DNA from: Candidatus Omnitrophota bacterium
GTDB taxonomy: Bacteria; Omnitrophota; Gorgyraeia; 1-14-0-20-64-10
NCBI GenBank assembly: GCA_016177405.1
Contig: JACOVG010000027.1
Span: forward strand, 14,733-78,732
Direction: 5' to 3'
Length of the DNA: 64,000 nt
Part shown: positions 1 through 64,000 of the stretch, piece after piece
Position numbering within the stretch: position 1 is the stretch's first letter
Layout: each line of letters begins with the position of its first letter
Position numbers and translations under genes: made by a program
The notes under the pieces: generated by a model
Seen by the model: only the letters and a program-made list of their open reading frames with translations
The model's database searches: none
Told to the model about the DNA's origin: nothing

Positions 1-363
1 CTTGCGATCGGGGTCCTCTCCTGGACGGCCGGTTTCGACATCCTCTACGCCCTGTTAGACCTTGACTTCGATCGCGCCCACAGCGTATATTCAATTCCTC
101 GACGTTTTGGCATTGAAACCGCCCTCAAAATCTCCAGCGGGTGCCATGGTTTGGCTCTGTTAAGCTTTGCCTGGTTTGGAGTTGCGGCGGGGTTGGGCGG
201 GTGGTTTGGGCTGGGACTCTTGCTGGTCGCCGGGCTTCTCTGGTACGAACACCGCTTGGTTCAACCTTCAAGGCTCGATCGAATCAACAAGGCCTTCTTT
301 ACCGTGAACGGATGGGTGAGCGTTTCCTTGTTCCTCTTTACACTGCTGGATCTTAAGCTGTGA
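1..363 (+). CDS. UbiA-family aromatic prenyltransferase, C-terminal part; the 5' end lies outside the window
   Basis: Frame 1 is open from base 1 to the stop at 361-363. The translation (FDILYALLDLDFDRAHSVYSIPRRFG followed by hydrophobic helices) matches the UbiA/MenA family. Its position next to ubiX and the mqn genes suggests the futalosine-pathway prenyltransferase. Confidence 0.6.
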   Translation, partial: LAIGVLSWTAGFDILYALLDLDFDRAHSVYSIPRRFGIETALKISSGCHGLALLSFAWFGVAAGLGGWFGLGLLLVAGLLWYEHRLVQPSRLDRINKAFFTVNGWVSVSLFLFTLLDLKL

Positions 364-953
364 ACCACCCCATTGTGGCCGTCACCGGCGCCTCCGGCTC
401 CTGCTACGGGATCCGGCTGGTCCGCTGCCTGATGGAGGCCGGGTTGACGCCGCACGTGGTGGTCAGCCCCGCCGGCCGTCAGGTGATGGCGCTGGAGATG
501 GGCTCCGGCGATTTGAAACAGCACCTGGGAACCACGGGCTACCGGGAGGAGAGCGTCCGGGATCTGGCCTCTCCCTTGGCCAGCGGCTCCTTCCCGACCC
601 TGGGGATGGTCATCATCCCCTGCTCCATGGGGACCCTGGGGGCGGTGGCCAACGGGGTCGCCTCGAACCTTATCCACCGGGCCGCCGAGGTCACCCTGAA
701 GGAGGGGCGCAAGCTGATCGTGGTGCCCCGCGAGACGCCCCTGTCGCAGATTGCCTTAAAGAACATGCTTCAGCTCTCCCAGGCCGGCGCGCAGGTCGTT
801 CCGGCCAATCCCGGGTTCTACCACAACCCCTCTTCCATAGAGGATCTGGTGGATTTTGTGGTGGGCCGGGTGCTGGATCTGATGGGAGTTTCCCACCGCC
901 TGGTGAAGCGCTGGACCGGCGTTCCGGTTTTCGACGATGCTCTCCACGATTGA
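360..953 (+). CDS. ubiX: Flavin prenyltransferase UbiX/Pad1 family
   Basis: 197 aa. N-terminus MNHPIVAVTGASGSxYGIRL and a downstream CSMGTLG-type motif are typical of UbiX. It overlaps the upstream stop by 4 nt. Confidence 0.85.
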   Translation: MNHPIVAVTGASGSCYGIRLVRCLMEAGLTPHVVVSPAGRQVMALEMGSGDLKQHLGTTGYREESVRDLASPLASGSFPTLGMVIIPCSMGTLGAVANGVASNLIHRAAEVTLKEGRKLIVVPRETPLSQIALKNMLQLSQAGAQVVPANPGFYHNPSSIEDLVDFVVGRVLDLMGVSHRLVKRWTGVPVFDDALHD

Positions 954-2022
954 CCCCGCCTGTTCGGACATCGCCGAGAAGGTCCGAATCGGCGCCCGCC
1001 TGACCCGGGAAGAGGGCCTGCGCCTTTTTGAGGCCGACCTCTGGACCCTGGGGGGCCTGGCCAACGAGGTCCGGCAGCGCCTGCACCAGGGGAAGACCTA
1101 TTACACCCACACCCTGCACTTGAATTACACGAACGCCTGCGTTCTCTCCTGCGGGCTGTGCGCCTTCTTCAGGCCCCTCGATCACGCCCAGGCGTACACC
1201 TTTTCTTTGGAGGAGATCCGGCGGCGCGCCCAGGCCGCCGGAAAATTGGGGATCCGGGAGTTTCACATCACCGGGGGCCTCAACCCCAAGCTCCCCTTCA
1301 GCTATTACGAAGAGATGCTCCGGATCTTGAAGGAGGTCGTCCCCGCGGCCACGGTCAAGGCCTTCACGTCGGTGGAGATCGATTTCTTCTCCAAGCTCTA
1401 CCGGCTTTCGGTGGATGAGGTTTTTGAGCGTTTGAAGGCGGCCGGGTTGGACTGCCTGCCCGGAGGCGGCGCCGAGATCCTGGCCGCGCGGGCGCGCCAG
1501 ATCATCTGCCCGGAGAAGATGAGCGGCGAGCGGTGGCTCGCCGTTGCCCGGCAGGCCCACCAGCATGGGATCCCCACCAACGCCACGATGCTCTACGGTC
1601 ACGTGGAGACGATCGAGGAGCGGGTGGACCACCTGCTGGCCCTGCGGGATCTGCAGGATGAGACCGGCGGAATTCAGGCCTTTGTCCCTTTGAGCTTTCA
1701 TGCCGAAAACACCGCGTTCGCGGATCTGGCCCCCACCACCGGGTTCGAGGACCTGGCGGTCTACGCGGTCTCCCGGCTCCTTTTGGACAACGTTCCCCAC
1801 CTCAAGCTCCTGTGGACTTATGTCGGCACCAAGATGATCCAGACGGCGCTGGATTTCGGGGTGGACGATGTGGGCTCCACCAACCTGGAGGAGCGGATCG
1901 TCAAGGCCGCCGGGGCCGACCACTCCGACCGCCCCACCGTGGATGAGCTGACCGGCATGATCGAGCGCTCGGGACAGGAGCCTGTTCTGGTGGACAGCCT
2001 TTACCGGGAGAAGGCGCTCTGA
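937..2022 (+). CDS. Radical SAM enzyme of the futalosine pathway (MqnE or MqnC)
   Basis: 361 aa. CxxxCxFC-type cluster (NACVLSCGLCAFF) and overall similarity to the paralogous CDS at 2867..3997. It abuts mqnA. The sequence alone does not let me assign E versus C. Confidence 0.75.
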   Translation: MLSTIDPACSDIAEKVRIGARLTREEGLRLFEADLWTLGGLANEVRQRLHQGKTYYTHTLHLNYTNACVLSCGLCAFFRPLDHAQAYTFSLEEIRRRAQAAGKLGIREFHITGGLNPKLPFSYYEEMLRILKEVVPAATVKAFTSVEIDFFSKLYRLSVDEVFERLKAAGLDCLPGGGAEILAARARQIICPEKMSGERWLAVARQAHQHGIPTNATMLYGHVETIEERVDHLLALRDLQDETGGIQAFVPLSFHAENTAFADLAPTTGFEDLAVYAVSRLLLDNVPHLKLLWTYVGTKMIQTALDFGVDDVGSTNLEERIVKAAGADHSDRPTVDELTGMIERSGQEPVLVDSLYREKAL

Positions 2023-2867
2023 TGGCCGCCCCCACCGCCGCGCTCGAGGAGCGGCCCCGGACCGAGAAGCCTTCTGTCATCCGGCTCGGGGACATTCAAT
2101 TCCTCAACTCCTGGCCGGTCACCTACGCCCTTCGAATGGGGAAGGCAGGACGGGGGGCAGCCGTCACCTCCGGCACCCCGGCCGAGATCAGCCGGCGGCT
2201 GCTCTCCGGCGAGCTGGACGCCAGCGCCATTTCCTCTCTCCTCTACCTGAAGCATGAGGAGGAGCTCGCGGCCGTTCCCGGTTTTTGCATCCGGGCCGGG
2301 GGGGCGGTCGGCTCTGTTTTGGTGATCAGCCGCAAGCCCCTGGAGAGTCTTCGCTGGAAGAAGATCGGCGTCACCAGCACCGGGGCCACGACCCCGGTGC
2401 TGCTCAAAATCCTGATGGCCCGGAGAGGTTTCAGGATGGACTGCGAGGTGACCTCCCTGCGCTACCCGGAGATCCTGGAGGAATATCCCGCCGCGCTTTT
2501 GATCGGCGATGAGGCGCTGGCGGCCAGCCGCCAGGCCCGCAGCGTTTTCCTGTGGGATTTGTCCGCCAGCTGGACCCAATGGACCGGGCTTCCGATGGTC
2601 TTCGCCCTTTGGGCGGTCCGGCGCCGCCTGGTGGAGCGGGACCCCGATCTGCCCGGAAAAATCCAAGGGCTCCTGGCCCAATCGCACGCCTGGGGCAAGG
2701 CGCACCCGAATGCGCTGATCGCTGCGATGCAGGAGGTCTTTCCCTGGCCGGCTGCCTATTTCCAGCAGTACCTGGGCCGCCTGTCTTACACCCTCGACCC
2801 CAAGGCCTGGGCCGGAATCCGGCGGCTGGCCCGTGAGGCTTCGAACATCGGAGAGCTCCCCTCCTGA
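2022..2867 (+). CDS. mqnA: MqnA/MqnD family (chorismate dehydratase or 1,4-dihydroxy-6-naphthoate synthase)
   Basis: 281 aa. N-terminal RLGDIQFLNSWPVTYAL resembles the MqnA signature (riGrIpYLNalP). Periplasmic-binding-like fold. It lies between two Mqn radical-SAM genes and is translationally coupled to both. Confidence 0.7.
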   Translation: MAAPTAALEERPRTEKPSVIRLGDIQFLNSWPVTYALRMGKAGRGAAVTSGTPAEISRRLLSGELDASAISSLLYLKHEEELAAVPGFCIRAGGAVGSVLVISRKPLESLRWKKIGVTSTGATTPVLLKILMARRGFRMDCEVTSLRYPEILEEYPAALLIGDEALAASRQARSVFLWDLSASWTQWTGLPMVFALWAVRRRLVERDPDLPGKIQGLLAQSHAWGKAHPNALIAAMQEVFPWPAAYFQQYLGRLSYTLDPKAWAGIRRLAREASNIGELPS

Positions 2868-3997
2868 TGCCGGCCATCGGAGAGCTCCTGAAAAAAGCGG
2901 TGGAGGGGGAGCGTCTTTCCCCGGAGGAGGCCCTTTTCCTTTATGAGAAAGCGCCCTCCCTCGCCCTTGGGCGGGCGGCCGACCAAGTCCGGCGCCGCCT
3001 CCATCCCAAGCCGCTGGGCACCTTTGTGGTGGACCGGAACATCAATTACGCCAATGCCTGCGTCGCCGACTGCTCCTTCTGCGCCTTTTACCGGAAGCCG
3101 GGGCACCCCGAGGCCTACCGGCTGCCGACCGCCGAGATCCTGCGCCGGGTGGGAGAGCTCGTTGATCTGGGCGGCACCCAGGTTCTTTTCCAGGGAGGGC
3201 TGGACCCTGATCTGCCCCTCTCTTTTTACGAGGAGCTCTGCCGCGCGGTGAAGGCCCGCTACCCCGGGATTCACCTGCACTCCTTTTCCGCCCCGGAGAT
3301 TGACCTCATGAGCCAGGTTTCCGGCAAGAGCCACCGCGAGGTCTTGGAGGCCTTGAGGGCGGCCGGCTTGGACTCGATGCCGGGCGGAGGCGCGGAGATT
3401 CTGGTGGAGAGGGTCCGGCAGGCGGTGAGCCCCAAGAAGCTTTCGGCCGCCGGGTGGTTCGCGGTTCACCGGGCCGCCCATGAGACGGGCCTGAAGACGA
3501 CCGCCACGATGACCTACGGGATGGTGGAAACGCTGGCTGAGCGGATAGAGCACCTTGTCCGCTTGAGAGATCTGCAGGATGAGACCGGCGGCTTCCGGGC
3601 CTTTATCCCCTGGAGCTTTCAGCGGGGGCACACGGTCTTGAACACCCCTCCGGCGGGCGGGATGGAATATTTGAGGGTCATCGCCATCTCACGCCTGACG
3701 CTGGACAACATCCCGAACCTCCAGGCCGGCTGGGTGACCGAGGGGCCCAAGCTCGCCCAACTGGCGCTCGGCTTCGGGGCCAACGACTTCGGCGGGATCC
3801 TGTTGGACGAAGTGGTGGTGGGGGCCACCGGGGTGGTTTACCGGGTCGACCAGGCCGAGGTTCTTAGGCTCATCCGCGGGGCGGGGCGCGTCCCGGCCCA
3901 GCGGAACACCAAGTACGAAATCCTGAAGATCTTTCACGATGAAGACACAAACAAAGACCCTAGAGCGAATCTACAGCCCCATTCGGTCAGAGCTTAA
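2867..3997 (+). CDS. Radical SAM enzyme of the futalosine pathway (MqnC or MqnE), paralog of 937..2022
   Basis: 376 aa. NYANACVADCSFCAFY cluster motif. Colinear similarity to the upstream paralog (TATMxYGxVET, RDLQDETGG, LDNIPxL). Confidence 0.75.
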   Translation: MPAIGELLKKAVEGERLSPEEALFLYEKAPSLALGRAADQVRRRLHPKPLGTFVVDRNINYANACVADCSFCAFYRKPGHPEAYRLPTAEILRRVGELVDLGGTQVLFQGGLDPDLPLSFYEELCRAVKARYPGIHLHSFSAPEIDLMSQVSGKSHREVLEALRAAGLDSMPGGGAEILVERVRQAVSPKKLSAAGWFAVHRAAHETGLKTTATMTYGMVETLAERIEHLVRLRDLQDETGGFRAFIPWSFQRGHTVLNTPPAGGMEYLRVIAISRLTLDNIPNLQAGWVTEGPKLAQLALGFGANDFGGILLDEVVVGATGVVYRVDQAEVLRLIRGAGRVPAQRNTKYEILKIFHDEDTNKDPRANLQPHSVRA

Positions 3998-4946
3998 AGC
4001 GGCCGATACGCTTCTGGCTCGGGAGCTGTCCGCCGGCGCCGGCCTGATGGGGGAGCTCACCCGGTATGTGGCCCGGATGCAGGGCAAGCGGATCCGGCCG
4101 GCCCTGGCCCTCTTGAGCGCGAGGCTCATCGCCGGCGGGCGAAACGGCGCCTCCGGCTTGGGGAGGGAGCCCATTGCCCTGGCGGTGGCGGTGGAGCTGA
4201 TCCACACGGCCACCCTCCTTCACGACGACGTGATTGACGGGGCCAGTCTGCGCCGGGGCCTGTCCACCCTGAACGCCAAGTGGGGCAACACCCTCTCGGT
4301 CCTTTCCGGGGATTACCTCTATTCCAAGGCCTTTTGCCTTTTGAGCTCCCTGGAGTCTCCCGGCGTTCTCAAGCTCATGTCCGAGACGGCCCGGATCCTC
4401 TGTGAGGGGGAGGTGGCCCAGATCCACCATCAGTACAACACAGCCCTCTCCCGGGCGCAGTACCTGAAGATCATCGGGGCCAAGACCGCCTCCCTCATGT
4501 CGGCCTGCGCTCAAGCCGGCGCGCTGCTGGCTGGGGCAACGCCGCGCCAGGCGCTCCGGCTGTCCCGGTTCGGCCTTCAATTCGGTCTGGCCTTCCAGGT
4601 TCTGGACGACACCCAGGATCTGGTGGGAGACGAGGCCGCGCTGGGCAAATCGCTGGGGACCGACGCCGCGCTTGGAAACATCACGCTGCCCTTGATCGCC
4701 CTGATGGAATCGGGGGCCGCGGACGTTTCAAAGCGCCTGTCGGCCTGGTACGGCAACGGCCACTCCCCGGCCGCGGAGGCCGAGCTTTTGACCCTTCTGC
4801 GCGAAGAAGTGATCCGCCGAAAAATCCCGCAGGCCTGCCGAAGATTGGCGGGGCGGTTCCTCGACCGCTCCCGAGAGGCTTTGGAACCCTTTCCGGATTC
4901 GCCTGCGAAGGAAAGCCTCTTGGCGCTGGCCGATTATCTGTTATAA
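3939..4946 (+). CDS. Polyprenyl diphosphate synthase (trans-IPPS family)
   Basis: 335 aa. Both aspartate-rich motifs are present (LLHDDVIDGASLRRG and FQVLDDTQD). The 5' end overlaps the upstream gene by 59 nt, so the true start may be an internal codon. Confidence 0.8.
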   Translation: MKTQTKTLERIYSPIRSELKAADTLLARELSAGAGLMGELTRYVARMQGKRIRPALALLSARLIAGGRNGASGLGREPIALAVAVELIHTATLLHDDVIDGASLRRGLSTLNAKWGNTLSVLSGDYLYSKAFCLLSSLESPGVLKLMSETARILCEGEVAQIHHQYNTALSRAQYLKIIGAKTASLMSACAQAGALLAGATPRQALRLSRFGLQFGLAFQVLDDTQDLVGDEAALGKSLGTDAALGNITLPLIALMESGAADVSKRLSAWYGNGHSPAAEAELLTLLREEVIRRKIPQACRRLAGRFLDRSREALEPFPDSPAKESLLALADYLL

Positions 4947-4971
4947 AATAAACTCTCTAACCCGGTTACGG

Positions 4972-5580
4972 ATGGCTTACTATCCCGTCTTTCTTGAGCT
5001 GAAGGGCCGCTTGTGCCTGGTGGTGGGGGGCGGCGAGGTGGCCTATCGGAAGGCCCACAGCCTCGCCGGCTGCGGGGCGAAGGTCGAGGTGGTCGCGCCC
5101 AAACTCCACCCCGGACTCCGGCGCCTCGCGGAACGCAAGAAGATCCGCTGGGTCCGCGGCTTGTTCCGTCAGGCGCACTTGAAGGGGGCCGATCTGGTGA
5201 TTGCGGCGACCGACGAGGCGCGGGTCAACACCGCGGCCTCGGCCTGGGCCAGGAAGCGGGGTTTGTGGATCAACGTGGTGGACCGGCCTTCGTTGTGCTC
5301 TTTCATTGTTCCATCGGTCGTCCGGCGGGGCAAGCTCGTCTTCGCCGTTTCCACCGGCGGGGCGAGCCCGGCGCTGGCCAAATGGATCCGGAGGGATCTT
5401 CAGGCCCGTTATGGCCCGGAGTTCAAAGGGCTGCTCGCGGCAATCGCCAAGGTCCGCGGGAAGGTGCAACGCAGGGTGCTCGGCCTCCGGCAGCGCAAGA
5501 AACTTTTTGAAGAGGCCCTGGCGGCCTACTTCAGGGTGATACAAAACAATGCCGATCGCGGTTCTCGGATTAAACCATAA
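4972..5580 (+). CDS. Precorrin-2 dehydrogenase / sirohydrochlorin ferrochelatase N-terminal-domain protein (SirC/Met8-like)
   Basis: 202 aa. Rossmann motif VVGGGEVAYRKAHSLAGCGAKVEVVAP is typical of the CysG N-terminal domain or SirC. It is adjacent to hemA. Confidence 0.7.
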   Translation: MAYYPVFLELKGRLCLVVGGGEVAYRKAHSLAGCGAKVEVVAPKLHPGLRRLAERKKIRWVRGLFRQAHLKGADLVIAATDEARVNTAASAWARKRGLWINVVDRPSLCSFIVPSVVRRGKLVFAVSTGGASPALAKWIRRDLQARYGPEFKGLLAAIAKVRGKVQRRVLGLRQRKKLFEEALAAYFRVIQNNADRGSRIKP

Positions 5581-6577
5581 AACAGCCCCGGTAGAGCTTC
5601 GGGAGCGGCTGGCCTTTCAGAAGGAAAGGGTGCCGGAGGCGCTGGCCCGCCTGCGCCGGGAGCTTCACATCCCGGAGTGCGTGATCCTCTCCACCTGCAA
5701 CCGGGTGGAGCTGTACGCCTTCCTGCCGGAACTGAACGGCCATCACCATCGGCTCAAGGAATTCCTGGCCCGCTTCCATCAGGTGGAGCCCCAGGCGCTG
5801 GGCGACCGGCTCTATTGGCATCTGGAGCCCTCCTCCATCCGGCATCTGTTCCGGGTGGCCTGCGGCCTGGAGTCGATGGTGGTGGGGGAATCGGAGATCC
5901 TCGGTCAGGTGCGCGAGGCCTACCAGAAGGGAGTTTCCTGCGGCAGCGTGGGCGAGGTGTTTCACCGGCTTTTTCAGACGGCCTTGAAAACCGGAAAGGC
6001 CGTTCGCTCCAAGACCCGGATCGGGCAGGGGGCCGTGTCGGTGAGCTCGGCCGCCGTGGAGCTTGCCCGCCGGATTTTTCAGGACTTGCCGACGAAGACC
6101 GTCCTCACGCTGGGAGCGGGCGCCATGGGAGAGGCGACCCTCCAGTCTCTGAAGGACCAGGGGTTGGGCCGGGTTTTGGTGGTCAACCGCTCTCCGGAGG
6201 CGGCCCGCCAGCTGGCGGCCGTCTTCGGCGGGGAGGCCGTGGCCTGGGAAGATCTGGAGGCCGCGGTGGTCCGCGCCGACATCGTGATCTGCTCGACCGC
6301 CTCCGACCGCTATCTTTTGACCCGCCGCCAGGTTCAGCCCCTCGTGTCGAACCGGCCCCAGAGGCCCCTGTTTTTGATCGACATCTCGGTTCCGCGCAAC
6401 CTCGACCCCGCCATCGGCGATCTGGAGAATGTCCATCTCTACGACATCGACGATCTGGAGGAAATCGCCCTGGCCAACCGGAGGATGCGCTTGAACGAGA
6501 CGGGGGCGTGCACCCGGATCCTTGAGGAGGAGCTGGAACGCTTCCTGATCCGGTTCAGCGGCTCCCTGGCCTCATGA
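5549..6577 (+). CDS. hemA: Glutamyl-tRNA reductase (short form)
   Basis: N-terminus MPIAVLGLNHKTAPVELRERLAF and catalytic-region motifs (ILSTCNRVELY). At 342 aa it lacks the usual C-terminal dimerisation extension. Confidence 0.8.
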   Translation: MPIAVLGLNHKTAPVELRERLAFQKERVPEALARLRRELHIPECVILSTCNRVELYAFLPELNGHHHRLKEFLARFHQVEPQALGDRLYWHLEPSSIRHLFRVACGLESMVVGESEILGQVREAYQKGVSCGSVGEVFHRLFQTALKTGKAVRSKTRIGQGAVSVSSAAVELARRIFQDLPTKTVLTLGAGAMGEATLQSLKDQGLGRVLVVNRSPEAARQLAAVFGGEAVAWEDLEAAVVRADIVICSTASDRYLLTRRQVQPLVSNRPQRPLFLIDISVPRNLDPAIGDLENVHLYDIDDLEEIALANRRMRLNETGACTRILEEELERFLIRFSGSLAS

Positions 6578-7167
6578 CCCCCGCCGACCCGGCACCCTCC
6601 CCGTCCCCCCCGGCGCCCAAGGGACCCGTGAAGTCGGCCCAGCAGGTCGAGGTGGACGAATCCAAGGTCTGGTCCTTGTGGTTCACCCGGCGGGAGTTCC
6701 TCACCCTGGCGGCCTGGGGAGCCTTCCTGGCCGGGTTGGCCGGGACCCTGCTGTCGGCGCTTCGTTTTTTTATCCCCCGCGTCACGTACGATCCCCCATC
6801 GGTTTTCAAGGTGGGCAAGCCGGAGGATTTCTCCCCGGGGGTGGTGGACGAGCGGTGGAAGAAGAAATACCGGATCTGGGTGGTGCGGGACGCCCCGGAG
6901 GCCGGAAGCGGGATCTACGCGATCTTCGCCCGCTGCACCCATTTGGGCTGCACCCCCAACTGGCTGGAGGGGCTGAACAAATTCAAGTGTCCCTGCCACG
7001 GCTCCGGCTTCAGGAGGGGGGGCGTCAATTTTGAAGGGCCCGCCCCCCGGCCCCTGGAGCGCTGCCGGGTGGCGCTGGCCGACGATGGGCAGATCGTGGT
7101 GGATGTCAACACCCGCTTCAAGAATCCCAAGGACTGGAAGCGGCCGGACGCTTATCTGAAGGTATGA
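6574..7167 (+). CDS. Rieske 2Fe-2S subunit of a cytochrome bc-type complex, with a twin-arginine signal
   Basis: 197 aa. [17 protein letters not shown] is a Tat-type signal. Rieske boxes CTHLGC and CPCHGS are both present. Confidence 0.85.
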
Positions 7168-8678
7168 AGCTCGCCGACCTCGCCCGCGCCATTCGGACCT
7201 CCGCGGTCTGGAAATCGGTCTTCCGGCACGGCTATCAGGACACCCCGCGCAACCGGGCCCTGATGGTCCTCTCCAACGTCTTCCTGCACCTGCACCCCGT
7301 GAAGGTTCGGCCGGCCTCCTTGAGGTTCCGCTACACCTGGGGCCTGGGGGGGTTGTCCTTCTACCTGTTTTTGCTGCTGACGGTGAGCGGGGTCCTCCTC
7401 ATGTTTTACTACCGGCCGACCGTGGACCACGCCTACTGGGACATGAAGGATTTGAGATTTGTCGTTCCCTTTGGCTCCTTCTTGAGAAACATCCACCGGT
7501 GGTCGGCCCACGTGATGGTCCTTTTCGTCATGTTCCACATGATCTCGGTTTTTTACCGAAGCGCCTACAAGGCGCCCCGCGAGTACAACTGGGTGGTGGG
7601 GGTGATCCTGCTTTTGATCACTTTTCTGCTCTCCTTCACGGGGTACCTGCTGCCGTGGGATCAACTGGCCATCTGGGCGGTGACGGTGGGAACCAACATG
7701 GCGGCCAACACGCCCCTCCTGGGGGCCGAGGGGCCCTTCGCCATCGTGACCGCGGACAACGACGCCCGATTCATCCTGCTGGGCTCCAAGATCGTGGGAG
7801 AGGCGGGCCTGATCCGCTTCTACGTCCTGCACTGCGTTCTGCTTCCGCTTTTCTTCATCGGCTTTGTTTCGGTCCATTTCTGGCGGGTGAGAAAGGATGA
7901 GTTCTCGGCCGTGCCGCTGCCGCCCCGGGAGGAGAGGGACCGGGGGGTCAGGCCCGAGGAATGGCTCAAGGCCCACCCGGAGGCGCAGGCCCGGAAGGTC
8001 TTCACCTGGCCCAACCTCGTCTCGCGGGAGTTCGTGGCGGCGCTGGTGGTGACCGCGGGGCTCTCGATCTGGTCGGTCATCGCCCACGCGCCGCTGGAGG
8101 AGCTGGCCAACCCCAACAAGACGCCCAACCCCTCCAAGGCGCCCTGGTACTTTGTGGGGCTTCAGGAGCTGCTCGTCTATTTTGATCCCTGGATTGCCGG
8201 GGTGGTCCTGCCCACGATGATTCTGTTGGGGTTGGCCGCGCTCCCGTACCTCGACCCCAACCCCCGGGGGATCGGATACTACAACTTCCGGGACCGGAAG
8301 TTCGCTTCCGGGATCTTCACCTACGGCATCGCGTTGTGGTTCATCCTGATCGGGATCGGCTACTACCTGCGTGGTCCCGGGTGGGAGATCTACTGGCCCT
8401 GGGAGCCGTGGGACCATTTCCGGCCGGCCTCCTCGGTGGGGCTTTCCAACCTGCCGAACGGCCTTGGGATTCTCTTCCTGCTGGCCTACGGGGCTCTGGG
8501 GATGCTTCTTCCCAAGCTCTGGTTCAAGAATTTCTACAAGCAGCTTGGGCCCTTGCGGTATCTGCTCGTGATGTTCTTTGTGCTGGGGATGTTCTTTGTG
8601 CCGGTCAAGATGATTCTGCGCAACGTCTTCAGGATAAAGTACATTGTGAGCTTGCCCGATTTCAACCTCAACATATGA
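7164..8678 (+). CDS. Cytochrome b subunit (b6/b-type, N- and C-terminal domains fused)
   Basis: 504 aa, polytopic. Conserved His-bearing helices ([32 protein letters not shown]). Translationally coupled to the Rieske gene. Confidence 0.8.
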
Positions 8679-8688
8679 CGGTTCCATA

Positions 8689-9876
8689 ATGCGCCGAAGC
8701 GTCTGGAACTGGCTGTTTCTGGCCTCCAGCTTCTGCCTCGCCCTCCTCTTTATGGTGCTGGTCTGGCAGGAGACCTTCCCGGAGTGGAAGGGCTACCAGG
8801 CGCAGTATTACCGGCGGCTGGCCGATCTGACGGGGGAACCGGGCAAGGCCGCGACGGCCCTGGCCATCAAGCAGGTCCACCTGCCGGAACTGGGACGGGT
8901 GGACCGCTGCATGACCTGCCACATGGGGATAGACAATCCCAGAATGAAGGAGGAGCCGCAGCCCCTGACCACCCACCCCGATCTGGGGATCCCGGAGTTT
9001 CTGGCGAAACACCCCTTTAACGAAATGGGCTGCACCGTTTGCCACCACGGGCAGGGGCCGGCCACGGCCGCGGCCCATGCCCATGGTCCGGTGAAGCATT
9101 GGGAGCAGCCCCTCCTCGATAGGGGCCTGACGGTGGGGACCTGCGCCACCTGCCACGAGGACCTTGAGACCCTGCGGGGGGCCGAGGTGCTGAATCAGGC
9201 CCGGCAGAAATTCGTGAGCTTAGGCTGCATCGGCTGCCACACCCTCAAGGGCTCCGGCATGCTGGTGGGTCCGGAGTTGGCCGAGACCTGGGATAAGTCA
9301 ACCGCAGAGCTCGATTTTAAGTACATCCAGGGCGAGCACACCGTAGCCCGCTGGGTCTACGAGCACTTCATGAACCCGCAGCGGGTGGTTCCGGGCTATC
9401 CGGCCCTGGGGATTCCGGAGACGGCCATGCCCAACTACGAGCTGACCGAAGAGGAGGCCGAGCATCTGACCGCCCTGGTGTTAAGCTTCTCCGCTTCGGA
9501 GACGGTGGTGCCGCTCAAGTTCAAGGTGCGCTCGGGCCCTGCGGCCCCGGAGCCGGCCTACGCCTCCACGGTGGAGAGGGGAAGGGCCCTCTTCATCCGG
9601 TACGGCTGCGTCGGCTGCCACGGCCCCGAGGGGCGCGGCGGCGTTAGGAACAAGAATATGGAGCCGGCGGAGGAGGTTCCGCCGCTGACGTATGTCGCCG
9701 GCGGGTTTACCAGGCAGGAGCTTAAAGACACCATCGCCAACGGCCGCTATCCCGCGCGGGCTGACGCCAACGACCTGGCGCCGCCCCTGTGGATGCCCTC
9801 CTGGAAGGAAAAGATCTCGGAGGAGGAGCTGGAGGCGCTGGCGGATTATCTGTTGTCTCTTTCAACGGAGGGTTAA
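8689..9876 (+). CDS. Pentaheme c-type cytochrome subunit of the bc-type complex
   Basis: 395 aa. N-terminal transmembrane anchor. Five CxxCH motifs: CMTCH, CTVCH, CATCH, CIGCH, CVGCH. Confidence 0.8.
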   Translation: MRRSVWNWLFLASSFCLALLFMVLVWQETFPEWKGYQAQYYRRLADLTGEPGKAATALAIKQVHLPELGRVDRCMTCHMGIDNPRMKEEPQPLTTHPDLGIPEFLAKHPFNEMGCTVCHHGQGPATAAAHAHGPVKHWEQPLLDRGLTVGTCATCHEDLETLRGAEVLNQARQKFVSLGCIGCHTLKGSGMLVGPELAETWDKSTAELDFKYIQGEHTVARWVYEHFMNPQRVVPGYPALGIPETAMPNYELTEEEAEHLTALVLSFSASETVVPLKFKVRSGPAAPEPAYASTVERGRALFIRYGCVGCHGPEGRGGVRNKNMEPAEEVPPLTYVAGGFTRQELKDTIANGRYPARADANDLAPPLWMPSWKEKISEEELEALADYLLSLSTEG

Positions 9877-9879
9877 AAC

Positions 9880-10044
9880 ATGTTCAACATAGGTTGGCCG
9901 GAGCTCGTGCTCATCCTCGTGGTGGTTTTGCTCCTGTTCGGCGCCGCGCGTCTGCCGGAGGTTGCCAAGCAGTTGGGCAAGGCCATCCAGGAGTTCAAGA
10001 AGGCTTTTAAGGGAGAGGATGGAGAAGGAAAGTCCGCGTCCTGA
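9880..10044 (+). CDS. tatA: Sec-independent translocase subunit TatA (54 aa)
   Basis: Not in the supplied ORF track because it is under 60 aa. Translation [45 protein letters not shown] shows the classic TatA transmembrane segment, hinge and amphipathic helix. It lies immediately upstream of tatC. Confidence 0.85.
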
Positions 10045-10735
10045 CGCCCTGCCCTTTATCACCCATCTGGAGGAGCTGCGCCGAAGGCTCTTGAGGTCCT
10101 TGGGCTGGGTGGCGCTGGGGGTGGCGGTGGCCTGGGTGAAGAGCGAGGCGCTACTTTCGTGGCTCATTGAGCCGGTGGGGAAGGTGGTCTACTTGAGCCC
10201 CACGGAGCCTTTTCTTCTTCAGCTGAAGGTGGCTTTGTGGGCGGGAGGGGTGCTGGCCTGTCCCTTCTTGGCCTGGGAGGCGTGGGGCTTTCTCTCGCCG
10301 GGCCTGCTGGCCCGCGAGCGCCGGTGGATGGCCTTTCTGATCCCCGCCGGGTTCGGCCTCTTCCTGCTGGGAGGGTGGCTGTCGTTCCGGTTCCTGGTGC
10401 CCGTGGCCTTGGGTTTTCTGCTGCGCTTCGGGGTGGAATCGCTGACCCCCATGATCAGCGCGGGCCATTACTTCGGTTTTGTGATAGGATTAGCCCTGGC
10501 CGGCGGGATCATGTTTCAGACGCCGGTGGTGGTTCTGGTGTTGACCCAGATGGGTTTGGTCACGCCCCGCACCCTGCTGGCGCAGTGGCGCGTGGCGGTG
10601 GTCGTGATTCTGGTGGCCTCGGCGGTTTTGACGCCGACGCCGGATATGGCGAGCCAGCTCATCCTTTCCTTGCCCATGACAGGGCTTTACTTTTTATCGG
10701 TGGCGCTGTCCTATGTCACTTGCCGGAAGAATTGA
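10019..10735 (+). CDS. tatC: Sec-independent translocase subunit TatC
   Basis: Six-TM TatC-like protein with [12 protein letters not shown] near the N-terminus. The supplied ORF starts at 9962, but the ATG at 10019 (MEKESP) avoids most of the overlap with tatA. Confidence 0.8.
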
Positions 10736-11165
10736 CGAAGATCTCAAGACCGCTTTAAAAGCGGGCGATTCGGCCACGGTCTCCACCTTGAGGATGCTGA
10801 AGGCCGGCATGGGGAATCTGGCCATCCAGCGCCAGAAAATGGTCCTGGAGGATTCCGAGGTCCAGGAGGCGGCCCGGCGGCTCATCAAACAGCACGAGGA
10901 ATCGATCGAGGCCTACACCAAGGCCGGCAGGAGCGATCTGGCCCAGAAAGAGGCCCGGGAGCTCGCGATCCTGAAGGCTTTTGTCCCGCCCGCCCTGGAG
11001 GAGCCGGAGCTTCGGGCGATCATCCGGGAGGTTCTTCAGGAGCTTCAGGGGGCCGGGGCCCCGGCCTTGGGAGCGGTGATGAAGGCGGTGATGGCGAAGG
11101 CGGCCGGCCGCGCGGACGGCAAGAAGGTCAACCAGCTTGTCGCCCAGATGCTGAAAGGGGCCTGA
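10713..11165 (+). CDS. GatB/YqeY domain protein
   Basis: 150 aa. Begins [19 protein letters not shown], as YqeY family members do. Helical and charged throughout. Confidence 0.7.
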   Translation: MSLAGRIDEDLKTALKAGDSATVSTLRMLKAGMGNLAIQRQKMVLEDSEVQEAARRLIKQHEESIEAYTKAGRSDLAQKEARELAILKAFVPPALEEPELRAIIREVLQELQGAGAPALGAVMKAVMAKAAGRADGKKVNQLVAQMLKGA

Positions 11166-11169
11166 TCCG

Positions 11170-11340
11170 GTGCGCTGCGACACCTGCCAGAAGGAAGTGC
11201 CCGAGGTCAGCCGGGTCGTGATCTACGTCGGCTACAACAAGCTTTCCGCCAAGGCGGTCTACAACTGCCCCGACTGCTTTGCCCAAAAGGAAAGAACCAA
11301 AACCTACAACCAACCGGATCCCAAGAAGGAGAAACCCTGA
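11170..11340 (+). CDS. Putative small zinc-ribbon protein (56 aa, GTG start)
   Basis: Translation [41 protein letters not shown]... has CxxC...CPDC. A GGGG-rich SD-like stretch lies upstream. Its stop overlaps the dcd start codon (TGATG). Confidence 0.35.
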
Positions 11341-11957
11341 TGCCGACCAGCCTCAAAGAGAGCAAGGCCTCCCGGGAAGCCGCCCCAGTCAGCCTTTCCA
11401 AGAGCAAGCTCTTGATCGACCGGGAGATCAAGGAATACATCGAGCGGTTCGACATGATCCGGCCCTTCAGTCCGCGCCTCAACTCGGAGGGGGCCATCTC
11501 CTGGGGACTGTCCTCGATGGGTTACGACATCCGGGTGGCGGACGAGTACAAGGTCTTCACCAACGTCTGGAACACCGTGGTGGATCCCAAGGCCTTTGAC
11601 GCGCGCTCCTTCGTGGATTTCAGGGGGCCGGTGTGCATCGTGCCGCCCAACTCCTTCGCCCTGGCCCGCACGGTGGAGTATTTCAAGATCCCCCGCAACG
11701 TTCTGACCCTTTGCACTGGAAAAAGCACCTACGCGCGCTGCGGGATCATTGTGAATGTCACCCCGTTTGAACCGGAGTGGGAAGGCTTCGCCGTGCTGGA
11801 GATCTCCAACACCACCCCCCTGCCGGCCAAGATCTACTCCAACGAAGGGATCGCGCAAGTTCTCTTCTTCGCCTCGGAGGAGCCCTGCCAGGTTTCCTAC
11901 GCCGACCGCAAAGGCAAGTACCAGAAGCAGCAGTCGATCGTCCTCCCCAAGATCTGA
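11340..11957 (+). CDS. dcd: dCTP deaminase
   Basis: 205 aa. Matches the Dcd/dUTPase trimeric fold ([37 protein letters not shown]). Confidence 0.85.
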
Positions 11958-11964
11958 AGCCTCT

Positions 11965-12582
11965 TCAGACCTTCAGGATTTTCTTCGCGGCGGCGGCGCC
12001 GTCGGCGTTGATCTCGTAGACCATCGGCACCCCGGTGGGAATTTCCAGGGCGAGGACCTCTTCCCTCGACAGGTGATCCAGCTCCATGACGATGGATCGC
12101 AGGGAATTGCCGTGGGCCGAGACCAGCACATCCCGGCCGGCCTTCAGGTCCTTGACGATCCGCGACTGGAAGAAGGGCAGCGTCCGGCCGGCCGTGTCCT
12201 TGAGCGATTCCCCGCCGGGCGGGGCCGCGTCGTAGCTTCGCCTCCAGAGCTTCACCTGCTCCTCGCCGAATTTCTTCCTCGTTTCATCCTTGTTGAGCCC
12301 CTGCAGATCGCCGTAATGGCGCTCGTTGAGGGCGGGGTCCTTGACGACCGGGATCCTTTCCTGGCCGAGAACGGACAGCAGGATGACCAGGGTCTCCTGC
12401 GCCCGGATGAGAGCCGAGGTGTAGGCCAAGTCAAAGGAAATCCCCAGCGCCCGAAGCGCCTCGCCCGCCTTCCGGGCCTCTTGACGGCCGCCATCGGTCA
12501 GGGGGACGTCGATCCAGCCGGTGAACCGGTTCTCCAAGTTCCACTGCGATTGCCCGTGACGCACGAGCGCTAAAGCGGCCAT
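11965..12582 (-). CDS. gpmA: 2,3-bisphosphoglycerate-dependent phosphoglycerate mutase (histidine phosphatase family)
   Basis: 205 aa. N-terminus LALVRHGQSQWNLENRFTGWIDVPLT carries the catalytic RHG motif. SLRS motif and C-terminal region present. Confidence 0.8.
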   Translation of the reverse strand: MAALALVRHGQSQWNLENRFTGWIDVPLTDGGRQEARKAGEALRALGISFDLAYTSALIRAQETLVILLSVLGQERIPVVKDPALNERHYGDLQGLNKDETRKKFGEEQVKLWRRSYDAAPPGGESLKDTAGRTLPFFQSRIVKDLKAGRDVLVSAHGNSLRSIVMELDHLSREEVLALEIPTGVPMVYEINADGAAAAKKILKV

Positions 12583-12766
12583 AGGTTTCTATCCCCTTTT
12601 TATTTTTGATCTTACACATTTGGATAGGCCTTGACAACTAAAAGGTCGCATGCTATTCTCCCGTAATATTTTTGAGGCGCATTTTGCGTTGGCGATGATC
12701 CCCGAATCGCCCGTTTAGGGTGTGTTGGACTGGCGAAAGATGGTATGCCAACGAGAAGGAGGGTCG

Positions 12767-13441
12767 ATGAACTGGATCGTGCAAGCAGCGACGGATTCCG
12801 TGAGGGCGATCTTTACGCGGGTAGGCAACTTCATTCCGACCTTGCTGGGTGTCTTGATCATCCTGGTGGTCGGTTGGCTGGTTGCCGGCTGGCTGCAGCG
12901 ACTGCTGGTGGGGGCCCTGAAGGCCATCCGCCTGGATGATTTGGCTCATACGGCTCGCATCTCGGACATCTTGAAGAAGGGCGAGGTGAAGTATTCCCTC
13001 TCCGAGCTTCTGGGGATCTTCCTCTATTGGCTCGTCATCCTGGCTACGCTTCTGGCCGGGCTCAACGCGCTGGGCCTGACCATGGCGGCCGAGCTGCTGG
13101 AGAAGGTCTTGGCCTTCGTCCCGAGCGTCCTGGCCGGCGTCATCGTGCTGGTGCTGGGGCTCTTCTTTGGGACGCTGGTGTCGGGAATCGTTCAGACGGC
13201 AGCGGCCAACGCGGGCATCTCCCAGGCCAAGGGCTTGGGCCAGATTTCAAGGGTGGTGGTGATTCTCTTTGCCGTGGCGATCGCGCTGGAGAAGTTCTTC
13301 AGCTCGATCATCATCCAGACCACCTTCACCGTTGTTCTGGCGGCGGTCGCCTTCGGTTTTTCCCTGGCCTTCGGCTTAGGCTGCAAGGAAATCGCCGGCA
13401 GGGCGGTGGGCGATTTTCTGGACAAACTCCGAGGGAGATAG
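12767..13441 (+). CDS. Membrane protein with repeated conserved-TM-helix segments (MscS-N-terminal-like)
   Basis: The start is set at the ATG preceded by GAAGGAGG (MNWIVQ...). There are four or five hydrophobic helices. No catalytic motif is recognisable. Confidence 0.5.
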   Translation: MNWIVQAATDSVRAIFTRVGNFIPTLLGVLIILVVGWLVAGWLQRLLVGALKAIRLDDLAHTARISDILKKGEVKYSLSELLGIFLYWLVILATLLAGLNALGLTMAAELLEKVLAFVPSVLAGVIVLVLGLFFGTLVSGIVQTAAANAGISQAKGLGQISRVVVILFAVAIALEKFFSSIIIQTTFTVVLAAVAFGFSLAFGLGCKEIAGRAVGDFLDKLRGR

Positions 13442-13480
13442 TCGGCCTCCCATCGGCTTACCTACGACCTTAAGAGAAAA

Positions 13481-13520
13481 AGAGGGGCTTCCGGACAAGG
13501 GAGCCCCTCTTTGTTTTTTC
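13481..13520 (+). terminator. Rho-independent terminator
   Basis: GC stem GAGGGGCT / AGCCCCTC with a loop, followed by TTTGTTTTTT, directly after the stop of the membrane-protein gene. Confidence 0.7.
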
Positions 13521-13534
13521 CGCGGAGGGGCGGG

Positions 13535-14557
13535 GTGAAGATCGGCATGACGTTCGACCTGAAGACCGAGTACGTCTTCCATCCGGGCGACCCCCAGGAC
13601 GCCAACGCCGAGTTTGATCATCCCGACACGGTGGGCGTCATCGCCCAGGCCCTGAAGGACCTGGGGCATGAGGTGGTCCTCATCGGGAACGCCTCCAAGC
13701 TGATCGAGAGCCTGGACCGGCTGAAGGTGGATCTGGTCTTCAACATCGCGGAAGGGTACTTCGGGCGCAACCGGGAGGCCCAGGTGCCGGTGCTTCTTGA
13801 GATGAGCGGGATTCCCTACGCGGGATCGGACGGCCTGACCCAGGCCCTCACGCTGGACAAGGTGATGGCCAAGAAGATCCTGCTGGCCGAAGGGATCCCC
13901 ACCCCCCGCTTCTTCCAGATGGCGAGCGCCCAGGATCCGGTGCCGTCGGATCTGGCCTTTCCCCTCATTGTGAAGCCCCGTTGCGAGGGATCCAGCAAGG
14001 GCCTTTCGGAAAAATCCCTGGTGCATGAGGCGGACGCCCTCCGGGCCCAGGCGGCCGTCCTCATCCGGACGTATCACCAGCCCGCCCTGGTGGAGGAGTT
14101 CATCTCCGGCAGGGAATTCACCGTGGCCGTCGTGGGCAACGAGCCCCCGGAGGCGCTGCCCGTTGTCCAGATCAAGATCGAAGGCCAGACCGAGCTGGGC
14201 AGCCTCTTCTACACCTTTTCCCGGATCGCCGCCGGCGTGGAGTATCTGTGCCCCGCGCGGATCGATCCCGGCCTGACGGAGCGCTTGAAGGAGCTGGCCC
14301 TGCGGACCTATCAAGCGGTGGATTGCCTCGACTTCGGGCGGGTCGATTTCCGGGTGGATGAGAAGGGAAATCCCTTTGTCCTGGAGATCAATCCGCTGCC
14401 CTCCCTCTCCACCGAGGATGTCTTTATGGCGGTGGCCCGCGCCCTGGGAATCGGCTATCCGGAGATGATCGGCCGGATTGTGGAGGCGGCGGCCCAAAGG
14501 CTCGGGATCCGGGCCAAGACTCCTTCCGAGATGCCCGCCGCGAGGAGCCGCCGTTGA
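13535..14557 (+). CDS. ATP-grasp ligase of the D-alanine--D-alanine ligase family (first of a tandem pair)
   Basis: N-domain (VVLIGNASKLIESLDRLKVDLVFNIAEG) and ATP-grasp core (PLIVKPRCEGSSKG, EEFISGREFTV, LEINPLP). Start chosen at the GTG 5 nt after GGAGGGG. The supplied ORF starts earlier, inside the terminator T-run. Confidence 0.75.
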   Translation: MKIGMTFDLKTEYVFHPGDPQDANAEFDHPDTVGVIAQALKDLGHEVVLIGNASKLIESLDRLKVDLVFNIAEGYFGRNREAQVPVLLEMSGIPYAGSDGLTQALTLDKVMAKKILLAEGIPTPRFFQMASAQDPVPSDLAFPLIVKPRCEGSSKGLSEKSLVHEADALRAQAAVLIRTYHQPALVEEFISGREFTVAVVGNEPPEALPVVQIKIEGQTELGSLFYTFSRIAAGVEYLCPARIDPGLTERLKELALRTYQAVDCLDFGRVDFRVDEKGNPFVLEINPLPSLSTEDVFMAVARALGIGYPEMIGRIVEAAAQRLGIRAKTPSEMPAARSRR

Positions 14558-15834
14558 CGACCTCTTTCAAGATTGCCCTCGTCCATAACCTGAAACCTCC
14601 CGTCAAGTCGAAGCATCTTCCCGAGGACTATTACTCCGAGTGCGACAGCGCCAAGACCGTGGAGGCCATCGCCCAGGCCCTGAAGAGCGCTGGGCACAAG
14701 GTTTTGCCGGTGGAAGCGGACGCCCGGCTGCCCAAATGGCTGGGGGAGAATCCGGTGGACGGGGTCTTCAACATCGCCGAGGGTTTCGAGGGAGGATCGA
14801 GGGAGGCCAGGGTGCCGGCCCTGCTGGAGCTCATGGGCATCCCCTACACCGGCTCGGGGGTGCTGACCCTGGCCCTGGCGATGGATAAGTACCGCTCCAA
14901 GCAGATCTTCAAGGCCCAGGGGATTCCCACCCCCCACTTCCAATTGTTTGAGCATCCCGGCGAGAGTCTGGACAAGCGGCTGCACTTCCCTTTGATGGTC
15001 AAGCCCAACGGGGAGGGTTCCGCCAAAGGGATCTGGGCTTCCAGCGTGGTCTGGAATGAGGAGGCCTTGGCCCATCAGGTCGCGCGGGTCCAGAGGGCTT
15101 ATCGTCAGGAGGTTTTGGTGGAGGAGTTCATTGAGGGCACGGAGCTCACCGTGGGAATCCTGGGGGCCGATCAGCTCCTGCCCGTCCTGGAGATCGATTT
15201 CTCCAATTGCCGGGCCTCCGGAGAATCCTTCTATTCCTGGCGGATGAAGGAATTCCAAGGGGATAAGGCGCAGCACCTGAATCCCAGCTTCCACTGCCCC
15301 GCCCGCCTGTCCGAGGAGGTGACAAGGGCCGTGGCCTCCGTGGGCCTCAAGGCCGCGCGGGCCCTGGGGTGCCGCGATCTGGTCCGGGTGGACATCCGGT
15401 TGTCCACGGAGGGCATCCCCTTTGTCTTGGAGGTCAACCCCCTGCCGGGCCTGGATCCCGCCGAGTCGAACCTTCCCGTCATGGCCCAGGCGGCCGGGAT
15501 TCCTTACGAGGTTCTCATCAACCGCATCTTTGGATTCGCGATGGAACGGGCCTTGGCTCAACACCACCTATCCTTTTATCCCTTATCCCCTTCAACCCCG
15601 AGGCCCCAGGAGCCTCAACCCACCGGAAAGGAGAGGGCCGCTCTTCGCCCGAAAGCCGACAAGGCGAACGGCAGCGGAAAACGTCAAGCCGTTTCGCGCG
15701 CTTCGGTTCCGCGCGGGAGCGAACGGCAAGTTTCCCCCCTTTCCCAAGGGCGTCGAACGTCTGGCCGGCTGTGCGAGGATCGACCCCCGCCGCCCCGCCA
15801 GACCCATCCGAAGGAGGAAGACCTTGGACGATAG
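14554..15834 (+). CDS. ATP-grasp ligase of the D-alanine--D-alanine ligase family (second of the pair), with a low-complexity C-terminal tail
   Basis: TTG start overlapping the upstream stop (TTGA), preceded by GAGGAG. ATP-grasp core (FPLMVKPNGEGSAKG, EEFIEGTELTV, LEVNPLPG). Residues after about 330 are proline/arginine-rich low complexity, so the true 3' end is uncertain. Confidence 0.7.
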   Translation: MTTSFKIALVHNLKPPVKSKHLPEDYYSECDSAKTVEAIAQALKSAGHKVLPVEADARLPKWLGENPVDGVFNIAEGFEGGSREARVPALLELMGIPYTGSGVLTLALAMDKYRSKQIFKAQGIPTPHFQLFEHPGESLDKRLHFPLMVKPNGEGSAKGIWASSVVWNEEALAHQVARVQRAYRQEVLVEEFIEGTELTVGILGADQLLPVLEIDFSNCRASGESFYSWRMKEFQGDKAQHLNPSFHCPARLSEEVTRAVASVGLKAARALGCRDLVRVDIRLSTEGIPFVLEVNPLPGLDPAESNLPVMAQAAGIPYEVLINRIFGFAMERALAQHHLSFYPLSPSTPRPQEPQPTGKERAALRPKADKANGSGKRQAVSRASVPRGSERQVSPLSQGRRTSGRLCEDRPPPPRQTHPKEEDLGR

Positions 15835-17083
15835 CTACCGTCGTATCCGGCCCTGGAGGGATGTCTCCGAGGCGGAGTGGGAGGATTGGCATTGGCAGCT
15901 TCGCAATCGCCTCTACACCGTCGAACAGCTTCGGGAGGTGATTCACCTGACCCCCGAGGAAGAAGAGGCGGTGAGCCGCAAGGATGGGAGGCTTGTCATG
16001 GCGATTCCCCCCTACTGGGCGAGCCTGATGGATCCGGCGGATCCCCACTGCCCCATCCGGCGCCAGGCGGTTCCGTTGACCGACGAATTCGAGATTAAGG
16101 CCAACGACATGCTGGATCCCTGCGGGGAAGACAGCCACATGCCGGTGCCGGGCCTGGTTCACCGCTACCCGGACCGGGTGTTGTTCCTCGTGACGGAGCA
16201 GTGCGCCATGTACTGCCGTCACTGCACCCGCCGAAGGCTCGTGGGGGTCAACCACGGGCTCATGAACCATTACGAGCCTGCCTTCGACTACTTGAGAAAC
16301 CACCCGGAGGTTCGGGACGTCCTGATCTCCGGCGGCGATCCCCTCATGATGACCGACGTCCGGCTGGATAAAATCCTCACCGCCTTGAGGGAGATTCCCC
16401 ATCTGGAGTTCATCCGGATCGGGTCGCGCACCCCGGTCACCATGCCCCAGCGGGTGACGCAAGAGTACGTCGAGGTCTTGAAGAAGCACAAGCCCATCTG
16501 GATGAGCCTCCATTTCTGCCATCCCAAGGAGGTGACGCCGAGGCTCAAGAGGGCGATGGACCTGCTGGCCGACGGCGGGGTTCCCTTGGGTTCCCAGACG
16601 GTGCTTTTAAACGGCATCAACGACGAGCCCGCGGTGATGAAGAAGCTCATGCACGAGCTCCTGAAGGTCCGGGTGCGGCCCTACTACATCTACCAGTGCG
16701 ATCCGGCCCAGGGGATCAGCCACTTCAGGACGAGCGTCGAGAAGGGGGTCCAGATCATCGAGGCGCTGCGCGGGCACACGTCCGGCTACGCGGTTCCCAC
16801 CTTCGTGATCGACGGGCCCGGCGGCGGAGGCAAGATTCCCATCAGCCCCAACTATGTGATCTCCTACCAGGACGGGGTGATCCGCATGCGCAACTACGCC
16901 GGGAAAACCTACCTCTACTACGAACCCGGCTCGGAGGAGAAAGAGCTGGTTCCGGCCTCCGGATCCGCCGCCGTGCGCCAGGTCAAGAGAACCAACGGTT
17001 CCGGCAACGGAGCCAACGGTTCCCGTAAAGGGACCAACGGCTCCGGAAAAGGAGTGAACGGCTACCCGGAGTTCCTGCCCTAA
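15824..17083 (+). CDS. kamA: Lysine 2,3-aminomutase (radical SAM, PLP-dependent)
   Basis: Signature CAMYCRHCTRRR cluster motif. N-terminal EWEDWHWQLRNRL typical of KamA. TTG start 6 nt after AGGAGGA. At 419 aa it matches full-length KamA rather than the shorter EpmB. The C-terminus has an NGSG-rich tail. Confidence 0.85.
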   Translation: MDDSYRRIRPWRDVSEAEWEDWHWQLRNRLYTVEQLREVIHLTPEEEEAVSRKDGRLVMAIPPYWASLMDPADPHCPIRRQAVPLTDEFEIKANDMLDPCGEDSHMPVPGLVHRYPDRVLFLVTEQCAMYCRHCTRRRLVGVNHGLMNHYEPAFDYLRNHPEVRDVLISGGDPLMMTDVRLDKILTALREIPHLEFIRIGSRTPVTMPQRVTQEYVEVLKKHKPIWMSLHFCHPKEVTPRLKRAMDLLADGGVPLGSQTVLLNGINDEPAVMKKLMHELLKVRVRPYYIYQCDPAQGISHFRTSVEKGVQIIEALRGHTSGYAVPTFVIDGPGGGGKIPISPNYVISYQDGVIRMRNYAGKTYLYYEPGSEEKELVPASGSAAVRQVKRTNGSGNGANGSRKGTNGSGKGVNGYPEFLP

Positions 17084-17102
17084 GGCCCCGGCTTAAGTTC
17101 TC

Positions 17103-17138
17103 GGCCCCCAAACTTGCCTATGTTTGGGGGCCTTTTTG
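17103..17138 (+). terminator. Rho-independent terminator
   Basis: GGCCCCCAAAC / GTTTGGGGGCC stem followed by TTTTT, directly after the kamA stop. Confidence 0.75.
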
Positions 17139-17154
17139 ATAGAATAGCTACGCC

Positions 17155-18672
17155 GTGAACGAACTTCCCTCCCGCAAGGATTTCGTTGAGCTCAAGAGGC
17201 GTGACCGTTGGATACCGGTGGCCGTTTCCTTGCCGCTGCCTGCCGGCACGCACCCGATCCTTACCACCCCGCCCTTTGAGGCCCCCTGGGTTCTTCTGGA
17301 GTCGGCCCGCCGGCATCCCCTGACCGGACGTTTCAGCATCTGGGTTGGCGAGCCGGAGGCGCTCCTGTGGGCCCAGGGGGATGATGTTTGGTTGAAGGCG
17401 GGCGCGCGCGCCGAGCGCCTCCACGAGAACCCGCTGGATGCCTTGACCAGACTCCTGGCCTTGAAGCCGGCCGTCCGGCTGCCGGGTTTTCCTCCCTTTG
17501 TGGGAGGGGCCGTGGGCTTCTTGGGCTACGACGCCTATCGGTACACGGCGCCGCTTCCGGGCCGGGCCCCCGATGACTTCGGCGGGCCGGACCTGGCCTT
17601 CCTCTTTGTGAATGAGGCGATCGTCCTGGATCACCTGGAGGAGAGGCTTTGGCTCATGGCCTTGGCCGACCCGGCTCTTCCCCCTTCGAAATCGTACGAT
17701 CAGGCCCTGGGCCGGATCGAGGTTTTGAAGAAACGCCTCGAGGTTTCTCTCCGCCAAAGAGCGTTGGCAGAGAGGGGGGACGCGCCTCAAGTTACCTGCA
17801 CCCACACCCGCGCTTCATTCGAGGCGATGGTCCGGCAGGCGAAGACCCACATCGCGCGGGGGGAGATTTATCAGGCCAATCTCTCCCAGCGCTTTGCCCT
17901 GCCTCTTCCGGAAAACCCCTGGGAGCTTTACCGCGCCTTGAGAAGGATCAACCCCTCTCCTTTTGCCGCCTTCGCCGATTTCTCCGGCACACCGATCGGC
18001 GGAGGATTCAGGATCATCAGCGCTTCGCCCGAGCGCCTCTTGAGGGTCCGGGGCCGGAAGGCGGAAACCCGCCCCATCGCCGGGACCCGCCCCCGGGGCG
18101 AAACGAGGGAAGAGACCCTTCGTCTAAGGAAGGAGCTCCTGTTGAGCCCCAAGGAGCGCTCCGAGCACCTCATGCTCGTGGACCTGGAAAGAAACGATCT
18201 GGGCCGGATTTGCCGCTACGGTTCGGTCCGGGTGGACGAGTGGATGGCCCTGGAGGAATATTCCCACGTCGTCCACATCGTTTCCAACGTGCAAGGAACG
18301 CTTCGTCCCCAGGTGGGAGCAGCCGAGGCCATGGCCGCCATGTTCCCCGGGGGGACCATCACCGGATGCCCCAAGATTCGCTGTCTGGAAATCATCGACG
18401 CTCTGGAGCCGGTTCGGCGGGGGCCTTACACCGGGTCGCTGGGATACGTCAGCTACACCGGGGATTTGGACTTCAATCTGCTCATCCGCACCGCGTGGAC
18501 GATCGGCGAGAAGCTCTATTTCCAAACCGGCGCCGGGATCGTGGCCGATTCGGATCCTTCCTTCGAGTACGAGGAGACCCTTCACAAGGCCCAGGCCTTG
18601 ATGGAGGCCTTTGGACTTGAGCTCCATGACGAAGTGCCCATTGCCGGACTGCACACCGCCGCCGCCCTTTGA
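17155..18672 (+). CDS. pabB: Aminodeoxychorismate synthase component I (chorismate-binding enzyme; PabB/TrpE family)
   Basis: 505 aa. IARGEIYQANLSQRF and GGTITGCPKIRCLEIIDALEPVRRGPYTGSLGY motifs. Its position upstream of a class IV aminotransferase favours PabB over TrpE. GTG start only 10 nt after a TAGAAT box, so the leader is short or absent. Confidence 0.75.
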   Translation: MNELPSRKDFVELKRRDRWIPVAVSLPLPAGTHPILTTPPFEAPWVLLESARRHPLTGRFSIWVGEPEALLWAQGDDVWLKAGARAERLHENPLDALTRLLALKPAVRLPGFPPFVGGAVGFLGYDAYRYTAPLPGRAPDDFGGPDLAFLFVNEAIVLDHLEERLWLMALADPALPPSKSYDQALGRIEVLKKRLEVSLRQRALAERGDAPQVTCTHTRASFEAMVRQAKTHIARGEIYQANLSQRFALPLPENPWELYRALRRINPSPFAAFADFSGTPIGGGFRIISASPERLLRVRGRKAETRPIAGTRPRGETREETLRLRKELLLSPKERSEHLMLVDLERNDLGRICRYGSVRVDEWMALEEYSHVVHIVSNVQGTLRPQVGAAEAMAAMFPGGTITGCPKIRCLEIIDALEPVRRGPYTGSLGYVSYTGDLDFNLLIRTAWTIGEKLYFQTGAGIVADSDPSFEYEETLHKAQALMEAFGLELHDEVPIAGLHTAAAL

Positions 18673-19381
18673 CGCTGCCGGCGTCTTCGAGACCTGCCGG
18701 GTCAAGGGAGGGAAGATCCTCCACTTGAACGAGCATCTCCTGCGCCTGGCGGCTTCCTTGAAGACCCTTCGGCTGGACCCCTTGGATCGAAAGGAGCGGG
18801 AGGGTCTTGAGACGTCGGCCCGCGAAGTCCGGGATGGCTTTGTCCGGATCGCGGTCTCTCGGTCCAAGGCTCCAAGGGTCTTGATCCATCGGCACCCGGG
18901 CCTGCCGTACCCCAAATCGCTTTACCGCCGGGGAATCTCCATCCACACCGCCGCGACGCGCGAGCCCCATCCCGAAGCGGCGCCGGCCGGCGCCAAATGT
19001 TCCGAACGCCTCTCGAGTGTCCTGGCCCGCTGGGAATGGGCCGGGGACCGGGAGGTCCTGCGCCTGGGGGCCTCGGGTTTTCTCACCGAGGGGACGTCCA
19101 GCAACCTCTTTATGGTGAAGCACCGGACCCTGCGCACGCCCCCCGCCTGGCTGGGCGTTCTGGAGGGAGTCACCCGGGCCCTGGTTTTGAAGGAGGCCCA
19201 TCGCCTGGGGCTGGCGGCCCAGGAGGTTCCGATCACCCGGCACGAACTCTTCAATGCCGAGGAGGCCTTTCTCACCAATGTCCTGATGGGGATCCTTCCC
19301 CTTCGAAGCGTGGATGGCCGGAGAATCGGAACCCGCGCCCCCGGCCCGGTGACCCGGCGCCTGATGCGAGAGCTCTCGTGA
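18611..19381 (+). CDS. pabC: Aminodeoxychorismate lyase (class IV aminotransferase fold)
   Basis: FETCRV..G.ILHLNEHL.RL N-terminal pattern and class IV fold motifs (EAFLTN). The exact start is uncertain because of the overlap with pabB. Confidence 0.65.
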   Translation: MDLSSMTKCPLPDCTPPPPFDAAGVFETCRVKGGKILHLNEHLLRLAASLKTLRLDPLDRKEREGLETSAREVRDGFVRIAVSRSKAPRVLIHRHPGLPYPKSLYRRGISIHTAATREPHPEAAPAGAKCSERLSSVLARWEWAGDREVLRLGASGFLTEGTSSNLFMVKHRTLRTPPAWLGVLEGVTRALVLKEAHRLGLAAQEVPITRHELFNAEEAFLTNVLMGILPLRSVDGRRIGTRAPGPVTRRLMRELS

Positions 19382-20949
19382 AGCGGATTCGCAGGGCCCT
19401 GGTCAGCGTCTCCGACAAGGAGAACCTCATCCCCTTTGTGCAGGGCTTGAGGCGCTTAGGGGTACAGATCATCTCCACGGGCGGAACCGCCAAGCTTCTT
19501 AAGGACGCGGGGATCCCGGTCAAGGCGATCGCGGAATTCACCGGTTTTCCGGAGATCCTGACCGGACGGGTGAAGACCCTTCACCCCAAGGTGCACGGCG
19601 GCATCCTGATCAGCCGCGCCAACCGGCGGCATTTGGCCGAGGCCAAACGCCTGGGGCTTGAGCCGATCGACCTGGTGGTGGTGAACCTGTATCCCTTCGA
19701 GGAGACCGCCGCGCGGCCGGGCGTTTCTTGGGCGAAGCTCATCGAGCAGATCGACATCGGCGGGGTGGCCCTCATGCGCTCGGCGGCCAAGAACTTCTCT
19801 TCGGTCGGCGTGGTCACCGCTTCCTCCCAATATCAGGAGGTTTTAAGAGAGCTCAATCAGCGGGGGGGACAGCTCACCCACGCCACCCGGATGAGGCTCG
19901 CGGTGGAGGCCTTTTCCCAGTGCGCTTATTACGACGCGGTGATCCATCAGGTCTTGGCCCACCGACAGGGCCCCAGCCGCCGGAGCGATGGGCCTTCCTT
20001 GCTGGTCTTGGCCGCCAGAAAAAGGCAGACCCTGCGCTACGGGGAGAATCCGCATCAACCAGGTTTCTGGTACGAATGGCCCAGGCTCACCGGCGGGGCC
20101 CTTGGGATAAGCGGCGCCAGGCAATTGCACGGTAAGGAGCTTTCCTTCAACAACCTGCTGGACCTGGACGCGGCCCTCTCCATGGCGTCCGGATTCTCCA
20201 AGCCCACGGCCGCGGTGGTCAAGCACGCCAATCCCTGCGGGATCGCTTCGGCGGCCGCGCTTTCCCGGGCCGTGGCCAGGGCCTTCGCCACCGATCCGGT
20301 CTCCGCCTTCGGCGGGATTGTGGGGGTTAACCGGCGGGTTGACCCAGCCGCCGCGCGGGCCATCGCCGGAAGCGGCTTCTTGGAGTGCGTGGTCGCGCCG
20401 GGTTTCAAGCCGGAAGCCCTCCGGATTCTCACGGTGAAGAAGAATCTGCGCGTCCTGGAGGTCCCCGGATGGGGCAAGGCCCGGGGCCGGAACTGCGTGG
20501 ATTTCAAGCCCATCGGGGGAGGGCTCCTCGTCCAGGGGCCGGACCGAATCTTGAAACCTCCTTCCCGCTGGCGGGCCGCCACCTCGGCCAAGCCCACCGC
20601 CAGCCAGATGCGCGATCTCCTTTTTGCCTGGAGGGTTTCTCAACACGTCCGCTCCAACGCCATTGTGGTGGTCAAGGACGAAGCGACGGTTGGAATCGGG
20701 GCCGGCCAGCCGAGCCGGGTGGACAGCGTCCGGATCGCGCTGAAGAAGGCCGGCCGGCGGGCGCGGGGCGCGGTCTTGGCCAGCGACGGTTTCTTCCCCA
20801 AGCCGGACGGCCCGCGGCTTGCCGTCCGGGCGGGGATCGCGGCGATTGCGCAGCCGGGCGGCTCGATCCAGGATCCCGCGGTCATCCAGGCGGCGCAGCG
20901 GGCCCGCGTTCCCATGCTCATGACCGGAGAGCGCCACTTCCGCCATTAG
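19378..20949 (+). CDS. purH: Bifunctional AICAR transformylase / IMP cyclohydrolase
   Basis: GTG start overlapping the pabC stop. MGS-like N-domain (RALVSVSDKENLIPFVQGLRRLGVQIISTGGTAKLL) and AICARFT domain. The supplied ORF extends further upstream into pabC in another frame. Confidence 0.85.
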   Translation: MKRIRRALVSVSDKENLIPFVQGLRRLGVQIISTGGTAKLLKDAGIPVKAIAEFTGFPEILTGRVKTLHPKVHGGILISRANRRHLAEAKRLGLEPIDLVVVNLYPFEETAARPGVSWAKLIEQIDIGGVALMRSAAKNFSSVGVVTASSQYQEVLRELNQRGGQLTHATRMRLAVEAFSQCAYYDAVIHQVLAHRQGPSRRSDGPSLLVLAARKRQTLRYGENPHQPGFWYEWPRLTGGALGISGARQLHGKELSFNNLLDLDAALSMASGFSKPTAAVVKHANPCGIASAAALSRAVARAFATDPVSAFGGIVGVNRRVDPAAARAIAGSGFLECVVAPGFKPEALRILTVKKNLRVLEVPGWGKARGRNCVDFKPIGGGLLVQGPDRILKPPSRWRAATSAKPTASQMRDLLFAWRVSQHVRSNAIVVVKDEATVGIGAGQPSRVDSVRIALKKAGRRARGAVLASDGFFPKPDGPRLAVRAGIAAIAQPGGSIQDPAVIQAAQRARVPMLMTGERHFRH

Positions 20950-20951
20950 TT

Positions 20952-22319
20952 GTGACTTATCCTGAAGCGATTCAATACCTCAACACCCTGCCGAATTACG
21001 AACAGCTGACGGCCTACCGGTACGGGGAGGCCTTGGGGCTGGACCGGATCGAAAGCCTCCTTCGCGGGCTTGGGAATCCCCACAAGAATTTCGCCTCGCT
21101 TCATGTGGCGGGGACGAAGGGCAAGGGCTCCACCTGCGCCTTTGCCGCCTCGATCCTTCAGGCGCTGGGCCGGAGGGTCGGCCTCTACACCTCGCCGCAC
21201 CTCGCCTCGCTCCGGGAGCGGATTCAGGTGAATGGCCGGCCGGTCACGCCGGAGCGATTCGCCGAAACGGTCCAGGCCGTCATGCCCCGCATGCCAGGAA
21301 ATCTCACCTTCTTTGAAGCGACCACCGCCTGCGCCTTTCTCTATTTCGCGCGGGAGCGGGTGGAGGACGCCGTGATCGAAGTGGGTCTGGGCGGCCGCCT
21401 GGACGCCACGAACGTCATCGCCCCCGCGGTCAGCGTGGTCGCCCCGATCAGCCTGGACCACACGGACAAGCTGGGTTCCTCCCTGGGCGAGATCGCAGGG
21501 GAAAAGGCGGGAATCATCAAGCCGGGGACGCCCGTCGTTGTTTCGCGGCAGCCGAGGGAGGCTTCCCAGGTGATCGAGGCGGCGGCCCGGGCGCTTCAAG
21601 CCCCCGTGCACCGCTTGGAAGAAGAGATTCAGATTGAAGGGGTCCGCGTTTCCACCGCCGGCAGCCGGGTTTCCTTTCGGACGCCCCGCGCCTTTTACCC
21701 CGATCTGCTCATTCCCCTGCTGGGCCGCCACCAGATCGCGAACGCCGCCTTGGCCGTTCGGGCGGTTGAACTCGCCCGGCCCGAGGTGGAGGTGCCGAGG
21801 CTGCTGTCGGCGGTTCGCGAGGGATTGGCCGAAACCCGGTGGCCAGGGCGCTGTCAGCTCGTTCCGGGCTCGCCGCCTATTCTGCTGGATGGGGCGCAGA
21901 ATGGGGCCTCGGCCGAGGTGCTGGTGTCGGCGGTTCGGGAGCTCTTCCCGGGGCGCAGGGTGATTGGCGTCGTCGGGATTTCAGGGGATAAAGACATTGC
22001 GGGGATCGCCCGGGTTTGGGGCCCCTGGATGAGCGAGCTTATTCTGACCCGGGCGCAAGCGGCCCGCGCGGAATCTCCCGAGCGGTTGGCCGAGGCTTTT
22101 TCTCAATGGCACCCCAGGCCCCATCTTGCCGCTCGCGTGCCCGACGCCCTCGAGCTGGCCAGGGGCAGGTCCCGCCCAGACGATCTGATGGTGGTGGCCG
22201 GTTCTTTGTTCTTAGTCGGCGAAGCGCTGGAGGCCCTGGGGCGGTCTAGCGGCGGCGCCTTCGAAGCTTCCGGGTCAGAAAGAGGATCCCGCCCAGGGCT
22301 CCATACCCTACCTGGATGA
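20952..22319 (+). CDS. folC: Folylpolyglutamate synthase / dihydrofolate synthase
   Basis: GTG start 3 nt after the purH stop (VTYPEAIQYL). Mur-ligase P-loop HVAGTKGKGST and YTSPHL motif. Confidence 0.8.
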   Translation: MTYPEAIQYLNTLPNYEQLTAYRYGEALGLDRIESLLRGLGNPHKNFASLHVAGTKGKGSTCAFAASILQALGRRVGLYTSPHLASLRERIQVNGRPVTPERFAETVQAVMPRMPGNLTFFEATTACAFLYFARERVEDAVIEVGLGGRLDATNVIAPAVSVVAPISLDHTDKLGSSLGEIAGEKAGIIKPGTPVVVSRQPREASQVIEAAARALQAPVHRLEEEIQIEGVRVSTAGSRVSFRTPRAFYPDLLIPLLGRHQIANAALAVRAVELARPEVEVPRLLSAVREGLAETRWPGRCQLVPGSPPILLDGAQNGASAEVLVSAVRELFPGRRVIGVVGISGDKDIAGIARVWGPWMSELILTRAQAARAESPERLAEAFSQWHPRPHLAARVPDALELARGRSRPDDLMVVAGSLFLVGEALEALGRSSGGAFEASGSERGSRPGLHTLPG

Positions 22320-23193
22320 AGGCGCACACGAGAGACAAGGACAAGGCCCCTTCCGCGGATACCCCCACCCGGCCCATGAACAGGATCGTGGCCCCCTCCC
22401 GGATTCCCCAGCCGTTCAGGGAAACGGGAATCATCGCCACCGTCGAGATGATGGGAACGGTCAGCAGGAGGTAGACGGGCGGGATTCCGAGCTTCATGCC
22501 GGAAGAGACGGCCCAATAGGTTCCGGTCATCAGAAACTGAAGGCCCACCGACAGGCCAAACGCCGACAGCAGGATCTTCGGTTTGCGCCGGTACCGGACG
22601 ATCGATTCCTGAAACTGCGTGGTGTGGGCCGCCAGCGTGCCCAGGCCGATCTTCCCAAACGGCTTCAGGAAGGTTCGCAGCACCCGGCGGGAGCCCAGGA
22701 TGCCCACCGCGATTGCCATCGCCCCGCACAATCCCAGGAATCCCGCCCGAACGATCGGATCCTCCCGAGCGGCAGGGAAGGTGAACCAGGAGATTGACGC
22801 CAGCGTGACCAAACCCGCCATTCCGGCGAGGCGGTCCACCAGGATCGAAGCCAGGGAGTCCCGCCAGTTCCCCGTGACCTTGATCAGGTCGTAAGCCCGG
22901 AAGACGTCGCCGCCGATGGTGGTGGGCAGGAAGATGTTGAAGAAGTGGCTCACGAAGAAGGAATTGGCCAGGAAGGGCCAGCTCAAAAGGGGATGGGCGG
23001 GGACCAGGAGCTTCCAGCGGGTGACACACAGCAGCTCCGACACCCCGAACAGCAGCACCGCCGTGACGAGCCACCCCGGATGGATCGACCGGGACACCTC
23101 CCAAAGTCTCTGGACGTCCACCTCCCGGAAGATCCAGAGGAAGGCGCCGGCGGTGATCGCGGCCCGGACAACGAACGAGAGGATGGCGCGCAT
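22246..23193 (-). CDS. UPF0104 / lysylphosphatidylglycerol-synthase-TM-like (flippase-like) membrane protein
   Basis: 315 aa, about eight hydrophobic helices. Family-typical N-terminus MRAILSFVVRAAITAGAFLWIF and RRRRR C-terminus. It overlaps the 3' end of folC convergently. Confidence 0.55.
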   Translation of the reverse strand: MRAILSFVVRAAITAGAFLWIFREVDVQRLWEVSRSIHPGWLVTAVLLFGVSELLCVTRWKLLVPAHPLLSWPFLANSFFVSHFFNIFLPTTIGGDVFRAYDLIKVTGNWRDSLASILVDRLAGMAGLVTLASISWFTFPAAREDPIVRAGFLGLCGAMAIAVGILGSRRVLRTFLKPFGKIGLGTLAAHTTQFQESIVRYRRKPKILLSAFGLSVGLQFLMTGTYWAVSSGMKLGIPPVYLLLTVPIISTVAMIPVSLNGWGIREGATILFMGRVGVSAEGALSLSLVCAFIQVGYGALGGILFLTRKLRRRRR

Positions 23194-23978
23194 CAGGGGG
23201 TCTGGTTGATGTAGTCGTCGAACTGGATCTGTCCGGTGGCCTCCGAGCGGACCTCCCGGAGCCGCTGGCCGAAATAGGGATGGGTTCTGAAGTAGGAGAA
23301 TCTGCGCGGGGCCTGCCGGAAGGTGTGCTCTTTAAGCCGCGTCAGGAAGTCCACCCCCGCCAGGGGCGCGTATCCGGCCCGCTTGAGATAGCGCGTGCCC
23401 AGGCGGTCGGCCTCCAGCTCGTCGGCCTGGGAATAGGCCAGCAGCAGCGAAGCAAAGGCCAGGTCCATGCCGGCTTGGGTCCTGGCATCGGCCGACCCGG
23501 TGCTGGCGGTCAGCACCTGCAGAAGCTGCAGCCCCATGGCCCCCTGGATCCTCTTCACCACGTGTTTGGCGGCCACGTGCCCGATCTCATGGCCCAAGAC
23601 CGAGGCCAGCTCATCGTCGGATTTGGCCATCTCCATGAGCCCGGAGGTGACGTAGATGATCCCTCCCGGCAGGGCAAAGGCGTTGGGCTCCTTCTCCTCG
23701 ACGATGTGGAAGCGGTAGACCAAGTCCTTCCGGTCGCTCTGGGCCGCCACCCGGGCGGAGGTCTTATCCAACCGGGCCAAAAGCTCCGGATCGTGGACGA
23801 GCTTATACTCCTGCTCCACCCTCTTGGCCACCGCCTCCCCCATCTGGACCTCCCGCTCGGTGTTGAAGAAAAGGGTTTCGCTCTTGTCGGTGGCCACGTT
23901 GTAGCTCGTGGCGCAGCCCGAAAAAACAGCGGTAAGCAGTAGATGGTAAGCAGTAGGCAATAAGGAAAACCGTTTCAT
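23193..23978 (-). CDS. M48-family zinc metallopeptidase lipoprotein (BepA/YfgC-like)
   Basis: Lipoprotein signal MKRFSLLPTAYHLLLTAVFSGC and HEIGHVAAKH zinc motif. The start is set at the internal ATG that yields the signal peptide. Confidence 0.75.
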   Translation of the reverse strand: MKRFSLLPTAYHLLLTAVFSGCATSYNVATDKSETLFFNTEREVQMGEAVAKRVEQEYKLVHDPELLARLDKTSARVAAQSDRKDLVYRFHIVEEKEPNAFALPGGIIYVTSGLMEMAKSDDELASVLGHEIGHVAAKHVVKRIQGAMGLQLLQVLTASTGSADARTQAGMDLAFASLLLAYSQADELEADRLGTRYLKRAGYAPLAGVDFLTRLKEHTFRQAPRRFSYFRTHPYFGQRLREVRSEATGQIQFDDYINQTP

Positions 23979-24117
23979 CCCGTCTAGTTTCCCACAGATG
24001 CCAGGTGCCCGCAAGACCCCAGGTCGCGAAACACGTTAATAGGAATAGAAATCTCGTGTACACACTTGATTATTTCGAGGGCATCAGGTAGGCTTTTTGT
24101 ATGGGTCGAATTCCGCC

Positions 24118-27105
24118 ATGAGGCCAAACCCGCGATTCTTCTTAGCAAGATTTTTCGCCCCTTTGCTCTCGCTGGGGCTTGCCCTGCCCGATGTCTCTTT
24201 CGCACTTCGGCAGAACATCGAGGGTACCACCCAAGCTGGCTTAGAGGAGGCCCTTCGGCCCATTGTTGCCGCCGGCTTGGAGGAGGAGAGGAGACTGTCG
24301 GAGGCCTTGGAGGGGGCGGCTTTCCAAGGAGGGGCGCGTCTCATGAAGGACATCATCCGGTGGGCCGAAAAAGATCTGGCGGCAGCCGAAGCGGCAACCG
24401 CCGGTTTTTACGAGTTTTCTCAAGCGCGGCTCCCGGATTCGGTCGGCCAAGACAGTAATGGATCAGGCCATCTTATCGCCAGGTTTCTGCGGCTCGCCCA
24501 AAGAGCTCCCACCAGCCCTCCTCCAGCCTGGCCTCGGGCGGGGCCGAGTCAGGAAGAGTCCGCCGGGTCTGACGGAAGGCAAAAAAGCCGTCTCCTGAAG
24601 GCGCCCAAAAGCTATTTCCCCTGGGCCGGCCCCAAGGAGTTTCAGGCAGGCATGAAGGCCGCCCGGGAACGGTTGGCCACAGCGGGGACGGATGAGGAAG
24701 AGGAAAAGGATCCCCCCAGCAAAGAGGAGATCAAGCGGCTGGAAGGGCCCCTCCACCAAGGGCTTCACGCTGAAAACATCCTCCGAGACTATTCGCGCCT
24801 TGTTCAGGAGGCGGAGGATCTGCTGGTCCGGCTTCACCACAGGCTTATCCTCGCTTGCATGAAGGATAAAGGGATTACGCGCGACAGGGATCATCAAATC
24901 TTTGAGGATGTACGCCAAGGCGGCTACCTGGCCTTGCTAAACGCGATTCGGAACTACAATCCCAATCAAGGAACCGCCTTTTCCACCTATGCCTACCAGG
25001 CCATCCGCCGGGAGATCCACGACACCCTTCAGGCGATGTCCAGAAGACTTAGAATTCAGCCGGACGATCTGGAACTCTTTTTCAAGACCGCCCAAGAGCT
25101 GGAGAAGAAGCAGGGGATAGAGCCAGGGCCCGAGGAGATCGCGGAGGTCTTAGAGAAAGAATCCTCTTGGGCCGAGGCGATCTCCCATTGGAGGCAAAAC
25201 CCAGACTCCCTCAACCGGCCGGTAGGCGACGCCCAGCTTCTTGATCTCATCGAGCCCGAACCATTGGAGCCAGAATGGGAGGAAATCGAAGAGGAGAAGC
25301 GCGGCGTCCGTAAGGTTCTTGAGGCGGTGCGCCGCGAGAGCCCCGATGGCAGGCGAGACGCGCTGGTCCTCAAACTTTATTATGAGCTGGGAACCAGGAA
25401 TGGCCCTTACACACAGGAGTGGATCGCCAAGAGAACGGGGATCACCCCTCAACGGGTCAGCCAGATTATCCAGGATGGCATCCAGACGGCCCAAGAGCGT
25501 CTTGAGCTGACCCGTGAAGGGCGCGTGGAACCGATTCGTCCCGAGGCCCCCGGCCCCGCCGCGGGGGTTGCTTCCGGCGACGGCCGGGACAACGATGCCG
25601 ATGTCTATCTGATCGACGTGATGGGGATTCCGTACACGAGCCCCCTCTTTGAGCCGCTAAGCCGGCTTAAGAGGAGAGATCTCGAGAAGATCCAAGGGGC
25701 GCTGTCGGCCCATAGGCCCTTTCCCCTTAAGATCAAGCCAGGGGAATCTTTCCCGCGGCGCTTGACGCGGATCCGCCAATTTTACGGCCTGACCTCCAAG
25801 GCGGCAGCCCAAGGGGCAGGGGTGAGCGCGACAACCTACTCCGCCTGGGAGAACGGGCGCCAGTTGCCCAAGGGAGATTCTCTCAAGCGGCTGGCCCGCT
25901 TCTATGCTGAAGCCTACCGTCTCCATCCGGACGCGGTTCAGAGATACTTGGGGATGAGATCTCCTTGGTCGGTCTTAAGAAAGCTGAAGGGCAAGCCCTC
26001 GCGGCTGATCCTGAAGGGTCTGCGGGTTTCACAGTGGCACTCCGCCGAGGGATTCGCCAGGGCCGCGCTGCCCGGGATGAATCCAAAGAGCTACGTCTTA
26101 TGGGAGAAGGGAAGGAACGTCCCGCCGCTGGCCTTCTTGAGAAGGATCGTCTCCTTTTACGTGAGAGAGCGGGGTTTTCCCCAGCGCTCCCTGGAGAGGA
26201 CCCTTGGGATTCCAAGCCCCAAAGAGGTTCTTAAGGAGTTGAAGGGCAGGCCCCTGCCTGAAATACTGCGCGGCCTGCGCGAGTCGGTTCCCCTGACCAT
26301 CGCCGAACTGGCCTCTTTGGCAAAGATCGGCCCCAGAACCGTCACCCGGTGGGAAAAGGGCGAAGTGGTTCCCCTGCCGGCCAATCTTCGGAAGCCGGCG
26401 GAGGTTTATGCGCGGGGGGGTCATTTTCCAGAGAAAGAGCTCTTGGCCCTTTTGGATATCCCTTCGACAGAGCTGTTTCTTCAAGAGATCGCCTCTCGCC
26501 GGGGCGATGGGCCCAAGCTTCTTGATTCGCTGGAACACTACCTCGGCCTTTCCCAGTCTGGGATGGCCCGCCTGGTCGGTGTCGAGAAATCAACCTATCG
26601 GTTTTGGAAGCAAGGGAGGATAAAGCCGCCTCTTTCCCGGCGCTATCAAATGGTTGCGCGCCTCGCTGAAGAGGGCCGCCTTCCTGTCGAGCCCCTCCGA
26701 GAGGCCTTTGGCCTGGATGGGCCCGAGAAGACGTTGAGCCGTTTAAGAAGCATGCCGTTTCCGAAGGCCCTCCGGCACCTTCGCTGGGTGTACGGCATCG
26801 GAATGTCGAAGGTCGCCGGCCGCCTCGGTGTTTCTCGGTTTACCTACCGAGGACTGGAAAAGAGGGGGACCTTGCCGGCCCGATATCTTCCGACGCTGGC
26901 CGCTTATTACAGCGGTCTGGATGGCCTGCCTTCGCCCAAGCTCTTGGCTGCCCTTGAGGCCGGCCGTCAAAGGTGGCAGTCGGCTGATCGTGTCCGCAGG
27001 ATGGCGGCCGCCCCCGCCGCGCTCTCCGGCGCGGGGCTGGAGGAGGGTCTTTCGGAGCGGCTTCAGAGAGAACGCGGGACCGCCTGGCTCGGCGGGCAGG
27101 CATAG
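24118..27105 (+). CDS. GLEE-punctuated family protein: leader, sigma-70-like module (regions 2, 3, 4), five tandem HTH (XRE-like) repeats of about 85 aa each
   Basis: The start is set at the second ATG (MRPNPRFFLARFF...) because the first ATG lies inside the conserved promoter-like box. Leader ends ...VSFA-LRQ. GLEE at aa 48 and 60 (24097 numbering) and AGLEE 23 aa before the stop. FSTYAYQAIRREI (region 2-like) and LKLYYELG...TQEWIAKRTGITPQRVSQI (region 4-like). Five repeats carry the wEkG core of Cro/C1-type HTH. Confidence 0.6.
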   Translation: MRPNPRFFLARFFAPLLSLGLALPDVSFALRQNIEGTTQAGLEEALRPIVAAGLEEERRLSEALEGAAFQGGARLMKDIIRWAEKDLAAAEAATAGFYEFSQARLPDSVGQDSNGSGHLIARFLRLAQRAPTSPPPAWPRAGPSQEESAGSDGRQKSRLLKAPKSYFPWAGPKEFQAGMKAARERLATAGTDEEEEKDPPSKEEIKRLEGPLHQGLHAENILRDYSRLVQEAEDLLVRLHHRLILACMKDKGITRDRDHQIFEDVRQGGYLALLNAIRNYNPNQGTAFSTYAYQAIRREIHDTLQAMSRRLRIQPDDLELFFKTAQELEKKQGIEPGPEEIAEVLEKESSWAEAISHWRQNPDSLNRPVGDAQLLDLIEPEPLEPEWEEIEEEKRGVRKVLEAVRRESPDGRRDALVLKLYYELGTRNGPYTQEWIAKRTGITPQRVSQIIQDGIQTAQERLELTREGRVEPIRPEAPGPAAGVASGDGRDNDADVYLIDVMGIPYTSPLFEPLSRLKRRDLEKIQGALSAHRPFPLKIKPGESFPRRLTRIRQFYGLTSKAAAQGAGVSATTYSAWENGRQLPKGDSLKRLARFYAEAYRLHPDAVQRYLGMRSPWSVLRKLKGKPSRLILKGLRVSQWHSAEGFARAALPGMNPKSYVLWEKGRNVPPLAFLRRIVSFYVRERGFPQRSLERTLGIPSPKEVLKELKGRPLPEILRGLRESVPLTIAELASLAKIGPRTVTRWEKGEVVPLPANLRKPAEVYARGGHFPEKELLALLDIPSTELFLQEIASRRGDGPKLLDSLEHYLGLSQSGMARLVGVEKSTYRFWKQGRIKPPLSRRYQMVARLAEEGRLPVEPLREAFGLDGPEKTLSRLRSMPFPKALRHLRWVYGIGMSKVAGRLGVSRFTYRGLEKRGTLPARYLPTLAAYYSGLDGLPSPKLLAALEAGRQRWQSADRVRRMAAAPAALSGAGLEEGLSERLQRERGTAWLGGQA

Positions 27106-27171
27106 GGGCGGATTTTTTTGTCTTGGGAATTAATTTATATGCAAAATATTTATTGATTTATAACTATCGGT

Positions 27172-27752
27172 GTGTTAAGCTTCCTCCCCATGATGAAAAG
27201 AGAAAAACACAAGCCACTTCCAACAGCGCAAGTCGCGCAGAGGATCCTTTTCATCCGCGGGCAGAGGGTGATGCTGGACAGCGACCTAGCGGTCCTTTAT
27301 GGAGTTGAGACCAAAGTCCTTAATCGAGCGGTGAGGCGGAATGAAGCCCGCTTTCCTGCAGATTTTATGCTCCAACTCACCCAAGAGGAATACAGATTTT
27401 TGAGGTACCAATTTGGCACCTCAAACTTGAGGTCACAAATTGTGACCGCAAGTTCCAGGCACGGCGGGAGACGCTATCTGCCCTTGCTTTCACCGAGCAA
27501 GGCGTCGCTATGCTCTCAAGCGTTTTGAATAGTGAGCGAGCAATTCAAGTGAACATCTCCATCCTACGGGCTTTCGTGAGGCTGCGAAGGCTCTTGGCCG
27601 CCCACAGGGGGCTTGCCAGAAAGCTGGAGGAGATGGAGAGAAAATACGACGCCCAATTCAAGGCGGTGTTTGACGCGATCCGACAGCTTATGGCGCCGCC
27701 GAAAGAATCCCGCCGGAAGATTGGGTTTCATACCCAAGGGTGCAGGGCTTGA
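27172..27752 (+). pseudogene. ORF6N-domain (KilA-N-related) gene disrupted by a 1-nt deletion and a roughly 33-nt palindromic insertion; paralog of 29615..30148
   Basis: Two overlapping ORFs (27172..27528 and 27510..27752) together align colinearly with the intact paralog ([18 protein letters not shown], RFPxDFMxQL, ...[20 protein letters not shown]). Relative to the paralog, one base is lost after GGRRYLP. An extra segment made of two back-to-back perfect hairpins is present at 27418..27447. Confidence 0.6.
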
Positions 27753-27781
27753 ACCCGGCTCCCCTTACAAAGGAGAAGACG

Positions 27782-28078
27782 ATGACGAAAACGGTTGAGT
27801 TGTCGGTGGTGAGGCTAAACAAGTTCGAAGGGGAAGGGACCGCCAGGGCCTTTTGCGATGTGGCGGTTGCGCAGTCGTTTCTCATCAAGGGAGTGAAGGT
27901 GATCGAGGGAAAGAAGGGGTTATTCGTCAGCATGCCGCGCGAGCAGGGCAAGGACGGCCAGTGGTACGACACCGTGATTCCCTTGTCCAAGGAAGCTCGC
28001 CAGGAGATCTCCGAGGTGGTCTTGGAGGCCTACCGGTCGGGCGCCCAGGCGCCGGCGCAGGCCCCGGCAGGGGAATAG
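27782..28078 (+). CDS. spoVG: SpoVG family protein
   Basis: Translation MTKTVELSVVRLNKFEGEGTARAFCDVAVAQSFLIKGVKVIEGKKGLFVSMP... matches the SpoVG fold signature. The start is taken at the internal ATG. Confidence 0.7.
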   Translation: MTKTVELSVVRLNKFEGEGTARAFCDVAVAQSFLIKGVKVIEGKKGLFVSMPREQGKDGQWYDTVIPLSKEARQEISEVVLEAYRSGAQAPAQAPAGE

Positions 28079-28267
28079 AGGAAAAGAGGATACAGGATGG
28101 GGCGGCCGCTCCCCGCGGCTGCCCTCCCCTTCCCATGAAAGAAGCCGTTCTCACGGAGCAGATAGATCCCCGGATCTTGTTGATCCGCTTGGCGCTCAAA
28201 ACTTGAGATCGCATTGGCTACAGTCTGAGGAGATGGGGTCTAGGGGATGATATAATTTCAGCGACGG

Positions 28268-29521
28268 ATGCGACTCTCCCAATGCCCTGGCAAAGTCTTC
28301 AGCGTGAGGGTTGTTGCCACTTTTCTGGCCCTGAGCCCCATTCTGTCTGCGCCCGCCCTTGCCCTGCGTGACCCAGAAGCGCGAGAGAAGAAGCCGGAGG
28401 TTCTGGGTGGTCTGGAGGAGGTTCTTCGCGGCGATCCCACTACTTCTGCAACGGCTCCTTCCGCGGCTGTCTCCCTAAGCTCCGCCGCCGGGCTGGAGGA
28501 GGGGTATCGGGTGGTACCTGTGACGGAAGAGTACGCCCTGCGGCACGCGGAGGAGTTGGCGGCCATCGATGCGGGGGATCCCGTGTGGAAGAAGGAAGGG
28601 CGTTGGGGTCCGGAGCGTTTCGCCACGGACGTGCGGCCTACCACGGGGACGCGGCTACAGGGTCTTTGGAAGTTCAGCTTCGTTGCGGAGGATGTTTCGG
28701 GGATTCCCGTGGCCTATATCTACGCAGCCGATGGCCAGCCGGACATCCCCGTGACCGCAAGGTACCGCGGGGCGTTTATCGCCCGGGTGAGTGTACGGCC
28801 GAACCAACAGGGACGCAGATTGGGCCCGCGTCTTCTGTTGGCCGTCGCCCGCGCGGCGAAGGAAGCTGACGTAGGTCCCTACGTGACGCTGGAAACGGAC
28901 AAGGAGAACACCCGCGCCCGCCATGTGTACGAGTCACTGGGTTTTCGGAGCGTCGGGGAACGGCTTGAAGAAAAGAAGGGAGTTACTTTCATCGAGTACG
29001 CTGTTCTTGTAGAAAACCTCATCCAGCGCGCGGAGGAGAAGCTCGCCGCCGGCCTGGAGGAGTGGGTGCCGAGGTGGCTGAAGGGACTGGCGACGCCTGA
29101 GGAGTTGGAGCATTGGATTCATCATGGGCACGAAGCCCTGGCGGGGTCTCCGTCGGTGGCGGTGCTGTTTGATCCGGGCTTGGTGCCTGGGAGGGACGAC
29201 GGGGATCGGGAGCTGTTGCTGCTCGAACTGGAGGGACAGATGCGGTCGGTGTTTGCCTTGCCGGAAGAGGTACGGTTCCGGATTGGACTGCGGGGGGCGA
29301 AGGCGGATTGGGAAAGAGAATTCCGGATTATCGAGGTGGTGCGGCATCCGGAAGGCAGGCCGGAGGCCCCTCCCCTTCCGATGGGTGCGTTGCCGTTGGT
29401 GGTTGCGGAGGCGCTGGCCTCTCCCCACCCGCGGTTCTATACCGACCCGCTGATTTACGCCGATTTGACGGAGCTTACCCTGCCGCAGGCCCTGACGGAC
29501 CTGACGGATCTGTTCGCCTGA
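28268..29521 (+). CDS. GLEE-punctuated family protein: leader, GNAT acetyltransferase domain, unknown C-terminal domain
   Basis: Leader ...PALA-LRDPE. GLEE at aa 48, 75 and 262. Canonical GNAT motif A (ARVSVRPNQQGRRLGPRLLLAV) and motif B (YESLGF). TATAAT lies 12 nt before the ATG and there is no SD. Confidence 0.65.
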   Translation: MRLSQCPGKVFSVRVVATFLALSPILSAPALALRDPEAREKKPEVLGGLEEVLRGDPTTSATAPSAAVSLSSAAGLEEGYRVVPVTEEYALRHAEELAAIDAGDPVWKKEGRWGPERFATDVRPTTGTRLQGLWKFSFVAEDVSGIPVAYIYAADGQPDIPVTARYRGAFIARVSVRPNQQGRRLGPRLLLAVARAAKEADVGPYVTLETDKENTRARHVYESLGFRSVGERLEEKKGVTFIEYAVLVENLIQRAEEKLAAGLEEWVPRWLKGLATPEELEHWIHHGHEALAGSPSVAVLFDPGLVPGRDDGDRELLLLELEGQMRSVFALPEEVRFRIGLRGAKADWEREFRIIEVVRHPEGRPEAPPLPMGALPLVVAEALASPHPRFYTDPLIYADLTELTLPQALTDLTDLFA

Positions 29522-29614
29522 GCTGGGCCGCGTTTTTATCCCCCTCGCTATTTGCTTTATTGATAAAATATTTGTTGACATTGCGCTTAGCGTGAAGTAG
29601 CCTATTTTGCCCCG

Positions 29615-30148
29615 ATGCGGAAGAACCCTCTTGCTCTCGCCAGGTCAGTTCATGCGGAAATCATCGAGCGCCGGATCCTGCTGATCCGTAAGCAGCGGGT
29701 CATGCTGGATTCGGATCTGGCCCAGCTTTATGGAGTAACCACGTTTAACCTCAACAAGGCCGTCAAGCGCAACAGGGAACGCTTTCCAGAGGATTTTATG
29801 TTCCAGTTGTCCGTGGGAGAGGCCGGAAACTTGAGATTCCAATTTGGAATGTCAGGTTGGGGAGGCAGACGCTATCTTCCATACGCCTTCACTGAGCAGG
29901 GAGTGGCTATGCTCTCCGGCGTTCTGCGTAGCAAGCGAGCCATCCAAGTGAACATCGCCATCGTGCGGGCATTCGTGCGGTTGCGGCGAATGCTGGCGTC
30001 ACACCGTCACCTGGCGCAGAAGCTGGTGGAATTGGAGCGCAAGCTCGCGAATCATGATCAGAAGATACATTCGATCTTCGACGCGATCCGGCAGCTGATG
30101 GCGCCACCCGCTCCGGCTCGACGCAGGATCGGTTTTCATTCCACGTAA
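29615..30148 (+). CDS. ORF6N-domain (KilA-N-related) protein
   Basis: 177 aa. [42 protein letters not shown] is the ORF6N signature. A TTGACA-17-TAGCCT promoter-like element sits upstream. Confidence 0.7.
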
Positions 30149-30160
30149 AGGAGGCAAACG

Positions 30161-31687
30161 ATGTTGGCAAGGGTGGAGACGGCGGCGGTGGTGGGCATCT
30201 CGGCGGCGCCGGTCACCGTGGAGGTGGACGTGGCCGACGGGCTGCCGGCGGTCACCATCGTGGGGCTTCCGGATCCGTCGGTCAAGGAGTCCAAGGAGCG
30301 GATCAAGTCGGCCCTGAAGAACACCCAGTTCGCCTGGCCCCAGACGCGGATCACGGTGAACCTGGCGCCGGCCGATGTCCGCAAGGAAGGCTCGGCCTTC
30401 GATTTTCCCATCGCCCTGGGGCTTCTGGCCGCCTCCAAACAGCTGGATCCCCAGCTCTTTGCCGACGCGGTGGCGCTGGGAGAGCTGGCGCTGGACGGCG
30501 CCTTGAGGCCTATCCCCGGCGCCTTACCGGTGGCCTTGAGTTTAAAGGGAACGGGCAAGCGGCTTCTGCTGCCGGCGGCCAATGCCCGGGAGGCGGCCGT
30601 GGCGGAGGCGGTTCGCGTCTATCCGATCGAGCACCTTCAGCAGGCGATCGCCTTCTTGAGGGGCGAGGCGCCTCTGGCGCCCTGCCGGATGGATCAGGGC
30701 CAACGGGCCAAACCGGCCGCGCCGGAGGCGCTGGATTTCTCGGAGGTGAAGGGTCAGGTTGTCGCCAAGCGGGCGATGGAGGTGGCGGTGGCCGGCTGGC
30801 ACAACCTGCTTTTGGTGGGGCCCCCGGGGGCGGGCAAGACAATGCTGGCCAAGCGGATCCCCACCATCATGCCGCCCTTGTCGCTGACCGAGTCGCTCGC
30901 GGTCACCCAGATTTACAGCGTCATGGGCATGATACCGCACGGCCAGGCCCTTCTGGACGAGAGGCCCTTCCGGGCGCCTCACCACACCATCTCGGATGTG
31001 GCCTTGATCGGCGGCGGCTCCCTTCCCAGGCCCGGAGAGATCTCTCTGGCCCACCTGGGCGTTCTCTTCTTGGATGAACTGCCGGAGTTCAACCGTCCGG
31101 CCCTGGAGGCCCTTCGTCAGCCCCTGGAGGAAGGGATTGTCACGGTCAGCCGTCTGCATGGAAGGATGGTCTTCCCGGCCCAATTCATGCTGGCGGCTTC
31201 CATGAACCCCTGCCCGTGCGGGTCGGCCGGGGACCCGGCCAGGAACTGTCTTTGCAGCCCGATACAGATTCAGCGATACCGTTCCAAGGTCTCCTGGCCC
31301 CTCCTGGACCGGATCGACATCGTTCTGGAGGTGCCGGCCCTTTCGTACGCCGAGCTTAGCTTTGAGGGCCAGGGAGAATCCTCCGGGGCGATCCGGGCCC
31401 GCGTGGCGGAGGCCCGCCGGCGCCAGGAAGAACGGTTTAGAGGGGAAGGGTTCTTCTTCAACGCCCAGATGCGCCACCGGCATCTGAAACGATTCTGCCG
31501 CCTCGATGAGACGGGCCGGAAGCTTTTTAAAGATGCCGTCTTGAACCTGGGGCTTTCCGCCCGGGCCTACCACCGGATCTTAAAGGTCTCCCGCACCATC
31601 GCCGACCTGGCCGGCTCCGACGAAATTCGTCCGGAGCACCTGGCCGAGGCGGTTCAATACCGCGCCCTGGACCGATCTGCGCCTTAG
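30161..31687 (+). CDS. YifB/ComM family Mg-chelatase-like AAA+ ATPase
   Basis: 508 aa. Lon-like N-domain, Walker A GPPGAGKT, Cys-rich zinc insert (CPCGSAGDPARNCLCS) and C-terminal domain. Confidence 0.8.
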   Translation: MLARVETAAVVGISAAPVTVEVDVADGLPAVTIVGLPDPSVKESKERIKSALKNTQFAWPQTRITVNLAPADVRKEGSAFDFPIALGLLAASKQLDPQLFADAVALGELALDGALRPIPGALPVALSLKGTGKRLLLPAANAREAAVAEAVRVYPIEHLQQAIAFLRGEAPLAPCRMDQGQRAKPAAPEALDFSEVKGQVVAKRAMEVAVAGWHNLLLVGPPGAGKTMLAKRIPTIMPPLSLTESLAVTQIYSVMGMIPHGQALLDERPFRAPHHTISDVALIGGGSLPRPGEISLAHLGVLFLDELPEFNRPALEALRQPLEEGIVTVSRLHGRMVFPAQFMLAASMNPCPCGSAGDPARNCLCSPIQIQRYRSKVSWPLLDRIDIVLEVPALSYAELSFEGQGESSGAIRARVAEARRRQEERFRGEGFFFNAQMRHRHLKRFCRLDETGRKLFKDAVLNLGLSARAYHRILKVSRTIADLAGSDEIRPEHLAEAVQYRALDRSAP

Positions 31688-31726
31688 CTGGACGGTCGCG
31701 CGGCCTCGCGATAGAATAGAAGGATT

Positions 31727-32176
31727 GTGAATCCGATAACCCAAGCGTTCCAAAACCAGGTGCTCTTGTCCACCCTCGCCGCTTGGGTGGCGGCCCAGAC
31801 ACTGAAGGTCCTGCTGGCGGTGAAGAATCGGCACCACTTTGACGTCCGCTGGTTCCTCGGCACAGGCGGCATGCCCTCGGCCCACTCGGCCGGCGTCTCC
31901 GCCCTGGCCGTCGGGGTGGGTCTGCAGGTGGGTTTCCATACCCCCGGCTTCGCGGTGGCCGCGATGTTCGCGCTGGTGACCATGTTCGATGCCCAGGGGG
32001 TGCGCCGCGCCGCCGGGCGCCAGGGGATTGTCCTCAACAAGATGATTGATGAACTGTACATCAGAGGTCAAGTGAGCCAGGAGCGGGTGAAGGAACTGCT
32101 GGGGCACACGCCCATCGAGGTGTTCGCGGGGGCGGCCATCGGCTGTTTGGTCGCCTTGCTTTTGTGCAGGTCATGA
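31727..32176 (+). CDS. Divergent PAP2 (DUF212) family membrane protein
   Basis: 149 aa. GGMPSAHSAGVSALA motif. Confidence 0.6.
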   Translation: MNPITQAFQNQVLLSTLAAWVAAQTLKVLLAVKNRHHFDVRWFLGTGGMPSAHSAGVSALAVGVGLQVGFHTPGFAVAAMFALVTMFDAQGVRRAAGRQGIVLNKMIDELYIRGQVSQERVKELLGHTPIEVFAGAAIGCLVALLLCRS

Positions 32177-33021
32177 CCCCGCGGCGCTGGCTCTTTCTGG
32201 GGGTTGTCGCGGCGATCGGGTTGGGCCTGTGGGCGGGCGTCTTCTCCCGCGGGCGCTCGAAGATCTCACCCGCCGGCGCCCCCCAGGCCGAAAAGCCTTC
32301 CGCTGTTTCTCCGGCCCCCAAGTCGGCCCGCTTGCTGATGGCCAAGGCCGACCGGGCCCTGGCGGAGGGAAACCTCCTGGAGGCCAAGCGGCTCTACCAG
32401 GAGATTCTTCAGCAGGAGGACGCGGGGTCGGTGGCGGCCGCCGTGCAGGGGCGCCTGGGCGAGGTGAACCTCAAGCTCCTCCTGTCGCCGGCGTCCACCC
32501 CCGCGTCGGTGATCCACACCGTGGCCTCCGGCGACACCCTGACCAAGATCGCGAAGAAATATGGAACGACAATCGAGCTTCTGATGGCCTCCAACGGCTT
32601 GACCAGCGACCGGATCCGGCCGGGGCAGCCGCTGAAGGTGAGCCGGGCGCAGTTTTCTCTGGTGGTGGACAAATCCCAGAACACGCTCACCCTCAAGGAC
32701 GGCCAAGAGGTCCTCAAGGTCTACCGCTGCTCCACGGGCAAGGGCGGGATCACGCCGGAGGGAACCTTCACCATTGTGAACCGGATCGTGGATCCCCCGT
32801 GGTTCACGCCGGAGGGGATCATCCCGCCGGGCGATTCCCGGAACATCCTGGGCACCCGGTGGCTCGGGTTTAACCTGGCCAGCTACGGCATTCACGGCAC
32901 CACCGACCCCGCATCGATCGGCAGGCCGGTCACCCAGGGCTGCGTGCGCTTGACCAATTCCGACGTGGAGGAGCTTTACGCGCTCCTCCCGGAAGGAACC
33001 TTGGTCACCATCGTCGAGTAA
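32164..33021 (+). CDS. LysM-domain L,D-transpeptidase (YkuD family)
   Basis: N-terminal TM. LysM (HTVASGDTLTKIAKKYGTTIELLMASNGL). YkuD catalytic motif GIHGT...GCVRL. Confidence 0.8.
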   Translation: MQVMTPRRWLFLGVVAAIGLGLWAGVFSRGRSKISPAGAPQAEKPSAVSPAPKSARLLMAKADRALAEGNLLEAKRLYQEILQQEDAGSVAAAVQGRLGEVNLKLLLSPASTPASVIHTVASGDTLTKIAKKYGTTIELLMASNGLTSDRIRPGQPLKVSRAQFSLVVDKSQNTLTLKDGQEVLKVYRCSTGKGGITPEGTFTIVNRIVDPPWFTPEGIIPPGDSRNILGTRWLGFNLASYGIHGTTDPASIGRPVTQGCVRLTNSDVEELYALLPEGTLVTIVE

Positions 33022-33033
33022 CCCCGCCTCTCT

Positions 33034-33996
33034 ATGGCCACCGGTTTCTCCCTCGAGTTCGAGCGCCCCATCATTGATCTGGAGCAAAAGATCCAGGAGC
33101 TCAAGAATCTGCCCGCCTCCAAGGCGATCGATTTGGCCGGCGACATCGAGCGTCTGGAGGAGAAACTCGAAGAGGCCAAACGCAGGGTCTACCAGAGCCT
33201 GACCCCCTGGCAGAGGGTCCAGCTGGCCCGCCATCCCAAGAGGCCCTACACCCTCGACTACATCCGGATCCTGATGACCGATTTCGTGGAGATTCACGGC
33301 GACCGGGCCTTCGCGGACGACAAGGCCCTGATCGGCGGTCTGGCCCGGATGGACGGCGTGAAGCTGATGGTGGTGGGGCACCAGAAGGGCCGGGACACCA
33401 AGGAGAATCTGTACCGCAACTTCGGCTCCGCCCACCCGGAGGGGTACCGCAAGGCGATCCGGCTGATGCAGATGGCCGCCAAGTTCGACCTGCCCATCCT
33501 TTGTTTCGTGGACACCCCCGGCGCCTACCCCGGCATTGGCGCCGAGGAACGCGGGCAGGCCCAGGCCATCGCCTACAACCTTCGGGAGATGGCGCGGCTT
33601 GCCGTGCCGATCATCGTGACGGTGATCGGCGAGGGGGGTTCCGGCGGGGCGCTGGGAATCGGGGTGGGGGACCGGGTGCTCGTGCTGGAAAACGCCTACT
33701 ACTCGGTCATCTCACCGGAGGGATGCGCCGCGATCCTCTGGAAAGACCGGGCCAGGGCCCCGGAGGCGGCCGAGTGCCTGAAGCTGACCGCCACCGAGCT
33801 CCTCAAATTCAATCTGATCGACGAGGCGGTGCCCGAGCCCCTGGGCGGGGCCCACCGCGACCACGAACAGACGGCCAAGAACCTCCATAAAATTCTGGCC
33901 AAGCATTTGAAGGAGCTGAAGGCCCTGCCGCCGTCGGAGCTTTTGAAGGGCCGTCACGCCAAATTCCGGAAGATGGGCCTGTTCACGGAGCTTTAG
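33034..33996 (+). CDS. accA: Acetyl-CoA carboxylase carboxyltransferase alpha subunit
   Basis: 320 aa. Colinear AccA motifs (ARHPKRPYTLDYI, FVDTPGAYPGIGAEERGQA, GEGGSGGALG). Confidence 0.85.
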   Translation: MATGFSLEFERPIIDLEQKIQELKNLPASKAIDLAGDIERLEEKLEEAKRRVYQSLTPWQRVQLARHPKRPYTLDYIRILMTDFVEIHGDRAFADDKALIGGLARMDGVKLMVVGHQKGRDTKENLYRNFGSAHPEGYRKAIRLMQMAAKFDLPILCFVDTPGAYPGIGAEERGQAQAIAYNLREMARLAVPIIVTVIGEGGSGGALGIGVGDRVLVLENAYYSVISPEGCAAILWKDRARAPEAAECLKLTATELLKFNLIDEAVPEPLGGAHRDHEQTAKNLHKILAKHLKELKALPPSELLKGRHAKFRKMGLFTEL

Positions 33997-33997
33997 G

Positions 33998-34552
33998 ATG
34001 GCCGGGAAACGCAGGGGCCTCATCATCGTCTACACCGGCGACGCCAAGGGGAAAACCTCCGCCGCCCTGGGGGCGGCCCTGCGGGCGCTGGGCCACGGCT
34101 GGCGGGTCCTGATGATCCAGTTCATGAAGGGGGACTGGCCGGTCGTTTACGGCGAGCTCGAAATGGCCAAGAGGCTCTACCCCCAGTTCGAGGTTCTCCA
34201 GCTGGGCCGCGGCTTTGTGAAGATCATGGGGGACAAGAAGCCCTTCAAGGAGCATCTGGCGGCCGCCCAGGCGGCGATGGAGATCACCCGGGAAAGGATC
34301 TTCTCCGGGCGGTACGATGTGGTGATCCTCGATGAGATCAACTACGCCCTGGGCTACCTGGACTTCAAGCTGATTGAGCTCTCCGATGTGCTGGAGCTCT
34401 TGCGCACCAAGCCCCCCGATCTGCACCTCATCTTGACCGGCCGCAACGCCCACCCGAGGGTGATCGAGCTGGCCGACCTGGTGACCGAGATGCGGGAGAT
34501 CAAGCACCCGATGAAGAAGGGAATCCCCGCCCAGCAGGGGATTGATTACTAG
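33998..34552 (+). CDS. cobO: Cob(I)yrinic acid a,c-diamide adenosyltransferase (CobO/BtuR family)
   Basis: 184 aa. P-loop-like YTGDAKGKTSAALG and MIQFMKG motifs. Confidence 0.75.
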   Translation: MAGKRRGLIIVYTGDAKGKTSAALGAALRALGHGWRVLMIQFMKGDWPVVYGELEMAKRLYPQFEVLQLGRGFVKIMGDKKPFKEHLAAAQAAMEITRERIFSGRYDVVILDEINYALGYLDFKLIELSDVLELLRTKPPDLHLILTGRNAHPRVIELADLVTEMREIKHPMKKGIPAQQGIDY

Positions 34553-34936
34553 CTAACGGCGGCCGGTCAGCATCTCCTGAACGGTTTTGACCAGATCCTC
34601 CAGGCGGGCCGGTTTCTCCAGCGCGCGGTCCCGAGACTCCGAGAAATCAGCCAGCTTCCCCAGGACATCGGACTTCGCCGTCACCAGGAGAACCGGGATC
34701 GTCTTGGTGATCGGGTCCTGGCGGAGCTTCTCGAAGACGACGGTGCCGGGGATGTCCGGAAGGACGATGTCCAGGATGATCAGGGCGGGCCACTCCTCCT
34801 TGGCGCGCGACAGGACCTCGCCGCCGGTGGCCGCCTCCAGCACCTCATAGCCCCTTAAGCGCAGGGTGCGGGCCACCCCGGCCCGGGCGTCCAGCTCGTC
34901 ATCCACCAGCAGGATCTTTAATTTTGCTCGCGCCAT
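34553..34936 (-). CDS. Single-domain response regulator (CheY-like receiver)
   Basis: Start set at MARAKLKILLVDDE. Phospho-acceptor Asp context (ALIILDIVLPD) and a conserved Lys are present. The supplied ORF is longer only because it runs antisense through the tRNA genes. Confidence 0.75.
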   Translation of the reverse strand: MARAKLKILLVDDELDARAGVARTLRLRGYEVLEAATGGEVLSRAKEEWPALIILDIVLPDIPGTVVFEKLRQDPITKTIPVLLVTAKSDVLGKLADFSESRDRALEKPARLEDLVKTVQEMLTGRR

Positions 34937-34953
34937 TCGCTGCCCTTTGTTTG

Positions 34954-35037
34954 TGCCGAGGGAGAGAATCGAACTCTCATGGGGTTTCCCCCACAGGTTT
35001 TTGAGACCTGCGCGTCTGCCGGTTTCGCCACCTCGGC
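34954..35037 (-). tRNA. tRNA-Leu (anticodon CAA), type II with long variable arm
   Basis: Reverse complement folds as GCCGAGG acceptor / D-arm / CAGGU-CUCAAAA-ACCUG anticodon arm / long variable arm UGGGGGAAACCCCAU / GAGAG-UUCGAUU-CUCUC T-arm. No encoded CCA. Confidence 0.8.
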
Positions 35038-35044
35038 GAAAAAG

Positions 35045-35120
35045 TGGTGGAGCTGAGGGGGATCGAACCCCTGACCTCCTGCATGCCATGCAGGCGCTCT
35101 CCCAGCTGAGCTACAGCCCC
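35045..35120 (-). tRNA. tRNA-Ala (anticodon GGC), CCA encoded
   Basis: Reverse complement GGGGCUGUAGCUCAGCUGGGAGAGCGCCUGCAUGGCAUGCAGGAGGUCAGGGGUUCGAUCCCCCUCAGCUCCACCA. The G3:U70 alanine identity pair is present. Anticodon loop AU-GGC-AU. Confidence 0.85.
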
Positions 35121-35257
35121 GAAGTTTCTAGGCGACCTTGAGGTCGCCCGTAAACTGGAGTCCCTTTTTGGGACAGCCCCGAAGTACGCAAGCAGTCTAC
35201 TGGCGAACCCCTCGCGTTGTCAACCTTTCCGGCCGCGTGCTAGAATGATTTTCGACG

Positions 35258-37645
35258 ATGAGTTACCCCTTTGCCGAGATAGAGCCGAAGTGGCAGGCCC
35301 GCTGGGACGAAAAGAAGGCCTTCAGGGCTGACCCAGGAGATAGGGGAAAGTATTACCTCCTCGAGATGTTCCCCTACCCCTCGGGCCGGATCCACATGGG
35401 CCATGTGCGCAACTACACCATCGCCGATGTCCTGGCCCGCTTCCGGCGGTCGCAGGGCCATCGGGTGCTCCACCCCATGGGATTCGACGCCTTCGGCCAG
35501 CCGGCCGAGAACGCCGCCATCAAGAACAAGACCGATCCCTCCGCCTGGACCCAGGGCTGCATCCGGCAGATGCGCTCGGAGCTGGAGCGGATGGGCTTCT
35601 CTTACGACTGGGAGAGAGAGGTCGTCACCTGCGAGCCGGACTACTACCGCTGGAACCAGTGGATCTTCCTGCAAATGCTGAAGAAGGGCCTCGCCTACCG
35701 GGCGGGGGCCAAGGTGAACTGGTGCCCGAACTGCCAGACCACCCTGGCCAACGAGGAGGTGGTGGAGGAAGCCTGCTGGCGCTGTGCCACCCCGGTGGAG
35801 CTTAAGGAGCTCACGCAGTGGTACCTGAAGATCACCGCCTACTGCCAGGAGCTTCTGGACGACCTGAAACAGCTTTCCCGTTGGCCCTCGCGGGTGATCA
35901 CCATGCAGGAGAATTGGATCGGAAGAAGCGAGGGGGTGGAGATTGGGTTCACGGTGAAGGGAAGCGGACAGCGCCTGCCGGTCTTCACCACCCGGCCCGA
36001 CACGATCTTTGGGGCGACCTACGTGGTGGTGGCCCCGGAGCACCCCATCCTCAAGGAGATCCGGACCGCCGCCGACGTGAAGAAGGAGGGGATGGCCACC
36101 GGCGCCCAGGCGATCAATCCGGTCAACGGCGAGGCGATCCCCATCTGGACGGCCGATTACGTCCTCATGGAGTACGGCACCGGAGCCATCATGGCGGTGC
36201 CGGCCCACGACCAGCGGGACTTCCTCTTCGCCCGGGAGCATAACCTCCCGGTCCGGGTGGTCATCCGGCCGCCGAAGGGAGGGCCGGATCCCTCCCAATG
36301 GACCGAGGCTTACGAAGGGGAAGGGACACAGGTGAACTCCGCCCAGTTCAACGGGCTCTCCAGCGCCGAAGGCAAGAAGAAGATCGCCGCCTGGATGGAG
36401 GAGAAAAAGTTTGGGAAAAGAACCGTCCGGTGGCGGCTCCGAGACTGGCTCATCTCCCGCCAGCGCTACTGGGGGACTCCCATTCCCGTCGTCCACTGTC
36501 AGGCCTGCGGGGTGGTGCCGGTGCCGGAGGATGAGCTTCCGGTCACCCTTCCCGCCAAGGCCCCCTTGACCGGCGAGGGGGGCTCGCCCCTGGCCAAGGT
36601 GAAGGCCTTTGTGGGGGCGAGCTGTCCCCGGTGCGGGAAGCTGTCCCGGCGGGAGACCGACACGATGGCCACCTTCTTTGACTCCTCCTGGTACTTCCTC
36701 CGCTTCTGCTCGCCCAAAGAGGCGAAGCTCCCCTTTGATCCCAAGGAGGCGGCTTACTGGATGCCGGTGGACCAGTACATCGGCGGCATCGAGCACGCGA
36801 TCCTGCACCTGCTTTATTCCAGATTCTTCACCAAGTTCCTGCGGGATGAGGGGCTCTTGGCGCTCGATGAGCCCTTCACGCGGCTGTTGACCCAGGGGAT
36901 GGTCCTCAAGGGCGGCGAGGTGATGTCCAAGTCCAAGGGCAACGTCGTGGACCCCGACGGGGTGATCCAGCGGTACGGGGCCGATGCCCTGCGGCTCTTT
37001 ATCCTCTTCGCGGCGCCCCCGGAGGATCAGCTGGAGTGGAATACCCAAGCCATCGAGGGGATCTCCCGCTTCTTGAACCGGGTCTGGGATCTGGCGGAAT
37101 CGTCATCGCCAGGAGGTCCGAAGGACCGACGTGGCGATCTCGAGATTGCTTCGCCCCCTGCGGGGACTCGCAATGACATCTCGCTGCGCCGTGCCGCCCA
37201 CGCCGCGATCAAACGGGTCACCGAGGACCTGGAGAGTTTCAAGTTCAACACGGCGATCTCCGCCTTGATGGAACTGAAGAACGCCATCGAGAAATCCCCG
37301 CGGTCTCCCGACGCGCGGGAGGCGGTGGAAACCCTCGTGCGGCTGCTTGCCCCCTTCGCTCCCCACATGGCCGAGGAACTCTGGGAGCGGCTGGGCCACA
37401 AGGAGCTTCTGGTCTCAAACCCTTGGCCCGCGCATGAGGCCTCGCTTCTGGTCGAGAAGGAGGTCACCCTGGTTATCCAGGTGAACGGCAAGGTCCGCTC
37501 CCGCGTCACGGTGCCGGCGGGCCAGGACAAGGAGACTCTCAAGGCCAAGGTCTTAGCCGACCCGGCTGTCCAGAAGTGGCTGGATGGCAAACCAGCCCGC
37601 GACCTCATCGTTGTTCCCGACCGCCTGGTCAACGTCGTCGTGTAA
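35258..37645 (+). CDS. leuS: Leucyl-tRNA synthetase
   Basis: 795 aa. HMGHVRNY (HIGH motif), editing domain, KMSKSKGN (KMSKS motif). Confidence 0.9.
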
Positions 37646-37724
37646 GGATTAATTAAAGGCAGTTATTTTTCTGGTTTTACCCGCGTTTCTTAGGTATACT
37701 TCTTGTATCCGACGCTCTAACCCC

Positions 37725-40700
37725 ATGAAAACAACCCCGATGCGGCGTTTCTTTTTTCTCCGCTTTGTGAGCGCTTTTCTTATTCTCACGCTGGCCGTTC
37801 CCTGCCCAGCCCACGCCCTGCGCGCCGAGGGTCCCACCTCCAGCAAGGTTGCGGCCGGCTTGGAAGAGGCCCTCGGATCTAAAGCCGCCGACCCGCCGAA
37901 GAAGTCCAAGATTGATGTACGGACGAAAGAACTGTCGGTAAAAGACACCGTGCTGACGGTTCAACCCCTTTCACCGGACGATCTCCTGAATTACCGAGAG
38001 GATCTTTGGGAGCTCCTTAAACTCATCCCTACGGACATTCCGCACGATGAAACAATCATAGATGAGATGCGGCAAGGGAAGTGGTACGACCGGGATTTAA
38101 GTTTCGCGGTCTGGGATAAAATGTCGAATCGCCCCATCGCTCTGGCCACCCTGATGATCTCTACAGATCCCCGCTACAAGCTTGGGACGGCGGTCATCCT
38201 TGAGAACTTCGCTGTCCATCCGGATTTTCAGGGGACCCCCGCAACCAGCTGGCTGCTCCACCGTGCCTTTTCCAACGCGCACGCGCTCCTTTCTCGACTT
38301 CATAAGGGGGGACCTCTCTATGCGCACCTGCTCACCATGAAGGGGGGTCGTCCGGATAAGCTGGGTTCAGAACGGGCGGAGCGTTTTTACACCAAGATGG
38401 GAGGGGCGGTCAAGACAAGAATCCCGGTAGGTTGGGAGGTTAAGGCCGGAGAATTCGAGGGTCATGTCTTCAAGAATCCTCATCTGGAGTTTGAGTTTGC
38501 CCTTCCTGGATGCCTCGCGACGATCGAGCAGGAGTTTCAAAAAAAGCTGTCCTCCGGCCTGGAGGAGACGCAGGCGGTGGAGGTTCTTCAATGGAGCATG
38601 GAGGATCTTAGAGAGGTCCTAAGGAAGCGCGGTCTCCTTCGGCTGGGTCAAACCGATGACCAAGCGGCCGAGCTGGCCTTGAAGATGACGCTTGAGGAAA
38701 GATTCAAAACCCGGCCAACGAAACCGATTCTCCTTCGGGTTCTTCCTTCTAACCAGACGCAGGCGAGATCTCTGGAGGAGATCGGGCTTCAGCCTTTGGT
38801 GAGCCGAGAGGATATCGTAAGCCGCCTGGAACTTAGCGCTTATGAGGACCACGCCATTTCCCGCATCCGCCTGGAACAAGAAGGAGAACACCAGCATCTC
38901 TCGGTGCCTCTTTCCAAGCCGCTTAAAATTCCTGGGACAGGGCAATCTCTTGTGGAGGTCCGGATATCGTCCGGAGACCGGCGTTTTGATCAGCTTCCAG
39001 AGGTGTCGCGGCTTGTCCAGGAGCTTCGTGAAAGGAAGGCCAGCGCCTCCGATAAGCGAGATTTCCTCCAAGAGCTGCCCGGGCGGCTGCGAAACGGGAA
39101 GCTTCGCCTCTCTCACCTGCCGGCGTTTCCGCTTGGGTTGAGGGAGGAAGCGGACGTAGAAACGTTTGCCCGACGGGTTCAGCTTGACCCCTCCCACTCA
39201 AACCTTCTGGTATCGGAGGGGAAAGCCCAGGAAGCGCGCGAGCGCGAGGAACGATCCGCCAAGGCGAAGCCTCGAGAATCTCTTCCGGCGGAACCTCCAA
39301 AGAAGGATAAGCCCCCCGCGGCTGATCAGGAATCGGTGGCCCAGGCGCGCGAACTGGCCCGGAAGATTGCGCCGGAGGCCGCCCACGCCCTGGAGAGGCT
39401 TCTTAAAACCTTGGCTCTGGCGGCCTCTTGGGCTGGGATGCCGCCCAATTCAAAGGAGGTTGAAGCGCTGGGGGAAGAGATGCGCCGAGCCCTTGAGCCA
39501 GAACAGGTTGTGAGGAACCACGTTCGGAAAGGCCGCGCGCCTAACGAGGAGGAAGCGAAACGACAGCTTGCCCTGCTGGAAAAGCAGCTGCGGGAACGGA
39601 TGAGGCGATTGTACAAAACGAAATCAAGGGATGAGGTGGTAGCTTCCTTTCTCTCGCAGATTCAGCGGATGGCGACGGAAAAGAATTGGGCCAGCTATTG
39701 GTGGCTGGATCCGGACGTCGAAGTGCCTGTGCCCGAGGCGGTGACGGAGCTCTACCTGGTGGATCCTCCCGAGCTGGATGAGGCCGCCACCGCGGTCCTC
39801 TTGGAAGCGACCCGCTTGCTTCAGGAGGCCTTGGTACACCATCCGCCGGAAGATCCGAAGAGCTTGCTGTTTCTTCGAAAACTTCAGCTTAGCGGGGTGA
39901 GCTACTTGGCGTCAAAGAAAAAGCTTCCCACGGAACTGGCCGACGCCTTCGTTCGCGACCCAGGGACCTACCAGGGGGAGCTTTGGCTGGTGCGCCAGAA
40001 CTTTTGGTACCAGAAAATGCGCACGCAGAAGATTAGCGAAAACCACACGGGTCCACCGGGCTTGGTGCAGAGAGCTCCTCGTAAGGGGAGGGTGGAGAAT
40101 TCCAGCCATGAAATTGATTTTGGAACCCCCGGGCAGCTTTCAAGATCCTCTTTGAAGAAGATGCTTCTGACCAAGATGAAGCTGGTCCAGCAGCCCGTCG
40201 TCAGCGCTCCCCGAACGAATGGGGAGCCCGCAGGGCCGACGTATGACGACCATACCCGAGCCTTCATCCTTCTGGAGGTGGCCAGTCAGCCGGGGCACTT
40301 TTCGAAACCTGGAAAGTTGGAGGACGAGAGAAAATCATTCCTGCGGGTTATGTGGATTAGGGTAAGCGAGTTACAGCGCGCGCTCAAGCAGCCTGAACCG
40401 ACGTTTAAAGATGCCTACCAAAGAGGAAGACCTTTTCTTGAAGCCATTCAGATACCGGAAGAGGTCAGGCGGGATGTCCTCTTGGAGGATCCCGCGGCCG
40501 TTATCAACCTCTCTGCGATTATGTTGGAGGTGATGGCCCGGATCGCCCAGAAGCTGTCAAGCGATTTTCCGTTGGAAGAGGGTCTCGAAGGTAGTCGGGT
40601 CTTGCGCAGAGAGCTGACGTGGCGCTACCCCGCCTATCGGCCCTGGTGGCCCGGTCTGGCAGCCGCCGGCAAAGGTCAACCCTCCGCCGGCCCCTCGGCA

Positions 40701-43700
40701 GAGCTCGGGGCCGGGCTGCCCCAAAAAGGGGCTCCAGTTTATGGGCCACATGAAGGTGGCCCGAAAACTTCGGGGTTGGAGGAGACGGAGGGGAAACCCA
40801 AATCGACGGAGGAGTGGTTTCAAGCGGGGCTTGAATTTCTCCAGGAGAAGGATTTTCCATCGGCCGCTATCGCCTTCAGGGCGGTCACGGATCTGGATCC
40901 TGGCCTGGGAGAGGCGTGGTCGAATTTGGCCATTGCTCTTCTTGAGCAAGGCCTGTTGGAAGAAGCCCTTGCGGCCTCCCAGAAGGCCGTTATTCACCTG
41001 CCAAATTGCGCTGCGTGTTGGCTTATTCTCGGAAACATCCACCGCAACGCGGGCCGCCTCTCCAAGGCCATCAATGCTTATGGGACCGCTCTCGAGCTTG
41101 ATCCCAAGTTGTCCCAAGCCCATTCCCAGCTGGGTTTAACCTATCATCGAATGGCAGTTCTTATTTTGGGACGCCAACCCCCTCCTGATAGTGCCGAAAG
41201 CGAGACCGCTAAAGAATGGCTTCATCTGGCGAAAGAGGCCTACAAAGCGGCCATCGGCTTGAATCCGGATGACCCGCTGACCTTGAACAACCTTGGAAAT
41301 GTTTTCTTAAGCCTGGGCGATCCGGCTTCGGCAGAGGAAAACCTCCGGGGCGCCGTCATGGCCGATCCGGAATATCTGAACCCGTGGATCAACCTGGGCC
41401 ATCTCTACAGAGAAACCGGCCGCTTTTCCGACGCGGCAAAGGCCCTCTGTGAGGTGCTCAAGCTTAAGCCGGAGGACTTTGACGCCTGGGATTTGTTCCT
41501 CAAGATGAGACTGGATTCGCGGGGGCAGGGGCTGGAACGGATTGGCCGCCTTCACCTGATCTGGCACTCCATCTTGAGGTTCTCAAGAGCAGCAAAATCA
41601 CCGGAAGAAATGCCTGAACTTGCCAGGCGGCTGGAGGATGTGAAAAACCACGGGTTCCTCCCAAGCGATGTTCCCTTCATTCTCGGCATACCTGGCGGCT
41701 CTCCCGAGAGGATGTGGAGTTTGTTCTTTGAAAAGAAGGCAATCCGGAAACGGTTCCTGGCGCTGGGCGGGATACTCATTGCCATGGACGGCGCCTGGAG
41801 GACCAACGCGGATGCAGGCCGCTCACTCTCCCCCGATGAGAGAATCAGACAGCTCACAGAAGATACCACCCGAGGCTTGGGAGAGCTCCACACTGAAACA
41901 GGGCTCCCCTTCCTGGATCTCGATGGAGATCCGGAGCTGATGGATGTGATCGCCAGAACGCTCCAGTTCCTATTGTCTCCTCCACCCGAGGCCGGGCTGG
42001 AGGAGAAGATTGAACGATTTGGGGAATTGGTAAGGCAAGCCGGCAAGATCCTCGATGGACAGACGAAGCAAGGCCTCCTGAAGCCCAAGATCCAGCAGAT
42101 TCAAGAAGAAAGGTTCTTCATCGAGGGAGGAATCGCTTACCTTCCGCACCGGCAAGGAAAGGCCGTGGTGATCGGAGACCTCCATGGCGATCTCGAAGCC
42201 CTCCAAAGGACTCTGAAGATGGTAAGAAAGGAAACCGGCTACGACCCCAAGACCAACAAAAACTCCGCCGCTCCGGTCTACCTCGTTTTTGTGGGGGATT
42301 ACCAGGATGCGGGCTCCCAAAGCCTGGAGGTCCTCCTGACCGTTCTGGATCTCTACGCGGAAGACCCGAATCACGTCATCCTTTTGGGGGGTAACCACGA
42401 ACGGGGCCGGGCGCAGTACTGGAGCCCGGACGTGCGGGCGGAGGGCCCTGACTCCCATTGGTTTTTCAAAGACATCAATAAGATCGTGGGCAGAAAAAAA
42501 GGAGGAACGCTTTACGACAGGTGGCATCGGTTGTGCTTAAAGATGCCGGTTTTGGCGGTTGCGTCCCAGGGGCTGGTGGTTGCCCACGCGGGTTCCTCCA
42601 ATACGGTTTTGGAGGGGCCGGGCATCGCTGAAAAATATGGCGAGAAGCTCGATCCCAGGAAGGGACTCTTAGGCATTGCCCAAAGCAGGGATCTCCAGGA
42701 CCAGATCAGCTGGAATCCCATGCCCAGCCCAAAAACAGAAGAAGCGCTTCAACAGGCCCAGCAGGCACCCGATCGGCGCAACGATGCATTCAGGCGGCTT
42801 AATCCCAGGCGGCAAAAGAGAGGTTTTTGGACGGGGCGAGAGGGATTCGATGTCTTCATGGAGGCCATCGGCGGCAAGGTTATGGCGCGGGGGCATGACC
42901 GCCTGGCCCCGTGGTGGGTGACCCTTTTTAACGGCAGGGTGATCACCCTGATTGGGACCCACCACCAGAGCCCCCATTACGGATACCGCAAGGATCAGAT
43001 CACCGCCCGCTTTGCCGTCTTCGACCTTGCCAAGAGCTACGACCGTGTCGATCCCGGGGAAGTGCTCCGATTCCCTTGGGGCAAACCTTCCGCCAAATCC
43101 GGCCTGGAGGAGACGCAGGAGCTGATTGACCGATTGGCCAATTCAGAAGAGCCGATCACCGAGGCAGACGTCCGGGAGCTTAATGGCCATTACCAAGAAC
43201 CTTCCTCTCCAACCTACCGGGAGGCCATGACCTTGCCTCCAAACGCTGAACATGAAGCGGCCGGTGGTTTCCGGCCGGAGGCGCCCATTGCCGAGCAGAT
43301 GAGCGACTTTCTGAAGTGGCTGAATACCGCAGCCGGCAGCCGTCAAGACCCCCGCGTCTATCCGTCGCTGGGGCAGAGCATTCCCGATCGAAAGCCCTGG
43401 AATCTGGATTGGAATGACCCGGCTACCCATGCGGCGATGGCGCACTGGCTTTTCCATCAGGTGATCCATCCCTATGACGATGGAAACGGGCACACCGGCT
43501 GGGCCTTATTGAACATCCTCCGGCGAAGAGCCGGACTGCCGCCGGTTCGGTTCTTAGCGGAGAGAGAAGCCGGCTATCTCAAAACCTTCCGTTTGAATCG
43601 GGATCCCTTTCCGTATCTCCAGTTTATGGAGGAACCGACGGGGATGCAGGCAGAGGGAGGCCTGGAGGAGGGGATGCGGAAGTGGCGCCCGGAGCTGACC

Positions 43701-46004
43701 AGGAGAGTGAGGCAAACCGCCCGGGCGTGGAAAAGGAGGGGATGGCTGCGCTCGACCAGGGCATTCACCCAACCGGTCGTGGAGGCGGCGCGCTATGCCG
43801 AGATAGGCCTTCAAAAATCTCAAGGCAAAATGGGAGGAAGGCAGAGGATTTGGGAAAAGCGACTTCGAACCGTCATGGCCTTCAGCCGCTTTTTGCAGGC
43901 CCTCGAGGCCGATTCCCCTTCCCAGAGCCCCGCGAGAATCCTGGAGGGTTTTTCCCGCGGCCGATCCGGCGAATGGATCGAGTTTCCCGGCTCGGAAGGG
44001 GAGGCATTCCGGGTGAGGGTGGGGATTCGCAGGAGGACCAACCGCGGGGTTGGCCCGCGCAGGGTTGTGCCGCTTATCTCGATGAATTTTGAGGAAGGAT
44101 CTGCCTCGGACGGCCCTTTCCGTCCCATTGGCTCTGTGAGGATTGGTACGGATGAGGACGGAGGCTGGGAAAGGCCCCTGGTTCACCTGGACCTCTCCGA
44201 TCCCGTCAGAGGCGGCAGACAGAGGAATTGGTTTTCGCACGGCGAGATGGCCCTTGCCTGGTCTAACTCGCTAAGGGCTGGCAGGATTCATGAGGCCTTC
44301 GGCGGGTTTCTCAACAAGCTCATCCGCCACATCGAAGCCCTCCCCCGGAAAACAGCCGCTGGGCTGGAGGAGGGGGAAGAGGTGCAGAAGAAATTTAAGG
44401 AAACACTGCTCCGGCTGAATCCGGCTTGGAGACCTTTTATTAACCCTCTCGGTCCCGAACAGCTGAAAGATCTCATGGCCCAACCCTCCCGGGCTTCCCG
44501 ATGGCTGGGCCCACTTTGGGGGGGGATGGGGGGACGTAAGAAAGAACGGATGGAGGCGGAGCTTCAAGAGGCGAAGGGAGTTGCCGATCGTTACGCGCAG
44601 TGGTTAAGGCGGGAGAAACAGAGGCGCTCCTCTCCAGAGGGAATCCGACGCGCGATCGAAGAAGTAAGCCACAGGATTTTCCAATTGGAGCCGCCAGACC
44701 TTCGTGCATCGGTAGGAGAAGTCACGGCAACCATGACTGGCGATCCGCAGTTTTCGGGATTGCGCTACATCCCCATGAGAAGAATGGTCCAGGCGCTTCC
44801 TGTCCTCTCTGAAACGCTGGGGTTGGTCCCAGGCCCAGGCAGGCGCTTTCTGGAGATCGGCGCAGGTCCTGGCGGTGGAATGGGCCTTGTTGCTGCCCTG
44901 AAGGGAATGGAGGTGTTCCTGGTGGAGACCGACCAGCCCTTCGATGTGAATCTGGGTGAAATGAGGGAACATTTTCAACGGATGGACCTCACCTCAGAGA
45001 CGCTGGATCAGATGACGGCGAAAGGTGGAGTGGCGAAGGTAAATCCCCTCGAGAAGCTGGAAAAAACTCTGGCACCCCACCGGGAGGCGATCAAGGCAGC
45101 CAACGGTTCTGTGACCGTCATTCCCGGCGACTTCTCCCGTCCCGAGGTGCAGAAGAAGGTTATTGAGGCCGGACCCTTCTCCATTATTGTGGCAACGGAC
45201 GTAGTCGATCCAGCCGGCGGACAATTTAGAGCCTCACTGGGCGCTACCACAACGGGAGAACCCTCGGCGGCGAGGGCCATTCTCGAGGGATTGGCCAAGG
45301 TGGCGTCGGCTTCCAGTGAGAGGGGGAGATTGTATGTGAGTTTCGTGGGCAGTGAGATGGGTCTCTTGGGCTCAAAGGTTCAAGAGACTTACCAGACCCT
45401 TGAGGAACTCCTTCGAGCCGAGGGTCTTCCGGCAGACCGTTTTGAAATGGCGCCCTCTCCTTCATCAGGGGGAGTTCTTCGGGCTCGGATTTATCGCTTA
45501 GACGGCACCCCCACGGAAGGTTCCTTCCAATCTTTAAGTGAGGTGATGGGGGCCGGGCTGGAGGAGAAGCCGGAATGGGTGCAGGGGATCCGGGCGGCGC
45601 AGAAGCTGGGCAAGGTGGCGGTGCTGTTTGATCTGGAGCTTTTGGCTGAACTGGGAGAAGATGAATTTGCGCTTCGGATGATGCTCGTTGAGCTGGGAGG
45701 CATCTTGCGGAATACCTTGGCTTGGCCCAAAGAATCTAAGCTTCGGCTCGATTTGTCCAGCGAGGCGGATGAATACGTTGGGGAACAGGGGTGGGAGGTG
45801 ATTCGTGTGGTTCGGGATTCGACAAGGGGTGAAGACGAGGAGGCGCTGACCGTGGCCTCACTGCCAGGCATTGTTGCCGAAGCCCTTCAGGCCCTGGCGC
45901 TAGGAGGCGAAATCTTCCCGGTGGTGGTGGGGGTCTATCGAGCGGGGCTGAAAGAGAAAACCTTGCCGGAGGTGTTGTCGGATATGGCCAAGCAATTCGC
46001 GTAA
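37725..46004 (+). CDS. Giant (2759 aa) GLEE-punctuated family protein: leader, GNAT-like, unknown 740-aa region, TPR, PPP-type phosphatase, Fic-like, unknown, class I methyltransferase, C-terminal domain
   Basis: Leader ...CPAHA-LRAEG. GLEE at aa 45, 278, 1017, 1424, 1793, 1979, 2213 and 2611, each at a domain boundary. PPP motifs GDLHGD and GNHE, with GDYQDAG in place of GDxVDRG. Fic-like core HPYDDGNGHTGW. MTase motif I LEIGAGPG. TPR repeats at aa 1050-1400. The first domain is homologous to a domain of the 54178 protein (LIPTD...LSFAVW...AVHPD[FY]Q.TP...WLL..AF, NPHLEFE). Confidence 0.65.
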   Translation: MKTTPMRRFFFLRFVSAFLILTLAVPCPAHALRAEGPTSSKVAAGLEEALGSKAADPPKKSKIDVRTKELSVKDTVLTVQPLSPDDLLNYREDLWELLKLIPTDIPHDETIIDEMRQGKWYDRDLSFAVWDKMSNRPIALATLMISTDPRYKLGTAVILENFAVHPDFQGTPATSWLLHRAFSNAHALLSRLHKGGPLYAHLLTMKGGRPDKLGSERAERFYTKMGGAVKTRIPVGWEVKAGEFEGHVFKNPHLEFEFALPGCLATIEQEFQKKLSSGLEETQAVEVLQWSMEDLREVLRKRGLLRLGQTDDQAAELALKMTLEERFKTRPTKPILLRVLPSNQTQARSLEEIGLQPLVSREDIVSRLELSAYEDHAISRIRLEQEGEHQHLSVPLSKPLKIPGTGQSLVEVRISSGDRRFDQLPEVSRLVQELRERKASASDKRDFLQELPGRLRNGKLRLSHLPAFPLGLREEADVETFARRVQLDPSHSNLLVSEGKAQEAREREERSAKAKPRESLPAEPPKKDKPPAADQESVAQARELARKIAPEAAHALERLLKTLALAASWAGMPPNSKEVEALGEEMRRALEPEQVVRNHVRKGRAPNEEEAKRQLALLEKQLRERMRRLYKTKSRDEVVASFLSQIQRMATEKNWASYWWLDPDVEVPVPEAVTELYLVDPPELDEAATAVLLEATRLLQEALVHHPPEDPKSLLFLRKLQLSGVSYLASKKKLPTELADAFVRDPGTYQGELWLVRQNFWYQKMRTQKISENHTGPPGLVQRAPRKGRVENSSHEIDFGTPGQLSRSSLKKMLLTKMKLVQQPVVSAPRTNGEPAGPTYDDHTRAFILLEVASQPGHFSKPGKLEDERKSFLRVMWIRVSELQRALKQPEPTFKDAYQRGRPFLEAIQIPEEVRRDVLLEDPAAVINLSAIMLEVMARIAQKLSSDFPLEEGLEGSRVLRRELTWRYPAYRPWWPGLAAAGKGQPSAGPSAELGAGLPQKGAPVYGPHEGGPKTSGLEETEGKPKSTEEWFQAGLEFLQEKDFPSAAIAFRAVTDLDPGLGEAWSNLAIALLEQGLLEEALAASQKAVIHLPNCAACWLILGNIHRNAGRLSKAINAYGTALELDPKLSQAHSQLGLTYHRMAVLILGRQPPPDSAESETAKEWLHLAKEAYKAAIGLNPDDPLTLNNLGNVFLSLGDPASAEENLRGAVMADPEYLNPWINLGHLYRETGRFSDAAKALCEVLKLKPEDFDAWDLFLKMRLDSRGQGLERIGRLHLIWHSILRFSRAAKSPEEMPELARRLEDVKNHGFLPSDVPFILGIPGGSPERMWSLFFEKKAIRKRFLALGGILIAMDGAWRTNADAGRSLSPDERIRQLTEDTTRGLGELHTETGLPFLDLDGDPELMDVIARTLQFLLSPPPEAGLEEKIERFGELVRQAGKILDGQTKQGLLKPKIQQIQEERFFIEGGIAYLPHRQGKAVVIGDLHGDLEALQRTLKMVRKETGYDPKTNKNSAAPVYLVFVGDYQDAGSQSLEVLLTVLDLYAEDPNHVILLGGNHERGRAQYWSPDVRAEGPDSHWFFKDINKIVGRKKGGTLYDRWHRLCLKMPVLAVASQGLVVAHAGSSNTVLEGPGIAEKYGEKLDPRKGLLGIAQSRDLQDQISWNPMPSPKTEEALQQAQQAPDRRNDAFRRLNPRRQKRGFWTGREGFDVFMEAIGGKVMARGHDRLAPWWVTLFNGRVITLIGTHHQSPHYGYRKDQITARFAVFDLAKSYDRVDPGEVLRFPWGKPSAKSGLEETQELIDRLANSEEPITEADVRELNGHYQEPSSPTYREAMTLPPNAEHEAAGGFRPEAPIAEQMSDFLKWLNTAAGSRQDPRVYPSLGQSIPDRKPWNLDWNDPATHAAMAHWLFHQVIHPYDDGNGHTGWALLNILRRRAGLPPVRFLAEREAGYLKTFRLNRDPFPYLQFMEEPTGMQAEGGLEEGMRKWRPELTRRVRQTARAWKRRGWLRSTRAFTQPVVEAARYAEIGLQKSQGKMGGRQRIWEKRLRTVMAFSRFLQALEADSPSQSPARILEGFSRGRSGEWIEFPGSEGEAFRVRVGIRRRTNRGVGPRRVVPLISMNFEEGSASDGPFRPIGSVRIGTDEDGGWERPLVHLDLSDPVRGGRQRNWFSHGEMALAWSNSLRAGRIHEAFGGFLNKLIRHIEALPRKTAAGLEEGEEVQKKFKETLLRLNPAWRPFINPLGPEQLKDLMAQPSRASRWLGPLWGGMGGRKKERMEAELQEAKGVADRYAQWLRREKQRRSSPEGIRRAIEEVSHRIFQLEPPDLRASVGEVTATMTGDPQFSGLRYIPMRRMVQALPVLSETLGLVPGPGRRFLEIGAGPGGGMGLVAALKGMEVFLVETDQPFDVNLGEMREHFQRMDLTSETLDQMTAKGGVAKVNPLEKLEKTLAPHREAIKAANGSVTVIPGDFSRPEVQKKVIEAGPFSIIVATDVVDPAGGQFRASLGATTTGEPSAARAILEGLAKVASASSERGRLYVSFVGSEMGLLGSKVQETYQTLEELLRAEGLPADRFEMAPSPSSGGVLRARIYRLDGTPTEGSFQSLSEVMGAGLEEKPEWVQGIRAAQKLGKVAVLFDLELLAELGEDEFALRMMLVELGGILRNTLAWPKESKLRLDLSSEADEYVGEQGWEVIRVVRDSTRGEDEEALTVASLPGIVAEALQALALGGEIFPVVVGVYRAGLKEKTLPEVLSDMAKQFA

Positions 46005-46047
46005 GCAGATTTTTGTTTGACTATGGTTTGCATAATACGCATAATTT

Positions 46048-46446
46048 ATGTCAATGAAGGAAATACACGGAAGATCAGCGGGTACCGGGTTAAAACCTGG
46101 CACCCGGAGAGGGTTGACTCTCTGGCTCGCGGGGATCTTCACCCGGCAGGAGCGGCTGGCCCTGGCCTTCCTGATGGGGGTGAGCGTGGGCGGCTTGCTT
46201 CTCATCGGCTGGGGCAGGCGGCCCCCTTTTCCGGCGCCGGAGCGCGCGGAGCTTGCCGTGGACGTCAACCGGGCGAGCGCGACGGAGCTGGCCGCCCTGC
46301 CGGGAATCGGGCCCAAGCTGGCGGCCCGGATCGCGGAGGACCGGAAACGGCGCGGGCGGTTTCTGACGCTCAACGACTTAAAGCGGGTCAAGGGGGTGAC
46401 GCCGAAAATTATCCAGAGGATCAAAGGGATGGTCTGCTTCAACTGA
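46048..46446 (+). CDS. comEA: Competence protein ComEA (helix-hairpin-helix DNA-binding)
   Basis: N-terminal TM followed by VDVNRASATELAALPGIGPKLAARIAEDRKRRGRFLTLNDLKRVKGV (HhH pair). Confidence 0.8.
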   Translation: MSMKEIHGRSAGTGLKPGTRRGLTLWLAGIFTRQERLALAFLMGVSVGGLLLIGWGRRPPFPAPERAELAVDVNRASATELAALPGIGPKLAARIAEDRKRRGRFLTLNDLKRVKGVTPKIIQRIKGMVCFN

Positions 46447-47822
46447 TGCGGGGGCCCCTGGCGTACGCGGCGGCGGCCTTCGCGGCCGGGATCGGGCTGG
46501 CCGGATGGGTTACCCTGCCGCCGGCGTGGCTGGGGCTCTTCCTCTTAATAGGGGCCGCGGCGGCGCTCCTATCCTGGAGGAGGGGCGCCGCGGCGAATAT
46601 CGCCCTGGCGGCCCTGATGGCGATGCTGGGTTTCTTGAGGGCCGAGGTGGACGCCCGGCCGCCCCAGGATTCGGTGGAGCGGCTGATCGCGCGGGAGCCC
46701 AGACCGATCGCGGCGCAGGGGATTCTTGCCAGCTCTCCGGAATGGGCCAGAGCCCCTTCCGGTTTTGTCCGGCGCCGGGCCTGGCTCACTCTCGCGGTGA
46801 TTCGGCAGGGCGAGCGATGGCGCGCCGCCTCCGGCAAGGTGCTCCTTTATTTGCCGGCCAGGGCCGGCCATTTCTCTTACGGCGATCGTCTGGAGCTTGC
46901 CGGCGAAATCCGGGCGAGCCCAGGCCGCTGGATGCGGCTTTCCGGCGCCTGCGGGACGCTGACCGTTTCCGAAGCCGGTGCCATCCGAGGCCTGCCCAGC
47001 CGCCCGTCGGTTTGGGTCCGGTATCGCCGCCGGATCGAGGCGCTCCACGGCCGGCTCACGACACTGGGCCGGTCGTTGCTGGATCAGGAGGGGTCGGCTT
47101 ATCTGGAGGGGCTTCTCTTGGGCAACCGCCAGGGTTTCTCCAAGGAGCTGGCGGAGGCCTTCCGGAAGACCGGCACGGTGCATGTGCTGGTGGTCAGCGG
47201 CCTCAACGTGGGGCTGGTCGGTTTTCTGGGGATGGTGACCCTGTCGTTTCTCCGCCTGCCGAGAAATGCTTGCCATCTCCTCATCGCGGCGGGGCTTATC
47301 AGCTATTGCCTGCTGACAGGAAGCGATCCTCCCATTCTGCGGGCCACCCTCATGGGTGTATTGCTCTGCGCCAGCGCGGCGGCCGGGCGGGAATTCTCCG
47401 GATTCAACGCCCTGGGGGCGGCGGCCCTGGGGATTCTGGGCTGGGATCCGCGCGCCCTGGCCGACGTGGGCTTTCAGCTTTCCTTCGCGGCGGTGGGAGG
47501 AATTTTGCTGGCCGCCCCCTGGGTTGAAAAGGGCCCGCGGATTCTGAAGCCATTCGCCGTTTCTGTGAGCGCGTGGCTGGCGGTGCTGCCCTTGCTGGCC
47601 TGGCATTTCCATCTGGTGACGCCGGTGGCGCCGCTGGCCAACCTCTGGGTGATCCCCTGGGCGTCGTTCCTGATGGCGGTGGGATTCCTCCTGTTTCTCC
47701 TGGCCGGCCTTCATCCGGCGCTGGGCCTGCCGGCCGCCTCGGTCTTCACCTGGATGGCCTGGGTCCTGACCCAGGGGGTCACCTGGTTTTCCCGTTGGCC
47801 GGGAGCGTCTTTTTCCTGGTGA
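46446..47822 (+). CDS. comEC: ComEC/Rec2 competence-channel domain protein (short form without metallo-beta-lactamase domain)
   Basis: ATG overlapping the comEA stop (TGATG). Polytopic. Competence-domain motifs (GTVHVLVVSGLNVG, GFQLSFAAVGGIL). The supplied ORF begins earlier, overlapping comEA. Confidence 0.7.
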   Translation: MRGPLAYAAAAFAAGIGLAGWVTLPPAWLGLFLLIGAAAALLSWRRGAAANIALAALMAMLGFLRAEVDARPPQDSVERLIAREPRPIAAQGILASSPEWARAPSGFVRRRAWLTLAVIRQGERWRAASGKVLLYLPARAGHFSYGDRLELAGEIRASPGRWMRLSGACGTLTVSEAGAIRGLPSRPSVWVRYRRRIEALHGRLTTLGRSLLDQEGSAYLEGLLLGNRQGFSKELAEAFRKTGTVHVLVVSGLNVGLVGFLGMVTLSFLRLPRNACHLLIAAGLISYCLLTGSDPPILRATLMGVLLCASAAAGREFSGFNALGAAALGILGWDPRALADVGFQLSFAAVGGILLAAPWVEKGPRILKPFAVSVSAWLAVLPLLAWHFHLVTPVAPLANLWVIPWASFLMAVGFLLFLLAGLHPALGLPAASVFTWMAWVLTQGVTWFSRWPGASFSW

Positions 47823-47848
47823 GGGAAGGGTGTATACTATCTTTTGCC

Positions 47849-48247
47849 ATGGAAGCCGCGCCCCAGAATTCCGTCGAATCCCCCGTGGAGCGGCGCCGCC
47901 TGCCCCGCCTTCGGACGGTCCTGCCGGTGCAGTTTCGCAGCATCGCGAAACCGGAGGAGCCCTTCAGGGGCTGTCTCTCGAAGGACTTGAGCGCCGGAGG
48001 GATTCGCGTCACCGTGACGGGGTTCCTCGCGAGGGAGGCGAGGCTGGTGCTTCTGTTGTCTCTGCCGGCCCATCTGAAGCCCATCCGGACCATCGCCCAG
48101 GTGGTCTGGGTTCAGAAAAAGTCCTTGACCGAGATCTGCGATTGCGGCATCCGTTTCCTGGAAGTCAGCCCGCAGGACCGAGAGCTGATCGCCGATACGG
48201 TGGAGCGGGGCGTCGTCGGCCGCGTCGGCTCCCGCGATCGGTTTTAA
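47849..48247 (+). CDS. PilZ-domain protein (c-di-GMP-binding type)
   Basis: RRRLPRLR...LSAGGIRV pattern (RxxxR and D/NxSxGG). Confidence 0.65.
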   Translation: MEAAPQNSVESPVERRRLPRLRTVLPVQFRSIAKPEEPFRGCLSKDLSAGGIRVTVTGFLAREARLVLLLSLPAHLKPIRTIAQVVWVQKKSLTEICDCGIRFLEVSPQDRELIADTVERGVVGRVGSRDRF

Positions 48248-48262
48248 CCTCTTTAAGACAAG

Positions 48263-49225
48263 ATGAAAAAGACAATCCGAATTTTAAGTTTCCTTTTCCT
48301 GTGGGCCCTGGCCGCCTCCGAGGTTCAGGCGGCCTGGGTCTGGACGCCCCAGACCCGCCGGTGGGTCAACCCCAAGTACGCCACCAAGGACACGCCCAGC
48401 GCCCAGATGGATTGGGCCTTGGGATTCTTTGAGGATCGGGATTACGCCCGCGCGGCCAAGGAATTCATCCGGCTGGTGCGGGCCTTCCCCCGGTCGGAGA
48501 CGGCCCCGGAGGCGCAGTTTTTGGCGGGGGTTTGCTACGAGCAGTTGGACCAGCAGGGCGGGGCCCTGGCGGCCTACAAGAAGCTGATCGAAACCTACCC
48601 CTTTTCCTCCCGGTTCAAGGACGGCATCGAACGGGAGTTCGCCATCGCCGAGTCCTTCTTTTCCGGCAAGCCCCTGCGCGTTTTTGGGCCGCTCAAGCTG
48701 CCTTCCCTGGACAAGGCGGTAGAGGTTTACGAGCACGTCGTGTCCCAGGCCCCTTACGGCGAGTATGGAGACCGGGCCCAGTTCAGGCTGGGGGAGTGCT
48801 ACCGGAAGCAGGAGCGCTTCGAGGAGGCCAGCCGCGCCTTTCAGAAGCTGATCGATGAATACCCGGCCTCCTCCCTGGTGGAGCAGGCCAAGTACAACAT
48901 GGCCTTCTGCGCCTATCGGCTCTCCTTGAAGCCCAGCTACGATCAGTCGGCCACCGACGAGGCGATCCGCTGGTACGAGCAGTTCATCGCCACCCATCCG
49001 GAGAGCGATCTCATCCCGGAGGCCCAGCAGAGCCTGAAACAGCTCAAGGAGTTCAAGGCGCAGGGGCTGATCCAGATCGCCGAGTTTTATGAGGTCCAGA
49101 ACAAGCTTCGGTCGGCGGCCGTCTACTACCGGCAGTTGATCGAGAGCTACCCCCAGTCTCCGCAGGCGGCCAAGGCGGTTTCCCGGCTGACCGAGCTGGA
49201 GCAATCCGGAGCGCTGAAGCCATGA
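48263..49225 (+). CDS. TPR-repeat outer-membrane lipoprotein, BamD/YfiO-like
   Basis: Signal peptide MKKTIRILSFLFLWALAASEVQA. Several TPR-like helices (EAQFLAGVCYEQL, DRAQFRLGECYRKQ). Located upstream of lptE. Confidence 0.5.
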   Translation: MKKTIRILSFLFLWALAASEVQAAWVWTPQTRRWVNPKYATKDTPSAQMDWALGFFEDRDYARAAKEFIRLVRAFPRSETAPEAQFLAGVCYEQLDQQGGALAAYKKLIETYPFSSRFKDGIEREFAIAESFFSGKPLRVFGPLKLPSLDKAVEVYEHVVSQAPYGEYGDRAQFRLGECYRKQERFEEASRAFQKLIDEYPASSLVEQAKYNMAFCAYRLSLKPSYDQSATDEAIRWYEQFIATHPESDLIPEAQQSLKQLKEFKAQGLIQIAEFYEVQNKLRSAAVYYRQLIESYPQSPQAAKAVSRLTELEQSGALKP

Positions 49226-49770
49226 GAAAACGGTTCCTCTTGCTGCTTGCCGCTTACTGCCTGCTGCCGCTTTTTCTGTCTTCCTGCGGCTACTCGGTGA
49301 CCCGCCTGCTGCCCGCCAACTACCGGACGATCTACATCGATCCCTTCGCCAACGAGATCCCCTTCACCGAGGAGGTCAGCGAGCGGTCCGGATTTCAGGC
49401 GATCCTGCCCAAGCTGGAGGAGGATGTGACCCGCGGGGTGATCAACCGCTTTTTGTTCGACGGCAACCTCCGGGTCACCACGAAGGCGGACGCCGCGGAC
49501 CTCCGCGTGGCCGGCGTCATTAGGGATTTCTACCGCCAGCCGGTCCGCCGGAAGGACGACGAGACGGTGGAGGAGTACCGGCTCAATCTCGTGGCCTCGG
49601 TCGTCTGCCGCGACCGGGAAGGGAAGGTCCTCTTCGATGAGCCCAACCTGATCGGCGACGCGACCTACTTCGCGAGCGGCTCCTCGGCCGTGCCGGAGTC
49701 GGCCGCGGTGGACAACCTCATCACCGATTTCTCCCGCCGGGTGGTGGAGCGGGTCGTTGAAAACTGGTAA
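49222..49770 (+). CDS. lptE: LPS-assembly lipoprotein LptE-like
   Basis: Lipobox LSSCGY. About 180 aa. Sits between the leuS region and holA, as in the conserved leuS-lptE-holA arrangement. Confidence 0.55.
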   Translation: MRKRFLLLLAAYCLLPLFLSSCGYSVTRLLPANYRTIYIDPFANEIPFTEEVSERSGFQAILPKLEEDVTRGVINRFLFDGNLRVTTKADAADLRVAGVIRDFYRQPVRRKDDETVEEYRLNLVASVVCRDREGKVLFDEPNLIGDATYFASGSSAVPESAAVDNLITDFSRRVVERVVENW

Positions 49771-50620
49771 GCCCCCATCGCCCCCCGCGGTTCTCCTGTG
49801 CGTGGGTCCGGAGAGCTGGCTTAAGGAACAGGCCGTCCGGCGCCTTCAAAAGGAGTGCTTGGCCCCCGGTTTTGAGGAGATGGATTTCGTCCGCTTCGGC
49901 GAGCCGCCGGAGGATGCAACCGAGCTCCTGGCCGTCTTGAGAACCCCGCCCTTCGGGTCGCCGTTCCGGCTGGTGGCGGCGGAGGGCTTTCTCACCCTGA
50001 ACGAGACCTCCGCCCCCTGGCTGGCCCCCTACGCGCAAAATCCCAATCCGAAAACACGCCTGGTGGTCTGCGCCCAAAAGGCCGCGCTGTCCGCTTCCGT
50101 GAGAGAGGGGGTTTCGTGGGTCAGCTGTGAGCCCTTGAGGGGAGAGGCCTTGAGGGCCTGGGTGATGGATCAGGCGAAGGCTCTGGGCAAACCGATCACG
50201 CCGGAAGGGGCCGCCCTTCTCACCGCGCGGTTGGGCGGCGAGCTGCAGACCCTGCGCGGCGCCCTGGAGGCATTGGCCCTTTTCGCCGGAGGGGCCCAGC
50301 GGATCGGCGAGGCCGACGTGGAAAAGCTTATCCTGCCCTCGGTTCGGGAGACCGCCTTCGACATCCTGGACCGGGCCGCCTCCGGCAAACCCGGCGCCGC
50401 CCTGGAGGTTCTAAGAATGTCGCTTCAGGAAGGGAAGATCACGATGGAGCAGATGATGGGGGCGCTGGGCTGGTATTACCGCAATCGGGCCGAACGCCTA
50501 AGCGGCGCCGAGCTTCGAAAGGCGCTCGCGGAAATCTTGGAAGCGGACCGCCAGCTGAAATTGAGCCACCCGGCCCCGGAGCTTCTCCTCGATCAGCTTT
50601 TGATTCGTTTGGCGAGTTGA
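49757..50620 (+). CDS. holA: DNA polymerase III delta subunit
   Basis: 287 aa, with a size and helical C-terminal pattern compatible with HolA. It follows lptE. Sequence motifs are weak, so the assignment rests partly on synteny. Confidence 0.55.
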   Translation: MKTGKPPSPPAVLLCVGPESWLKEQAVRRLQKECLAPGFEEMDFVRFGEPPEDATELLAVLRTPPFGSPFRLVAAEGFLTLNETSAPWLAPYAQNPNPKTRLVVCAQKAALSASVREGVSWVSCEPLRGEALRAWVMDQAKALGKPITPEGAALLTARLGGELQTLRGALEALALFAGGAQRIGEADVEKLILPSVRETAFDILDRAASGKPGAALEVLRMSLQEGKITMEQMMGALGWYYRNRAERLSGAELRKALAEILEADRQLKLSHPAPELLLDQLLIRLAS

Positions 50621-50862
50621 CGGGCGAGCCTGGATTTCTTCCTGGAGGCGGTGTTGCGCGGGATGACCTTCTTTTGGGCGGCCTGATCCAGCTTCTTGAC
50701 CAGGAGTTGGAGAATTTGTTTGGCGGCGTCGGCCTCCCCCTTTTGGAGCGCCTCGGCAAACTTCCGGTGCGCGGTCTTGAGCTCCGACCGGACCGCCAGG
50801 TTCTTGAGCCTCCTCTTCCGGTCGGCCCGCACCCTTTTGGCCGCCGCGCGAATGTTCGGCAT
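50593..50862 (-). CDS. rpsT: 30S ribosomal protein S20
   Basis: Start set at MPNIRAAAKRVRADRKRRLKN. 89 aa, basic and helical. Confidence 0.85.
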   Translation of the reverse strand: MPNIRAAAKRVRADRKRRLKNLAVRSELKTAHRKFAEALQKGEADAAKQILQLLVKKLDQAAQKKVIPRNTASRKKSRLARQLAKRIKS

Positions 50863-50893
50863 AGACGAAGAACGTAGCACACCCAGCCGACCG

Positions 50894-52456
50894 ATGTCAA
50901 CGGCTCGCGATCCCCGGCGCCTTTTCAAAGCGGCCGGGACCATGGGTCTGGCCACGGCGGTCAGCCGTCTCCTGGGCTTCGCCCGAGACTGCCTGATCGC
51001 GGCGGCCTACGGAACCTCGGCCCCGGCCCAGGCCTTTGTGGTGGCCTTCCGGATTCCGAACCTCTTGCGGGATCTGGTGGCGGAGGGAGCGGCCAACTCC
51101 GCCTTTGTGCCGGTCTTCTCGCGCGTTCGCGCCCTGGAGGGGGAGGCCTCGTGGGCCGCTTTGTCTCGGGCCCTGTTCAGCCGTCTCTTCTTCGGTTTCG
51201 CGGCGATTTCCATTCTGGGGGTGTGGCTGGCGCCGTGGCTGGTGGCGGTGACGGCCCCGGGTTTCCGGTCCGACCCGGAGCTGGCTGCCCTGACGGTGAA
51301 GCTCACCCGGATCCTCTTTCCCTTTGTGGGCCTGGTGGGGATCTGGGCCTTTTTCATGGGGCTCTCTAACAGCCTCGACCGCTTCACCCTGCCGGCCCTG
51401 GGGCCCATCGTGCTGAACCTTTGCATGATCGGGGGCTTGATCCTCTTCAGGCCGGATGCCCTTGGGATTTCCTGCGGCTTGCTCCTCGGGGGAATTCTCC
51501 AGATCGCGATTCAGTGGCCGGCCCTTCACCGGGCCGGAGTGAGATTCCGGCTTCGGGTGAGGAGCCATCCCGGGGTCGAATCGATCGGCCGGATGATGGG
51601 GCCCAGGCTCGTGGGAAGCAGCGTTCACCAGGTGGGCGTGCTGGTGGACACGATCTTCGCTTCCTTCAAGGAGCTGGTGGGCGCGGGCGGCATCGCCACC
51701 CTTTATTACGCCCACCGGTTTCTGCATCTGCCCATGGCCCTCTTTGGGATTTCGATGGCCCAGGCGGCCTTGCCGGCCCTCTCGAGCCTGGCGGCCCGGA
51801 ACGATTCCGAGGGGGTCCGACGGACCACCGCCCTGGCGCTGCGCTCCTCCCTATTCGTCGCGGTCCCTTCCTGCCTGGGGCTGATCGCGCTGGCCCATCC
51901 CATCGTCGAGACCCTTCTGGAGCGCGGGGCCTTCACCCCGGAATCCACCCGGATGACCGTCGTGACCCTGCAGTGGTACGCGCTGGGGCTTACGGCCATG
52001 TGCACGGCCAAGGTTCTGACCAACGTCCTTTACGCCTTCCACGACACCTGGACGCCGGTCCAGTCGGCGGCCTTGGCGCTGACGGCCAACGTGGCGCTGA
52101 ACTTCCTTCTGGTCAAGCCGATGGGCTTGGCCGGCCTGGCGCTGGCCACATCGCTGGCCTCGGGCCTGAACAGCTGGCACCTCTACGCGAGGGTTCACCG
52201 GAGGATCGGCTCCCTGGAGGCCGGCCTCAAAAGCTGGGCGGCGCGGCTGACCGCCGCCTCGCTGGCGATGGCGGTCTGGGCGCGGCTCCTCTGGCCTGCC
52301 GGGCTTCGTTGGTTTGGAATCTCCGGCGCTCCGGCGGCCGCGGCGTGGCTGTTGGCGGTGATTGCCCTGTCGGCGGCGCTCTTCTTTGGGCTGGCCCTCC
52401 TGCTGAAGCTGGAGGAGGCCCAGGGGGTGGTCCGATGGCTCTTCAGGAAAAGCTAG
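50894..52456 (+). CDS. murJ: Lipid II flippase MurJ (MviN)
   Basis: Start set at the ATG giving MSTARD..., which avoids rpsT on the opposite strand. AAGTMGLATAVSRLLGFARDCLIAAAYG N-terminal signature and 14 TM segments. Confidence 0.8.
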   Translation: MSTARDPRRLFKAAGTMGLATAVSRLLGFARDCLIAAAYGTSAPAQAFVVAFRIPNLLRDLVAEGAANSAFVPVFSRVRALEGEASWAALSRALFSRLFFGFAAISILGVWLAPWLVAVTAPGFRSDPELAALTVKLTRILFPFVGLVGIWAFFMGLSNSLDRFTLPALGPIVLNLCMIGGLILFRPDALGISCGLLLGGILQIAIQWPALHRAGVRFRLRVRSHPGVESIGRMMGPRLVGSSVHQVGVLVDTIFASFKELVGAGGIATLYYAHRFLHLPMALFGISMAQAALPALSSLAARNDSEGVRRTTALALRSSLFVAVPSCLGLIALAHPIVETLLERGAFTPESTRMTVVTLQWYALGLTAMCTAKVLTNVLYAFHDTWTPVQSAALALTANVALNFLLVKPMGLAGLALATSLASGLNSWHLYARVHRRIGSLEAGLKSWAARLTAASLAMAVWARLLWPAGLRWFGISGAPAAAAWLLAVIALSAALFFGLALLLKLEEAQGVVRWLFRKS

Positions 52457-53829
52457 CGAAGCTCCCGGACCGCCCCGGCGTCTACCTCTTCAAGGACGAA
52501 GCCGGGCGGGTCCTCTACGTCGGCAAAGCGGTCTCCCTGCGCAAGCGGGTCCTCTCCTATTTTCGCCGGCCTGCCGGCGGAAAGGTTTCGCGCCTCATCC
52601 GGGAGGCGGCCGATCTGGACTGGATCATCGCCGGCTCCGAGGCCGAGGCCCTTCTGGTGGAGTCCAGCCTCATCAAGGAGAAGAGCCCCAAGTACAACGT
52701 TCTGCTTAAAGACGACAAGTCCTATCCCTATCTCAAGGTGACGGCGGAGGAGGAGTTCCCCCGGCTCTTCATCGGGCGGGGCCGGCCGGAGCCCGGCACC
52801 AAGGCGATCGGTCCCTTCACCGAGGCGGCTCTTTTGAAGCAGGCCTTCCAGGCGATCCGCGGGGTGATCCCTTTTCGCACCTGCAGGACGCTGCCCAAGC
52901 GGGCGTGCCTGGATTTCCATTTGAGGCTTTGCCCGGCTCCCTGCGAGGGAAGGATAAGCCGGGAAGCGTACCGGCAGGGTCTCGAGCAGATCCTTCTCCT
53001 CGCGGAGGGGAAGAAGGAGAGGGTGGTGGATCTCCTTCGCGACCGGATGGAGGAGGCCTCCCGGGCCCAGCGGTACGAAGAGGCGGCCCGCTGCCGGGAT
53101 CAGATCTCGGGCTTGGCGGAGCTGACCGCCCGGCCCAAACGCTTCGCCCCCACCGAGGCGCTGGCCGACTGCGCCGGCCTCCTGCGGCTCGCCAGGGTTC
53201 CGCGGCGGATCGAGGCGTTCGACATCTCCAACCTCTTCGGCCGCGAGGCGGTGGGAGCCTGCGTCACCTTCCTGGACGGCAAGCCGTTCAAGCCCGGCTA
53301 CAAACGATTCAAGATCCAGACGGTCGCCGGCATCGACGATTACGCCATGATGCGGGAGGTCATCCGGCGGCACTTTCAGGATTTGGTGGAAGCCAAGAAG
53401 GGCCTGCCGGATCTGGTGGTGATCGACGGGGGCCGGGGGCACCTGAACGCGGCCCTGGAGGCGCTCGCGGAGCTCTCCCTGGAGCTCCCGGCCCTGGGGA
53501 TCGCCAAGGAGTTTGAGGAGATCTTTCTTCCGGGCCAACAGGAGCCCCTGCTTCTGCCGCCCCAGTCCAAGGTGCTCCAGCTGATTCAGCGCCTGCGGGA
53601 CGAGGCCCACCGCTTCGCGATCGGCTATCACCGGCTGCTCCGGGGCAAACGGGTCCTGCGCTCGGCCCTGGATGAGATCCCCGGGGTGGGCCCGCGCCGC
53701 CGCCAGGATCTTTTGGTCCGCTTCGGGTCGGTGGAGGCGGTTCGTCAGGCCCCGGTCGAGGAGCTGACCCAGGTGCGCGGCGTCTCCCAGATGCTCGCCG
53801 AGAGAATCCACCAGAAGCTGCGCCGATGA
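52435..53829 (+). CDS. uvrC: Excinuclease ABC subunit C-like (GIY-YIG nuclease, UvrBC-interaction region, C-terminal (HhH)2), short form
   Basis: Start at MALQEKL. GIY-YIG motif GVYLFKDEAGRVLYVGKA. UVR motif (YEEAARCRDQISGL). C-terminal IPGVGPRRRQDLL HhH. At 464 aa it is shorter than canonical UvrC. Confidence 0.7.
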   Translation: MALQEKLAKLPDRPGVYLFKDEAGRVLYVGKAVSLRKRVLSYFRRPAGGKVSRLIREAADLDWIIAGSEAEALLVESSLIKEKSPKYNVLLKDDKSYPYLKVTAEEEFPRLFIGRGRPEPGTKAIGPFTEAALLKQAFQAIRGVIPFRTCRTLPKRACLDFHLRLCPAPCEGRISREAYRQGLEQILLLAEGKKERVVDLLRDRMEEASRAQRYEEAARCRDQISGLAELTARPKRFAPTEALADCAGLLRLARVPRRIEAFDISNLFGREAVGACVTFLDGKPFKPGYKRFKIQTVAGIDDYAMMREVIRRHFQDLVEAKKGLPDLVVIDGGRGHLNAALEALAELSLELPALGIAKEFEEIFLPGQQEPLLLPPQSKVLQLIQRLRDEAHRFAIGYHRLLRGKRVLRSALDEIPGVGPRRRQDLLVRFGSVEAVRQAPVEELTQVRGVSQMLAERIHQKLRR

Positions 53830-54113
53830 GCCCCGGCTGGCAAAGCCAGGTGACGCCGTTTCAGCGGAGGGTGTACCTGGCGGTCCTCCGGATTCCCAAG
53901 GGACAGGCGCGCACCTACGCCCAGATCGCCCGGGCGATCGGCAAGCCCGGCGCTGCCCGCGCCGTGGGTCAGGCGCTCAAGCGCAACAAATGGGCTCCCC
54001 AGATTCCCTGCCACCGGGTGATCTCCTCCGGCGGCCTGGGCGGGTATTCCGCTCCGGGGGGATTGCGCCGCAAGCGCCGGCTCCTTCGCCTCGAAGGGGC
54101 GAAGTTAAAGTAG
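53826..54113 (+). CDS. Stand-alone methylated-DNA--protein-cysteine methyltransferase DNA-binding/active-site domain (95 aa)
   Basis: IPCHRV active-site motif with the Cys retained, preceded by an HTH-like region (RTYAQIARAIGKPGAARAVGQALKRN). The N-terminal MGMT domain is absent. Confidence 0.7.
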   Translation: MSPGWQSQVTPFQRRVYLAVLRIPKGQARTYAQIARAIGKPGAARAVGQALKRNKWAPQIPCHRVISSGGLGGYSAPGGLRRKRRLLRLEGAKLK

Positions 54114-54177
54114 CATATAGCCAGATATATTTCCACACCCCGCGCTGCCCTTCAGGTATACTTTTTATCACCATCCC

Positions 54178-57100
54178 ATGAGAAGACCTACCGTTGCGCT
54201 GGCCACAGGCGCCTTTTTCCTTGCCCAACTCTTTGGGCCGGGGCCCTCCCATGCTCTCCGCCCGCAGCAGGACGTGAGGGTCGGCTTGGAGGAGGCGCTC
54301 GCGCCCGCCGCTGGGCTTGAGGAAACGGCGAAGGCGGCGAATATTATCCGAAAGAACCACCTGGTGGAGGGATTACGCGGAGGCGAGTCAGACGCGACGG
54401 TAGTTTCGGCCTTCCTGAATCAGATACGAAGGCCGCCAACGGATGCGATAGCCATCTCAAGGCCCCCCTTGTCTGAAGAGCCGTACCGGACCGGCCCCCT
54501 CCTGCGGCGGGAGATGGAGAAGGTATCGTGGGGCAGAAGCTACGATGAAAAATACTGGCTGCCGGCCTTGGAACTGGTTCTTCAAGCGGCGGCCAGGCGG
54601 TTGAAGGTCGCCCCCAAAGAGCTTGGTCTCGTGAGCATGAAGCATCTCATGAGGCATCTCTTTCATGCCCGCGATCTCCAAGGGGATCTTCTCATGGGGG
54701 AGGATTCCGAATTGGATCTCTTCCGCTGGGCCTACCGGGAGATTCCCCGGACGGTAGCGCCCAAGCTTGCCTCCGGGGAGATCGATTCAAAGAAGCTCCA
54801 CGACGCCCTCGCCAATCCCTTCAAGGATTCCAACGATCGAGGCAACGACCAGGTGCAGCAAGCGATCTTTGAGTTGATGAGGGAGCATCCCGAACGGTTT
54901 GTAGATGATCCGAAAGAGCTGAAGGATAAGCCGCTGGAAGAGCTCGCGCCGATCGTCGAATCCTGGGTTCGCTTGGCCCTGGCCGCCAACCGGGTGGATT
55001 ACAGCCGGCCGGTGGCCTTGAAAGAGATCGAGAGGGTAGGAGGTCTGATTCCCTTTGTGAGGCGGGGGTTAGACACCCCATTTCTCGAGGCGCTGGGGCG
55101 AGACAACTATCTTAAGGAATTTGTTCAGCAGACCCTCGTCGGCTCTCCCGAGGTCTTTTTGGTCTATCTCGCCGACAACAACGCCGAGCTGACCGCGAGC
55201 TTGAAGCTGGCAGAGGTTCTCTTGTCGGCCAACCCCAACCTGGAGATCGCCTTTGTGGTCAAGGAGGATAACGGCGTCATGAACGACGCCTCGCACGAGG
55301 ACGCCTGGAGGATGATTTCCCACCAGCGCGATGGGGTGCCGGACATCTACGAGAAGCTGCGCGGCTATTTTCCAGATCGGTTCAGACTGCTTAAGGGACC
55401 CGGCTCCCAGGGGCTTCCCCTCAACGCCTTGCGAGCGGATGTGGCCGAGGCCTTGAGAGAGGCGGATGTCATCCTGGCCGAAGGGGAGGCCAACACCTGG
55501 ACGTTGAACGGACTGGACAAAGAGAGAATCTATCTTGCCTTGCGGCTAAAACAGGAAACATGGACGCGCCTCGTGTGGGGCATCGGCAAGGAGATTCTTT
55601 CTGATGATAAGCTGAAGTCCGAACAGCCGCCCGTCTTCGTCCGGATCGATGGGGCCCAGGGGGCATACTACCAGAACCCGCTCAAGGACCCCGACGGGGA
55701 AAACCCTTCCTGGACCATCTTAGAGAACTTGGACCCCTTGAAGCCGGCCCACGCGGGCTTGGAGGAGAAGGTGGCGCGGATATTGCCCGAGCAAATACTC
55801 CGGCAAGATTTCGGGAGGGTAAGGGAGGTTTCCTTTTTAATGGGTGGAGGGCTCGCGGCCTCAACGGAGAAGGCGCGTTTCCTGAAGTGGGATTCTTTCG
55901 AAGGCGAGCCGAGGGTTTTTGGGCACGACTCTTTCAAAACAGTTGTTTTCAGCCGCGGCGGAAATACCATCGCTTACGTGCCTTTCGATCAGACTGAAAA
56001 TAAGGGAGTCTCGGTCTACGATCTCGCCGAAAGGGCTGGCCGATTCATCCGAGTGGAAGAAGCCCGGGGCCCTGTCTTTCAGGCGGCGCTCGATCCCGAT
56101 GGAAAGCGATTGGCCCTTCTGTTTCTCGGCGAACCTAAAACCAAGGGAAAACCTAAGATCAAACTTCAAGTGAGAAATTCCACAACGGGCGAGCTTGAGC
56201 ACGACCTTGATATTTCAACGAAAGGCAAAAAGGTGCCGCTCCTTTTTACTCCTGATGGAAAGAAGCTGATAGCGGGGGAGTTTTTGGGCGATAACCCAGG
56301 TACCTCCCTCCGGTTTCTGGATCTTGAAACGAAGAAGGTTCATCCCTTGGCAGGCTCTTCCTCCGGCCTGCTCCAGTCGCTCCAGGCCTCCGACACCGCT
56401 TTGGTGGCCGCGGTGGCCGATGCCGATGGCAGCCGGTTCTACGCGATGACTTGGAATCTTACGGGAAAACCCACATCTCCCCGCGCCTGGCCGTTAGATC
56501 ATTCGGCGAGGTCGGTGGCCCTAAGCCCTGATGGTCGAACGATTGCCACCGGTAGGATAGAAGGGGAAATCCACCTTTGGGAAGTTGGCACGGGAAAAAA
56601 GAAGGCGATCTTGGAAGGCCACACCGGCGAGGTTTCCGCGCTGGCCTTCAGCCCGGATGGCAAGCGGCTGGCCAGCGGCAGCCGCGACGCCACGGTCCGC
56701 CTCTGGGACCTCGCCGGGCTGGAGGAGACGGAACCCGGCGTGCCATCGGCGGATGTGCGTTCCGGAGTATTGTCTGTCTATGGAAAACAGGCCCAGGCGC
56801 GTCCGCTGACGGAAACGGAGCTAAGAACGCACGAAGATACGTTCCGTGGGTTGCTGGAGTTGATCCCCACCGACAAAGATCGAGAAACGGATTTTATGGA
56901 CAGGCTTTTGAAAGGACACGAAGGGCCTGATCCGGGTTTAAGCTTCGCGGTTTGGACAGGGGGGCGCCCCATCGCGGTGGCGATCTTGACGAAATCGAAG
57001 AATCCCCGCTATCAAAATCGAAAGGCGGTCGTTTTGGAAGATGTCGCGGTGCATCCGGACTATCAGAGGACCCCGATCGCGGCTTGGCTGCTTTACCAGG

Positions 57101-58161
57101 CGTTCGCCAACGCTGCGCAACAGGGTTATTCATACGCCCATTGGCTGACGATGAGCGGCGGCCCTCAAAAAGAGGGTTGGCCGAATAAGTGGCCCGGCGC
57201 GGAGCGATCCGTCCCATTCTACAGGAAGTTCGCCGCCGTCATCAGGGAGGTCCGAATCGGTGATGCGGCGGCCGAATTTCCTGGGTACGCTTTCAGGAAT
57301 CCACATCTGGAGTTTGAGCTGGAACTGCCGGCCGGACTTGGCCAGCTCAAGACCAGTTTCGACGAGAAATCGAAAGCGCTGGTTACCGTCTACGGCGACC
57401 CTTGGGGCGAAGGTGTTCTGGACATCAGTGTTGAAATTCCGGTTGAGCCGGGAGCGAAGCGATCCGAGTTAGAGCGATTGCGGGATACTGCCGCGGATCG
57501 CCTGCACGAAGCGTTTCGTCAAAGCGCGTTGGTTTCACAAACCTCCTTCACGCTGACCCGTTTAGACGACAGCCTTTACTTGAGAGACCAAAGCGATGAG
57601 GTGAGCATACCCAACATTCATTTGTGGGAGGCGATCAAGAATACGGTGGATGCCTTGGCGGACCGTGCCGACGTGGAAAACCGGAGAATAGACGGCACGT
57701 TGTACGTTCGCGTTAGACGAAGAGAGGATCGCTGGCGAATTGAGTTTTCGGATAACGGCATCGGCTTTCCGGAACCCCCTTCAGATGTGTTCCGTTATGG
57801 ACCGTCGGCGCCCAAAGACAAAGAGCGCCGCTTGGGTTCGTTGGGAATGGCGTTAAAGGAGGGGTATTACGGCAACACGTTTTTGGGGCGGCACAGCGGT
57901 TTGTTGGTGATCGACAGCACGGATCGAAATTACAACGGTAGGCGAATGGTCTATGACGCGGTGGAGAAGAATGTTTTTCAAGAGCCCAGCCAAAGGAATG
58001 GCGGAATAGGGACGACGGTCATTTGGGAGTTCGGACCTTTGGCTGCCGGGCTGGAGGAGCCGCGGGCGGAGGCCCTGCGGGATGCGGGGTCCCCGCAAGC
58101 CCTGATCCCGACGTTTTCCGAAGGACTCAAGCAGACGCTGGAGTTGGCGGATGACCCCTGA
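54178..58161 (+). CDS. Large (1327 aa) GLEE-punctuated family protein: leader, DUF89-like, WD40 beta-propeller, GNAT-like, GHKL-type ATPase
   Basis: Leader ...[9 protein letters not shown]. GLEE at aa 36, 46, 527, 847 and 1291. DUF89-like motifs ([24 protein letters not shown]). WD repeats ([31 protein letters not shown]). GNAT-like domain paralogous to the first domain of the 37725 protein. Bergerat-fold motifs EAIKNTVDA (ExxxNxxDA) and DNGIGFP. Confidence 0.65.
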   Translation: [1327 protein letters not shown]

Positions 58162-58207
58162 CCCCAGGAGTTTTATTTTATAATAGAATATTGACTAATA
58201 TGAAATC

Positions 58208-58414
58208 ATGCGGTATGCTGGGAATGTGAATCAACGCCAGCGGGAAAGCGTAGCGAGGTACCTGTACGACTTAAGCAAGATAGTCTTTGCGACGGCCGTG
58301 GTCGGTAATCTCGTTGCTTGGGAGAACTTCAACGTGATAAACTTGGTCCTGGGTGGGATTACGGTGTGGGTATTCTTGAAATGGGGACTTTCCTTAGACG
58401 AGGAGAAGAGATAG
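58208..58414 (+). CDS. Hypothetical small membrane protein (68 aa)
   Basis: One hydrophobic helix (VFATAVVGNLVAWENFNVINLVLGGITVWVFL). The ATG lies inside a TTGACT-17-TATGCT promoter-like element, so the true start may be downstream. No homolog is recognisable. Confidence 0.25.
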   Translation: MRYAGNVNQRQRESVARYLYDLSKIVFATAVVGNLVAWENFNVINLVLGGITVWVFLKWGLSLDEEKR

Positions 58415-58596
58415 GTCGTGAATCGTGTCACAGTAACCTATTTGTTTCTTTTGGTGGTTGGGCTGATCGGGATCACGCTGACCTACTGGTCGCAGTACCG
58501 CCACCGGCACCAGCGCCACCGCCCCTGATTTTCTTCCTCGCGGAAGCCCGCCTCTTTTCTTGCCCCAGGCTCCATCGGACGCTATAATCGTTCATC

Positions 58597-59701
58597 ATGC
58601 CAGAGACCATCACCGTGCAGCTTACGACCCTCCGCGAGACGCTCTCCAACCTGCGGAGGTATCTTTGACCTGGACCAAGCCGAGTCCAGGATAAAGGCCC
58701 TCGAGCAAGCCCTCGCCACTCCCGGCTTCTGGGACGACCCCTCCAAGGCCAACCCGACCATCCAGGAATTGAAGCGCCTCAAGTCCGTCTCCGAGCCTTG
58801 GGCCGCCTGCTGGCGCGAGCTTCAGACCCTGGAGGAATTGTCCGCCCTGATCGAGAAAGAGGACACCGCCTCCCTGGAGGATTTGAACCGCTCGATCGCC
58901 GCCCTGTCCAAGGAGGCCGCCGCCCTGGAGAGCAAGACCCTTTTCCGGGGGGAATCCGACCCCAGCAACGCCATCGTTTCGATCGCCGCCGGGGCCGGCG
59001 GCACCGAGAGCTGTGACTGGGTGTCGATGCTCTTTCGGATGTACAGCCGCTGGGCCGAGACCAGGGGGTTTGGGAAGCAGGTGATCGATTACCTGGCCGG
59101 GGAAGAGGCCGGGATCAAGTCGGTGACCGTTGAGATCCAGGGGGATTACGCCTTCGGCTGGCTGCAGGGGGAGGCGGGGGTGCACCGGCTGGTTCGGATC
59201 TCGCCGTTTGATTCCAACAAGAGGCGGCACACCTCCTTCGCGGCGGTGGATGTGATTCCGGAGATCCCCGACGACATCGCCGTGGACCTTCAAGAGAAGG
59301 ACCTTCGGATCGACGTCTACCGGGCCAGCGGCCCCGGCGGCCAGGGGGTCAACACCACCGACTCGGCCGTCCGGATCACCCACCTTCCCACCGGGCTCGT
59401 GGTTCAATGCCAGAACGAGCGCTCCCAGCACAAGAATAAGGCCTTCGCGATGAAGGTCTTAAGGGCCCGGCTCCACGAGCTGGAGCGCAAGCGCCGGGAG
59501 GAGGAGCTGGCCAGGCAGCACGAGAAGAAGCAGAAGATCGAATGGGGCTCCCAGATCCGCTCCTATGTCCTTCAGCCCTACCAGATGGTGAAGGACCACC
59601 GCACCGAGGTGGAGACCGGCAAGACCCAGGCGATCCTGAACGGGGAGGAGCTGGACATTTTCCTCGACGCGTATCTGCGGTGGAAGGCCCAAAGGAAATA
59701 A
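58597..59701 (+). CDS. prfB: Peptide chain release factor 2 with programmed +1 ribosomal frameshift: frame 1 runs 58597..58665, then shifts to frame 2 for 58667..59701
   Basis: Canonical autoregulatory site GGAGG-TAT-CTT-TGA-C at 58655..58669: an internal SD-like GGAGG, then a slippery CUU followed by an in-frame UGA. The shifted frame encodes the RF2 body (SPF/GGQ motifs: RASGPGGQGVNTTDSAVRITHLPTG). Confidence 0.9.
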
Positions 59702-62493
<2,792 letters not shown>

Positions 62494-62512
<19 letters not shown>

Positions 62513-63906
62513 TTCTCGCCACCTCCCTTCTTCTTGTTCTGGCCTACCCGCCGTTTGACCTGGGGTGGCTGGCCTGGATCGCCCTGGTTCCGTGGCTTTT
62601 TTCCCTCGAGAAAGCAACCGCCCGGCAAGCCTTCCGGCGCAGTTACCTCGTGGGATTTCTTTTCTTCGGCGGGACGATCTGGTGGGTTGGCCACGTGACC
62701 ATCGTCGGCACCGTTCTTTTGGCGGCCGCTCTGGCGTTGTATTTCGGGCTCTGGGGCTGGCTCGCCCAAAAGTTTTTCTTACCGCTTACGGCTTACCGCT
62801 TACCGCTTTTTACCTTGCCGGCCTCCTGGGCGCTTGTGGAGTTCCTGCGCTCCAACCTCCTGACCGGTTTCGGGTGGAATCTCCTGGCCCACACCCAGTG
62901 GAACTGGCTGCCGCTCATTCAGATGGCCGACCTGACCGGCGCCTACGGGGTCTCCTTCCTCGTGGTGCTGGTGAATGTCGCGGTGTGGAGATTGCTTCGC
63001 CCGCCAAAGGCTGGTGGCGGGCTCGCAATGACGATAGCCCTGCCCGTTTTCTTACTCGCTGGAGCGTTAAGCTACGGGGCCGTCCGCTTGCACCAGCTTG
63101 ACCGTGCCCATTCTCCTTCTTTCCGGGTGGCGGTCCTGCAGGGCAACATCCCGCAATTTGAGAAATGGGATGAACAATTCGCCGAGTCGATCTGGCTGCG
63201 CTACGAGACCCTCACGTTGGAGGCGGCCCTGGGCCGGCCGGACCTGATCATTTGGCCCGAGACCTCGGTGCCGGGGTTCTTGGATGAGCCGGCCGTCAGG
63301 CAAAGACTCACGACGCTGGCCAGACTCGTGGAGACTCCTCTTCTCGTCGGGGTCCCGGCCGCTTCCGCCGACGGAAGCCGGTTCTTCAACCGGGCGCTCC
63401 TTGTCGATTCGCGGGGGGGGCTCACGGAGCATTACGACAAGCTCCACCTGGTTCCCTTCGGGGAGTATCTGCCTCTTACCCCGATCTTGGGCTGGCTGCG
63501 CCAGCTGGTCCTGATGGGCGACTTCTCCCCCGGGAGCCGGCATACCGTGTTTCGGCCGGCAAGCGCCCCGGTGCCGGATTTTTCGGTCTTGATCTGCTTC
63601 GAGGATCTCTTTCAGAGCCTGCCGCGCCGCTTTGTGAAGGAGGGGGCCCGGTGGCTGGTCGTGATCACCAACGACGCCTGGTTTGGGCGGTCGGCCGCCA
63701 GCCTCCAGCACCTCCAGGCCTCGGTCTTCAGGGCGGTGGAGTCGCGCGTCTGGGTGGTCCGGGCGGCCAACACCGGCTGGTCCGGCTTTGTTGACCCCTC
63801 CGGCCGCCGGCTGCCGTACCCCCGCCAGATTCCCCGTTTTGAGGCCGGTTTCGCCGAGGCCGATCTTGAGCTTTCCTTCCGTCGAGAAAGCCGATATAAT
63901 CGGTAA
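62494..63906 (+). CDS. lnt: Apolipoprotein N-acyltransferase
   Basis: 470 aa. N-terminal polytopic region. C-terminal CN-hydrolase domain with catalytic Cys context (LICFEDLF). TTG start overlapping the secA 3' end. Confidence 0.75.
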
Positions 63907-63939
63907 TCTCGGCACCTTAACGCCGTTTCAAAAATGGAA

Positions 63940-64000
63940 ACGCTGGATCAGCTTATAAAACAACGCCTTACGAAGCTCGCGAAGGCGCGCAAAGCCGGCC
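63940..64000 (+). CDS. 5' end of a CDS that runs beyond the window; N-terminus resembles a class II aminoacyl-tRNA synthetase of the LysS type
   Basis: Translation METLDQLIKQRLTKLAKARKAG... Only about 20 codons are visible, so the call is tentative. Confidence 0.3.

Follow-up and report, generated by a model that had tools for sequence, protein, structure and literature searches.

A divergent sigma-70 module and five helix-turn-helix repeats behind a signal-peptide-like leader in a modular protein family of Candidatus Omnitrophota

An open reading frame at 24118-27105 (+) in the MAG of an uncultivated Candidatus Omnitrophota bacterium, 995 aa plus stop, encodes a signal-peptide-like leader, a complete but divergent sigma-70 module extending from region 1.2 to region 4, and an array of five XRE-type helix-turn-helix (HTH) repeats. 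It is a genuine conserved gene of a lineage-specific modular family, whose members combine an A-L-R signal peptide with [A/S/G/T]-G-L-E-E junctions and of which we found no published description. Sigma factors are cytoplasmic by definition, and a sigma conserved with a secretion-type leader would imply either that transcription is manipulated from cell to cell or that sigma latency is achieved by a new mode. The features are listed in Table 1; the window is the whole 64,000-nucleotide stretch of DNA that was analysed.

Table 1. Features of the gene and of its paralogues in the window (aa, residues of the 995-aa protein)
Feature	Position	Strand	Basis or remarks
Promoter-like element AGGTAGGCTTTTT	24086..24098	+	With -10-like TAGGCT; 32 nt 5' of ATG; putative function
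Coding sequence, 995 aa	24118..27105	+	Gene calling; NCBI MBI1953606.1 (there 980 aa)
Signal-peptide-like leader, aa 1-29	24118..24204	+	n-region MRPNPR, h-region FFAPLLSLGLAL, Pro at -6, S-F-A at -3 to -1
Family-invariant A-L-R motif, aa 29-31	24202..24210	+	At predicted cleavage site; invariant in 8-leader alignment, also in further matches
First AGLEE motif, aa 40-44	24235..24249	+	Motif scan, leader alignment
Second AGLEE motif, aa 52-56	24271..24285	+	Motif scan, leader alignment
N-terminal region, aa 60-194	24295..24699	+	No NCBIfam match; weakly conserved with P0015 and L016; mostly low-confidence model
Sigma-70-family module, aa 195-470	24700..25527	+	Region 1.2-like helices, r2 236-306, r3 323-379, linker, r4 413-456
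Family-specific segment after region 4, aa 491-530, D-A-D-V-Y-L ... P..P-L-F	25588..25707	+	Invariant in this protein, P0003 and P0015
XRE-type HTH repeat 1, aa 541-626	25738..25995	+	Best HTH_3 stretch aa 553-596; repeat alignment; model
XRE-type HTH repeat 2, aa 627-711	25996..26250	+	HTH_3, repeat alignment, model
XRE-type HTH repeat 3, aa 712-797	26251..26508	+	HTH_3, repeat alignment, model
XRE-type HTH repeat 4, aa 798-878	26509..26751	+	HTH_3, repeat alignment, model
XRE-type HTH repeat 5, aa 879-960	26752..26997	+	Degenerate turn GLEKRG; repeat alignment, model
Third AGLEE motif, aa 972-976	27031..27045	+	Followed by 19-aa tail ending GGQA
Paralogous leader/GLEE gene, GNAT acetyltransferase, 3 GLEE	28268..29521	+	Pfam, motif scan; MBI1953608.1
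Paralogous leader/GLEE gene, 2759 aa, 8 GLEE	37725..46004	+	GLEE around TPR, metallophosphatase, Fic
Paralogous leader/GLEE gene, 1327 aa, 5 GLEE	54178..58161	+	ARMT1-like, WD40, GNAT, HATPase_c; MBI1953628.1

The first-pass annotation had proposed sigma-70 regions 2, 3 and 4, a proposal that would have fallen with failed profile searches, and both profile and fold searches support the module. Sigma70_r2 (41.2 bits), Sigma70_r3 (29.1 bits) and Sigma70_r4 (30.1 bits) lie in canonical order, all above the curated Pfam gathering thresholds (GA; 24, 25.3 and 24.1, respectively). TIGR02937 scores 70.3 bits (cutoff 42.9), phmmer against the PDB matches RpoS/SigA over aa 230-463 (1e-12), and the family profile matches primary-like sigmas at 3e-42. 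The RpoD_Cterm equivalog gives 60 bits at a cutoff of 354, the protein lying far under equivalog cutoffs. The AlphaFold2 model has a mean pLDDT of 79.5, mostly above 90 in the sigma and HTH parts, including aa 170-470, and below 50 for aa 93-167; Foldseek ranks SigA chains from RNAP holoenzymes first, at probability 1.0. Between r3 and r4, in the region 3.2 position, lies an acidic linker (about aa 361-386), disordered over aa 364-385 in the model, and the sigma part as a whole is acidic (pI 5.3). The DVYL...PLF segment that follows is modelled as helical (mean pLDDT 84-89 over aa 491-520 and 73 over 521-530) and recurs behind each sigma module of P0086.

The module resembles the group 1/2 sigma-70 factors (RpoD/SigA, RpoS) in having regions 1.2, 2, 3 and 4 in order with an acidic linker in the region 3.2 position, in its fold match to SigA in holoenzymes, and in keeping the FSTYA block and the region 4.2 HTH. 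On the other hand, the protein adds to this plan the leader, the GLEE motifs, an N-terminal region of ~135 aa, the DVYL segment and the five HTH repeats, and its -35-contacting residues are changed (TPQRVSQ versus TRERIRQ). It differs further in region 2.2, where the conserved core-binding block D-L-I-Q-E-G-N-x-G-L reads D-V-R-Q-G-G-Y-L-A-L; here D403, Q406, G408 and L412 are kept, while E407 is replaced by G and N409 by Y. The aromatic pair W433/W434 of region 2.3, used in -10 melting by groups 1/2, is lost as well. This loss had been described earlier as a replacement by YQ; the loss itself stands, but the residues are QA, the earlier reading being out of register by one. In the ungapped alignment to RpoS, W433/W434 lie opposite Q294/A295 of FSTYAYQAIRREI, and the Y lies opposite T432. 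Region 2.3/2.4 is highly variable among the relatives: the closest ones, P0003 and L016, have Y-Q at these two positions, and P0015 alone keeps W-W. Because loss of the tryptophan pair is common in alternative sigmas, its loss here says little.

Five tandem Cro/C1-type HTH repeats of 81-87 aa follow, as had been proposed. HTH_3 (PF01381) gives 94.4 bits with four stretches above the Pfam threshold, and the degenerate fifth repeat, in which GLEKRG replaces WEKG, still aligns with repeats 1-4 and has the same modelled helix pattern; structure prediction of the array, which had been suggested as a check, gave HTH parts mostly above pLDDT 90. The array is strongly basic (pI 10.8, net charge about +40). 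In the alignment its recognition-helix residues differ between the protein and its orthologues, which argues against one conserved specific DNA site. Repeats of the same type (LRxLR...PxxVLxxLxGxPL) are found in the Omnitrophota-type proteins P0003-P0014. Tandem Cro/C1-type HTHs with the W-E-x-G turn also occur in the XRE (HTH_3) proteins P0005 and P0011 (8-10 repeats), but those repeats, of ~70-90 aa, come without sigma module, leader or GLEE.

The leader, cut as predicted at MRPNPRFFLARFFAPLLSLGLALPDVSFA|LRQ, is the sole hydrophobic segment of the 995-aa protein. By inspection, it has the positive n-region, the h-region within 7-15 residues, the helix breaker and the small -3/-1 residues of a Sec signal peptide. 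The same layout is common to the three window paralogues and at least 13 relatives, each with 2-4 N-terminal positive charges, an h-region of 12-14 residues, a Pro somewhere from -6 to -4, small residues at both -3 and -1, and then an acidic segment. This anatomy fits a cleavable Sec signal in all members inspected. By the established positive-inside rule, the charge distribution of the leader predicts an N-in orientation with the rest of the protein exported. The twin-arginine (Tat) motif S/T-R-R-x-F-L-K is absent from the protein (PRFF), L016 (MKRM), the GNAT protein and P0015; an RR pair is present only in some leaders (the giant, the WD40 protein and P0004). There is no lipobox Cys at +1 of the protein's cleavage region; by contrast, the adjoining M48 lipoprotein peptidase, which is not kept beside the homologues, carries a lipobox-type ...VFSGC. 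The first-pass annotation had asked whether homologues elsewhere keep the leader, and L016 and P0015 do. The family leader system it had posited is real and reaches other Omnitrophota MAGs and metagenome fragments, including ten further leader fragments, two of which are named Candidatus Omnitrophica.

Two GLEE motifs after the leader and an AGLEE with a short tail at the end had also been noted, and all three were found again; pLDDT drops past aa 965, and L016 and P0003 have GGLEE in place of the third AGLEE. The four leader proteins hold 19 GLEE where 0.42 are expected (Poisson P = 3e-25), and six-frame translation of the window yields only one more outside them. GLEE flanks TPR, metallophosphatase and Fic domains and sits at Pfam domain boundaries. 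Up to one GLEE, P0008 and P0014 share 83% identity; from there to the next GLEE they are unrelated, and beyond it identical again. The homology breakpoints among P0008, P0014 and P0004 coincide with GLEE. Judged by these comparisons, GLEE marks the boundaries of exchangeable modules. An A-L-R signal peptide followed by [A/S/G/T]GLEE would represent an undescribed sorting and junction code, covering 26% of the 64-kb window, and would supply candidate processing sites for Omnitrophota multi-domain and giant proteins.

Motif-demarcated cassettes are known from the polymorphic systems CdiA (VENN), Rhs (PxxxxDPxGL) and MARTX. The GLEE family shares with these an N-terminal export-type leader, a short motif at exchange points and Fic/acetyltransferase cargo, and GLEE, like VENN in CdiA, lies at homology breakpoints between relatives. 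However, a single protein carries GLEE many times over, scaffolds of the TPS, Rhs or RTX type are absent (Pfam and NCBIfam gave no match to TPS, RHS/YD, RTX, PAAR, LXG or other scaffold/secretion domains in the four leader proteins), and the cargo includes regulators (sigma, HTH), not nucleases. Nor is an immunity-like gene conserved 3' of, or otherwise beside, the family genes: the downstream genes vary between loci, being ORF6N here, an opposite-strand mutL in L016 and MazE-type genes in GCA_016196375.1.

The metagenomic homologue L016 (922 aa) aligns at 30% identity over aa 9-968 and has every part, from the leader through the sigma module and five HTH repeats to a GGLEE tail. P0015 (526 aa) retains the first two of these. 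Viral contigs yielded no relatives. Both the sigma module and the HTH array recur in other multi-module and giant proteins. The same array lies within proteins of 2,378-6,186 aa, adjoining SecA-like and protease-like segments; its position behind the SecA-like ATPase segment suggests that it would be cytoplasmic in these giant relatives. In P0086 a transmembrane helix flanked by KKKK and a glycosidase-like, extracytoplasmic domain come after the sigma modules, which are therefore probably cytoplasmic. The family shares with the giant or very long Omnitrophota proteins (10.1101/2023.11.21.568195; 10.64898/2026.06.07.730766) the phylum, signal peptides before 'cytoplasmic-type' modules (GNAT, HATPase, methyltransferase), the HTH array with SecA-like segments in giant relatives, and a suspicion of proteolytic processing, but its members measure only 0.4-2.8 kaa. 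A term search of both papers returned no sigma, helix-turn-helix or HTH, and in the second no cleavage; the first states that the cleavage points of Omnitrophota secreted proteins are unknown (10.1101/2023.11.21.568195).

Export, tethering and a DNA-binding effector role had been put forward earlier as alternatives. Our best guess, held tentatively and with less than even confidence, is that the protein may be a Sec-exported, effector-like sigma mimic. The Sec translocon would take it across via the leader, and signal peptidase I would cut after S-F-A. The GLEE motifs would bracket a short N-terminal pro-segment and the C-terminal tail and act as junction or processing sites, so that the released body would comprise roughly aa 57-971. 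The sibling cargo (Fic, GNAT, ATPase, methyltransferase, phosphatases) would need cytoplasmic cofactors, and the sigma/HTH body would likewise be active only in a cytoplasm; once exported, it would find one in a host or prey cell. There, the HTH array would bind DNA while sigma regions 2 and 4 engage RNA polymerase, and the mimic would redirect or block transcription, as phage-encoded sigma factors do. Phage sigmas (T4 gp55, SPO1 gp28) and plastid SIG, which is nuclear-encoded and carries an N-terminal transit peptide, are sigmas that one genetic entity makes and that reach a bacterial-type RNA polymerase elsewhere; the proposed role would likewise address another genome's polymerase. RNA polymerase binding is unproven because E407/N409 diverge and the W433/W434 pair is lost.

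In favour of the exported mimic count the family's effector-like cargo (Fic, GNAT, HATPase_c, metallophosphatase, ARMT1, WD40, TPR) and the proposal that Omnitrophota are predators or host-dependent cells with secreted multi-domain proteins (10.1101/2023.11.21.568195; 10.64898/2026.06.07.730766). Against it stand the lack of a conserved immunity-like neighbour, the cytoplasmic appearance of the P0086 sigma modules and giant-relative HTH arrays, and the unconserved recognition helices. In addition, the predicted cleavage site has at +2 an Arg that is invariant in the leader family, and efficiently Sec-exported proteins of E. coli do not typically have Arg there. We know of no route into a target cell. 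In a broader reading, which we think rather unlikely, the ALR-leader/GLEE proteins would form a polymorphic effector system, so far unrecognised, through which predatory or host-dependent Omnitrophota export cargo modules, cut or recombine them at GLEE and deliver them to the inside of partner cells. The present protein would then be a secreted sigma mimic, anchored to DNA by an HTH array of its own, that takes over the RNA polymerase of the partner. If true, this would make it the cellular equivalent of phage sigma factors, and GLEE, together with the analogous RPEVR motif of P0007, would supply the cleavage map that Omnitrophota giant proteins have lacked.

The main rival to an exported mimic, possible but doubtful in our estimate, is a membrane-tethered pro-sigma: the leader would anchor an inactive protein at the producer's inner membrane, and GLEE cleavage would free it into the producer's own cytoplasm, with a regulon that may include GLEE-family genes. 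Bacillus pro-sigma-K and pro-sigma-E provide precedents, with an N-terminal pro-sequence, membrane association and proteolytic activation, and are likewise made with an N-terminal hydrophobic extension. Their pro-sequences, however, are of 20-29 aa, sigma-specific, not Sec signal peptides, and removed by a dedicated membrane protease (SpoIVFB or SpoIIGA), whereas the present leader shows all of the n-, h- and c-regions and also occurs on enzymes. The tethered reading gains from the retained region 1.2-to-4 layout with a region 3.2-like linker, as a working sigma needs, and from P0086, whose sigma modules are predicted to be on the cytoplasmic face of a transmembrane helix. It gains also from the pattern AGGTAKRCTTYTT, which has exactly three perfect matches in the window (24086, 37692, 54154), each 24-33 nt 5' of the ATG of a GLEE-leader gene (three of the four such genes) and none elsewhere. 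Yet the charge distribution and -3/-1 pattern predict a translocated body, the identical leader type stands on proteins that are not transcription factors (GNAT, Fic/phosphatase, WD40), and a GLEE cut on the trans side would not bring the protein back to the cytoplasm.

It is unlikely that the protein is an exported nucleic-acid binder acting outside any cytoplasm, with the basic array on periplasmic or extracellular DNA (uptake, scavenging, matrix, adhesion to lysed prey) and the sigma part as a structural remnant. The high pI and the unconserved specificity residues would fit non-specific binding, and the variability of region 2.3/2.4 and the presence of comEC in the same window also count for this reading; but the region 1.2-to-4 layout and DVYL conservation at 30% identity are left unexplained, as is the need of the sibling cargo for ATP, acetyl-CoA or SAM. 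Quite improbable is a protein-protein scaffold in a large membrane-associated assembly, akin to the Omnitrophota giant proteins and with no role in transcription or DNA binding. The array's presence beside SecA-like and protease-like segments and its freely varying recognition helices agree with a scaffold, while its strong positive charge and the canonical HTH_3 and sigma r4 signatures, including the W-E-x-G turn, do not.

The first in-frame start of the reading frame is TTG 24097. An independent gene caller starts at ATG 24118 (995 aa) on seven Logan contigs, where the exact protein is matched. In the NCBI entry the PGAP start falls 15 codons downstream of this ATG, inside the leader, and still keeps LSLGLALPDVSFALR at the N-terminus. 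No Shine-Dalgarno sequence was seen ahead of ATG 24118, which would be the first start codon of the predicted transcript because the -10-like element lies at 24089-24094. The PGAP start, the entry's name ("sigma-70 family sigma factor") and the missing Shine-Dalgarno would suit an ordinary cytoplasmic alternative sigma with a C-terminal extension, its 'leader' an artefact of start choice as the 980-aa model implies, but this is very improbable, for the n-region and h-region are kept in the paralogues (RFFLARFF versus RRFFFLRFV), L016 and P0015, LSLGLALPDVSFALR would remain N-terminal even from the NCBI start, and the -10-like element predicts a transcript first starting at ATG 24118. A true start downstream of the leader had been raised as a doubt; the leader is kept in a full-length homologue, a sigma-only relative and three paralogues and is therefore translated, and this conservation largely refutes the artefact. 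It also corrects the database gene models MBI1953606.1 and MBI1953608.1, in both of which the called start hides the leader.

The protein encoded at 24118-27105 (leader, two AGLEE motifs, sigma-70 module, five XRE-type HTH repeats, and a third AGLEE with a tail; hereafter the target) is a sigma-70-family protein within a motif-demarcated, modular, effector-like family, and its architecture is confirmed as real, neither a chance product nor an annotation artefact. The frame 24097/24118-27105 (+) is the sole long ORF at its position, and an independent gene caller placed the start at ATG 24118 on seven Logan contigs, giving 995 aa. These contigs all come from one groundwater study (runs SRR121134xx, from a dataset series including the source of an agricultural-aquifer genome used in PMC11549363). 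In NCBI, the target is MBI1953606.1, named "sigma-70 family RNA polymerase sigma factor"; it stands in GenBank as a generic sigma factor, and neither its architecture nor the leader/GLEE family was found to be described. The NCBI model comprises 980 aa and starts 15 codons inside the conserved leader; similarly, the model of the GNAT gene, which starts at 28268 (MBI1953608.1, 405 aa in NCBI), begins 12 codons inside its conserved leader. Consequently, the signal peptide is hidden in both database entries.

The leader contains the sole hydrophobic stretch of the target, aa 7-30. All four GLEE genes of the window start with a signal-peptide-like segment ending in A-L-R, followed 5-12 residues on by GLEE[A/V]L and then usually by a second AAGLEE. 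In all members read, the N-terminus of the leader bears 2-4 positive charges; a hydrophobic core of 12-14 residues follows, Pro stands at -4 to -6, the residues at -3 and -1 are small, and an acidic stretch comes after the leader. A profile of eight leaders recovered ten more N-terminal fragments with the same pattern, two of them annotated Candidatus Omnitrophica; NCBIfam has no model for the leader, junction motif, N-terminal region or C-terminal domains. Under the established positive-inside and -3/-1 rules, this layout predicts that the body should be translocated and the leader cleaved after x-A. The same layout was found on a metagenomic contig (L016) recovered when metagenomes were scanned with the three closest proteins as an alignment. 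Its ORF 5668-8436 (922 aa) matches target aa 9-968 at 30% identity and runs from MKRMLVVALIIHLTLCNPVSALRQ...SGLEEAL through the N-terminal region, the sigma module, the DVYL segment (a family-specific stretch after sigma region 4, target aa 491-530) and five HTH repeats to TGGLEE and a tail, which is the complete layout. Since the leader is kept across such deep divergence, a true start downstream of it, which the first-pass annotation had left open, is ruled against; its query whether homologues elsewhere retain the leader is answered by L016 and also by the relative P0015.

Features of the window discussed in the text
Feature	Position	Strand	Remark
GLEE gene, target	24118-27105	+	six-frame translation
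GLEE gene, GNAT protein	28268-29521	+	six-frame translation
GLEE gene, 2759-aa protein	37725-46004	+	six-frame translation
GLEE gene, 1327-aa protein	54178-58161	+	six-frame translation
Cis element copies	24086-24098, 37692-37704, 54154-54166		each 24-33 nt before the ATG of a GLEE-leader gene, the target among them
M48-family lipoprotein metallopeptidase	23193-24014	-	divergent from the target, 104 bp away
Two ORF6N-domain paralogues	27172-27752 and 29615-30148		one on either side of spoVG and the GNAT GLEE gene

The sigma-70 regions 2, 3 and 4 read from the sequence in the first pass are borne out by Pfam, where r2 (236-306), r3 (323-379) and r4 (413-456) all exceed the gathering thresholds. 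The NCBIfam sigma-70 superfamily model matches at 70 bits, and scores for the RpoD, RpoS, FliA and SigF equivalogs lie far under their cutoffs. In a PDB search, RpoS and SigA align with aa 230-463 at 1e-12, and this alignment sets W433/W434 of sigma-70 opposite Q-A of FSTYAYQAIRREI; thus the tryptophan pair is absent, as had been claimed, and the replacing residues, given earlier as YQ, are shifted by one. An AlphaFold2 model built from a 44-sequence alignment (mean pLDDT 79.5) has values mostly >90 in the sigma part and in five six-helix repeats, and <50 in the leader and aa 93-167, with a disordered acidic stretch (aa 364-385) where the region 3.2 linker is expected. Foldseek against the PDB returned SigA chains of RNAP holoenzymes at probability 1.0. 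The sigma part is acidic (pI 5.3). The HTH array, on the other hand, is very basic (pI 10.8; K+R 76 vs D+E 36); HTH_3 (Pfam) scores 94 bits over four stretches, and the five tandem repeats first recognised by eye, each of 81-87 aa, align with one another at 24-30% identity, with all five folded in the model.

Six-frame translation of the window gave 19 in-frame GLEE motifs in the four genes and one elsewhere, compared with 0.42 expected from the composition of the four proteins (excess P = 3e-25). Together these genes occupy 16.5 of the window's 64 kb, and their GC3 of 0.66-0.72 is below that of the surrounding housekeeping genes (0.8-0.9). The Shine-Dalgarno-like GGNYTGGAGGAG occurs in them in 16 copies, all in frame; a DNA-level motif was rejected, as TGGAGGAG is common elsewhere as L-E-E codons and no consistent start codon lies downstream. 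The conservation of GGNYTGGAGGAG is therefore attributed to codon preference, and GLEE is treated as a protein-level motif. Of 43 cases, 42 have A, S, G or T as the preceding residue, and a Pro/Ala/Ser/Gly-rich linker usually lies upstream. In the 2759-aa protein, the domains flanked by GLEE are TPR, metallophosphatase and Fic; those found in the 1327-aa protein are ARMT1-like, WD40, GNAT and HATPase_c. Between the relatives P0008 and P0014, identity is 83% as far as ~10 residues beyond a DAGLEE; unrelated stretches follow (305 aa in P0008, 817 aa in P0014), and the two become alike again, at 85% identity, precisely where the next junction lies (DAGLEE and TAGMEE). P0008 also runs colinear with P0004 up to ~25 residues after a GLEE, where the two part. 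By these sequence comparisons, GLEE marks exchangeable modules. This behaviour is like that of VENN or DPxGL, which mark boundaries in polymorphic toxins. Unlike such toxins, the four GLEE proteins have no TPS, Rhs or RTX scaffold (Pfam, NCBIfam), and the GLEE genes have no conserved immunity gene at the loci compared. A full-text literature search for AGLEE returned nothing relevant.

Several further observations concern the junctions and termini. P0007 (6186 aa), a giant sharing the HTH-repeat array, has a recurrent motif of its own, with 14 copies of R[PAS]E[VIAL]R at spacings of 150-1630 aa, most of them 150-450 aa; junction motifs may thus be general in such proteins, and this second motif suggests lineage-specific junction codes. 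A 24-nt stretch is 92% identical between 27024-27047 (the C-terminal AGLEE of the target) and 28480-28503 (the second AGLEE of the GNAT leader), and this DNA likeness slightly beyond AGLEE fits occasional recombination at junctions. Comparison of the C-terminal domains related the GNAT and 2759-aa proteins at 1e-11; a domain common to the whole family was rejected, as hhalign gave no link between these and the C-terminal ends of P0004, P0008 or the giants. Eleven of 14 complete C-termini end in Ala and the remaining 3 in Pro. The former (..GGQA, ..DLFA, ..KQFA, ..AAFA, ..ARAA, ..LIQA, ..ADQA, ..SQSA, ..GRQA, ..AQKA) belong to the target, the GNAT and 2759-aa proteins, P0004, P0006, P0007, P0008, P0010, P0013, P0014 and P0015, and this residue may be a C-terminal signal or degron.

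Relatives came to light when 1.84 billion representatives were searched exhaustively with HMMER. In P0003 (E 1e-73), the sigma module and five HTH repeats are followed by a GGLEE tail; the idea that it has no leader was rejected, as its reading frame runs on without a stop to the end of the contig, which cuts the protein, and L016, closely related to it, does have a leader. P0015 (E 6e-29) shares the leader and the N-terminal region, retains W-W in its sigma module and continues with the DVYL segment to a TGLEE tail, but has no HTH array. P0004, P0008, P0009 and P0014 combine the ALR/GLEE leader and a target-type array with other modules, and the array also occurs in four proteins of 2,378-6,186 aa, in three of which (P0006, P0010, P0013) it is placed after a SecA-like segment. 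P0016 (714 aa) and P0086 (3581 aa) contain several sigma modules in one polypeptide. Those of P0086 number at least four, with the DVYL segment after at least three and in some cases an extra region-4-like HTH, and they precede a transmembrane helix flanked by KKKK and, at the C-terminus, a glycosidase-like domain, so that P0086 may be a membrane-tethered multi-sigma signalling protein. P0010 (3424 aa) repeats EExxxR ... HxxxN within hydrophobic stretches (~aa 620-760 and 2060-2160), which we take to resemble CPBP/CAAX-type intramembrane protease signatures, and P0013 (5776 aa) repeats PGWESPLL ... HTGLHYQHNL segments in a similar setting; both are candidate self-processing modules. Word-indexed searches returned only the target itself and a weak RpoD match (whole target) or only ordinary sigmas (sigma-module profile). 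In GTDB species genomes the matches were to HTH domains and due to chance, viral contigs had no relatives of the target or family genes, PADLOC and PHROGs gave generic HTH and sigma matches only, and Rfam and tRNA scans found nothing at the target locus. The family genes stand singly between housekeeping genes in every case. In the MAG GCA_016196375.1, which contains both P0015 and P0160, at L014 11613-12148 and L017 305-1005, a MazE/AbrB-type antitoxin gene directly follows both GLEE-leader genes seen, with a small ORF or PIN toxin gene beyond it; this may be an immunity-like pairing or may reflect no more than the neighbourhood of a variable region.

The cargo of the family (Fic, GNAT, ATPase, methyltransferase, phosphatases, and sigma/HTH in the target) needs cytoplasmic substrates. 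An export leader joined to such cargo is typical of exotoxins and effectors acting in another cell. In two papers on Omnitrophota long proteins (10.1101/2023.11.21.568195; 10.64898/2026.06.07.730766), these bacteria are proposed as predatory or host-dependent, and term searches turned up neither sigma nor HTH modules in them; the first paper states that the cleavage points are unknown, and a term search of the second found no mention of cleavage. Predicted export, cytoplasm-requiring cargo and the proposed lifestyle lead us to favour, tentatively, an exported sigma mimic: the leader would export the body, GLEE would be the processing site, the basic array would bind DNA, and the sigma module would engage the RNA polymerase of a partner cell. 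The evidence against this is substantial. The invariant Arg at +2 of the predicted cleavage site is odd for a Sec substrate, no way of entering a partner cell is known, the sigma module diverges in its core-binding and melting residues, the recognition-helix residues are not conserved between the target and its orthologues, and the sigma modules of P0086 and the HTH arrays of the giants with a SecA-like segment look cytoplasmic. The main rival, somewhat unlikely in our judgement, is a membrane-tethered pro-sigma factor that would be freed by proteolysis, by analogy with Bacillus pro-sigma-K. It is favoured by AGGTAKRCTTYTT (AGGTA[TG][AG]CTT[TC]TT, with a -10-like TAKRCT), whose only three perfect matches in the window each lie upstream of a GLEE-family start, including that of the target; the positions of these matches suggest co-regulation and very short 5' leaders. 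That the protein binds DNA outside the cell or in the periplasm is improbable, and that it is a scaffold unconnected with DNA is more improbable still. An ordinary sigma factor with a wrongly called start is contradicted by the conservation of the leader and hardly credible.

In the fourth GLEE gene, that of the GNAT protein, a TATAAT stands 13 nt before the ATG instead of the cis element. The M48 peptidase was considered as the processing enzyme and is unsupported in that role, as its adjacency is not conserved beside homologues. The ORF6N paralogues share 57% amino acid identity and 72% DNA identity over 158 nt, and the first of them is broken up into a pair of overlapping ORFs, probably by a frameshift. 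In L017, from a related MAG, the order ORF6N-ComM-ORF6N-SpoVG is found without GLEE-gene inserts.

Follow-up and report, generated by a model that had tools for sequence, protein, structure and literature searches.

The window (the whole stretch of Candidatus Omnitrophota DNA that was analysed, 64,000 nt) contains two ORF6N genes on the same strand, ORF6N-1 (copy 1) and ORF6N-2 (copy 2), which flank spoVG and the gene of a 417-aa GNAT protein. L008 and L010, used for comparison throughout, are related Omnitrophota genomes. The features of the locus are as follows:

upstream of the M48/ORF6N-1 spacer, minus strand: M48 peptidase gene, part of the order M48(-) / ORF6N-1 / spoVG / ORF6N-2 / yifB
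24019..27129, plus strand: insertion relative to L008 (blastn against L008)
24097..27105, plus strand: 1002-aa GLEE-motif protein; sigma-70 regions 2, 3 and 4 and several XRE-type HTH domains (Pfam)
27134..27189, plus strand: conserved AT-rich block 5' of ORF6N-1, aligned with the ORF6N upstream regions of L008, L010, L011 and L012; AAAATATTTATTGA at 27143, TTGATT box, 17-nt spacer (hexamer to hexamer), then TAAGCT (-10-like)
27190..27752, plus strand: ORF6N-1, pseudogene (Pfam PF10543)
27400..27424, no strand assigned: palindromic unit A of ORF6N-1, TTGAGGTACCAATTTGGCACCTCAA, 11/12 pairs, encodes LRYQFGTS
27427..27451, no strand assigned: palindromic unit B of ORF6N-1, TTGAGGTCACAAATTGTGACCGCAA, 11/12 pairs, encodes LRSQIVTA
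27478..27491, plus strand: frameshift site of ORF6N-1, CTGCCCTT^GCTTTC
27782..28078, plus strand: spoVG (PF04026), GC3 83%, syntenic in relatives
28135..28206, plus strand: relic of the original ORF6N-2 5' end, 72 nt; ATG, 22 codons (MKEAVLTEQIDPRILLIRLALKT) and stop
28268..29521, plus strand: 417-aa GLEE-motif protein with GNAT acetyltransferase domain (Pfam)
29556..29614, plus strand: AT-rich block 5' of ORF6N-2; AAAATATTTGTTGA at 29565, TTGACA, 17-nt spacer, TAGCCT
29615..30148, plus strand: ORF6N-2, intact, 177 aa, one-unit form (Pfam PF10543)
29831..29855, no strand assigned: palindromic unit of ORF6N-2, TTGAGATTCCAATTTGGAATGTCAG, 10/12 pairs, encodes LRFQFGMS
30161..31687, plus strand: yifB/comM-like Mg-chelatase AAA+ gene, start 13 nt 3' of ORF6N-2

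Matches to PF10543 were obtained for the 5' part of copy 1 (E=1e-25, 90 bits) and for copy 2 (E=5e-33, 113.6 bits), the gathering score being 27.8 bits; both genes also matched PHROG 4792 'anti-repressor'. An earlier note on this DNA had described two ORF6N genes in direct orientation around spoVG and the 417-aa protein, and this arrangement was borne out. The structure model of ORF6N-2 consists of the ORF6N domain followed by a long C-terminal helix; the fold search returned no solved homologue at E<=0.001.

The AT-rich motif noted earlier in front of both genes, AAAATATTTRTTGA, was found at exactly two places in the 64 kb, 27143 and 29565, rather than at 27147 and 29566. The block around it is kept among five loci as TTGAyw, 17-nt spacer, TAnnnT. 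A sigma-70 scan of 23900..30300 (at least 9/12 to TTGACA/TATAAT, 16-18 nt spacer; the host belongs to a non-model phylum) gave 0 sites; of the proposed "AT-rich promoter region", the conserved upstream block stands, and a sigma-70-type promoter was not recovered by consensus.

Conserved gene cluster and its insertions

The order M48 / ORF6N / spoVG / ORF6N / yifB was found at the same place in L008 and L010, and the adjacency of ORF6N and yifB was kept in the window, L008, L010, L011 and L012; the ORF6N/spoVG core is therefore ancestral and not an island. For this core, the observation is the one that the earlier note had itself named as refuting its reading. Lineage-specific are only 24019..27129 and a segment of ~1.7 kb (about 28190 to about 29905-29965) that holds the 417-aa gene and is absent from L008 and L010. 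At the first of these, blastn joined window position 24018 to L008 1731 and window position 27130 to L008 1745; a homologue of the 1002-aa protein was sought in L008 and L010-L013, and none was found. The two GLEE-motif genes, both absent from the closest relatives, are the only insertions, one in the M48/ORF6N-1 spacer and one inside the old ORF6N-2. A Y1 transposase gene lies beside yifB in L008.

GC content was 53-56% in the ORF6N genes and 63% in the window; GC3 was 58-67% (ORF6N), 70-72% (GLEE genes), 83% (spoVG, native) and 77-89% (flanking housekeeping genes), and the interval was not uniformly atypical by this measure. Pfam detected no recombinase or integrase domain in the eight proteins of the interval; no att-like or target-site repeats were found at the proposed edges beyond the ORF6N homology, and no tRNA is adjacent, the nearest lying at 34953..35120.

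The copies share 65% of nucleotides (324/501), in agreement with the earlier estimate, 68% of amino acids (113/167) and only 46% of third codon positions. Copy 1 with one base restored encodes a 187-aa protein that is 74-75% identical to the homologue P0001, 62-71% to 22 other aligned homologues (among them MAGs whose labels name four further bacterial phyla and an archaeon) and 63% to copy 2 (68% pairwise). Copy 1 is thus nearer to P0001 than to copy 2, and the term "duplicated" had to be given up: the two genes are old paralogues and recombination mosaics. In mosaic ORF6N genes, internal segments were 55-72% identical between flanks of 95-98% identity. Breakpoints at this locus were placed at about 27310, about 27717 and within 29906..29965.

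Compared with L008, ORF6N-2 is a chimera (29615..29905, 47-65% identical; 29966..30085, 97-98%). The relic at 28135..28206 aligns with the start of ORF6N-2 in L008 and L010 and gives a weak tblastn match to copy 2 (E=0.45); in its region, 28189..28213 resembles a unit A/B junction. The GNAT segment is inserted inside the old ORF6N-2, leaving the 72-nt start relic and a chimeric new ORF6N-2, and relic and chimera show recombination within ORF6N sequence.

The earlier note had read 24000..30150 as one acquired island bracketed by duplicated ORF6N genes, copy 1 of which would be disrupted by a hairpin insertion and a frameshift. The low GC of the ORF6N genes, the lack of the GLEE genes in L008 and L010 and the 33 nt by which copy 1 exceeds copy 2 at the hairpin position speak for it. 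It is hardly credible in the face of the gene order conserved in relatives, the native composition of spoVG, the failure to find an integrase, att-like repeats or an adjacent tRNA, the ancient divergence of the copies, and the in-frame presence of the 33 nt in intact orthologues and most homologues (next section); for the hairpin insertion and for the island core it is already refuted. Three points in its favour hold: the frameshift of copy 1, which recurs in other assemblies, the lack of the GLEE genes in the closest relatives, and the ORF6N GC and GC3 below those of the neighbours. The M48-yifB interval is a variable hot spot inside a conserved Omnitrophota gene cluster.

Frameshift and two-unit form of ORF6N-1

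ORF6N-1 can be read without a break from 27190 to 27485. After the codons for GGRRYLP, between 27485 and 27486, it lacks one base, as had been noted earlier; the gene reads CTG CCC TT^GCT TTC where the L008 orthologue has CCT TTC GTG, so that a Phe codon has lost its third base. From 27486 the native frame can be read again, and it stays open for 88 codons up to the native stop at 27752. Copy 2 reads without interruption through the conserved core that starts with GGRRYLP(Y/F), copy 1 does not, and since the base was lost inside this core, copy 1 is a pseudogene of the ORF6N family.

The open downstream frame would also suit an error of sequencing or assembly, or programmed ribosomal frameshifting with full-length protein as its product. 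Either is very improbable: the covering contigs from three other, separately assembled sequencing runs (L001, L002, L004) are 100% identical to the window in this region, which speaks against an error confined to one assembly; a slippery heptamer of the form X XXY YYZ is absent at G CCC TTG C; and the shift is not conserved, the orthologues of L008 and L010 being in frame at this site. ORF6N-1 is recently inactivated, by one base lost in a Phe codon with the remaining frame still open.

The 33 extra nt of copy 1 and the hairpins at 27418..27447 reported earlier are present, the hairpins appearing as "two abutting" ones because units A and B meet at that junction. The segment is in frame and encodes the family-conserved unit NLRSQIVTS; its peptide was also found in 20/24 close homologues and in both positional orthologues (L008, L010). 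It is accordingly the majority state of the family and not a gain of copy 1. A MITE-like or hairpin insertion was rejected on the same ground, the second unit being present in the intact L008 and L010 orthologues, in frame and with conserved peptide. The two-unit form, to which copy 1 belongs, is the common one, and copy 2 represents the form with a single unit; among ORF6N genes the number of units varies from 1 to 2 or more. The native palindrome ascribed to copy 2 exists, in the form ATTCCAA-T-TTGGAAT within 29831..29855, the string given earlier being slightly wrong.

The palindromic unit within the ORF6N coding sequence

The peptide unit L-R/K-x-Q-x-x-T/I-S is encoded by a 25-nt palindrome (12+1+12) of consensus TTGAGGTCACAAnTTGTGACCTCAA. 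The unit was defined as an in-frame 25-nt palindrome with at least 10/12 pairs and centre CAAnTTG, located ~57-66 nt upstream of the FTEQG core; the window units at 27400, 27427 and 29831 (11, 11 and 10 pairs) agree with this definition. One or more units were found in 82/92 ORF6N cores of the fetched loci, and 100/104 internal units were in frame 0. In the structure model the unit peptide forms a helix end and a lower-confidence loop, after which comes the long C-terminal helix. The literature search found no earlier description of a palindrome embedded in ORF6N coding sequence.

For 62 distinct peptide-anchored units, 91.8% of cells were paired; both-side changes were seen in 80 cells vs 27.6 +/- 3.5 in shuffles (0/500 reached the observed value), with a covariation score of 0.291 vs 0.116 (shuffles) and 0.05-0.10 (slid controls). 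The number of pairs was 10.8/12 vs 4.5 +/- 1.6 when the same peptides were re-encoded with the genes' own codon usage; 90% of the observed units and 0.16% of this null had at least 10 pairs. In 56 distinct 25-mers, Leu was TTG in 54 (15% elsewhere in the same genes), Ser was TCA in 51 (8% elsewhere) and Arg was always AGR (39; 19% elsewhere). TCA is matched by xTx (23 units) and TCG by xCx (7 units), with 0 discordant (p=5e-7); AGG/AAG occurs together with ACN, and AGA/AAA together with ATN (p=7e-9). The unit sequences are related by descent, and the shuffle and Fisher p-values overstate independence. Unit B of the L008 orthologue, TTGAGATCACAAATTGTGATCTCAA, carries a compensatory change from G6-C20 to A6-T20.

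The palindrome is selected as a nucleic acid: codon choice is fixed against the genes' own usage, and synonymous changes at third positions go along with partner-base changes that alter the amino acid. From phylum to phylum, compensatory changes preserve the pairing at the expense of codon usage and of amino-acid identity. Two different inner-arm classes occur in two-unit genes, which argues for pairing over base-specific read-out at positions 8 and 9.

A functionless ancestral quasi-palindrome could be kept symmetric by template-switch (hairpin-templated) mutation, one arm being copied to the other in a single event; quasi-palindrome mutagenesis is established to yield 'compensatory' double changes without selection, and unit duplication and loss are frequent. 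We regard this as improbable, since across phyla, and against local codon usage, the outer arms and the centre keep their sequence as well as their symmetry, amino-acid replacements are tolerated to keep pairing, and the 25-mer is met again in non-coding leaders and, on its own, in viruses.

An RNA hairpin in the ORF6N mRNA (coding region and 5' leaders), controlling stability, processing (e.g. by RNase III) or translation, would match several properties of the unit: the hairpins are predicted to be very stable (-14 to -33 kcal/mol, z = -4.8 to -7.9), covariation follows the pattern of a helix, conservation is lowest at the innermost pair, 12-14, in keeping with a loop, and the leader copies, being located 3' of the promoter-like block, are probably transcribed. 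This explanation is nevertheless unlikely. Mismatches were A.C in 47 and G.T in 27 cases, so that G.U is not favoured, and A and T are almost equally frequent at the centre (26 and 28 units); since A.C is not rarer than G.T and the centre is balanced, there is no strand asymmetry of the RNA type. In copy 1 the antisense strand gives a better fold than the sense strand, stand-alone viral copies have no fixed relation to a gene, and the search of 26900..30400 against Rfam 15 gave one chance-level match (16.5 bits vs 60 gathering).

Distribution, possible role and known systems

The symmetry of the palindrome persists from Omnitrophota to Bacteroides, Legionella, Treponema, Butyrivibrio and gut viruses. 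Further copies occur in the non-coding 5' leaders of some ORF6N genes, between the putative promoter and the start codon; the leader site is near the promoter and the second site some 240-290 bp downstream, inside coding DNA. The leader copy is absent from both window genes, and L126 has three sites. Leader and internal copies of the same gene resembled each other no better than chance (p=0.08, 0.16). Viral contigs gave 26 exact matches, 13 within ORF6N genes; for 11 of the other 13 no ORF6N motif was present in the DNA fetched. Bearing indirectly on a putative role as autoregulatory operator of a dimeric DNA-binding protein are the symmetry, the leader position, the multiple sites of L126 and the modelled long C-terminal helix.

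More than 8,000 close homologues were scored; homologues at 55-75% identity number in the thousands, and labelled ORF6N hits came from at least 9 bacterial phyla, archaeal MAGs and viral contigs. The ~180-aa subfamily is mostly chromosomal (5/50,697 phage records, 25/72,556 plasmids); its genes were seen between dnaN and gyrB, between nuoM and nuoN and in type I restriction-modification operons. No partner gene is conserved, and no recombinase or HUH nuclease is consistently linked to ORF6N genes.

The conserved Omnitrophota locus, the GLEE insertions, the ORF6N-1 pseudogene, the palindrome-encoded segment, selection on the nucleic acid and the extra copies are, taken jointly, held with high confidence. 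For the account as a whole, locus history, palindrome and mechanism together, our confidence is a compromise, somewhat on the favourable side. As to mechanism, the likeliest role of the palindrome, put forward tentatively, would be that of a cis-acting site recognised by ORF6N-domain proteins. We infer that the reader is the ORF6N protein itself: ORF6N is a KilA-N-like DNA-binding domain, and the long helix after it would allow dimerisation. The palindrome would probably act at the DNA level, as duplex or extruded hairpin; the conserved outer arms and centre would supply sequence recognition, and arm-to-arm pairing itself would matter, because the inner positions covary freely. Symmetric covariation of this kind is seen more typically in a folded strand than in a duplex operator, which leaves some probability to an RNA or single-stranded DNA hairpin. 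With its site located in the gene that encodes it, the protein would achieve self-recognition or autoregulation, and the peptide encoded there (helix end and loop) would mainly be carried along by the DNA element.

A single-stranded DNA hairpin or cruciform serving recombination, nicking or priming, by which ORF6N cassettes could relocate or swap segments, would account for the mosaic genes and for the scattering between housekeeping genes that share no conserved partner. The relic and the chimeric ORF6N-2, the variable number of units, strictly Watson-Crick pairing and the Y1 transposase gene of L008 also fit. It is rated somewhat below the RNA hairpin: the three breakpoints are not at palindromes, a consistently linked recombinase or HUH nuclease was not found, and the 12+1+12 site has no obvious crossover spacer.

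The protein-recognition reading can be extended, with still more reserve than the bare cis-acting site, to ORF6N genes as self-contained cassettes (own upstream block and ORF) whose product recognises the palindrome in its own coding sequence; the element would mediate autoregulation and possibly exchange or spread between housekeeping operons across bacterial phyla and archaea. If this is true, a DNA element dictates the amino acids of a protein segment, and not the reverse.

For this locus the results amount to a correction: the apparent damaged gene in an island is a conserved Omnitrophota cluster with one inactivated ORF6N gene and two inserted GLEE-motif genes. Beyond it, a very large, widely transferred family of uncharacterised DNA-binding genes carries a nucleic-acid element within the reading frame, with conservation strong enough to fix codon choice and to force amino-acid replacements. 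The palindrome is a clean natural example of DNA-level overriding protein-level selection and offers a testable handle on binding and function of ORF6N proteins. In annotation, tandem hairpins or differences in unit number in ORF6N genes should not be called insertions or assembly problems.

Iyer, Koonin and Aravind (2002) reportedly placed ORF6N in the KilA-N / Bro-N / Rha group, as predicted DNA-binding domains of phage 'anti-repressor'-type proteins. Both window genes belong here by their PF10543 and PHROG 4792 matches; they differ in representing a ~180-aa subfamily (ORF6N and C-terminal helix) that is mostly chromosomal and has a coding-embedded palindrome. Roi of phage HK022, of the Bro-N/KilA-C type, is reported to recognise a site located within the gene that encodes it (Clerget and Boccard 1996, J Bacteriol). 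It is of the same broad class of phage regulators, with a recognition site within its own coding sequence, as would hold for ORF6N; in contrast, Roi is of another domain family, its site is single, mapped by experiment and next to an IHF site, and no family-wide covarying palindrome has been reported for it, whereas the ORF6N palindrome covaries and its binding by the protein is putative.

Lambda O has inverted-repeat iterons (ori-lambda) inside the O gene, where they encode a linker. Tandem symmetric sites in the own gene, a structurally tolerant segment and a repeat number that varies among relatives are common to both, binding being presumed for ORF6N; the lambda iterons form a replication origin, whereas ORF6N genes are single in chromosomes and give no sign of replicon function. 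Intragenic auxiliary operators are found in galE (galOI) and lacZ (lacO2), and controller proteins of restriction-modification systems use palindromic C-boxes. These share with ORF6N the logic of palindromic operators, one site near the promoter and a second one, in ORF6N 240-290 bp downstream in coding DNA, and ORF6N genes often lie in type I restriction-modification operons; unlike the ORF6N palindrome, such operators are not kept symmetric by compensatory change across phyla and do not dictate amino acids of the regulator. REP/RAYT, IS200/IS605 ends and integron attC are hairpin DNA elements read as folded single strands. They resemble the ORF6N unit as short imperfect palindromes with pairing conserved more than sequence and a link to gene mobility; they are extragenic and need a dedicated HUH or tyrosine recombinase, whereas the ORF6N palindrome lies in frame within a gene, is strongly conserved in sequence and has no linked recombinase.

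The interval between the M48 peptidase and yifB genes

Both ORF6N genes of the window match PF10543 far over threshold, as well as the "anti-repressor" family PHROG 4792; their proteins are ordinary PF10543 members. The locus is laid out as follows.

Features of the locus and palindromic units of its ORF6N genes
23193..24014, minus strand: M48 peptidase
24097..27105: 1002-aa protein with sigma-70 regions 2-4 and several XRE-type HTH domains
27190..27752: ORF6N copy 1
27400..27424: unit A of copy 1, TTGAGGTACCAATTTGGCACCTCAA, first of two tandem 27-nt units
27427..27451: unit B of copy 1, TTGAGGTCACAAATTGTGACCGCAA, second of two tandem 27-nt units
27782..28078: spoVG
28268..29521: 417-aa GNAT protein
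29615..30148: ORF6N copy 2
29831..29855: unit of copy 2, the sole one
30161..31687: yifB/comM-like gene

Gene order in related Omnitrophota loci, with protein identity to the window
L008 (YifB 93%, M48 91%): M48, ORF6N, spoVG, ORF6N, yifB
L010 (YifB 73%): M48, ORF6N, spoVG, ORF6N, yifB
L011 (YifB 72%): M48, ORF6N, yifB, ORF6N, spoVG
L012 (YifB 74%): M48, yifB fragment, 843-aa GLEE protein, ORF6N, yifB, spoVG
L013 (YifB 69%): M48 and yifB, without ORF6N

The earlier note had taken 24000..30150 for an acquired island; two lineage-specific GLEE genes and ORF6N genes of low GC are indeed present, but a single island is contradicted by the synteny conserved in L008 and L010. Nucleotide alignment to L008 gave two window-specific segments. 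The first, 24019..27129, carries the sigma/HTH gene; the second, starting near 28190 and ending around 29905-29965, comprises the GNAT gene and, together with a new upstream block, the 5'-most ~290 nt of copy 2. The ATG and first codons of the old copy 2 remain at 28135..28206, aligning with L008 and L010, so the GNAT segment entered and partly replaced a resident gene; the tblastn match of this third ORF6N relic was weak (E=0.45) and insufficient alone, and the relic was accepted on nucleotide alignment to L008/L010. GC3: spoVG 83%, in line with the 77-89% of flanking genes; ORF6N genes 58-67%, confirming their low GC; the window's four GLEE-motif genes 66-72%. The composition agrees with a conserved core plus GLEE insertions. 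No integrase, edge repeat or adjacent tRNA was found at the interval, and a search for att-site or target-site-duplication repeats at the island edges turned up no repeat other than those due to ORF6N homology or GLEE codons. "Rearrangement hot spot" fits the M48-yifB interval better than "single acquired island".

GLEE genes: four large window ORFs (24097..27105, 28268..29521, 37725..46004, 54178..58161) have a signal-peptide-like N-terminus whose last residues are ALR and, after it, (A/T)GLEE motifs in several repeats; their GC3 is below that of housekeeping genes, and the middle modules of the family vary (sigma + HTH, GNAT, or repeats). The 417-aa GNAT protein and the 843-aa protein of L012 (6826..9357) have in common a C-terminal domain of ~160 aa ending ...TDLFA, and the gene of each lies directly upstream of an ORF6N-yifB pair. 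Beside M48 in L012, upstream of the GLEE gene, is a 27-codon fragment of the yifB 5'-end (6592..6672, 81% identical), and the full yifB sits 3.3 kb beyond it: the same signature of a duplicated target 5'-end as the ORF6N relic of the window. This hints at a common insertion route, e.g. single-crossover integration through homology. L008, the closest relative, carries a Y1 transposase gene (IS200/IS605-type, PF01797; 4861..5541) between yifB and a DUF212 gene, absent from the window.

Local signals: the motif AAAATATTTRTTGA occurs just twice in 64 kb (27143 and 29565). A consensus promoter scan of the locus gave no promoter, and the lone strong "terminator" call at the locus was palindromic unit A itself, on the minus strand. 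An extended -10-like sequence, TGATATAAT (28248..28270), stands 11 nt ahead of the ATG of the GNAT gene, where a Shine-Dalgarno sequence is absent; the ORF6N starts likewise lie 8-12 nt past a TAnnnT box. The mRNAs of this organism may thus be leaderless or near-leaderless, a reading to which the consensus scan lends no support. Directly before the ATG of copy 1 is the C-rich CTTCCTCCCC (27179..27189), of which CTCCCC is kept in L008 (about 1795..1805) and L010; these bases look like the complement of a Shine-Dalgarno sequence, not like the sequence itself. A GC-rich inverted repeat just past spoVG (window 28097..28127; L008 2720..2746; L010 about 7407..7435) has the form GAGGTGGCCGC-CTCTG-GCGGCCACCTC in L008 and a degenerate form in the window; its position, kept in three genomes, matches that of the palindrome copies in the leaders of other ORF6N genes, its GAGGT...ACCTC ends are in common with the ORF6N palindrome, and no T-run follows. 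The protein of 24097..27105 contains the whole sigma-70 core (regions 2, 3, 4) together with a hydrophobic N-terminus and a series of HTH_3/XRE-type domains, an architecture that is unusual for a sigma factor.

Frameshift, mosaic structure and relatives of the ORF6N genes

Frameshift in copy 1: the gene reads CTG CCC TT^GCT versus CTG CCT TTC GTG in the L008 orthologue; the third base of the Phe codon, present in copy 2 and in L008, is absent between 27485 and 27486. Addition of one base gave a 187-aa protein that aligned end to end with homologues. Seven separately assembled contigs from different runs were 100% identical to the window, and three of them (L001, L002, L004) span the frameshift; the frameshift noticed earlier is thus real and not a one-off assembly error, although the runs all seem to belong to one project and probably to one population. 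No slippery heptamer was found at the shift site; the L008 and L010 orthologues are in frame there, and the 88 codons after the shift are still open to the native stop. We read copy 1 as a recent pseudogene.

Copies 1 and 2 share 324 of 501 nucleotides (65%) and 113 of 167 amino acids (68%); at third codon positions their identity is 46%. Identity of copy 1 to L008: 95-97% over the first 120 nt, 55-72% at 27310 to 27716, 85-90% from 27717; of copy 2: 47-65% up to 29905, 97-98% in 29966..30085. Such a profile indicates repeated exchange of internal ORF6N segments amid neighbouring genes of vertical descent; the copies, which the earlier note called duplicated, are mosaics and not recent duplicates. 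With L010 as third sequence the central parts were about equally divergent in all pairs, and this outgroup gave no answer as to the lineage in which the centre of copy 1 was replaced.

Homologues: at least 7,999 proteins were matched by repaired copy 1 at E<=1e-10; the top matches were 64-74% identical, with metagenome-assembled genomes labelled Proteobacteria, Thermodesulfovibrionales, Acidobacteria, Planctomycetota, Nitrospirota and Methanobacteriaceae among their named sources. Members of the subfamily are seldom met in collections of cultured phages and of plasmids. Among 80 metagenome loci no conserved partner gene was found (79 of 104 neighbours were singletons). Settings included the dnaN/gyrB gap, the nuoM/nuoN gap and type I restriction-modification operons, as exemplified below; in these four loci lone ORF6N genes stand inside housekeeping or type I restriction-modification operons, separated from their neighbours by a few bases; none has a recombinase linked to it.

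Gene order at other ORF6N loci
L054 and L056: dnaN, ORF6N, gyrB (neighbours identified by eye from sequence)
L097: nuoM, ORF6N, nuoN (neighbours identified by eye from sequence)
L103: methyltransferase, wHTH, ORF6N, HsdS, Fic

The palindromic unit in ORF6N coding sequences

Each window unit is an in-frame 12+1+12 palindrome encoding L-R-x-Q-x-x-T-S. The two abutting hairpins reported earlier as an insertion in copy 1 correspond to the A/B junction and the core of unit B; they are not an insertion, as the segment is present in 20 of 24 aligned homologues, copy 2 being the minority short form, and L008 and L010 have intact positional orthologues of copy 1, each with both units.

Pairing statistics: 80 further ORF6N loci from metagenomes (55-67% amino acid identity) were compared; units were found via the encoded peptide, symmetry not being used for locating. 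Complementary pairs averaged 10.8 of 12 in the 67 units so located, versus 4.5 ± 1.6 when the same peptides were re-encoded following the genes' own codon frequencies; 10 or more pairs were reached by 90% of real units and by 0.16% of re-encodings. Codons in the 56 distinct 25-mers (frequency elsewhere in the same genes): Leu, TTG in 54 (15%); Arg, AGR in every case, 39 (19%); Ser, TCA in 51 (8%). For 62 distinct units: paired cells, 91.8%; cells changed on both sides, 80 versus 27.6 ± 3.5 in shuffles (0/500 shuffles); covariation score, 0.291 versus 0.116 in shuffles and 0.05-0.10 with the partner column slid. The p-values for units overstate independence, as the sequences share descent; the effect sizes are nonetheless very large.

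Covariation was seen at pairs 5-21, 6-20, 8-18 and 9-17, in each of which one partner is a synonymous third position tracking an amino-acid-changing partner, so co-evolution at the protein level cannot explain it. Val-type xTx was accompanied by TCA (23 units) and Ala-type xCx by TCG (7 units), with 0 discordant; ACN is found alongside AGG/AAG, and ATN alongside AGA/AAA. The same change is seen directly between the window and its L008 orthologue: AGG...ACC (Arg...Thr) to AGA...ATC (Arg...Ile). Selection on the nucleic acid is thus shown, both on sequence (outer arms TTGA/TCAA, centre CAAnTTG) and on arm-to-arm complementarity (inner positions). An AlphaFold model (mean pLDDT 74.9) places the unit peptide where helix 67-77 ends and in the lower-confidence loop after it, a position at which one, two or more units are tolerated.

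Distribution: one or more units of at least 10 pairs were present in 82 of 92 ORF6N cores, and two units in 23. Units were found in distant ORF6N genes of Sulfuricurvum and Legionella, in Bacteroides ovatus (two units), in Butyrivibrio (outer arms altered jointly to TCGA...TCGA), in Treponema (12/12 pairs; CAA to AAA with a matching partner change; Gln to Lys) and in a human-gut viral contig. A non-coding leader copy lies between the upstream block and the Shine-Dalgarno sequence or start codon in 13 to ~20 genes. Gene-specific recognition through matching upstream and internal copies was considered and dropped, since variant sharing within a gene was not significant (p=0.08 at all positions; 0.16 at variable positions).

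An exact-pattern scan of viral contigs gave 26 sites, 13 within ORF6N genes. Of the others, one is upstream of an ORF6N gene (L120) and one ~900 nt from such a gene (L112); for the remaining 11 no ORF6N motif was found in the DNA fetched (three near a contig end). L126, checked as a 14th locus, contains three sites, one of them internal and the other two upstream. In L105, L107, L109, L117, L121, L124, L125 and L127 the exact palindrome stands in viral DNA that is apparently non-coding, and the several kb fetched around it contain no ORF6N gene; such lone copies might be bound by an ORF6N protein whose gene lies elsewhere in the virus or in its host.

Possible action of the unit and related systems

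The ORF6N domain itself would be the reader of the palindrome: the element travels with ORF6N genes, the domain is a KilA-N-like DNA-binding domain, the long C-terminal helix of the model suits dimerisation, and the leader copies occupy operator-like positions. A fold search of the model against the PDB gave nothing at E<=0.001, the best weak matches being Ski/Dachshund winged-helix-like domains. Action at the DNA level is favoured over action at the mRNA level, because the centre base has no strand preference, lone copies occur in viral DNA and G.U is not preferred: the wobble bias sought in order to assign the hairpin to mRNA was not found (A.C mismatches 47 versus G.T 27), and the reverse excess is slight and not robust. 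A serious rival is that a hairpin or cruciform, or an RNA hairpin, is the acting form; genes with two units carry two different inner-arm classes, by which positions 8 and 9 seem to be paired and not read base by base.

The window locus itself is ordinary. The family-wide palindrome in ORF6N coding sequence is undescribed as far as we can tell, and is directly testable; an Rfam E-value scan of the region gave no match for the element, and no description of it was found in the literature searched on ORF6N and KilA-N proteins, on the motif itself and on HK022 Roi. The nearest precedents are HK022 Roi, reported to bind a site in the gene that encodes it, the iterons of lambda ori, which lie in gene O, and the intragenic auxiliary operators galOI and lacO2. 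REP and attC hairpins resemble the ORF6N palindrome in that pairing is conserved; unlike it, they are extragenic and recombinase-dependent.

Follow-up and report, generated by a model that had tools for sequence, protein, structure and literature searches.

What is the box shared by the upstream regions of three large genes in the 64,000-nucleotide stretch analysed here (the window; positions 14,733 to 78,732 of contig JACOVG010000027.1, Candidatus Omnitrophota bacterium)? The genes start at 37725, 54178 and 24118 and belong to a family of large proteins, reaching 2759 aa, in which a head resembling a signal peptide is followed by domains of cytoplasmic type with GLEE motifs between them. Boxes of the AGGTATACTT type are read from the sequence 15-24 nt 5' of the three ATGs. 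An earlier note had described these boxes as a common, possibly co-regulated feature of the family; the sequences are present as it quoted them, and its distances between box and ATG are off by one at most.

The boxes, the upstream halves of the module, the six-codon frame and the 28268 promoter described here lie on the forward strand. The box of the 2759-aa gene, AGGTATACTTCTTGTAT (37692..37708), contains the -10-like hexamer TATACT (37695-37700), 24 nt from ATG 37725; transcription is predicted to start near A37707, with a leader of ~18 nt. The upstream half of the module (37646..37680) is an AT-rich tract that begins directly after the leuS stop codon (TAA 37643-37645). The distal word is ATTAAT here (37648-37653), and a weak -35-like TGGTTT occupies 37672-37677, leaving 17 bp to the hexamer. 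The 1327-aa gene has the box AGGTATACTTTTTATCA (54154..54170) with the hexamer TATACT (54157-54162) 15 nt from ATG 54178, and its predicted leader is ~8 nt long. Its distal GTTAAA (54104-54109, 53 bp 5' of the hexamer) and AT-rich tract (together 54104..54135) overlap the 3' end of the methylguanine-methyltransferase-like gene upstream, namely its final codons and stop (TAG 54111-54113). The positional orthologue of this gene in locus L001 has tcAGGTATACTTag, 11 nt from its ATG.

The third gene codes for a 995-aa protein containing sigma/HTH sequences. Its box is AGGTAGGCTTTTTGTAT (24086..24102), with the hexamer TAGGCT (24089-24094) 23 nt from ATG 24118, and the distal GTTAAT (24035-24040, 54 bp 5' of the hexamer), the AT-rich tract and a -35-like TTGATT (24066-24071, spacer 17 bp) occupy 24035..24071. 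A six-codon frame, ATG GGT CGA ATT CCG CCA TGA, is read at 24101..24121. Its ATG lies 7 nt after the hexamer and out of frame with 24118, and its stop and the main ATG overlap in ATGA; speculatively, it may be a leaderless mini-ORF coupled to the main start. Comparison with relatives gave this frame no support.

The degenerate pattern with which the note had suggested looking for further copies matches only the three known sites in the window, against 0.03 expected. Because the pattern was fitted to these same sites, an independent test was run with a weight matrix trained on eight family-gene upstream regions, all from other metagenomes. The matrix placed 54157, 24089 and 37695 at ranks 1, 2 and 3 of 127,962 window positions, with scores of 26.9, 20.6 and 20.3 bits (next best 11.9); the site of the 24118 gene came second although the training set holds no orthologue of that gene. 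In a leave-one-genome-out scan of 216.8 kb, ranks 1-7 were seven family sites, the 54157 site being first. A 78-nt nhmmer profile of the module matched only upstream of family genes in the DNA examined (37642-37709 in the case of the 37725 gene), and a blind GGTANNCTT scan uncovered a family gene that had not been recognised before (L001 9582).

The box is real and is conserved before related genes in other uncultured bacteria. Regarding the 17 family genes (~9 genomes), 14 have the full box 7-27 nt 5' of the ATG, and the TAnACTT type occurs in loci L001 (two genes), L003, L005, L007, L011, L012, L014, L016 and L018 (two genes). The exceptions are L019 and L020, in which the module is missing or weak (nhmmer E = 0.18 for L020), and the 28268 gene of the window, which has a promoter of the housekeeping type. 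Conservation between orthologues alone proves little, since leuS and other orthologous housekeeping promoters are likewise conserved between these genomes; what carries weight is that paralogues at ~9 different genomic positions share the box. The box is also found in genomes in which identity between the family proteins is no more than 36-47%. The DNA just 3' of the family starts is dissimilar (N-terminal peptides 26-39% identical), and in the alignment of upstream regions the box and the distal word stand out as islands. A search of the genome collection returned one locus only, a search with an N-terminal profile returned three short fragments, and nothing relevant was found in a literature search for AGLEE or GLEE in Omnitrophica.

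The conserved module measures ~75 bp. It opens with a GTTAAT-like word, whose distance to the hexamer is constant at 51-54 bp; after it come AT-rich DNA, a weak -35 and tCAGG-TAnACT-T. Of the aligned family sites, 15/15 have A as the second and T as the sixth letter of the hexamer, 12/15 have T as the first, and 13/15 have G at -14. The spacings from hexamer to ATG in the relatives include 7, 7, 7, 9, 9, 10 and 11 nt, and the minimum of 7 nt, reached three times (L003, L007 and L014, each with ATG), is never undercut. Judged by eye, TTGnnn lies 17-18 bp from the hexamer in about half of the family sites, and in three sites the best -35-like hexamer is 20-21 bp away. A standard two-hexamer scan (TTGACA-like at least 4/6, 16-18 bp) found no family site; the same scan recovered the promoters of leuS, prfB and the genes at 31727, 46048 and 58225. 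The AT content of the upstream zone is 0.73 in family and 0.46 in non-family promoters.

Several known elements were compared with parts of the module and rejected. An integron core site (GTTRRRY) was dropped by eye for the distal word, as GTTAAT and GTTAGT misfit RRR. An origin of GTTAAT as a stop codon was discarded, the word lying in several loci inside the last codons of the upstream gene and not at its stop. A Bacillus sigma-B-like promoter (GTTTAA, 12-15 nt, GGGTAT) was rejected because a GTTT-like word at 12-15 bp is missing in most sites. The word GGGTAT itself is present in L005 and L016.

The family promoters were compared with 19 non-family promoters of the same genomes. These, like the hexamers of the relatives, were picked by eye, so that the class statistics, including the GTTAR p-value, are post hoc. 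On this post hoc basis, T at -6 occurs in 15/15 family against 3/19 non-family promoters (p = 4.5e-7), C at -8 in 13/15 against 5/19, C at -16 in 10/15 against 1/19, T at -15 in 2/15 against 12/19, and GTTAR at -54 to -51 in 11/15 against 0/19. The part that is specific to the family is a promoter class, marked by T -6, C -8, no TTGACA and an AT-rich upstream tract. Judged by its sequence, this class suggests co-regulation of the family, and the common regulation that the note had proposed fits the systematic difference from the housekeeping promoters of the same genomes. The fourth window gene that the note had included, coding for the 417-aa member, differs: its TATAAT is there, 11 nt from ATG 28268, but the promoter (TGaTATAAT, 28248..28256) is an extended -10 of the housekeeping type (TGnTATAAT) and not the family box. 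Both the AT tract and GTTAAT are missing from this promoter, which is outside the top 25 matrix matches.

The absence of a Shine-Dalgarno (SD) sequence, also noted earlier, is a property of the whole family. GGAG, GAGG and AGGA do not occur within 20 nt of the starts of the three large window genes, and no 4-mer SD core was found in the 20 nt before the start in 16/17 family genes; the AGGA of L019 is part of its TAGGAT hexamer, so that 17/17 are counted as SD-less. This does not set the family apart. Most housekeeping genes had been said to carry a GGAGG-type SD, but a strict 5-mer SD precedes only ~7/27 non-family window genes and 26/76 when three relatives are counted in. At least seven ordinary genes of the window combine an SD-less start with a -10 hexamer 6-11 nt upstream (leuS 35258, prfB 58597, and the genes at 17155, 29615, 31727, 46048 and 58225), as in TTGTCA-18-TAGAAT-11-ATG at leuS and TTGCCC-17-TATAAT-8-ATG at prfB; a similar layout is found at fumC, rpsT and era. 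The layout with a short leader and no SD is normal for the first genes of transcription units in this organism, while an SD-type GGAGG is in use at the prfB frameshift site. On the sequence evidence, this lineage makes wide use of a -10 box almost on the start codon, which bears on gene-start calling in such metagenome-assembled genomes.

The box is best explained, with a probability of about 65%, as the core of a family-specific promoter, a core in which an extended -10 region would be joined by a discriminator rich in T and by the site of initiation. The invariant A2 and T6 and the hard lower limit of 7 nt fit a -10 element of the sigma-70 family, a reading that predicts leaderless mRNAs or leaders of 2-20 nt. 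RNA polymerase with a sigma factor of the sigma-70 family would recognise G(-14) and TAnACT, and the AT-rich tract at about -38 to -66, headed by the GTTAAT-like word, may help as an UP element-like or activator site. A weak TTGnnn -35 accompanies about half of the sites. The first transcribed base is probably a purine 7-8 nt 3' of the hexamer, which would make the mRNA leaderless in three relatives, where the 7-nt spacing is the classic leaderless spacing, and otherwise give it an SD-less leader of 2-20 nt. The note's deduction that the transcripts have very short leaders or none agrees with the position of the box: used as a -10, a box so near the start codon would leave room for nothing but SD-less leaders of that kind. 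In the window the picture is less extreme: the spacings of 15, 23 and 24 nt at the three large genes would mean short leaders, and three of the five family genes in its organism are predicted to have leaders of 16-20 nt and to be short-leadered rather than leaderless. Translation would follow a leaderless or 5'-end-dependent route, as it apparently does for many ordinary genes of this organism. The shared regulatory handle would be C -16, A -15, C -8, T -6 and G -2, together with the lack of TG at -15/-14 and of TTGACA, and we infer that some factor reads these class-specific positions.

A sigma-like protein within the family (24118) had been hinted at as a possible reader of the box. This is unlikely, as the protein has only itself as a match at E <= 1e-10, with no relative, while the box is conserved in ~9 genomes. 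The protein scores below every NCBIfam sigma cut-off.

A rather unlikely alternative, which overlaps with the family-specific promoter, is that the box is mainly an operator over an ordinary -10, so that the family would be the regulon of a dedicated repressor or activator recognising tCAGGTATAC together with, at certain genes, another GGTAT 11-13 bp further 3'. Conserved positions outside the hexamer, unlike those of housekeeping promoters (C -16, A -15, T -6 and G -2), speak for an operator. GTATAC is palindromic, and a second G(G)TA(T/A) follows the first by 11-13 bp in ~7/15 sites (e.g., GGGTATACttgaGGTATAC in L016 and GGTATACttagtGGTATCC in L001); the GTTAAT-like word, with its fixed spacing, might be bound by this protein as well or by a different one. 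However, half of the sites have no second repeat and, where there is one, it falls where transcription would be expected to start; invariance is highest at precisely the positions of a -10 element, and the loci examined show no candidate regulator gene linked to family genes.

It is improbable that the true promoter lies in the AT-rich tract, or that the genes are read through from upstream, with the box acting in the 5' untranslated region in place of an SD for translation or stability. The tract does contain -10-like hexamers (TATAAT 37 bp upstream in L001, TATATT at ~54127 in the window), but without consistent position. Between leuS or the methyltransferase-like gene and the family genes there is no terminator, and 16S rRNA can base-pair with AGGT through its 3' end. 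The distance from box to ATG nevertheless varies over 7-27 nt, unlike that of a ribosome-binding element, and never falls below 7 nt, and the conserved A2 and T6 are the positions of a DNA -10 element. An SD or alternative ribosome site was rejected for its variable distance and the absence of a core motif. A structured RNA leader or riboswitch was likewise rejected: RNAalifold found 0 conserved pairs in 14 upstream regions, Rfam gave no family at the box (only two tRNAs exceeded the threshold in the window), and the predicted mRNA 5' ends of the 37725 and 54178 genes are unstructured.

Shared ancestry (5' ends recently copied together) or chance, without specific function, can be all but set aside: the family genes are paralogues with a common signal-peptide-like head, and the note's pattern was fitted to the sites it described, but the coding DNA just 3' of the starts is dissimilar, the box and the distal word stand out as islands, the box persists at 36-47% protein identity, and the out-of-sample ranking holds.

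The proposed promoter stands in front of almost all genes of a single family in this lineage. As a near-universal signature it predicts joint expression of the family members, and it offers a handle for finding more members of an undescribed family in an uncultured lineage. A further reading, put forward tentatively, is that the 75-bp head (GTTAAT word, AT tract and tCAGGTAnACTT box) may be recognised by a sigma factor or activator peculiar to the lineage, which would switch on the GLEE family as one regulon. When such genes are gained or lost between housekeeping genes, the head may also move together with the part that codes for the signal peptide. One such case lies between lnt and aspS, where two relatives have a family gene that this organism lacks.

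Judged from its sequence, the promoter itself appears to be a variant of well-known bacterial promoter architecture, and its parts can be compared with known systems. Like an SD site, the box stands just 5' of the start codon and its AGGT could pair with the anti-SD; unlike an SD site, it lies at a variable and mostly too long distance from the ATG. In 'group C' bacteria, a GeneMarkS-2 class that includes Actinobacteria and Deinococcus-Thermus, a Pribnow box lies 6 to 8 nt from gene starts, with the -10 before first genes and SD sequences at internal genes (PMC6028130). The close -10 at family genes, leuS, prfB and others in the window is the same. Two differences are that the three large window genes are short-leadered, with 15-24 nt from hexamer to ATG, and that the group C layout is a genome-wide habit whereas the box is specific to a family. 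A literature search for leaderless starts in Omnitrophica found no such report.

Extended -10 and UP-element promoters of sigma-70 resemble the family in G -14, in a weak -35 and in the composition of the AT-rich DNA between about -38 and -66. The C-terminal domains of the alpha subunit reportedly bind the AT-rich upstream tract at E. coli rRNA promoters. The T -15 of TGn, by contrast, occurs in few family sites and in most of the same-genome housekeeping promoters (the post hoc counts given above), and the family AT tract opens with a GTTAAT-like word at constant spacing, a feature for which UP elements are not known.

PMC2759082, citing Weber et al. 2005, gives the -10 consensus of sigma-S as CTACACTT, compared with TGGTATAATG for sigma-70, and describes sigma-S promoters as able to do with a degenerate -35 or none. 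The family box, TA(T/C/G)ACTT with C -8, T -6 and a weak -35, is similar to that of E. coli sigma-S. AT-rich upstream DNA also favours sigma-S. Unlike sigma-S promoters (CTAyaCTT), which are marked by C at -13, the family has G at this position in 10/15 sites and C in 3/15; RpoS, moreover, is a proteobacterial protein, and besides the odd family member 24118 no sigma gene was found in the contig fragments examined. The likeness to sigma-S concerns how selectivity could work and not membership: the logic by which the family promoters would be told apart may be akin to the separation of sigma-S from sigma-70 promoters in E. coli.

The box 5' of the GLEE-family genes (genes for large proteins with a signal-peptide-like head, named here by their ATG position) is most likely a promoter lying on top of the start codon, which would yield leaderless or short-leader mRNAs without a Shine-Dalgarno (SD) sequence. 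Family genes in the window encode proteins of 995 aa (24118-27105), 417 aa (28268-29521), 2759 aa (37725-46004) and 1327 aa (54178-58161); another (locus L016, 506-3964) belongs to the same organism and lies just upstream of the window. The box reads AGGTATACTTCTTGTAT at 37692-37708 (hexamer TATACT, 37695-37700, 24 nt to ATG 37725), AGGTATACTTTTTATCA at 54154-54170 (hexamer 54157-54162, 15 nt to ATG 54178) and AGGTAGGCTTTTTGTAT at 24086-24102 (hexamer TAGGCT, 24089-24094, 23 nt to ATG 24118); gene 28268 has TGaTATAAT (28248-28256, 11 nt to its ATG). All four sequences quoted in the earlier note are present where it placed them. Its degenerate pattern matched only the 37725, 54178 and 24118 sites (0.03 expected in the window scan); because the pattern had been fitted to these same sites, an independent test was sought.

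A weight matrix trained on eight sites, all from other genomes, placed 54157, 24089 and 37695, in this order, at the top of 127,962 window positions (26.9, 20.6 and 20.3 bits; next-best position 11.9). Ranks 1-7 of a leave-one-genome-out scan of 216.8 kb were all taken by family sites, and an nhmmer profile of the 78-nt module comprising the box and its upstream elements matched family-gene upstream regions exclusively (window and fetched metagenome loci). A blind scan of the same sequences with GGTANNCTT gave 18 matches, 10 of them (seven distinct) directly 5' of family genes, and one match revealed a family gene previously unrecognised. A TAnACTT-type box lies 7-27 nt 5' of the ATG in L001 (two genes), L003, L005, L007, L011, L012, L014, L016 and L018 (two genes). 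Among the 17 family genes whose 5' end is known, 14 have the full box, the exceptions being 28268, with a housekeeping-type promoter, the gene in L019, without the module, and that in L020, with a weak module match. Conservation and out-of-sample ranking confirm a shared box far more strongly than the earlier note could have known.

When the hexamers are aligned, A at position 2 and T at position 6 occur in 15 of 15 sites, and G at -14 in 13 of 15; the former two are the defining positions of the -10 element of the sigma-70 family. Hexamer-to-ATG distances are 7, 7, 7, 9, 9, 10, 11, 11, 12, 13, 14, 15, 23, 24 and 27 nt. The minimum of 7 nt, reached three times and each time before ATG, is what would be expected of a -10 element with transcription starting on the start codon. 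Several results speak against other readings of the box. No SD core precedes the start of any family gene examined (n=17). Neither a conserved RNA structure in the family upstream regions nor an Rfam match for the box was found, and the 5' ends predicted for the mRNAs of 37725 and 54178 lack structure. A short frame of six codons, MGRIPP (24101-24121), begins exactly 7 nt 3' of the TAGGCT hexamer and ends in a TGA overlapping ATG 24118, the main start (ATGA); possibly, this is a leaderless mini-ORF to which translation from the main ATG is coupled.

The earlier note had set SD-less family genes against housekeeping genes with an SD. This contrast does not hold, because only about 7 of 27 non-family genes in the window have a strict SD 5' of the start (26 of 76 genes overall, window and relatives) and ordinary genes share the hexamer-near-start layout: prfB (TTGCCC-17-TATAAT-8-ATG 58597), leuS (TTGTCA-18-TAGAAT-11-ATG 35258) and genes 17155 (TAGAAT-8-GTG), 29615 (TTGACA-17-TAGCCT-11-ATG), 31727 (TGGACG-17-TAGAAT-9-GTG), 46048 (TTGACT-17-CATAAT-8-ATG) and 58225 (TTGACT-17-TATGCT-6-GTG), as well as fumC, rpsT, prfB, era and leuS in relatives. 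First genes of transcription units here are commonly SD-less, the layout being probably a habit of the organism. SD/anti-SD pairing is nevertheless in use despite the many SD-less genes, as indicated by the +1 frameshift site of prfB, in which GGAGG (58655-58659) lies three bases (tat) 5' of CTTTGAC (58663-58669). What stands of the earlier interpretation is the predicted promoter with SD-less short leaders, not the SD-less layout as a family-specific trait. In the stretches 34954-35120 (minus strand) and 35194-35246, two minus-strand tRNA genes and leuS have back-to-back consensus promoters, TTGACA-18-TAGACT for the tRNAs and TTGTCA-18-TAGAAT for leuS. CC or CCC directly before ATG (cccc, tccc or atcc ATG) is frequent in family and non-family genes alike (window, L001, L003, L005).

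The family appears to be marked instead by a promoter class of its own, with an AT tract and a conserved word further upstream. Housekeeping promoters in these genomes read TTGACA-17-(G)TGn-TAGAAT, and family promoters tCAGG-TAnACT-T-nTwG with a poor -35 and an AT tract; a standard two-hexamer scan found the former and none of the latter. Family and non-family promoters differ in T at -6 (15/15 versus 3/19, p 4.5e-7), C at -8 (13/15 versus 5/19, p 6e-4), C at -16 (10/15 versus 1/19, p 2e-4) and T at -15 (2/15 versus 12/19, p 0.005), the p-values being descriptive because both the promoters used for comparison and the relatives' hexamers were chosen by eye. GTTA(A/G), a rare word (105 copies in 423 kb, both strands), lies 51-54 bp 5' of the hexamer in 11 of 15 family sites and 0 of 19 comparison promoters. 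The AT content of the tract that links this word to the -35 zone is 0.73, versus 0.46 in other promoters, and TTGnnn lies 17-18 bp from the hexamer in about half of the family sites. Relative to the predicted start the tract would lie at about -38 to -66, the position of an UP element or class I activator site. The upstream gene's last codons extend into it in several loci, as in Lnt C-termini ending ...ILIKYKS or ...RLRRIII.

The promoter class predicts that the family genes are co-regulated. A dedicated operator-binding protein possibly reads the box: at about half of the sites, a second GGTAT follows the first by 11-13 bp. In the loci examined, family genes have no regulator gene consistently associated with them. 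The sigma-like member of the family itself (24118) is an unlikely reader, as the box is conserved in about nine genomes while this protein falls under every curated sigma cut-off and has no relatives besides itself at E <= 1e-10.

The box matters mainly as a flag for an undescribed family of apparently domain-shuffled giant proteins and for the predicted co-regulation; no literature on this GLEE-motif family was found. All four window proteins begin with a signal-peptide-like head (hydrophobic stretch, A-x-A, invariant LR); behind it, (A)GLEE motifs separate numerous cytoplasmic-type domains. The family's domains include sigma-70 regions 2-4 with XRE-type HTH repeats, GNAT, TPR, metallophosphatase, Fic, ARMT1-like phosphatase, WD40 and HATPase; the ARMT1-like module has GLEE at both borders in nine relatives, and an F-A or F-V C-terminus is common. 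The architecture resembles a product of domain shuffling, or a polyprotein in which GLEE is where parts are joined or cleaved. G+C of the family genes (24000-29600, 37700-46000, 54100-58200) is 0.57-0.60, below that of neighbouring genes, with third-position GC of 0.66-0.72 versus 0.8-0.9. Relatives at 36-47% identity occur in groundwater and other metagenomes. Positional orthologues follow leuS in the window (37725) and L003 (10001), with domain sets varying (2759 aa vs 1777 aa); those at 54178, L001 and L018 share the order uvrC, methyltransferase-like gene, (ARMT1), family gene, prfB, secA, lnt. L001 (9500-11680) and L018 (13000-16400) carry a family gene with the full module between lnt and the aspartyl/lysyl-tRNA synthetase gene, whereas the window's own organism (L021, 3700-3745) has none in a gap of only 27 nt; module and gene thus seem to be gained or lost as whole units between housekeeping genes. 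Two ORF6N-domain genes (KilA-N-like DNA-binding domain; 27172-27528 and 29615-30148) flank the 417-aa family gene, a SpoVG gene lies at 27740-28078, and L003 also has an ORF6N gene, adjoining comM.

The hexamer-to-ATG geometry agrees with that reported for "group C" bacteria, between the -10 element and the start of leaderless genes (PMC6028130). Promoters of E. coli sigma-38 have the consensus CTACACTT and tolerate degenerate -35 elements (PMC2759082); the family box resembles them in its downstream half, ACTT, and its weak -35, but lacks the diagnostic C at -13, so that the likeness is taken to illustrate a possible mode of selectivity, not membership. The promoter-near-start element is of a known kind, of which the family version would be a variant.

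Follow-up and report, generated by a model that had tools for sequence, protein, structure and literature searches.

A Fic-fold cassette in a GLEE-punctuated giant protein

The window, a 64,000-nucleotide stretch of DNA from a Candidatus Omnitrophota metagenome-assembled genome, carries a long open reading frame whose stop-free translation of 2,759 amino acids corresponds to MBI1953617.1 (Table 1); the deposited version (P0001, 2,754 amino acids) starts 5 residues downstream. The N-terminus is a signal-peptide-like segment ending in ..PAHALR, which is followed by eight cassettes set apart by [A/S/G]-GLEE separators. GLEE occurs eight times in the protein against 0.2 occurrences expected, and the maximum reached in 2,000 shuffles was three. 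Since the codons differ synonymously between copies (GGC/GGG/GGT, CTG/TTG/TTA/CTT and GAG/GAA), we rejected a DNA-level repeat as the origin of the motif. Only three Pfam matches are found in the protein, to TPR (residues ~1021-1257), Metallophos (1480-1724) and Fic; Pfam detects no ankyrin repeats anywhere in its 2,759 residues. The Fic cassette is bounded by the fifth and sixth GLEE, which begin at residues 1793 and 1979, and it adjoins a GNAT-like domain and the metallophosphatase; another cassette bears a methyltransferase-like Gly-rich motif, EIGAGPGGG, that has no Pfam match.

Table 1. Positions in the window of the host open reading frame and of the elements of its Fic cassette.
Feature	Nucleotides	Strand	Residues	Remarks
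Host open reading frame	37725..46004	+	2,759 aa	MBI1953617.1, Candidatus Omnitrophota metagenome-assembled genome
Fic-fold cassette	43101..43670	+	1793-1982	Both bounding GLEE included (fifth, 43101-43112; sixth, 43659-43670)
Start-of-core helix PITEADVRELN	43152..43184	+	1810-1820	Conserved 'PIT..d...L(N/H)' (A1 consensus)
Flap (target-dock) region YREAMTLPPNAEHEAAGGFRPEAPI	43215..43289	+	1831-1855	Length kept, sequence divergent
DFLKWLN	43305..43325	+	1861-1867	
Active-site loop HPYDDGNGHTGW	43467..43502	+	1915-1926	
Helix after loop ALLNILRRRAGLPP	43503..43544	+	1927-1940	..GWaLMNxLLxRaG

The Omnitrophota are bacteria of ultra-small size that have escaped cultivation and probably depend on a host. 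The GLEE-punctuated architecture of this protein is more unusual than the Fic domain that it contains. Most Fic cassettes of related proteins are flanked on both sides by separators of the AG-x-EE type (A1 consensus); the motifs of relatives include GVEE, GAEE, GQEE, TSHA, SPSG and DNGG, in the place that GLEE has here. In the model of the Fic cassette, the leading GLEE makes up the opening turn of a helix, with a pLDDT of 93. A phmmer comparison of each giant-protein cassette with all retrieved proteins gave no constant partner for the Fic module; it matched only paralogues, within the window, of cassettes 1 and 8. The HExxH motif of zinc proteases, which would mark a candidate self-processing enzyme, is absent from the four GLEE proteins. 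A literature search for GLEE in Omnitrophota found nothing relevant; earlier work on giant Omnitrophota proteins gives their cleavage points as not known (bioRxiv 10.1101/2023.11.21.568195).

A sequence-only reading had proposed a Fic layout between the fifth and sixth GLEE, and sequence, profile and predicted structure all bear this out. The cassette reads ...EEPITEADVRELNGHYQ...AMAHWLFHQVIHPYDDGNGHTGWALLNILRRRAGLPPV, and the isolated 190-residue segment matches Pfam Fic (PF02661) with 30.1 bits (curated cutoff 24; E=9.3e-7). In the PDB, the segment matches FICD chains at E=3.7e-9, and HPYDDGNGHTGW pairs with HPFtDGNGRTaR position by position; a profile built from its clade (see below) reaches E=4.7e-26 with FICD. 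An AlphaFold2 model of the cassette (pLDDT 87.5) has an all-helical core of the Fic type in which the active-site loop precedes a long helix, and the best 50 Foldseek matches to this model are all Fic proteins; the nearest solved structures are FICD/HYPE and BT_2513, a Fic-domain protein of Bacteroides that has yet to be characterised (PDB 3cuc). Residues 1793-1982 are a genuine, self-contained and well-folded Fic (Fido) domain, one bead of a giant multi-enzyme Omnitrophota protein.

Individual elements of the fold can be traced along the cassette. The start-of-core helix aligns by profile with 'sVTisDVleiH' of FICD and is modelled as a helix at residues 21-29 of the cassette, and the Trp of DFLKWLN is nearly invariant across the clade and common to FICD (fvqWLN). 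The helix after the loop is the most conserved stretch of the clade, its Asn being kept in at least 90% of members. The flap is less well defined: residues 41-60 of the model have a pLDDT of 57-58, neither strands nor a hairpin are predicted there, and the sequence contains Pro-Pro.

Loss of both phosphate-clamping arginines from the active-site loop

[quoted passage not shown] The window copy has H1915 (CAT, 43467-43469), Y1917 in place of Phe, D1919 and G1920-N1921-G1922. Both phosphate-clamping arginines are replaced, the first by His1923 (CAC, 43491-43493) and the second by Trp1926 (TGG, 43500-43502). Translation and the FICD alignment confirm the core motif at the place where the sequence-only reading had put it, together with its account of a retained His and D-G-N-G and two substituted arginines. 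Among 117 ordinary, non-clade Fic matches from the same search, the first Arg is present in 116 and the second in 114, so that both replacements are real departures from the family norm. The change from Phe to Tyr, to which the same reading had also pointed, is present yet trivial, as it recurs in 3 of the 117 canonical matches and in other clade members.

The metazoan ER enzyme FICD/HYPE, an AMPylase and deAMPylase of BiP (PDB 4u04, 6i7g and others), is among the nearest relatives with a solved structure. FICD retains the full motif, HPFIDGNGRTSR, whereas His and Trp take the place of its two arginines in the cassette, and its Fic domain is fused to TPR repeats and a transmembrane anchor. FICD also possesses an N-terminal inhibitory helix (TVAIEGN), the Glu of which pairs with the second Arg. 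The cassette has no such element: its alignment with FICD, like the cassette itself, starts downstream of the site of the inhibitory helix, and a pattern search for (S/T)xxxE(G/N) gave no match in the module or within residues 1700-2100. This absence fits the loss of the Arg with which such a Glu would pair, and leaves room for an inhibitor acting in trans. We also considered the C-terminal 'EGGLEEG' as a mimic of the class III inhibitory SxxxEG motif; it was rejected, since the pattern does not match and the Arg to be paired with is missing.

A clade of Omnitrophota Fic modules with Trp at the second Arg

Relatives of the cassette, about 30 modules, were found only by an exhaustive HMMER scan; a word-indexed homologue search returned nothing with the segment as query, and a single protein (P0018) with the clade alignment. 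In a genome scan with the five closest sequences, four close loci came from genomes and three from metagenomes; among them, L003/L004 and L012 alone added new sequences. The related modules all sit in large Omnitrophota multi-domain proteins; where organism names are given they read Candidatus Omnitrophota or Omnitrophica, with the exception of L002, from a metagenome-assembled genome labelled Planctomycetia. Pfam Fic matches 17 of 29 clade modules at E<=0.01. We group these proteins as an Omnitrophota 'RTGW' Fic clade (defined here, and not a curated family) by a Trp at the second Arg, the PIT helix, WLN, the GWaLMN helix and lineage-specific separators flanking the cassette; judged by these sequence features, the window copy belongs to it. 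The clade has not been described until now, and literature searches with the loop strings GNGRxxW and HRTGW found nothing relevant.

The counts that follow come from a small sample of 31 modules, taken from a set of representatives at 50% identity. At the second Arg, 28 modules have Trp and one each Phe, Gln and Leu; none has Arg. Trp is thus a hallmark of the clade and not a sign of decay, and the window copy, in the absence of canonical GNGRxxR from all clade homologues, is not a one-off decayed copy, a possibility that the sequence-only reading had tied to the finding of such homologues. That reading had also asked whether His and Trp are conserved, to which the answer is divided: Trp is conserved clade-wide, and His is found at the first Arg in only 3 of 31 modules (the window copy, P0003 and L012), 27 keeping Arg. 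P0003 (HPFKDANTHTGW) and L012 (HPFEDGNTHTAW) come from other assemblies and are grouped apart from the window copy in a neighbour-joining tree, which argues that this His is tolerated and not a private lesion; on these sequence counts, it is a recurrent minority state.

Other loop positions vary more widely. The catalytic His is kept in 15 of 31 modules and lost in 16. Residues other than Gly occupy the second-glycine position in 28, and the window copy is among the three with Gly; its backbone anion nest is therefore unobstructed (rationale in PMC8401265). His occupies the second-glycine position in 15 of the 16 modules that lack the canonical His, against 4 of the 15 that have it (Fisher p=1.7e-4, uncorrected for phylogeny). 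The best conserved elements of the clade are WLN, DP..hAA.aHW and GWaLMN.

Ten modules (the window copy, P0002-P0008, L003 and L012) form a His-keeping sub-clade. All ten retain His-Pro-[F/Y]-x-[D/E]-x-[N/S] (the last position is Asn in nine and Ser in P0008) at an overall identity to the window copy of only 36-45%, and in the five closest H123, P124, D127, N129, T132, G133 and W134 (cassette numbering) are invariant. Two of the nine relatives of the window copy in this sub-clade share its His at the first Arg. The sub-clade also retains the long flap spacer: the distance from PIT to WLN is 53 residues in the window copy, 53-73 in the sub-clade and 29-45 in most other members, and the flap sequence is hairpin-like in sub-clade relatives such as P0004 (IGVEDFDGNIVAQF).

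Candidate functions of the cassette

The Fic scaffold supports several chemistries, among them AMPylation, UMPylation, phosphocholination, phosphorylation and deAMPylation. Doc, the P1 toxin and kinase of EF-Tu, is a minimal protein of 126 residues regulated by Phd, and in its motif, HxFx(D/N)(A/G)NKR, Lys replaces the second glycine and the Arg that follows is preserved; the window copy has Gly there and lacks this Lys-Arg arrangement. As a kinase, Doc binds ATP in an inverted orientation (PMC8401265). AnkX of Legionella is a Fic phosphocholine transferase with the motif HxFxDANGRxxV that uses a non-NTP donor, CDP-choline (PMC3667792). The last motif position of AnkX is likewise not Arg, and no other precedent comes closer to a missing second Arg combined with a new donor. 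At the positions of the first glycine and of the first Arg, its loop differs from that of the window copy. AnkX-type proteins are recognised by this loop, a CMP-binding insert, ankyrin repeats and the cutoff of the family model (NCBIfam NF043028), against which the window copy scores 16.5 bits where 1400 is set. Bartonella BepC and Bep8 also have degenerate FIC motifs, but they are FIC-OB-BID proteins delivered by type IV secretion and associated with a FicA-type antitoxin, and the motif changes of Bartonella Beps differ (Glu at the second glycine, for example); none of their FIC domains is known from PMC8401265 to have Trp at the second Arg.

Of the two outcomes that the sequence-only reading had foreseen, an inactive scaffold or an altered substrate or chemistry, we tentatively favour the second, at a confidence just short of probable: the window copy may be active as a Fic enzyme yet unable to hold an NTP in the pose that AMPylation requires. 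We infer that the cassette could be a catalytically competent, unregulated phosphoryl-group transferase; with no NTP clamped in that pose, it would rely on a different donor or a different orientation of the substrate, in the manner of AnkX and Doc. The N-terminal hydrophobic segment suggests that the polyprotein is exported, after which the cassette, possibly freed at its GLEE sites, would modify a target protein. An active enzyme would account for the constraint on the sub-clade loop, the kept flap spacer, Gly at the second glycine and the recurrence of His at the first Arg, and AnkX and Doc are precedents for altered chemistry with non-canonical motifs. Against it stand the loss of both clamping arginines, and we know of no characterised active Fic enzyme that lacks both, as well as the divergent flap, with its Pro-Pro, a pLDDT below 60 and no hairpin in the model. 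Conservation of the loop could also reflect structural rather than catalytic constraint.

This last point leads to a plausible, if not probable, alternative in which the cassette is a pseudoenzyme, a non-catalytic Fic-fold binding or adaptor module that docks a partner or target or stabilises neighbouring cassettes, its loop residues being kept for structural reasons. Because 16 of 31 modules lack the catalytic His and most have a residue other than Gly at the second-glycine position, classical catalysis does not constrain the clade in its entirety, and the case for a scaffold is stronger for the clade in general; the window copy itself sits in the sub-clade that keeps this His. The second Arg is missing from all 31 modules and the first also from the window copy, canonical binding of a triphosphate does not tolerate a side chain at the second glycine in Bartonella effectors and Doc, and BepC, with a non-canonical FIC domain and no detected activity, acts by binding GEF-H1 (PMC8401265). 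The flap, moreover, is shortened in most clade members and poorly defined in the window copy, and the elements conserved best (WLN, DP..hAA.aHW and GWaLMN) are structural. What a pseudoenzyme explains less readily is the sub-clade, in which His, Pro, Phe/Tyr and Asp/Glu are retained in ten of ten members, and Asn in all but one, at about 40% identity, together with the long flap spacer and, in the window copy, both loop glycines. The His found at the second glycine in nearly all His-less modules is more suggestive of rewiring of the active site than of its abandonment.

It is distinctly unlikely that His1923 arose by recent degeneration or through a single wrong base in the assembly, a reading under which the Trp alone would have biological meaning. 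CAC differs from the CGC of an Arg codon by one transition, most of the clade has Arg at this position, and the sequence stems from a single metagenome assembly; P0001, although identical over the segment, gives no independent support for the His because it derives from the same assembly. The open reading frame is nevertheless intact over 8.3 kb, and the same His is present independently in P0003 and L012. A conventional AMP-transferase working like FICD despite the substitutions is highly improbable, even with FICD among the closest solved relatives and with His, Asp, Asn and both glycines in place, given that the arginines for the beta- and gamma-phosphates are both missing and that Fic proteins with a departure from the signature are regarded as having taken on different activities (PMC3667792).

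A more far-reaching possibility, which we regard as rather unlikely, is that these modules would constitute a new Fic class with a rewired site, performing a novel protein modification as part of an exported polyprotein cut at lineage-specific motifs. In such a site, Trp would replace the gamma-phosphate Arg and a 'wandering' His would occupy the canonical, the second-glycine or the first-Arg position. To our knowledge, the characterisation of each new Fic loop variant has to date brought to light either a further reaction or a further way of regulating the enzyme. Always lacking the gamma-phosphate Arg, and with the catalytic His in some branches only, the clade represents a natural experiment on the scaffold without its phosphate clamp; the 190-residue cassette is short and is predicted to fold independently. 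The recurring, lineage-variable tetrapeptides that delimit the Fic cassette offer a testable handle on the organisation, and perhaps the processing, of giant proteins; if the site is rewired and the polyprotein cut, they would amount to the first cleavage grammar to be defined for Omnitrophota giant proteins.

Fic fold and surroundings of the cassette

The host open reading frame, deposited as MBI1953617.1 in a Candidatus Omnitrophota metagenome-assembled genome and annotated solely as a 'tetratricopeptide repeat protein', contains eight copies of the tetrapeptide GLEE, compared with 0.2 expected from composition and a maximum of three in 2,000 shuffles. EEPITEADVRELNGHYQ and AMAHWLFHQVIHPYDDGNGHTGWALLNILRRRAGLPPV were found between the fifth and sixth copies, as the sequence-only reading had stated, and the core motif lies, to the base, where that reading had placed it. 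Elsewhere, the window carries the genes of an ordinary chromosome, including futalosine-pathway radical-SAM enzymes, HemA and cytochromes b and c, together with Ddl, PurH, LeuS, ComEC, BamD, HolA, MurJ, UvrC, SecA and Lnt.

Coordinates of the giant protein, its cassettes and the other GLEE proteins
Feature	Position (nt)	Strand	Remarks
Host ORF	37725..46004	+	2,759 aa, no internal stops; GLEE protein, common architecture
Fifth GLEE	43101 (start)	+	aa 1793, host ORF translation
Core motif	43467-43502	+	
Sixth GLEE	43659 (start)	+	aa 1979, host ORF translation
GLEE protein	24097-27105	+	common architecture
GLEE protein	28268-29521	+	common architecture
GLEE protein	54178-58161	+	common architecture
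GNAT-like first cassette	37857-38555		giant protein
Match to GNAT-like cassette	56734-57369		aa 853-1064 of 54178 ORF
Match to C-terminal cassette	29099-29518		C-terminus of 28268 ORF
Cassette without Pfam match	38556-40772	+	739 aa
Cassette without Pfam match	43659-44360	+	234 aa
Cassette without Pfam match	44361-45554	+	398 aa
Cassette without Pfam match (C-terminal)	45555-46001	+	149 aa

The Fic layout proposed for the segment is borne out by several lines of comparison. The isolated 190-aa segment matches the Pfam Fic model (PF02661; E=9.3e-7, 30.1 bits, curated cutoff 24) and the PDB chains of FICD (E=3.7e-9), whose HPFtDGNGRTaR pairs column for column with HPYDDGNGHTGW. A clade profile built from an alignment of 29 related modules (A1, 186 positions) matches FICD at E=4.7e-26, in two stretches that extend to the C-terminal 'PF..FI' helix, and the Bacteroides Fic protein 3cuc at E=3.8e-14, spanning the 'PIT' helix to position 160 of 186. 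An AlphaFold2 model of the segment, made with A1 as its alignment, reached a pLDDT of 87.5 and a pTM of 0.84; Foldseek's 50 best PDB matches to this model consist entirely of Fic proteins, with FICD at the top (query-normalised TM-score 0.60-0.64). Assignment to the Fic fold is secure, subject to the structure being a predicted one.

An Omnitrophota clade with an altered Fic loop

An exhaustive HMMER search of 1.84 billion representative proteins returned 168 matches at E<=1e-3. Some 117 are ordinary Fic proteins with HPFxDGNGRxxR intact (catalytic His in 117/117, first motif arginine in 116/117, second in 114/117), and about 28, nearly all of them large and multi-domain (the longest has 5,531 aa), cluster with the segment as a separate clade. 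Two more distinct modules, L003 and L012, came from scans of genomes and metagenomes. Organism-named members are all Omnitrophota, with one metagenome-assembled genome (L002) labelled Planctomycetia. The Pfam Fic model detects just 17 of 29 clade modules, and neither the clade nor its loop is described in any paper that our literature search found. The segment is a cassette with the Fic fold from a clade not described before, so far essentially restricted to Omnitrophota, that lacks the second arginine throughout; this copy additionally lacks the first.

Several matches deserve separate mention. P0007 (2,109 aa) has two Fic-like cassettes in tandem (aa ~67-276 and ~252-478) whose loops differ, the first having lost the HPF/GNG residues (..KLHIFALGHHRGGW) and the second keeping HPFSDGNRRTAL with Leu at the second arginine. 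P0009 (784 aa), a tandem array of a ~58-aa unit that matches query residues 71-99 only, in 13 stretches, is probably a spurious match or repeat artefact, and P0010 (127 aa), in which a ferredoxin-like CxxCxxC segment is joined to a truncated module stopping at HPFED, is probably a fragment produced by a frameshift or a contig end. Two giant clade relatives, P0019 (5,531 aa, named for a Glu/Leu/Phe/Val dehydrogenase domain) and P0004 (5,177 aa, annotated as a GNAT-family acetyltransferase), show by eye putative radical-SAM-like motifs, glycosidase-like regions and multi-pass membrane segments; since housekeeping-type enzymes share the same polypeptide, it is not obvious that they are arrays of toxins or effectors alone.

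Loop states were tallied over 31 distinct modules. The second arginine position holds Trp in 28 and Phe, Gln or Leu in one each, whereas the first holds Arg in 27, His in three (this copy, P0003 and L012) and Gln in one. The second glycine is kept in three (this copy, P0006 and P0019) and replaced by His, Thr, Ser or Arg in the others. The sequence-only reading had held that homologs with the canonical GNGRxxR would mark this copy as decayed; no clade module has Arg at the second position, and Trp is instead a clade signature, indicating that this copy is not privately decayed. The same Trp occurs sporadically in otherwise canonical Fic proteins (HPFxDGNGRTGW) of unrelated bacteria: a cyanobacterial MAG (L005), Leclercia adecarboxylata (L006), Actinomycetota MAGs (L007, L008), and P0077 and P0085. 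It is seen in 2/117 of the non-clade matches. Arg-to-Trp at this position is thus a recurrent substitution in the family, of which we found no description in the literature.

The catalytic His is retained in 15 of the 31 modules. Of the modules that lack it, 15/16 have His at the second glycine, compared with 4/15 of those that keep it (Fisher p=1.7e-4, shared ancestry uncorrected), a contrast that speaks against plain decay throughout the clade. Three modules, this copy among them, instead have a His at the first-arginine position; in this copy the second glycine and that position are encoded at window 43488-43493. Together, these patterns suggest, as a lead rather than a result, a histidine that shifts around the loop and not a dead site.

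Possible activities of the domain

Published residue roles give the first arginine a salt bridge to the beta-phosphate and the second a salt bridge to the gamma-phosphate in the AMPylation-competent pose; the loop Asn touches the alpha-phosphate, the loop's backbone amides form an anion nest, and its acidic residue holds Mg2+ (Goepfert et al., PMC3667792). This copy keeps the catalytic His and GNG and has both arginines replaced, as first read from the sequence, so that by these roles it retains the general base, the ligands of the metal and of the alpha-phosphate, and an anion nest with nothing obstructing it. It lacks the two clamps on the beta- and gamma-phosphates and also the regulatory helix that would need one of these side chains: the inhibitory Glu partners the second arginine (PMC8401265), and a pattern search for the inhibitory motif (S/T)xxxE(G/N) found none in or near the module. 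In FICD, the inhibitory helix lies upstream of where the alignment begins.

We tentatively favor, as plausible though just short of probable, a catalytically competent, unregulated Fic transferase; it would use a donor or binding pose other than an NTP in AMPylation geometry, and would modify its target after export of the host protein. This transferase reading draws on the strict retention of catalytic residues and flap spacer in the ten-module sub-clade of this copy (the window copy, P0002-P0005, L003 and L012, with P0006-P0008 basal). Despite overall identities to the window copy of 36-45% among the nine relatives, all ten have His-Pro-[F/Y]-x-[D/E]-x-[N/S] (last position Asn in nine, Ser in P0008) and a PIT-helix-to-WLN spacer, which holds the target-docking flap, of 53-73 aa, compared with 29-45 aa in most other members. 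It draws further on the intact glycines, a side chain at the second being incompatible with canonical triphosphate binding (Bartonella effector analysis, PMC8401265), and on precedent: other activities are ascribed to Fic proteins that depart from the signature, such as the transfer of phosphocholine by AnkX (HxFxDANGRxxV; PMC3667792), and Doc is a kinase that binds ATP inverted (PMC8401265). Against it stand the loss of the catalytic His in about half the clade and the divergent flap of this copy, which is poorly defined in the model (pLDDT 57-58, no hairpin). To our knowledge, moreover, no active Fic enzyme lacks both arginines.

The main alternative, quite possible though somewhat less likely than the transferase and opposed by the sub-clade's retained residues, is a pseudoenzyme that only binds; BepC, for which no activity was detected, works through GEF-H1 binding (PMC8401265). 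That His at the first arginine is a private lesion or assembly error in an otherwise 'RTGW' module seems improbable: it is a minority state, yet recurs in P0003 and L012 from other assemblies, and a rough neighbour-joining tree places these two together and apart from the window copy. Conventional AMPylation, for all the retained catalytic residues, is scarcely credible, the canonical reaction being very unlikely because both phosphate-clamping side chains are gone.

Separators and the punctuated polyprotein

The Fic module is a cassette, with AG-x-EE at both ends in the A1 consensus, and related proteins have their own recurring separators at equivalent places: GLEE or GVEE in most relatives, GAEE in P0025 and P0053, GQEE in P0016, TSHA in P0015 (9 vs 0.015 expected), SPSG in P0019 (11 vs 0.09) and DNGG in L003 and L004 (11 vs 0.06). 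Within the window, 19 GLEE sites are spread across four proteins, each opening with a signal-peptide-like stretch that ends ..A-x-A-L-R, followed by one or two GLEE early on and then by cassettes set apart by [A/S/G/V]-GLEE. Because the codons vary synonymously, GLEE is selected at the protein level. Cassettes are also common to GLEE proteins of one genome, as the GNAT-like first cassette matches part of the 54178 ORF (E=6e-39), while the end of the 28268 ORF matches the C-terminal cassette (E=1.4e-11); this common terminal cassette closes with ..FA in both proteins and might serve in sorting or anchoring. Pfam gives no match at E<=0.01 for four of the giant protein's cassettes, and the Gly-rich EIGAGPGGG motif of the 398-aa one is suggestive of a SAM-dependent methyltransferase.

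In the 24097 protein (1,002 aa, with a signal-like N-terminus and GLEE), Pfam recognises sigma-70 regions 2, 3 and 4 and, after them, a series of XRE-type helix-turn-helix domains; P0013, a protein of similar make-up, pairs a sigma-70 module with a Fic-like cassette. It is unusual for a transcription factor to follow what looks like an export signal, so that either this N-terminus does not direct export or the protein works in a different cell.

It has been suspected that the giant proteins of Omnitrophota are cleaved after translation (West-Roberts et al., bioRxiv 10.1101/2023.11.21.568195), and the separators, of which we found no mention in the literature, are candidates for polyprotein punctuation or cleavage sites. 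A purely structural role for GLEE, as a helix start or linker, would be equally possible, since in the AlphaFold2 model the N-terminal helix of the cassette starts with the leading GLEE as its first turn (pLDDT 93). The domain on its own would be of interest to Fic specialists; the punctuated polyprotein that surrounds it is more unusual.
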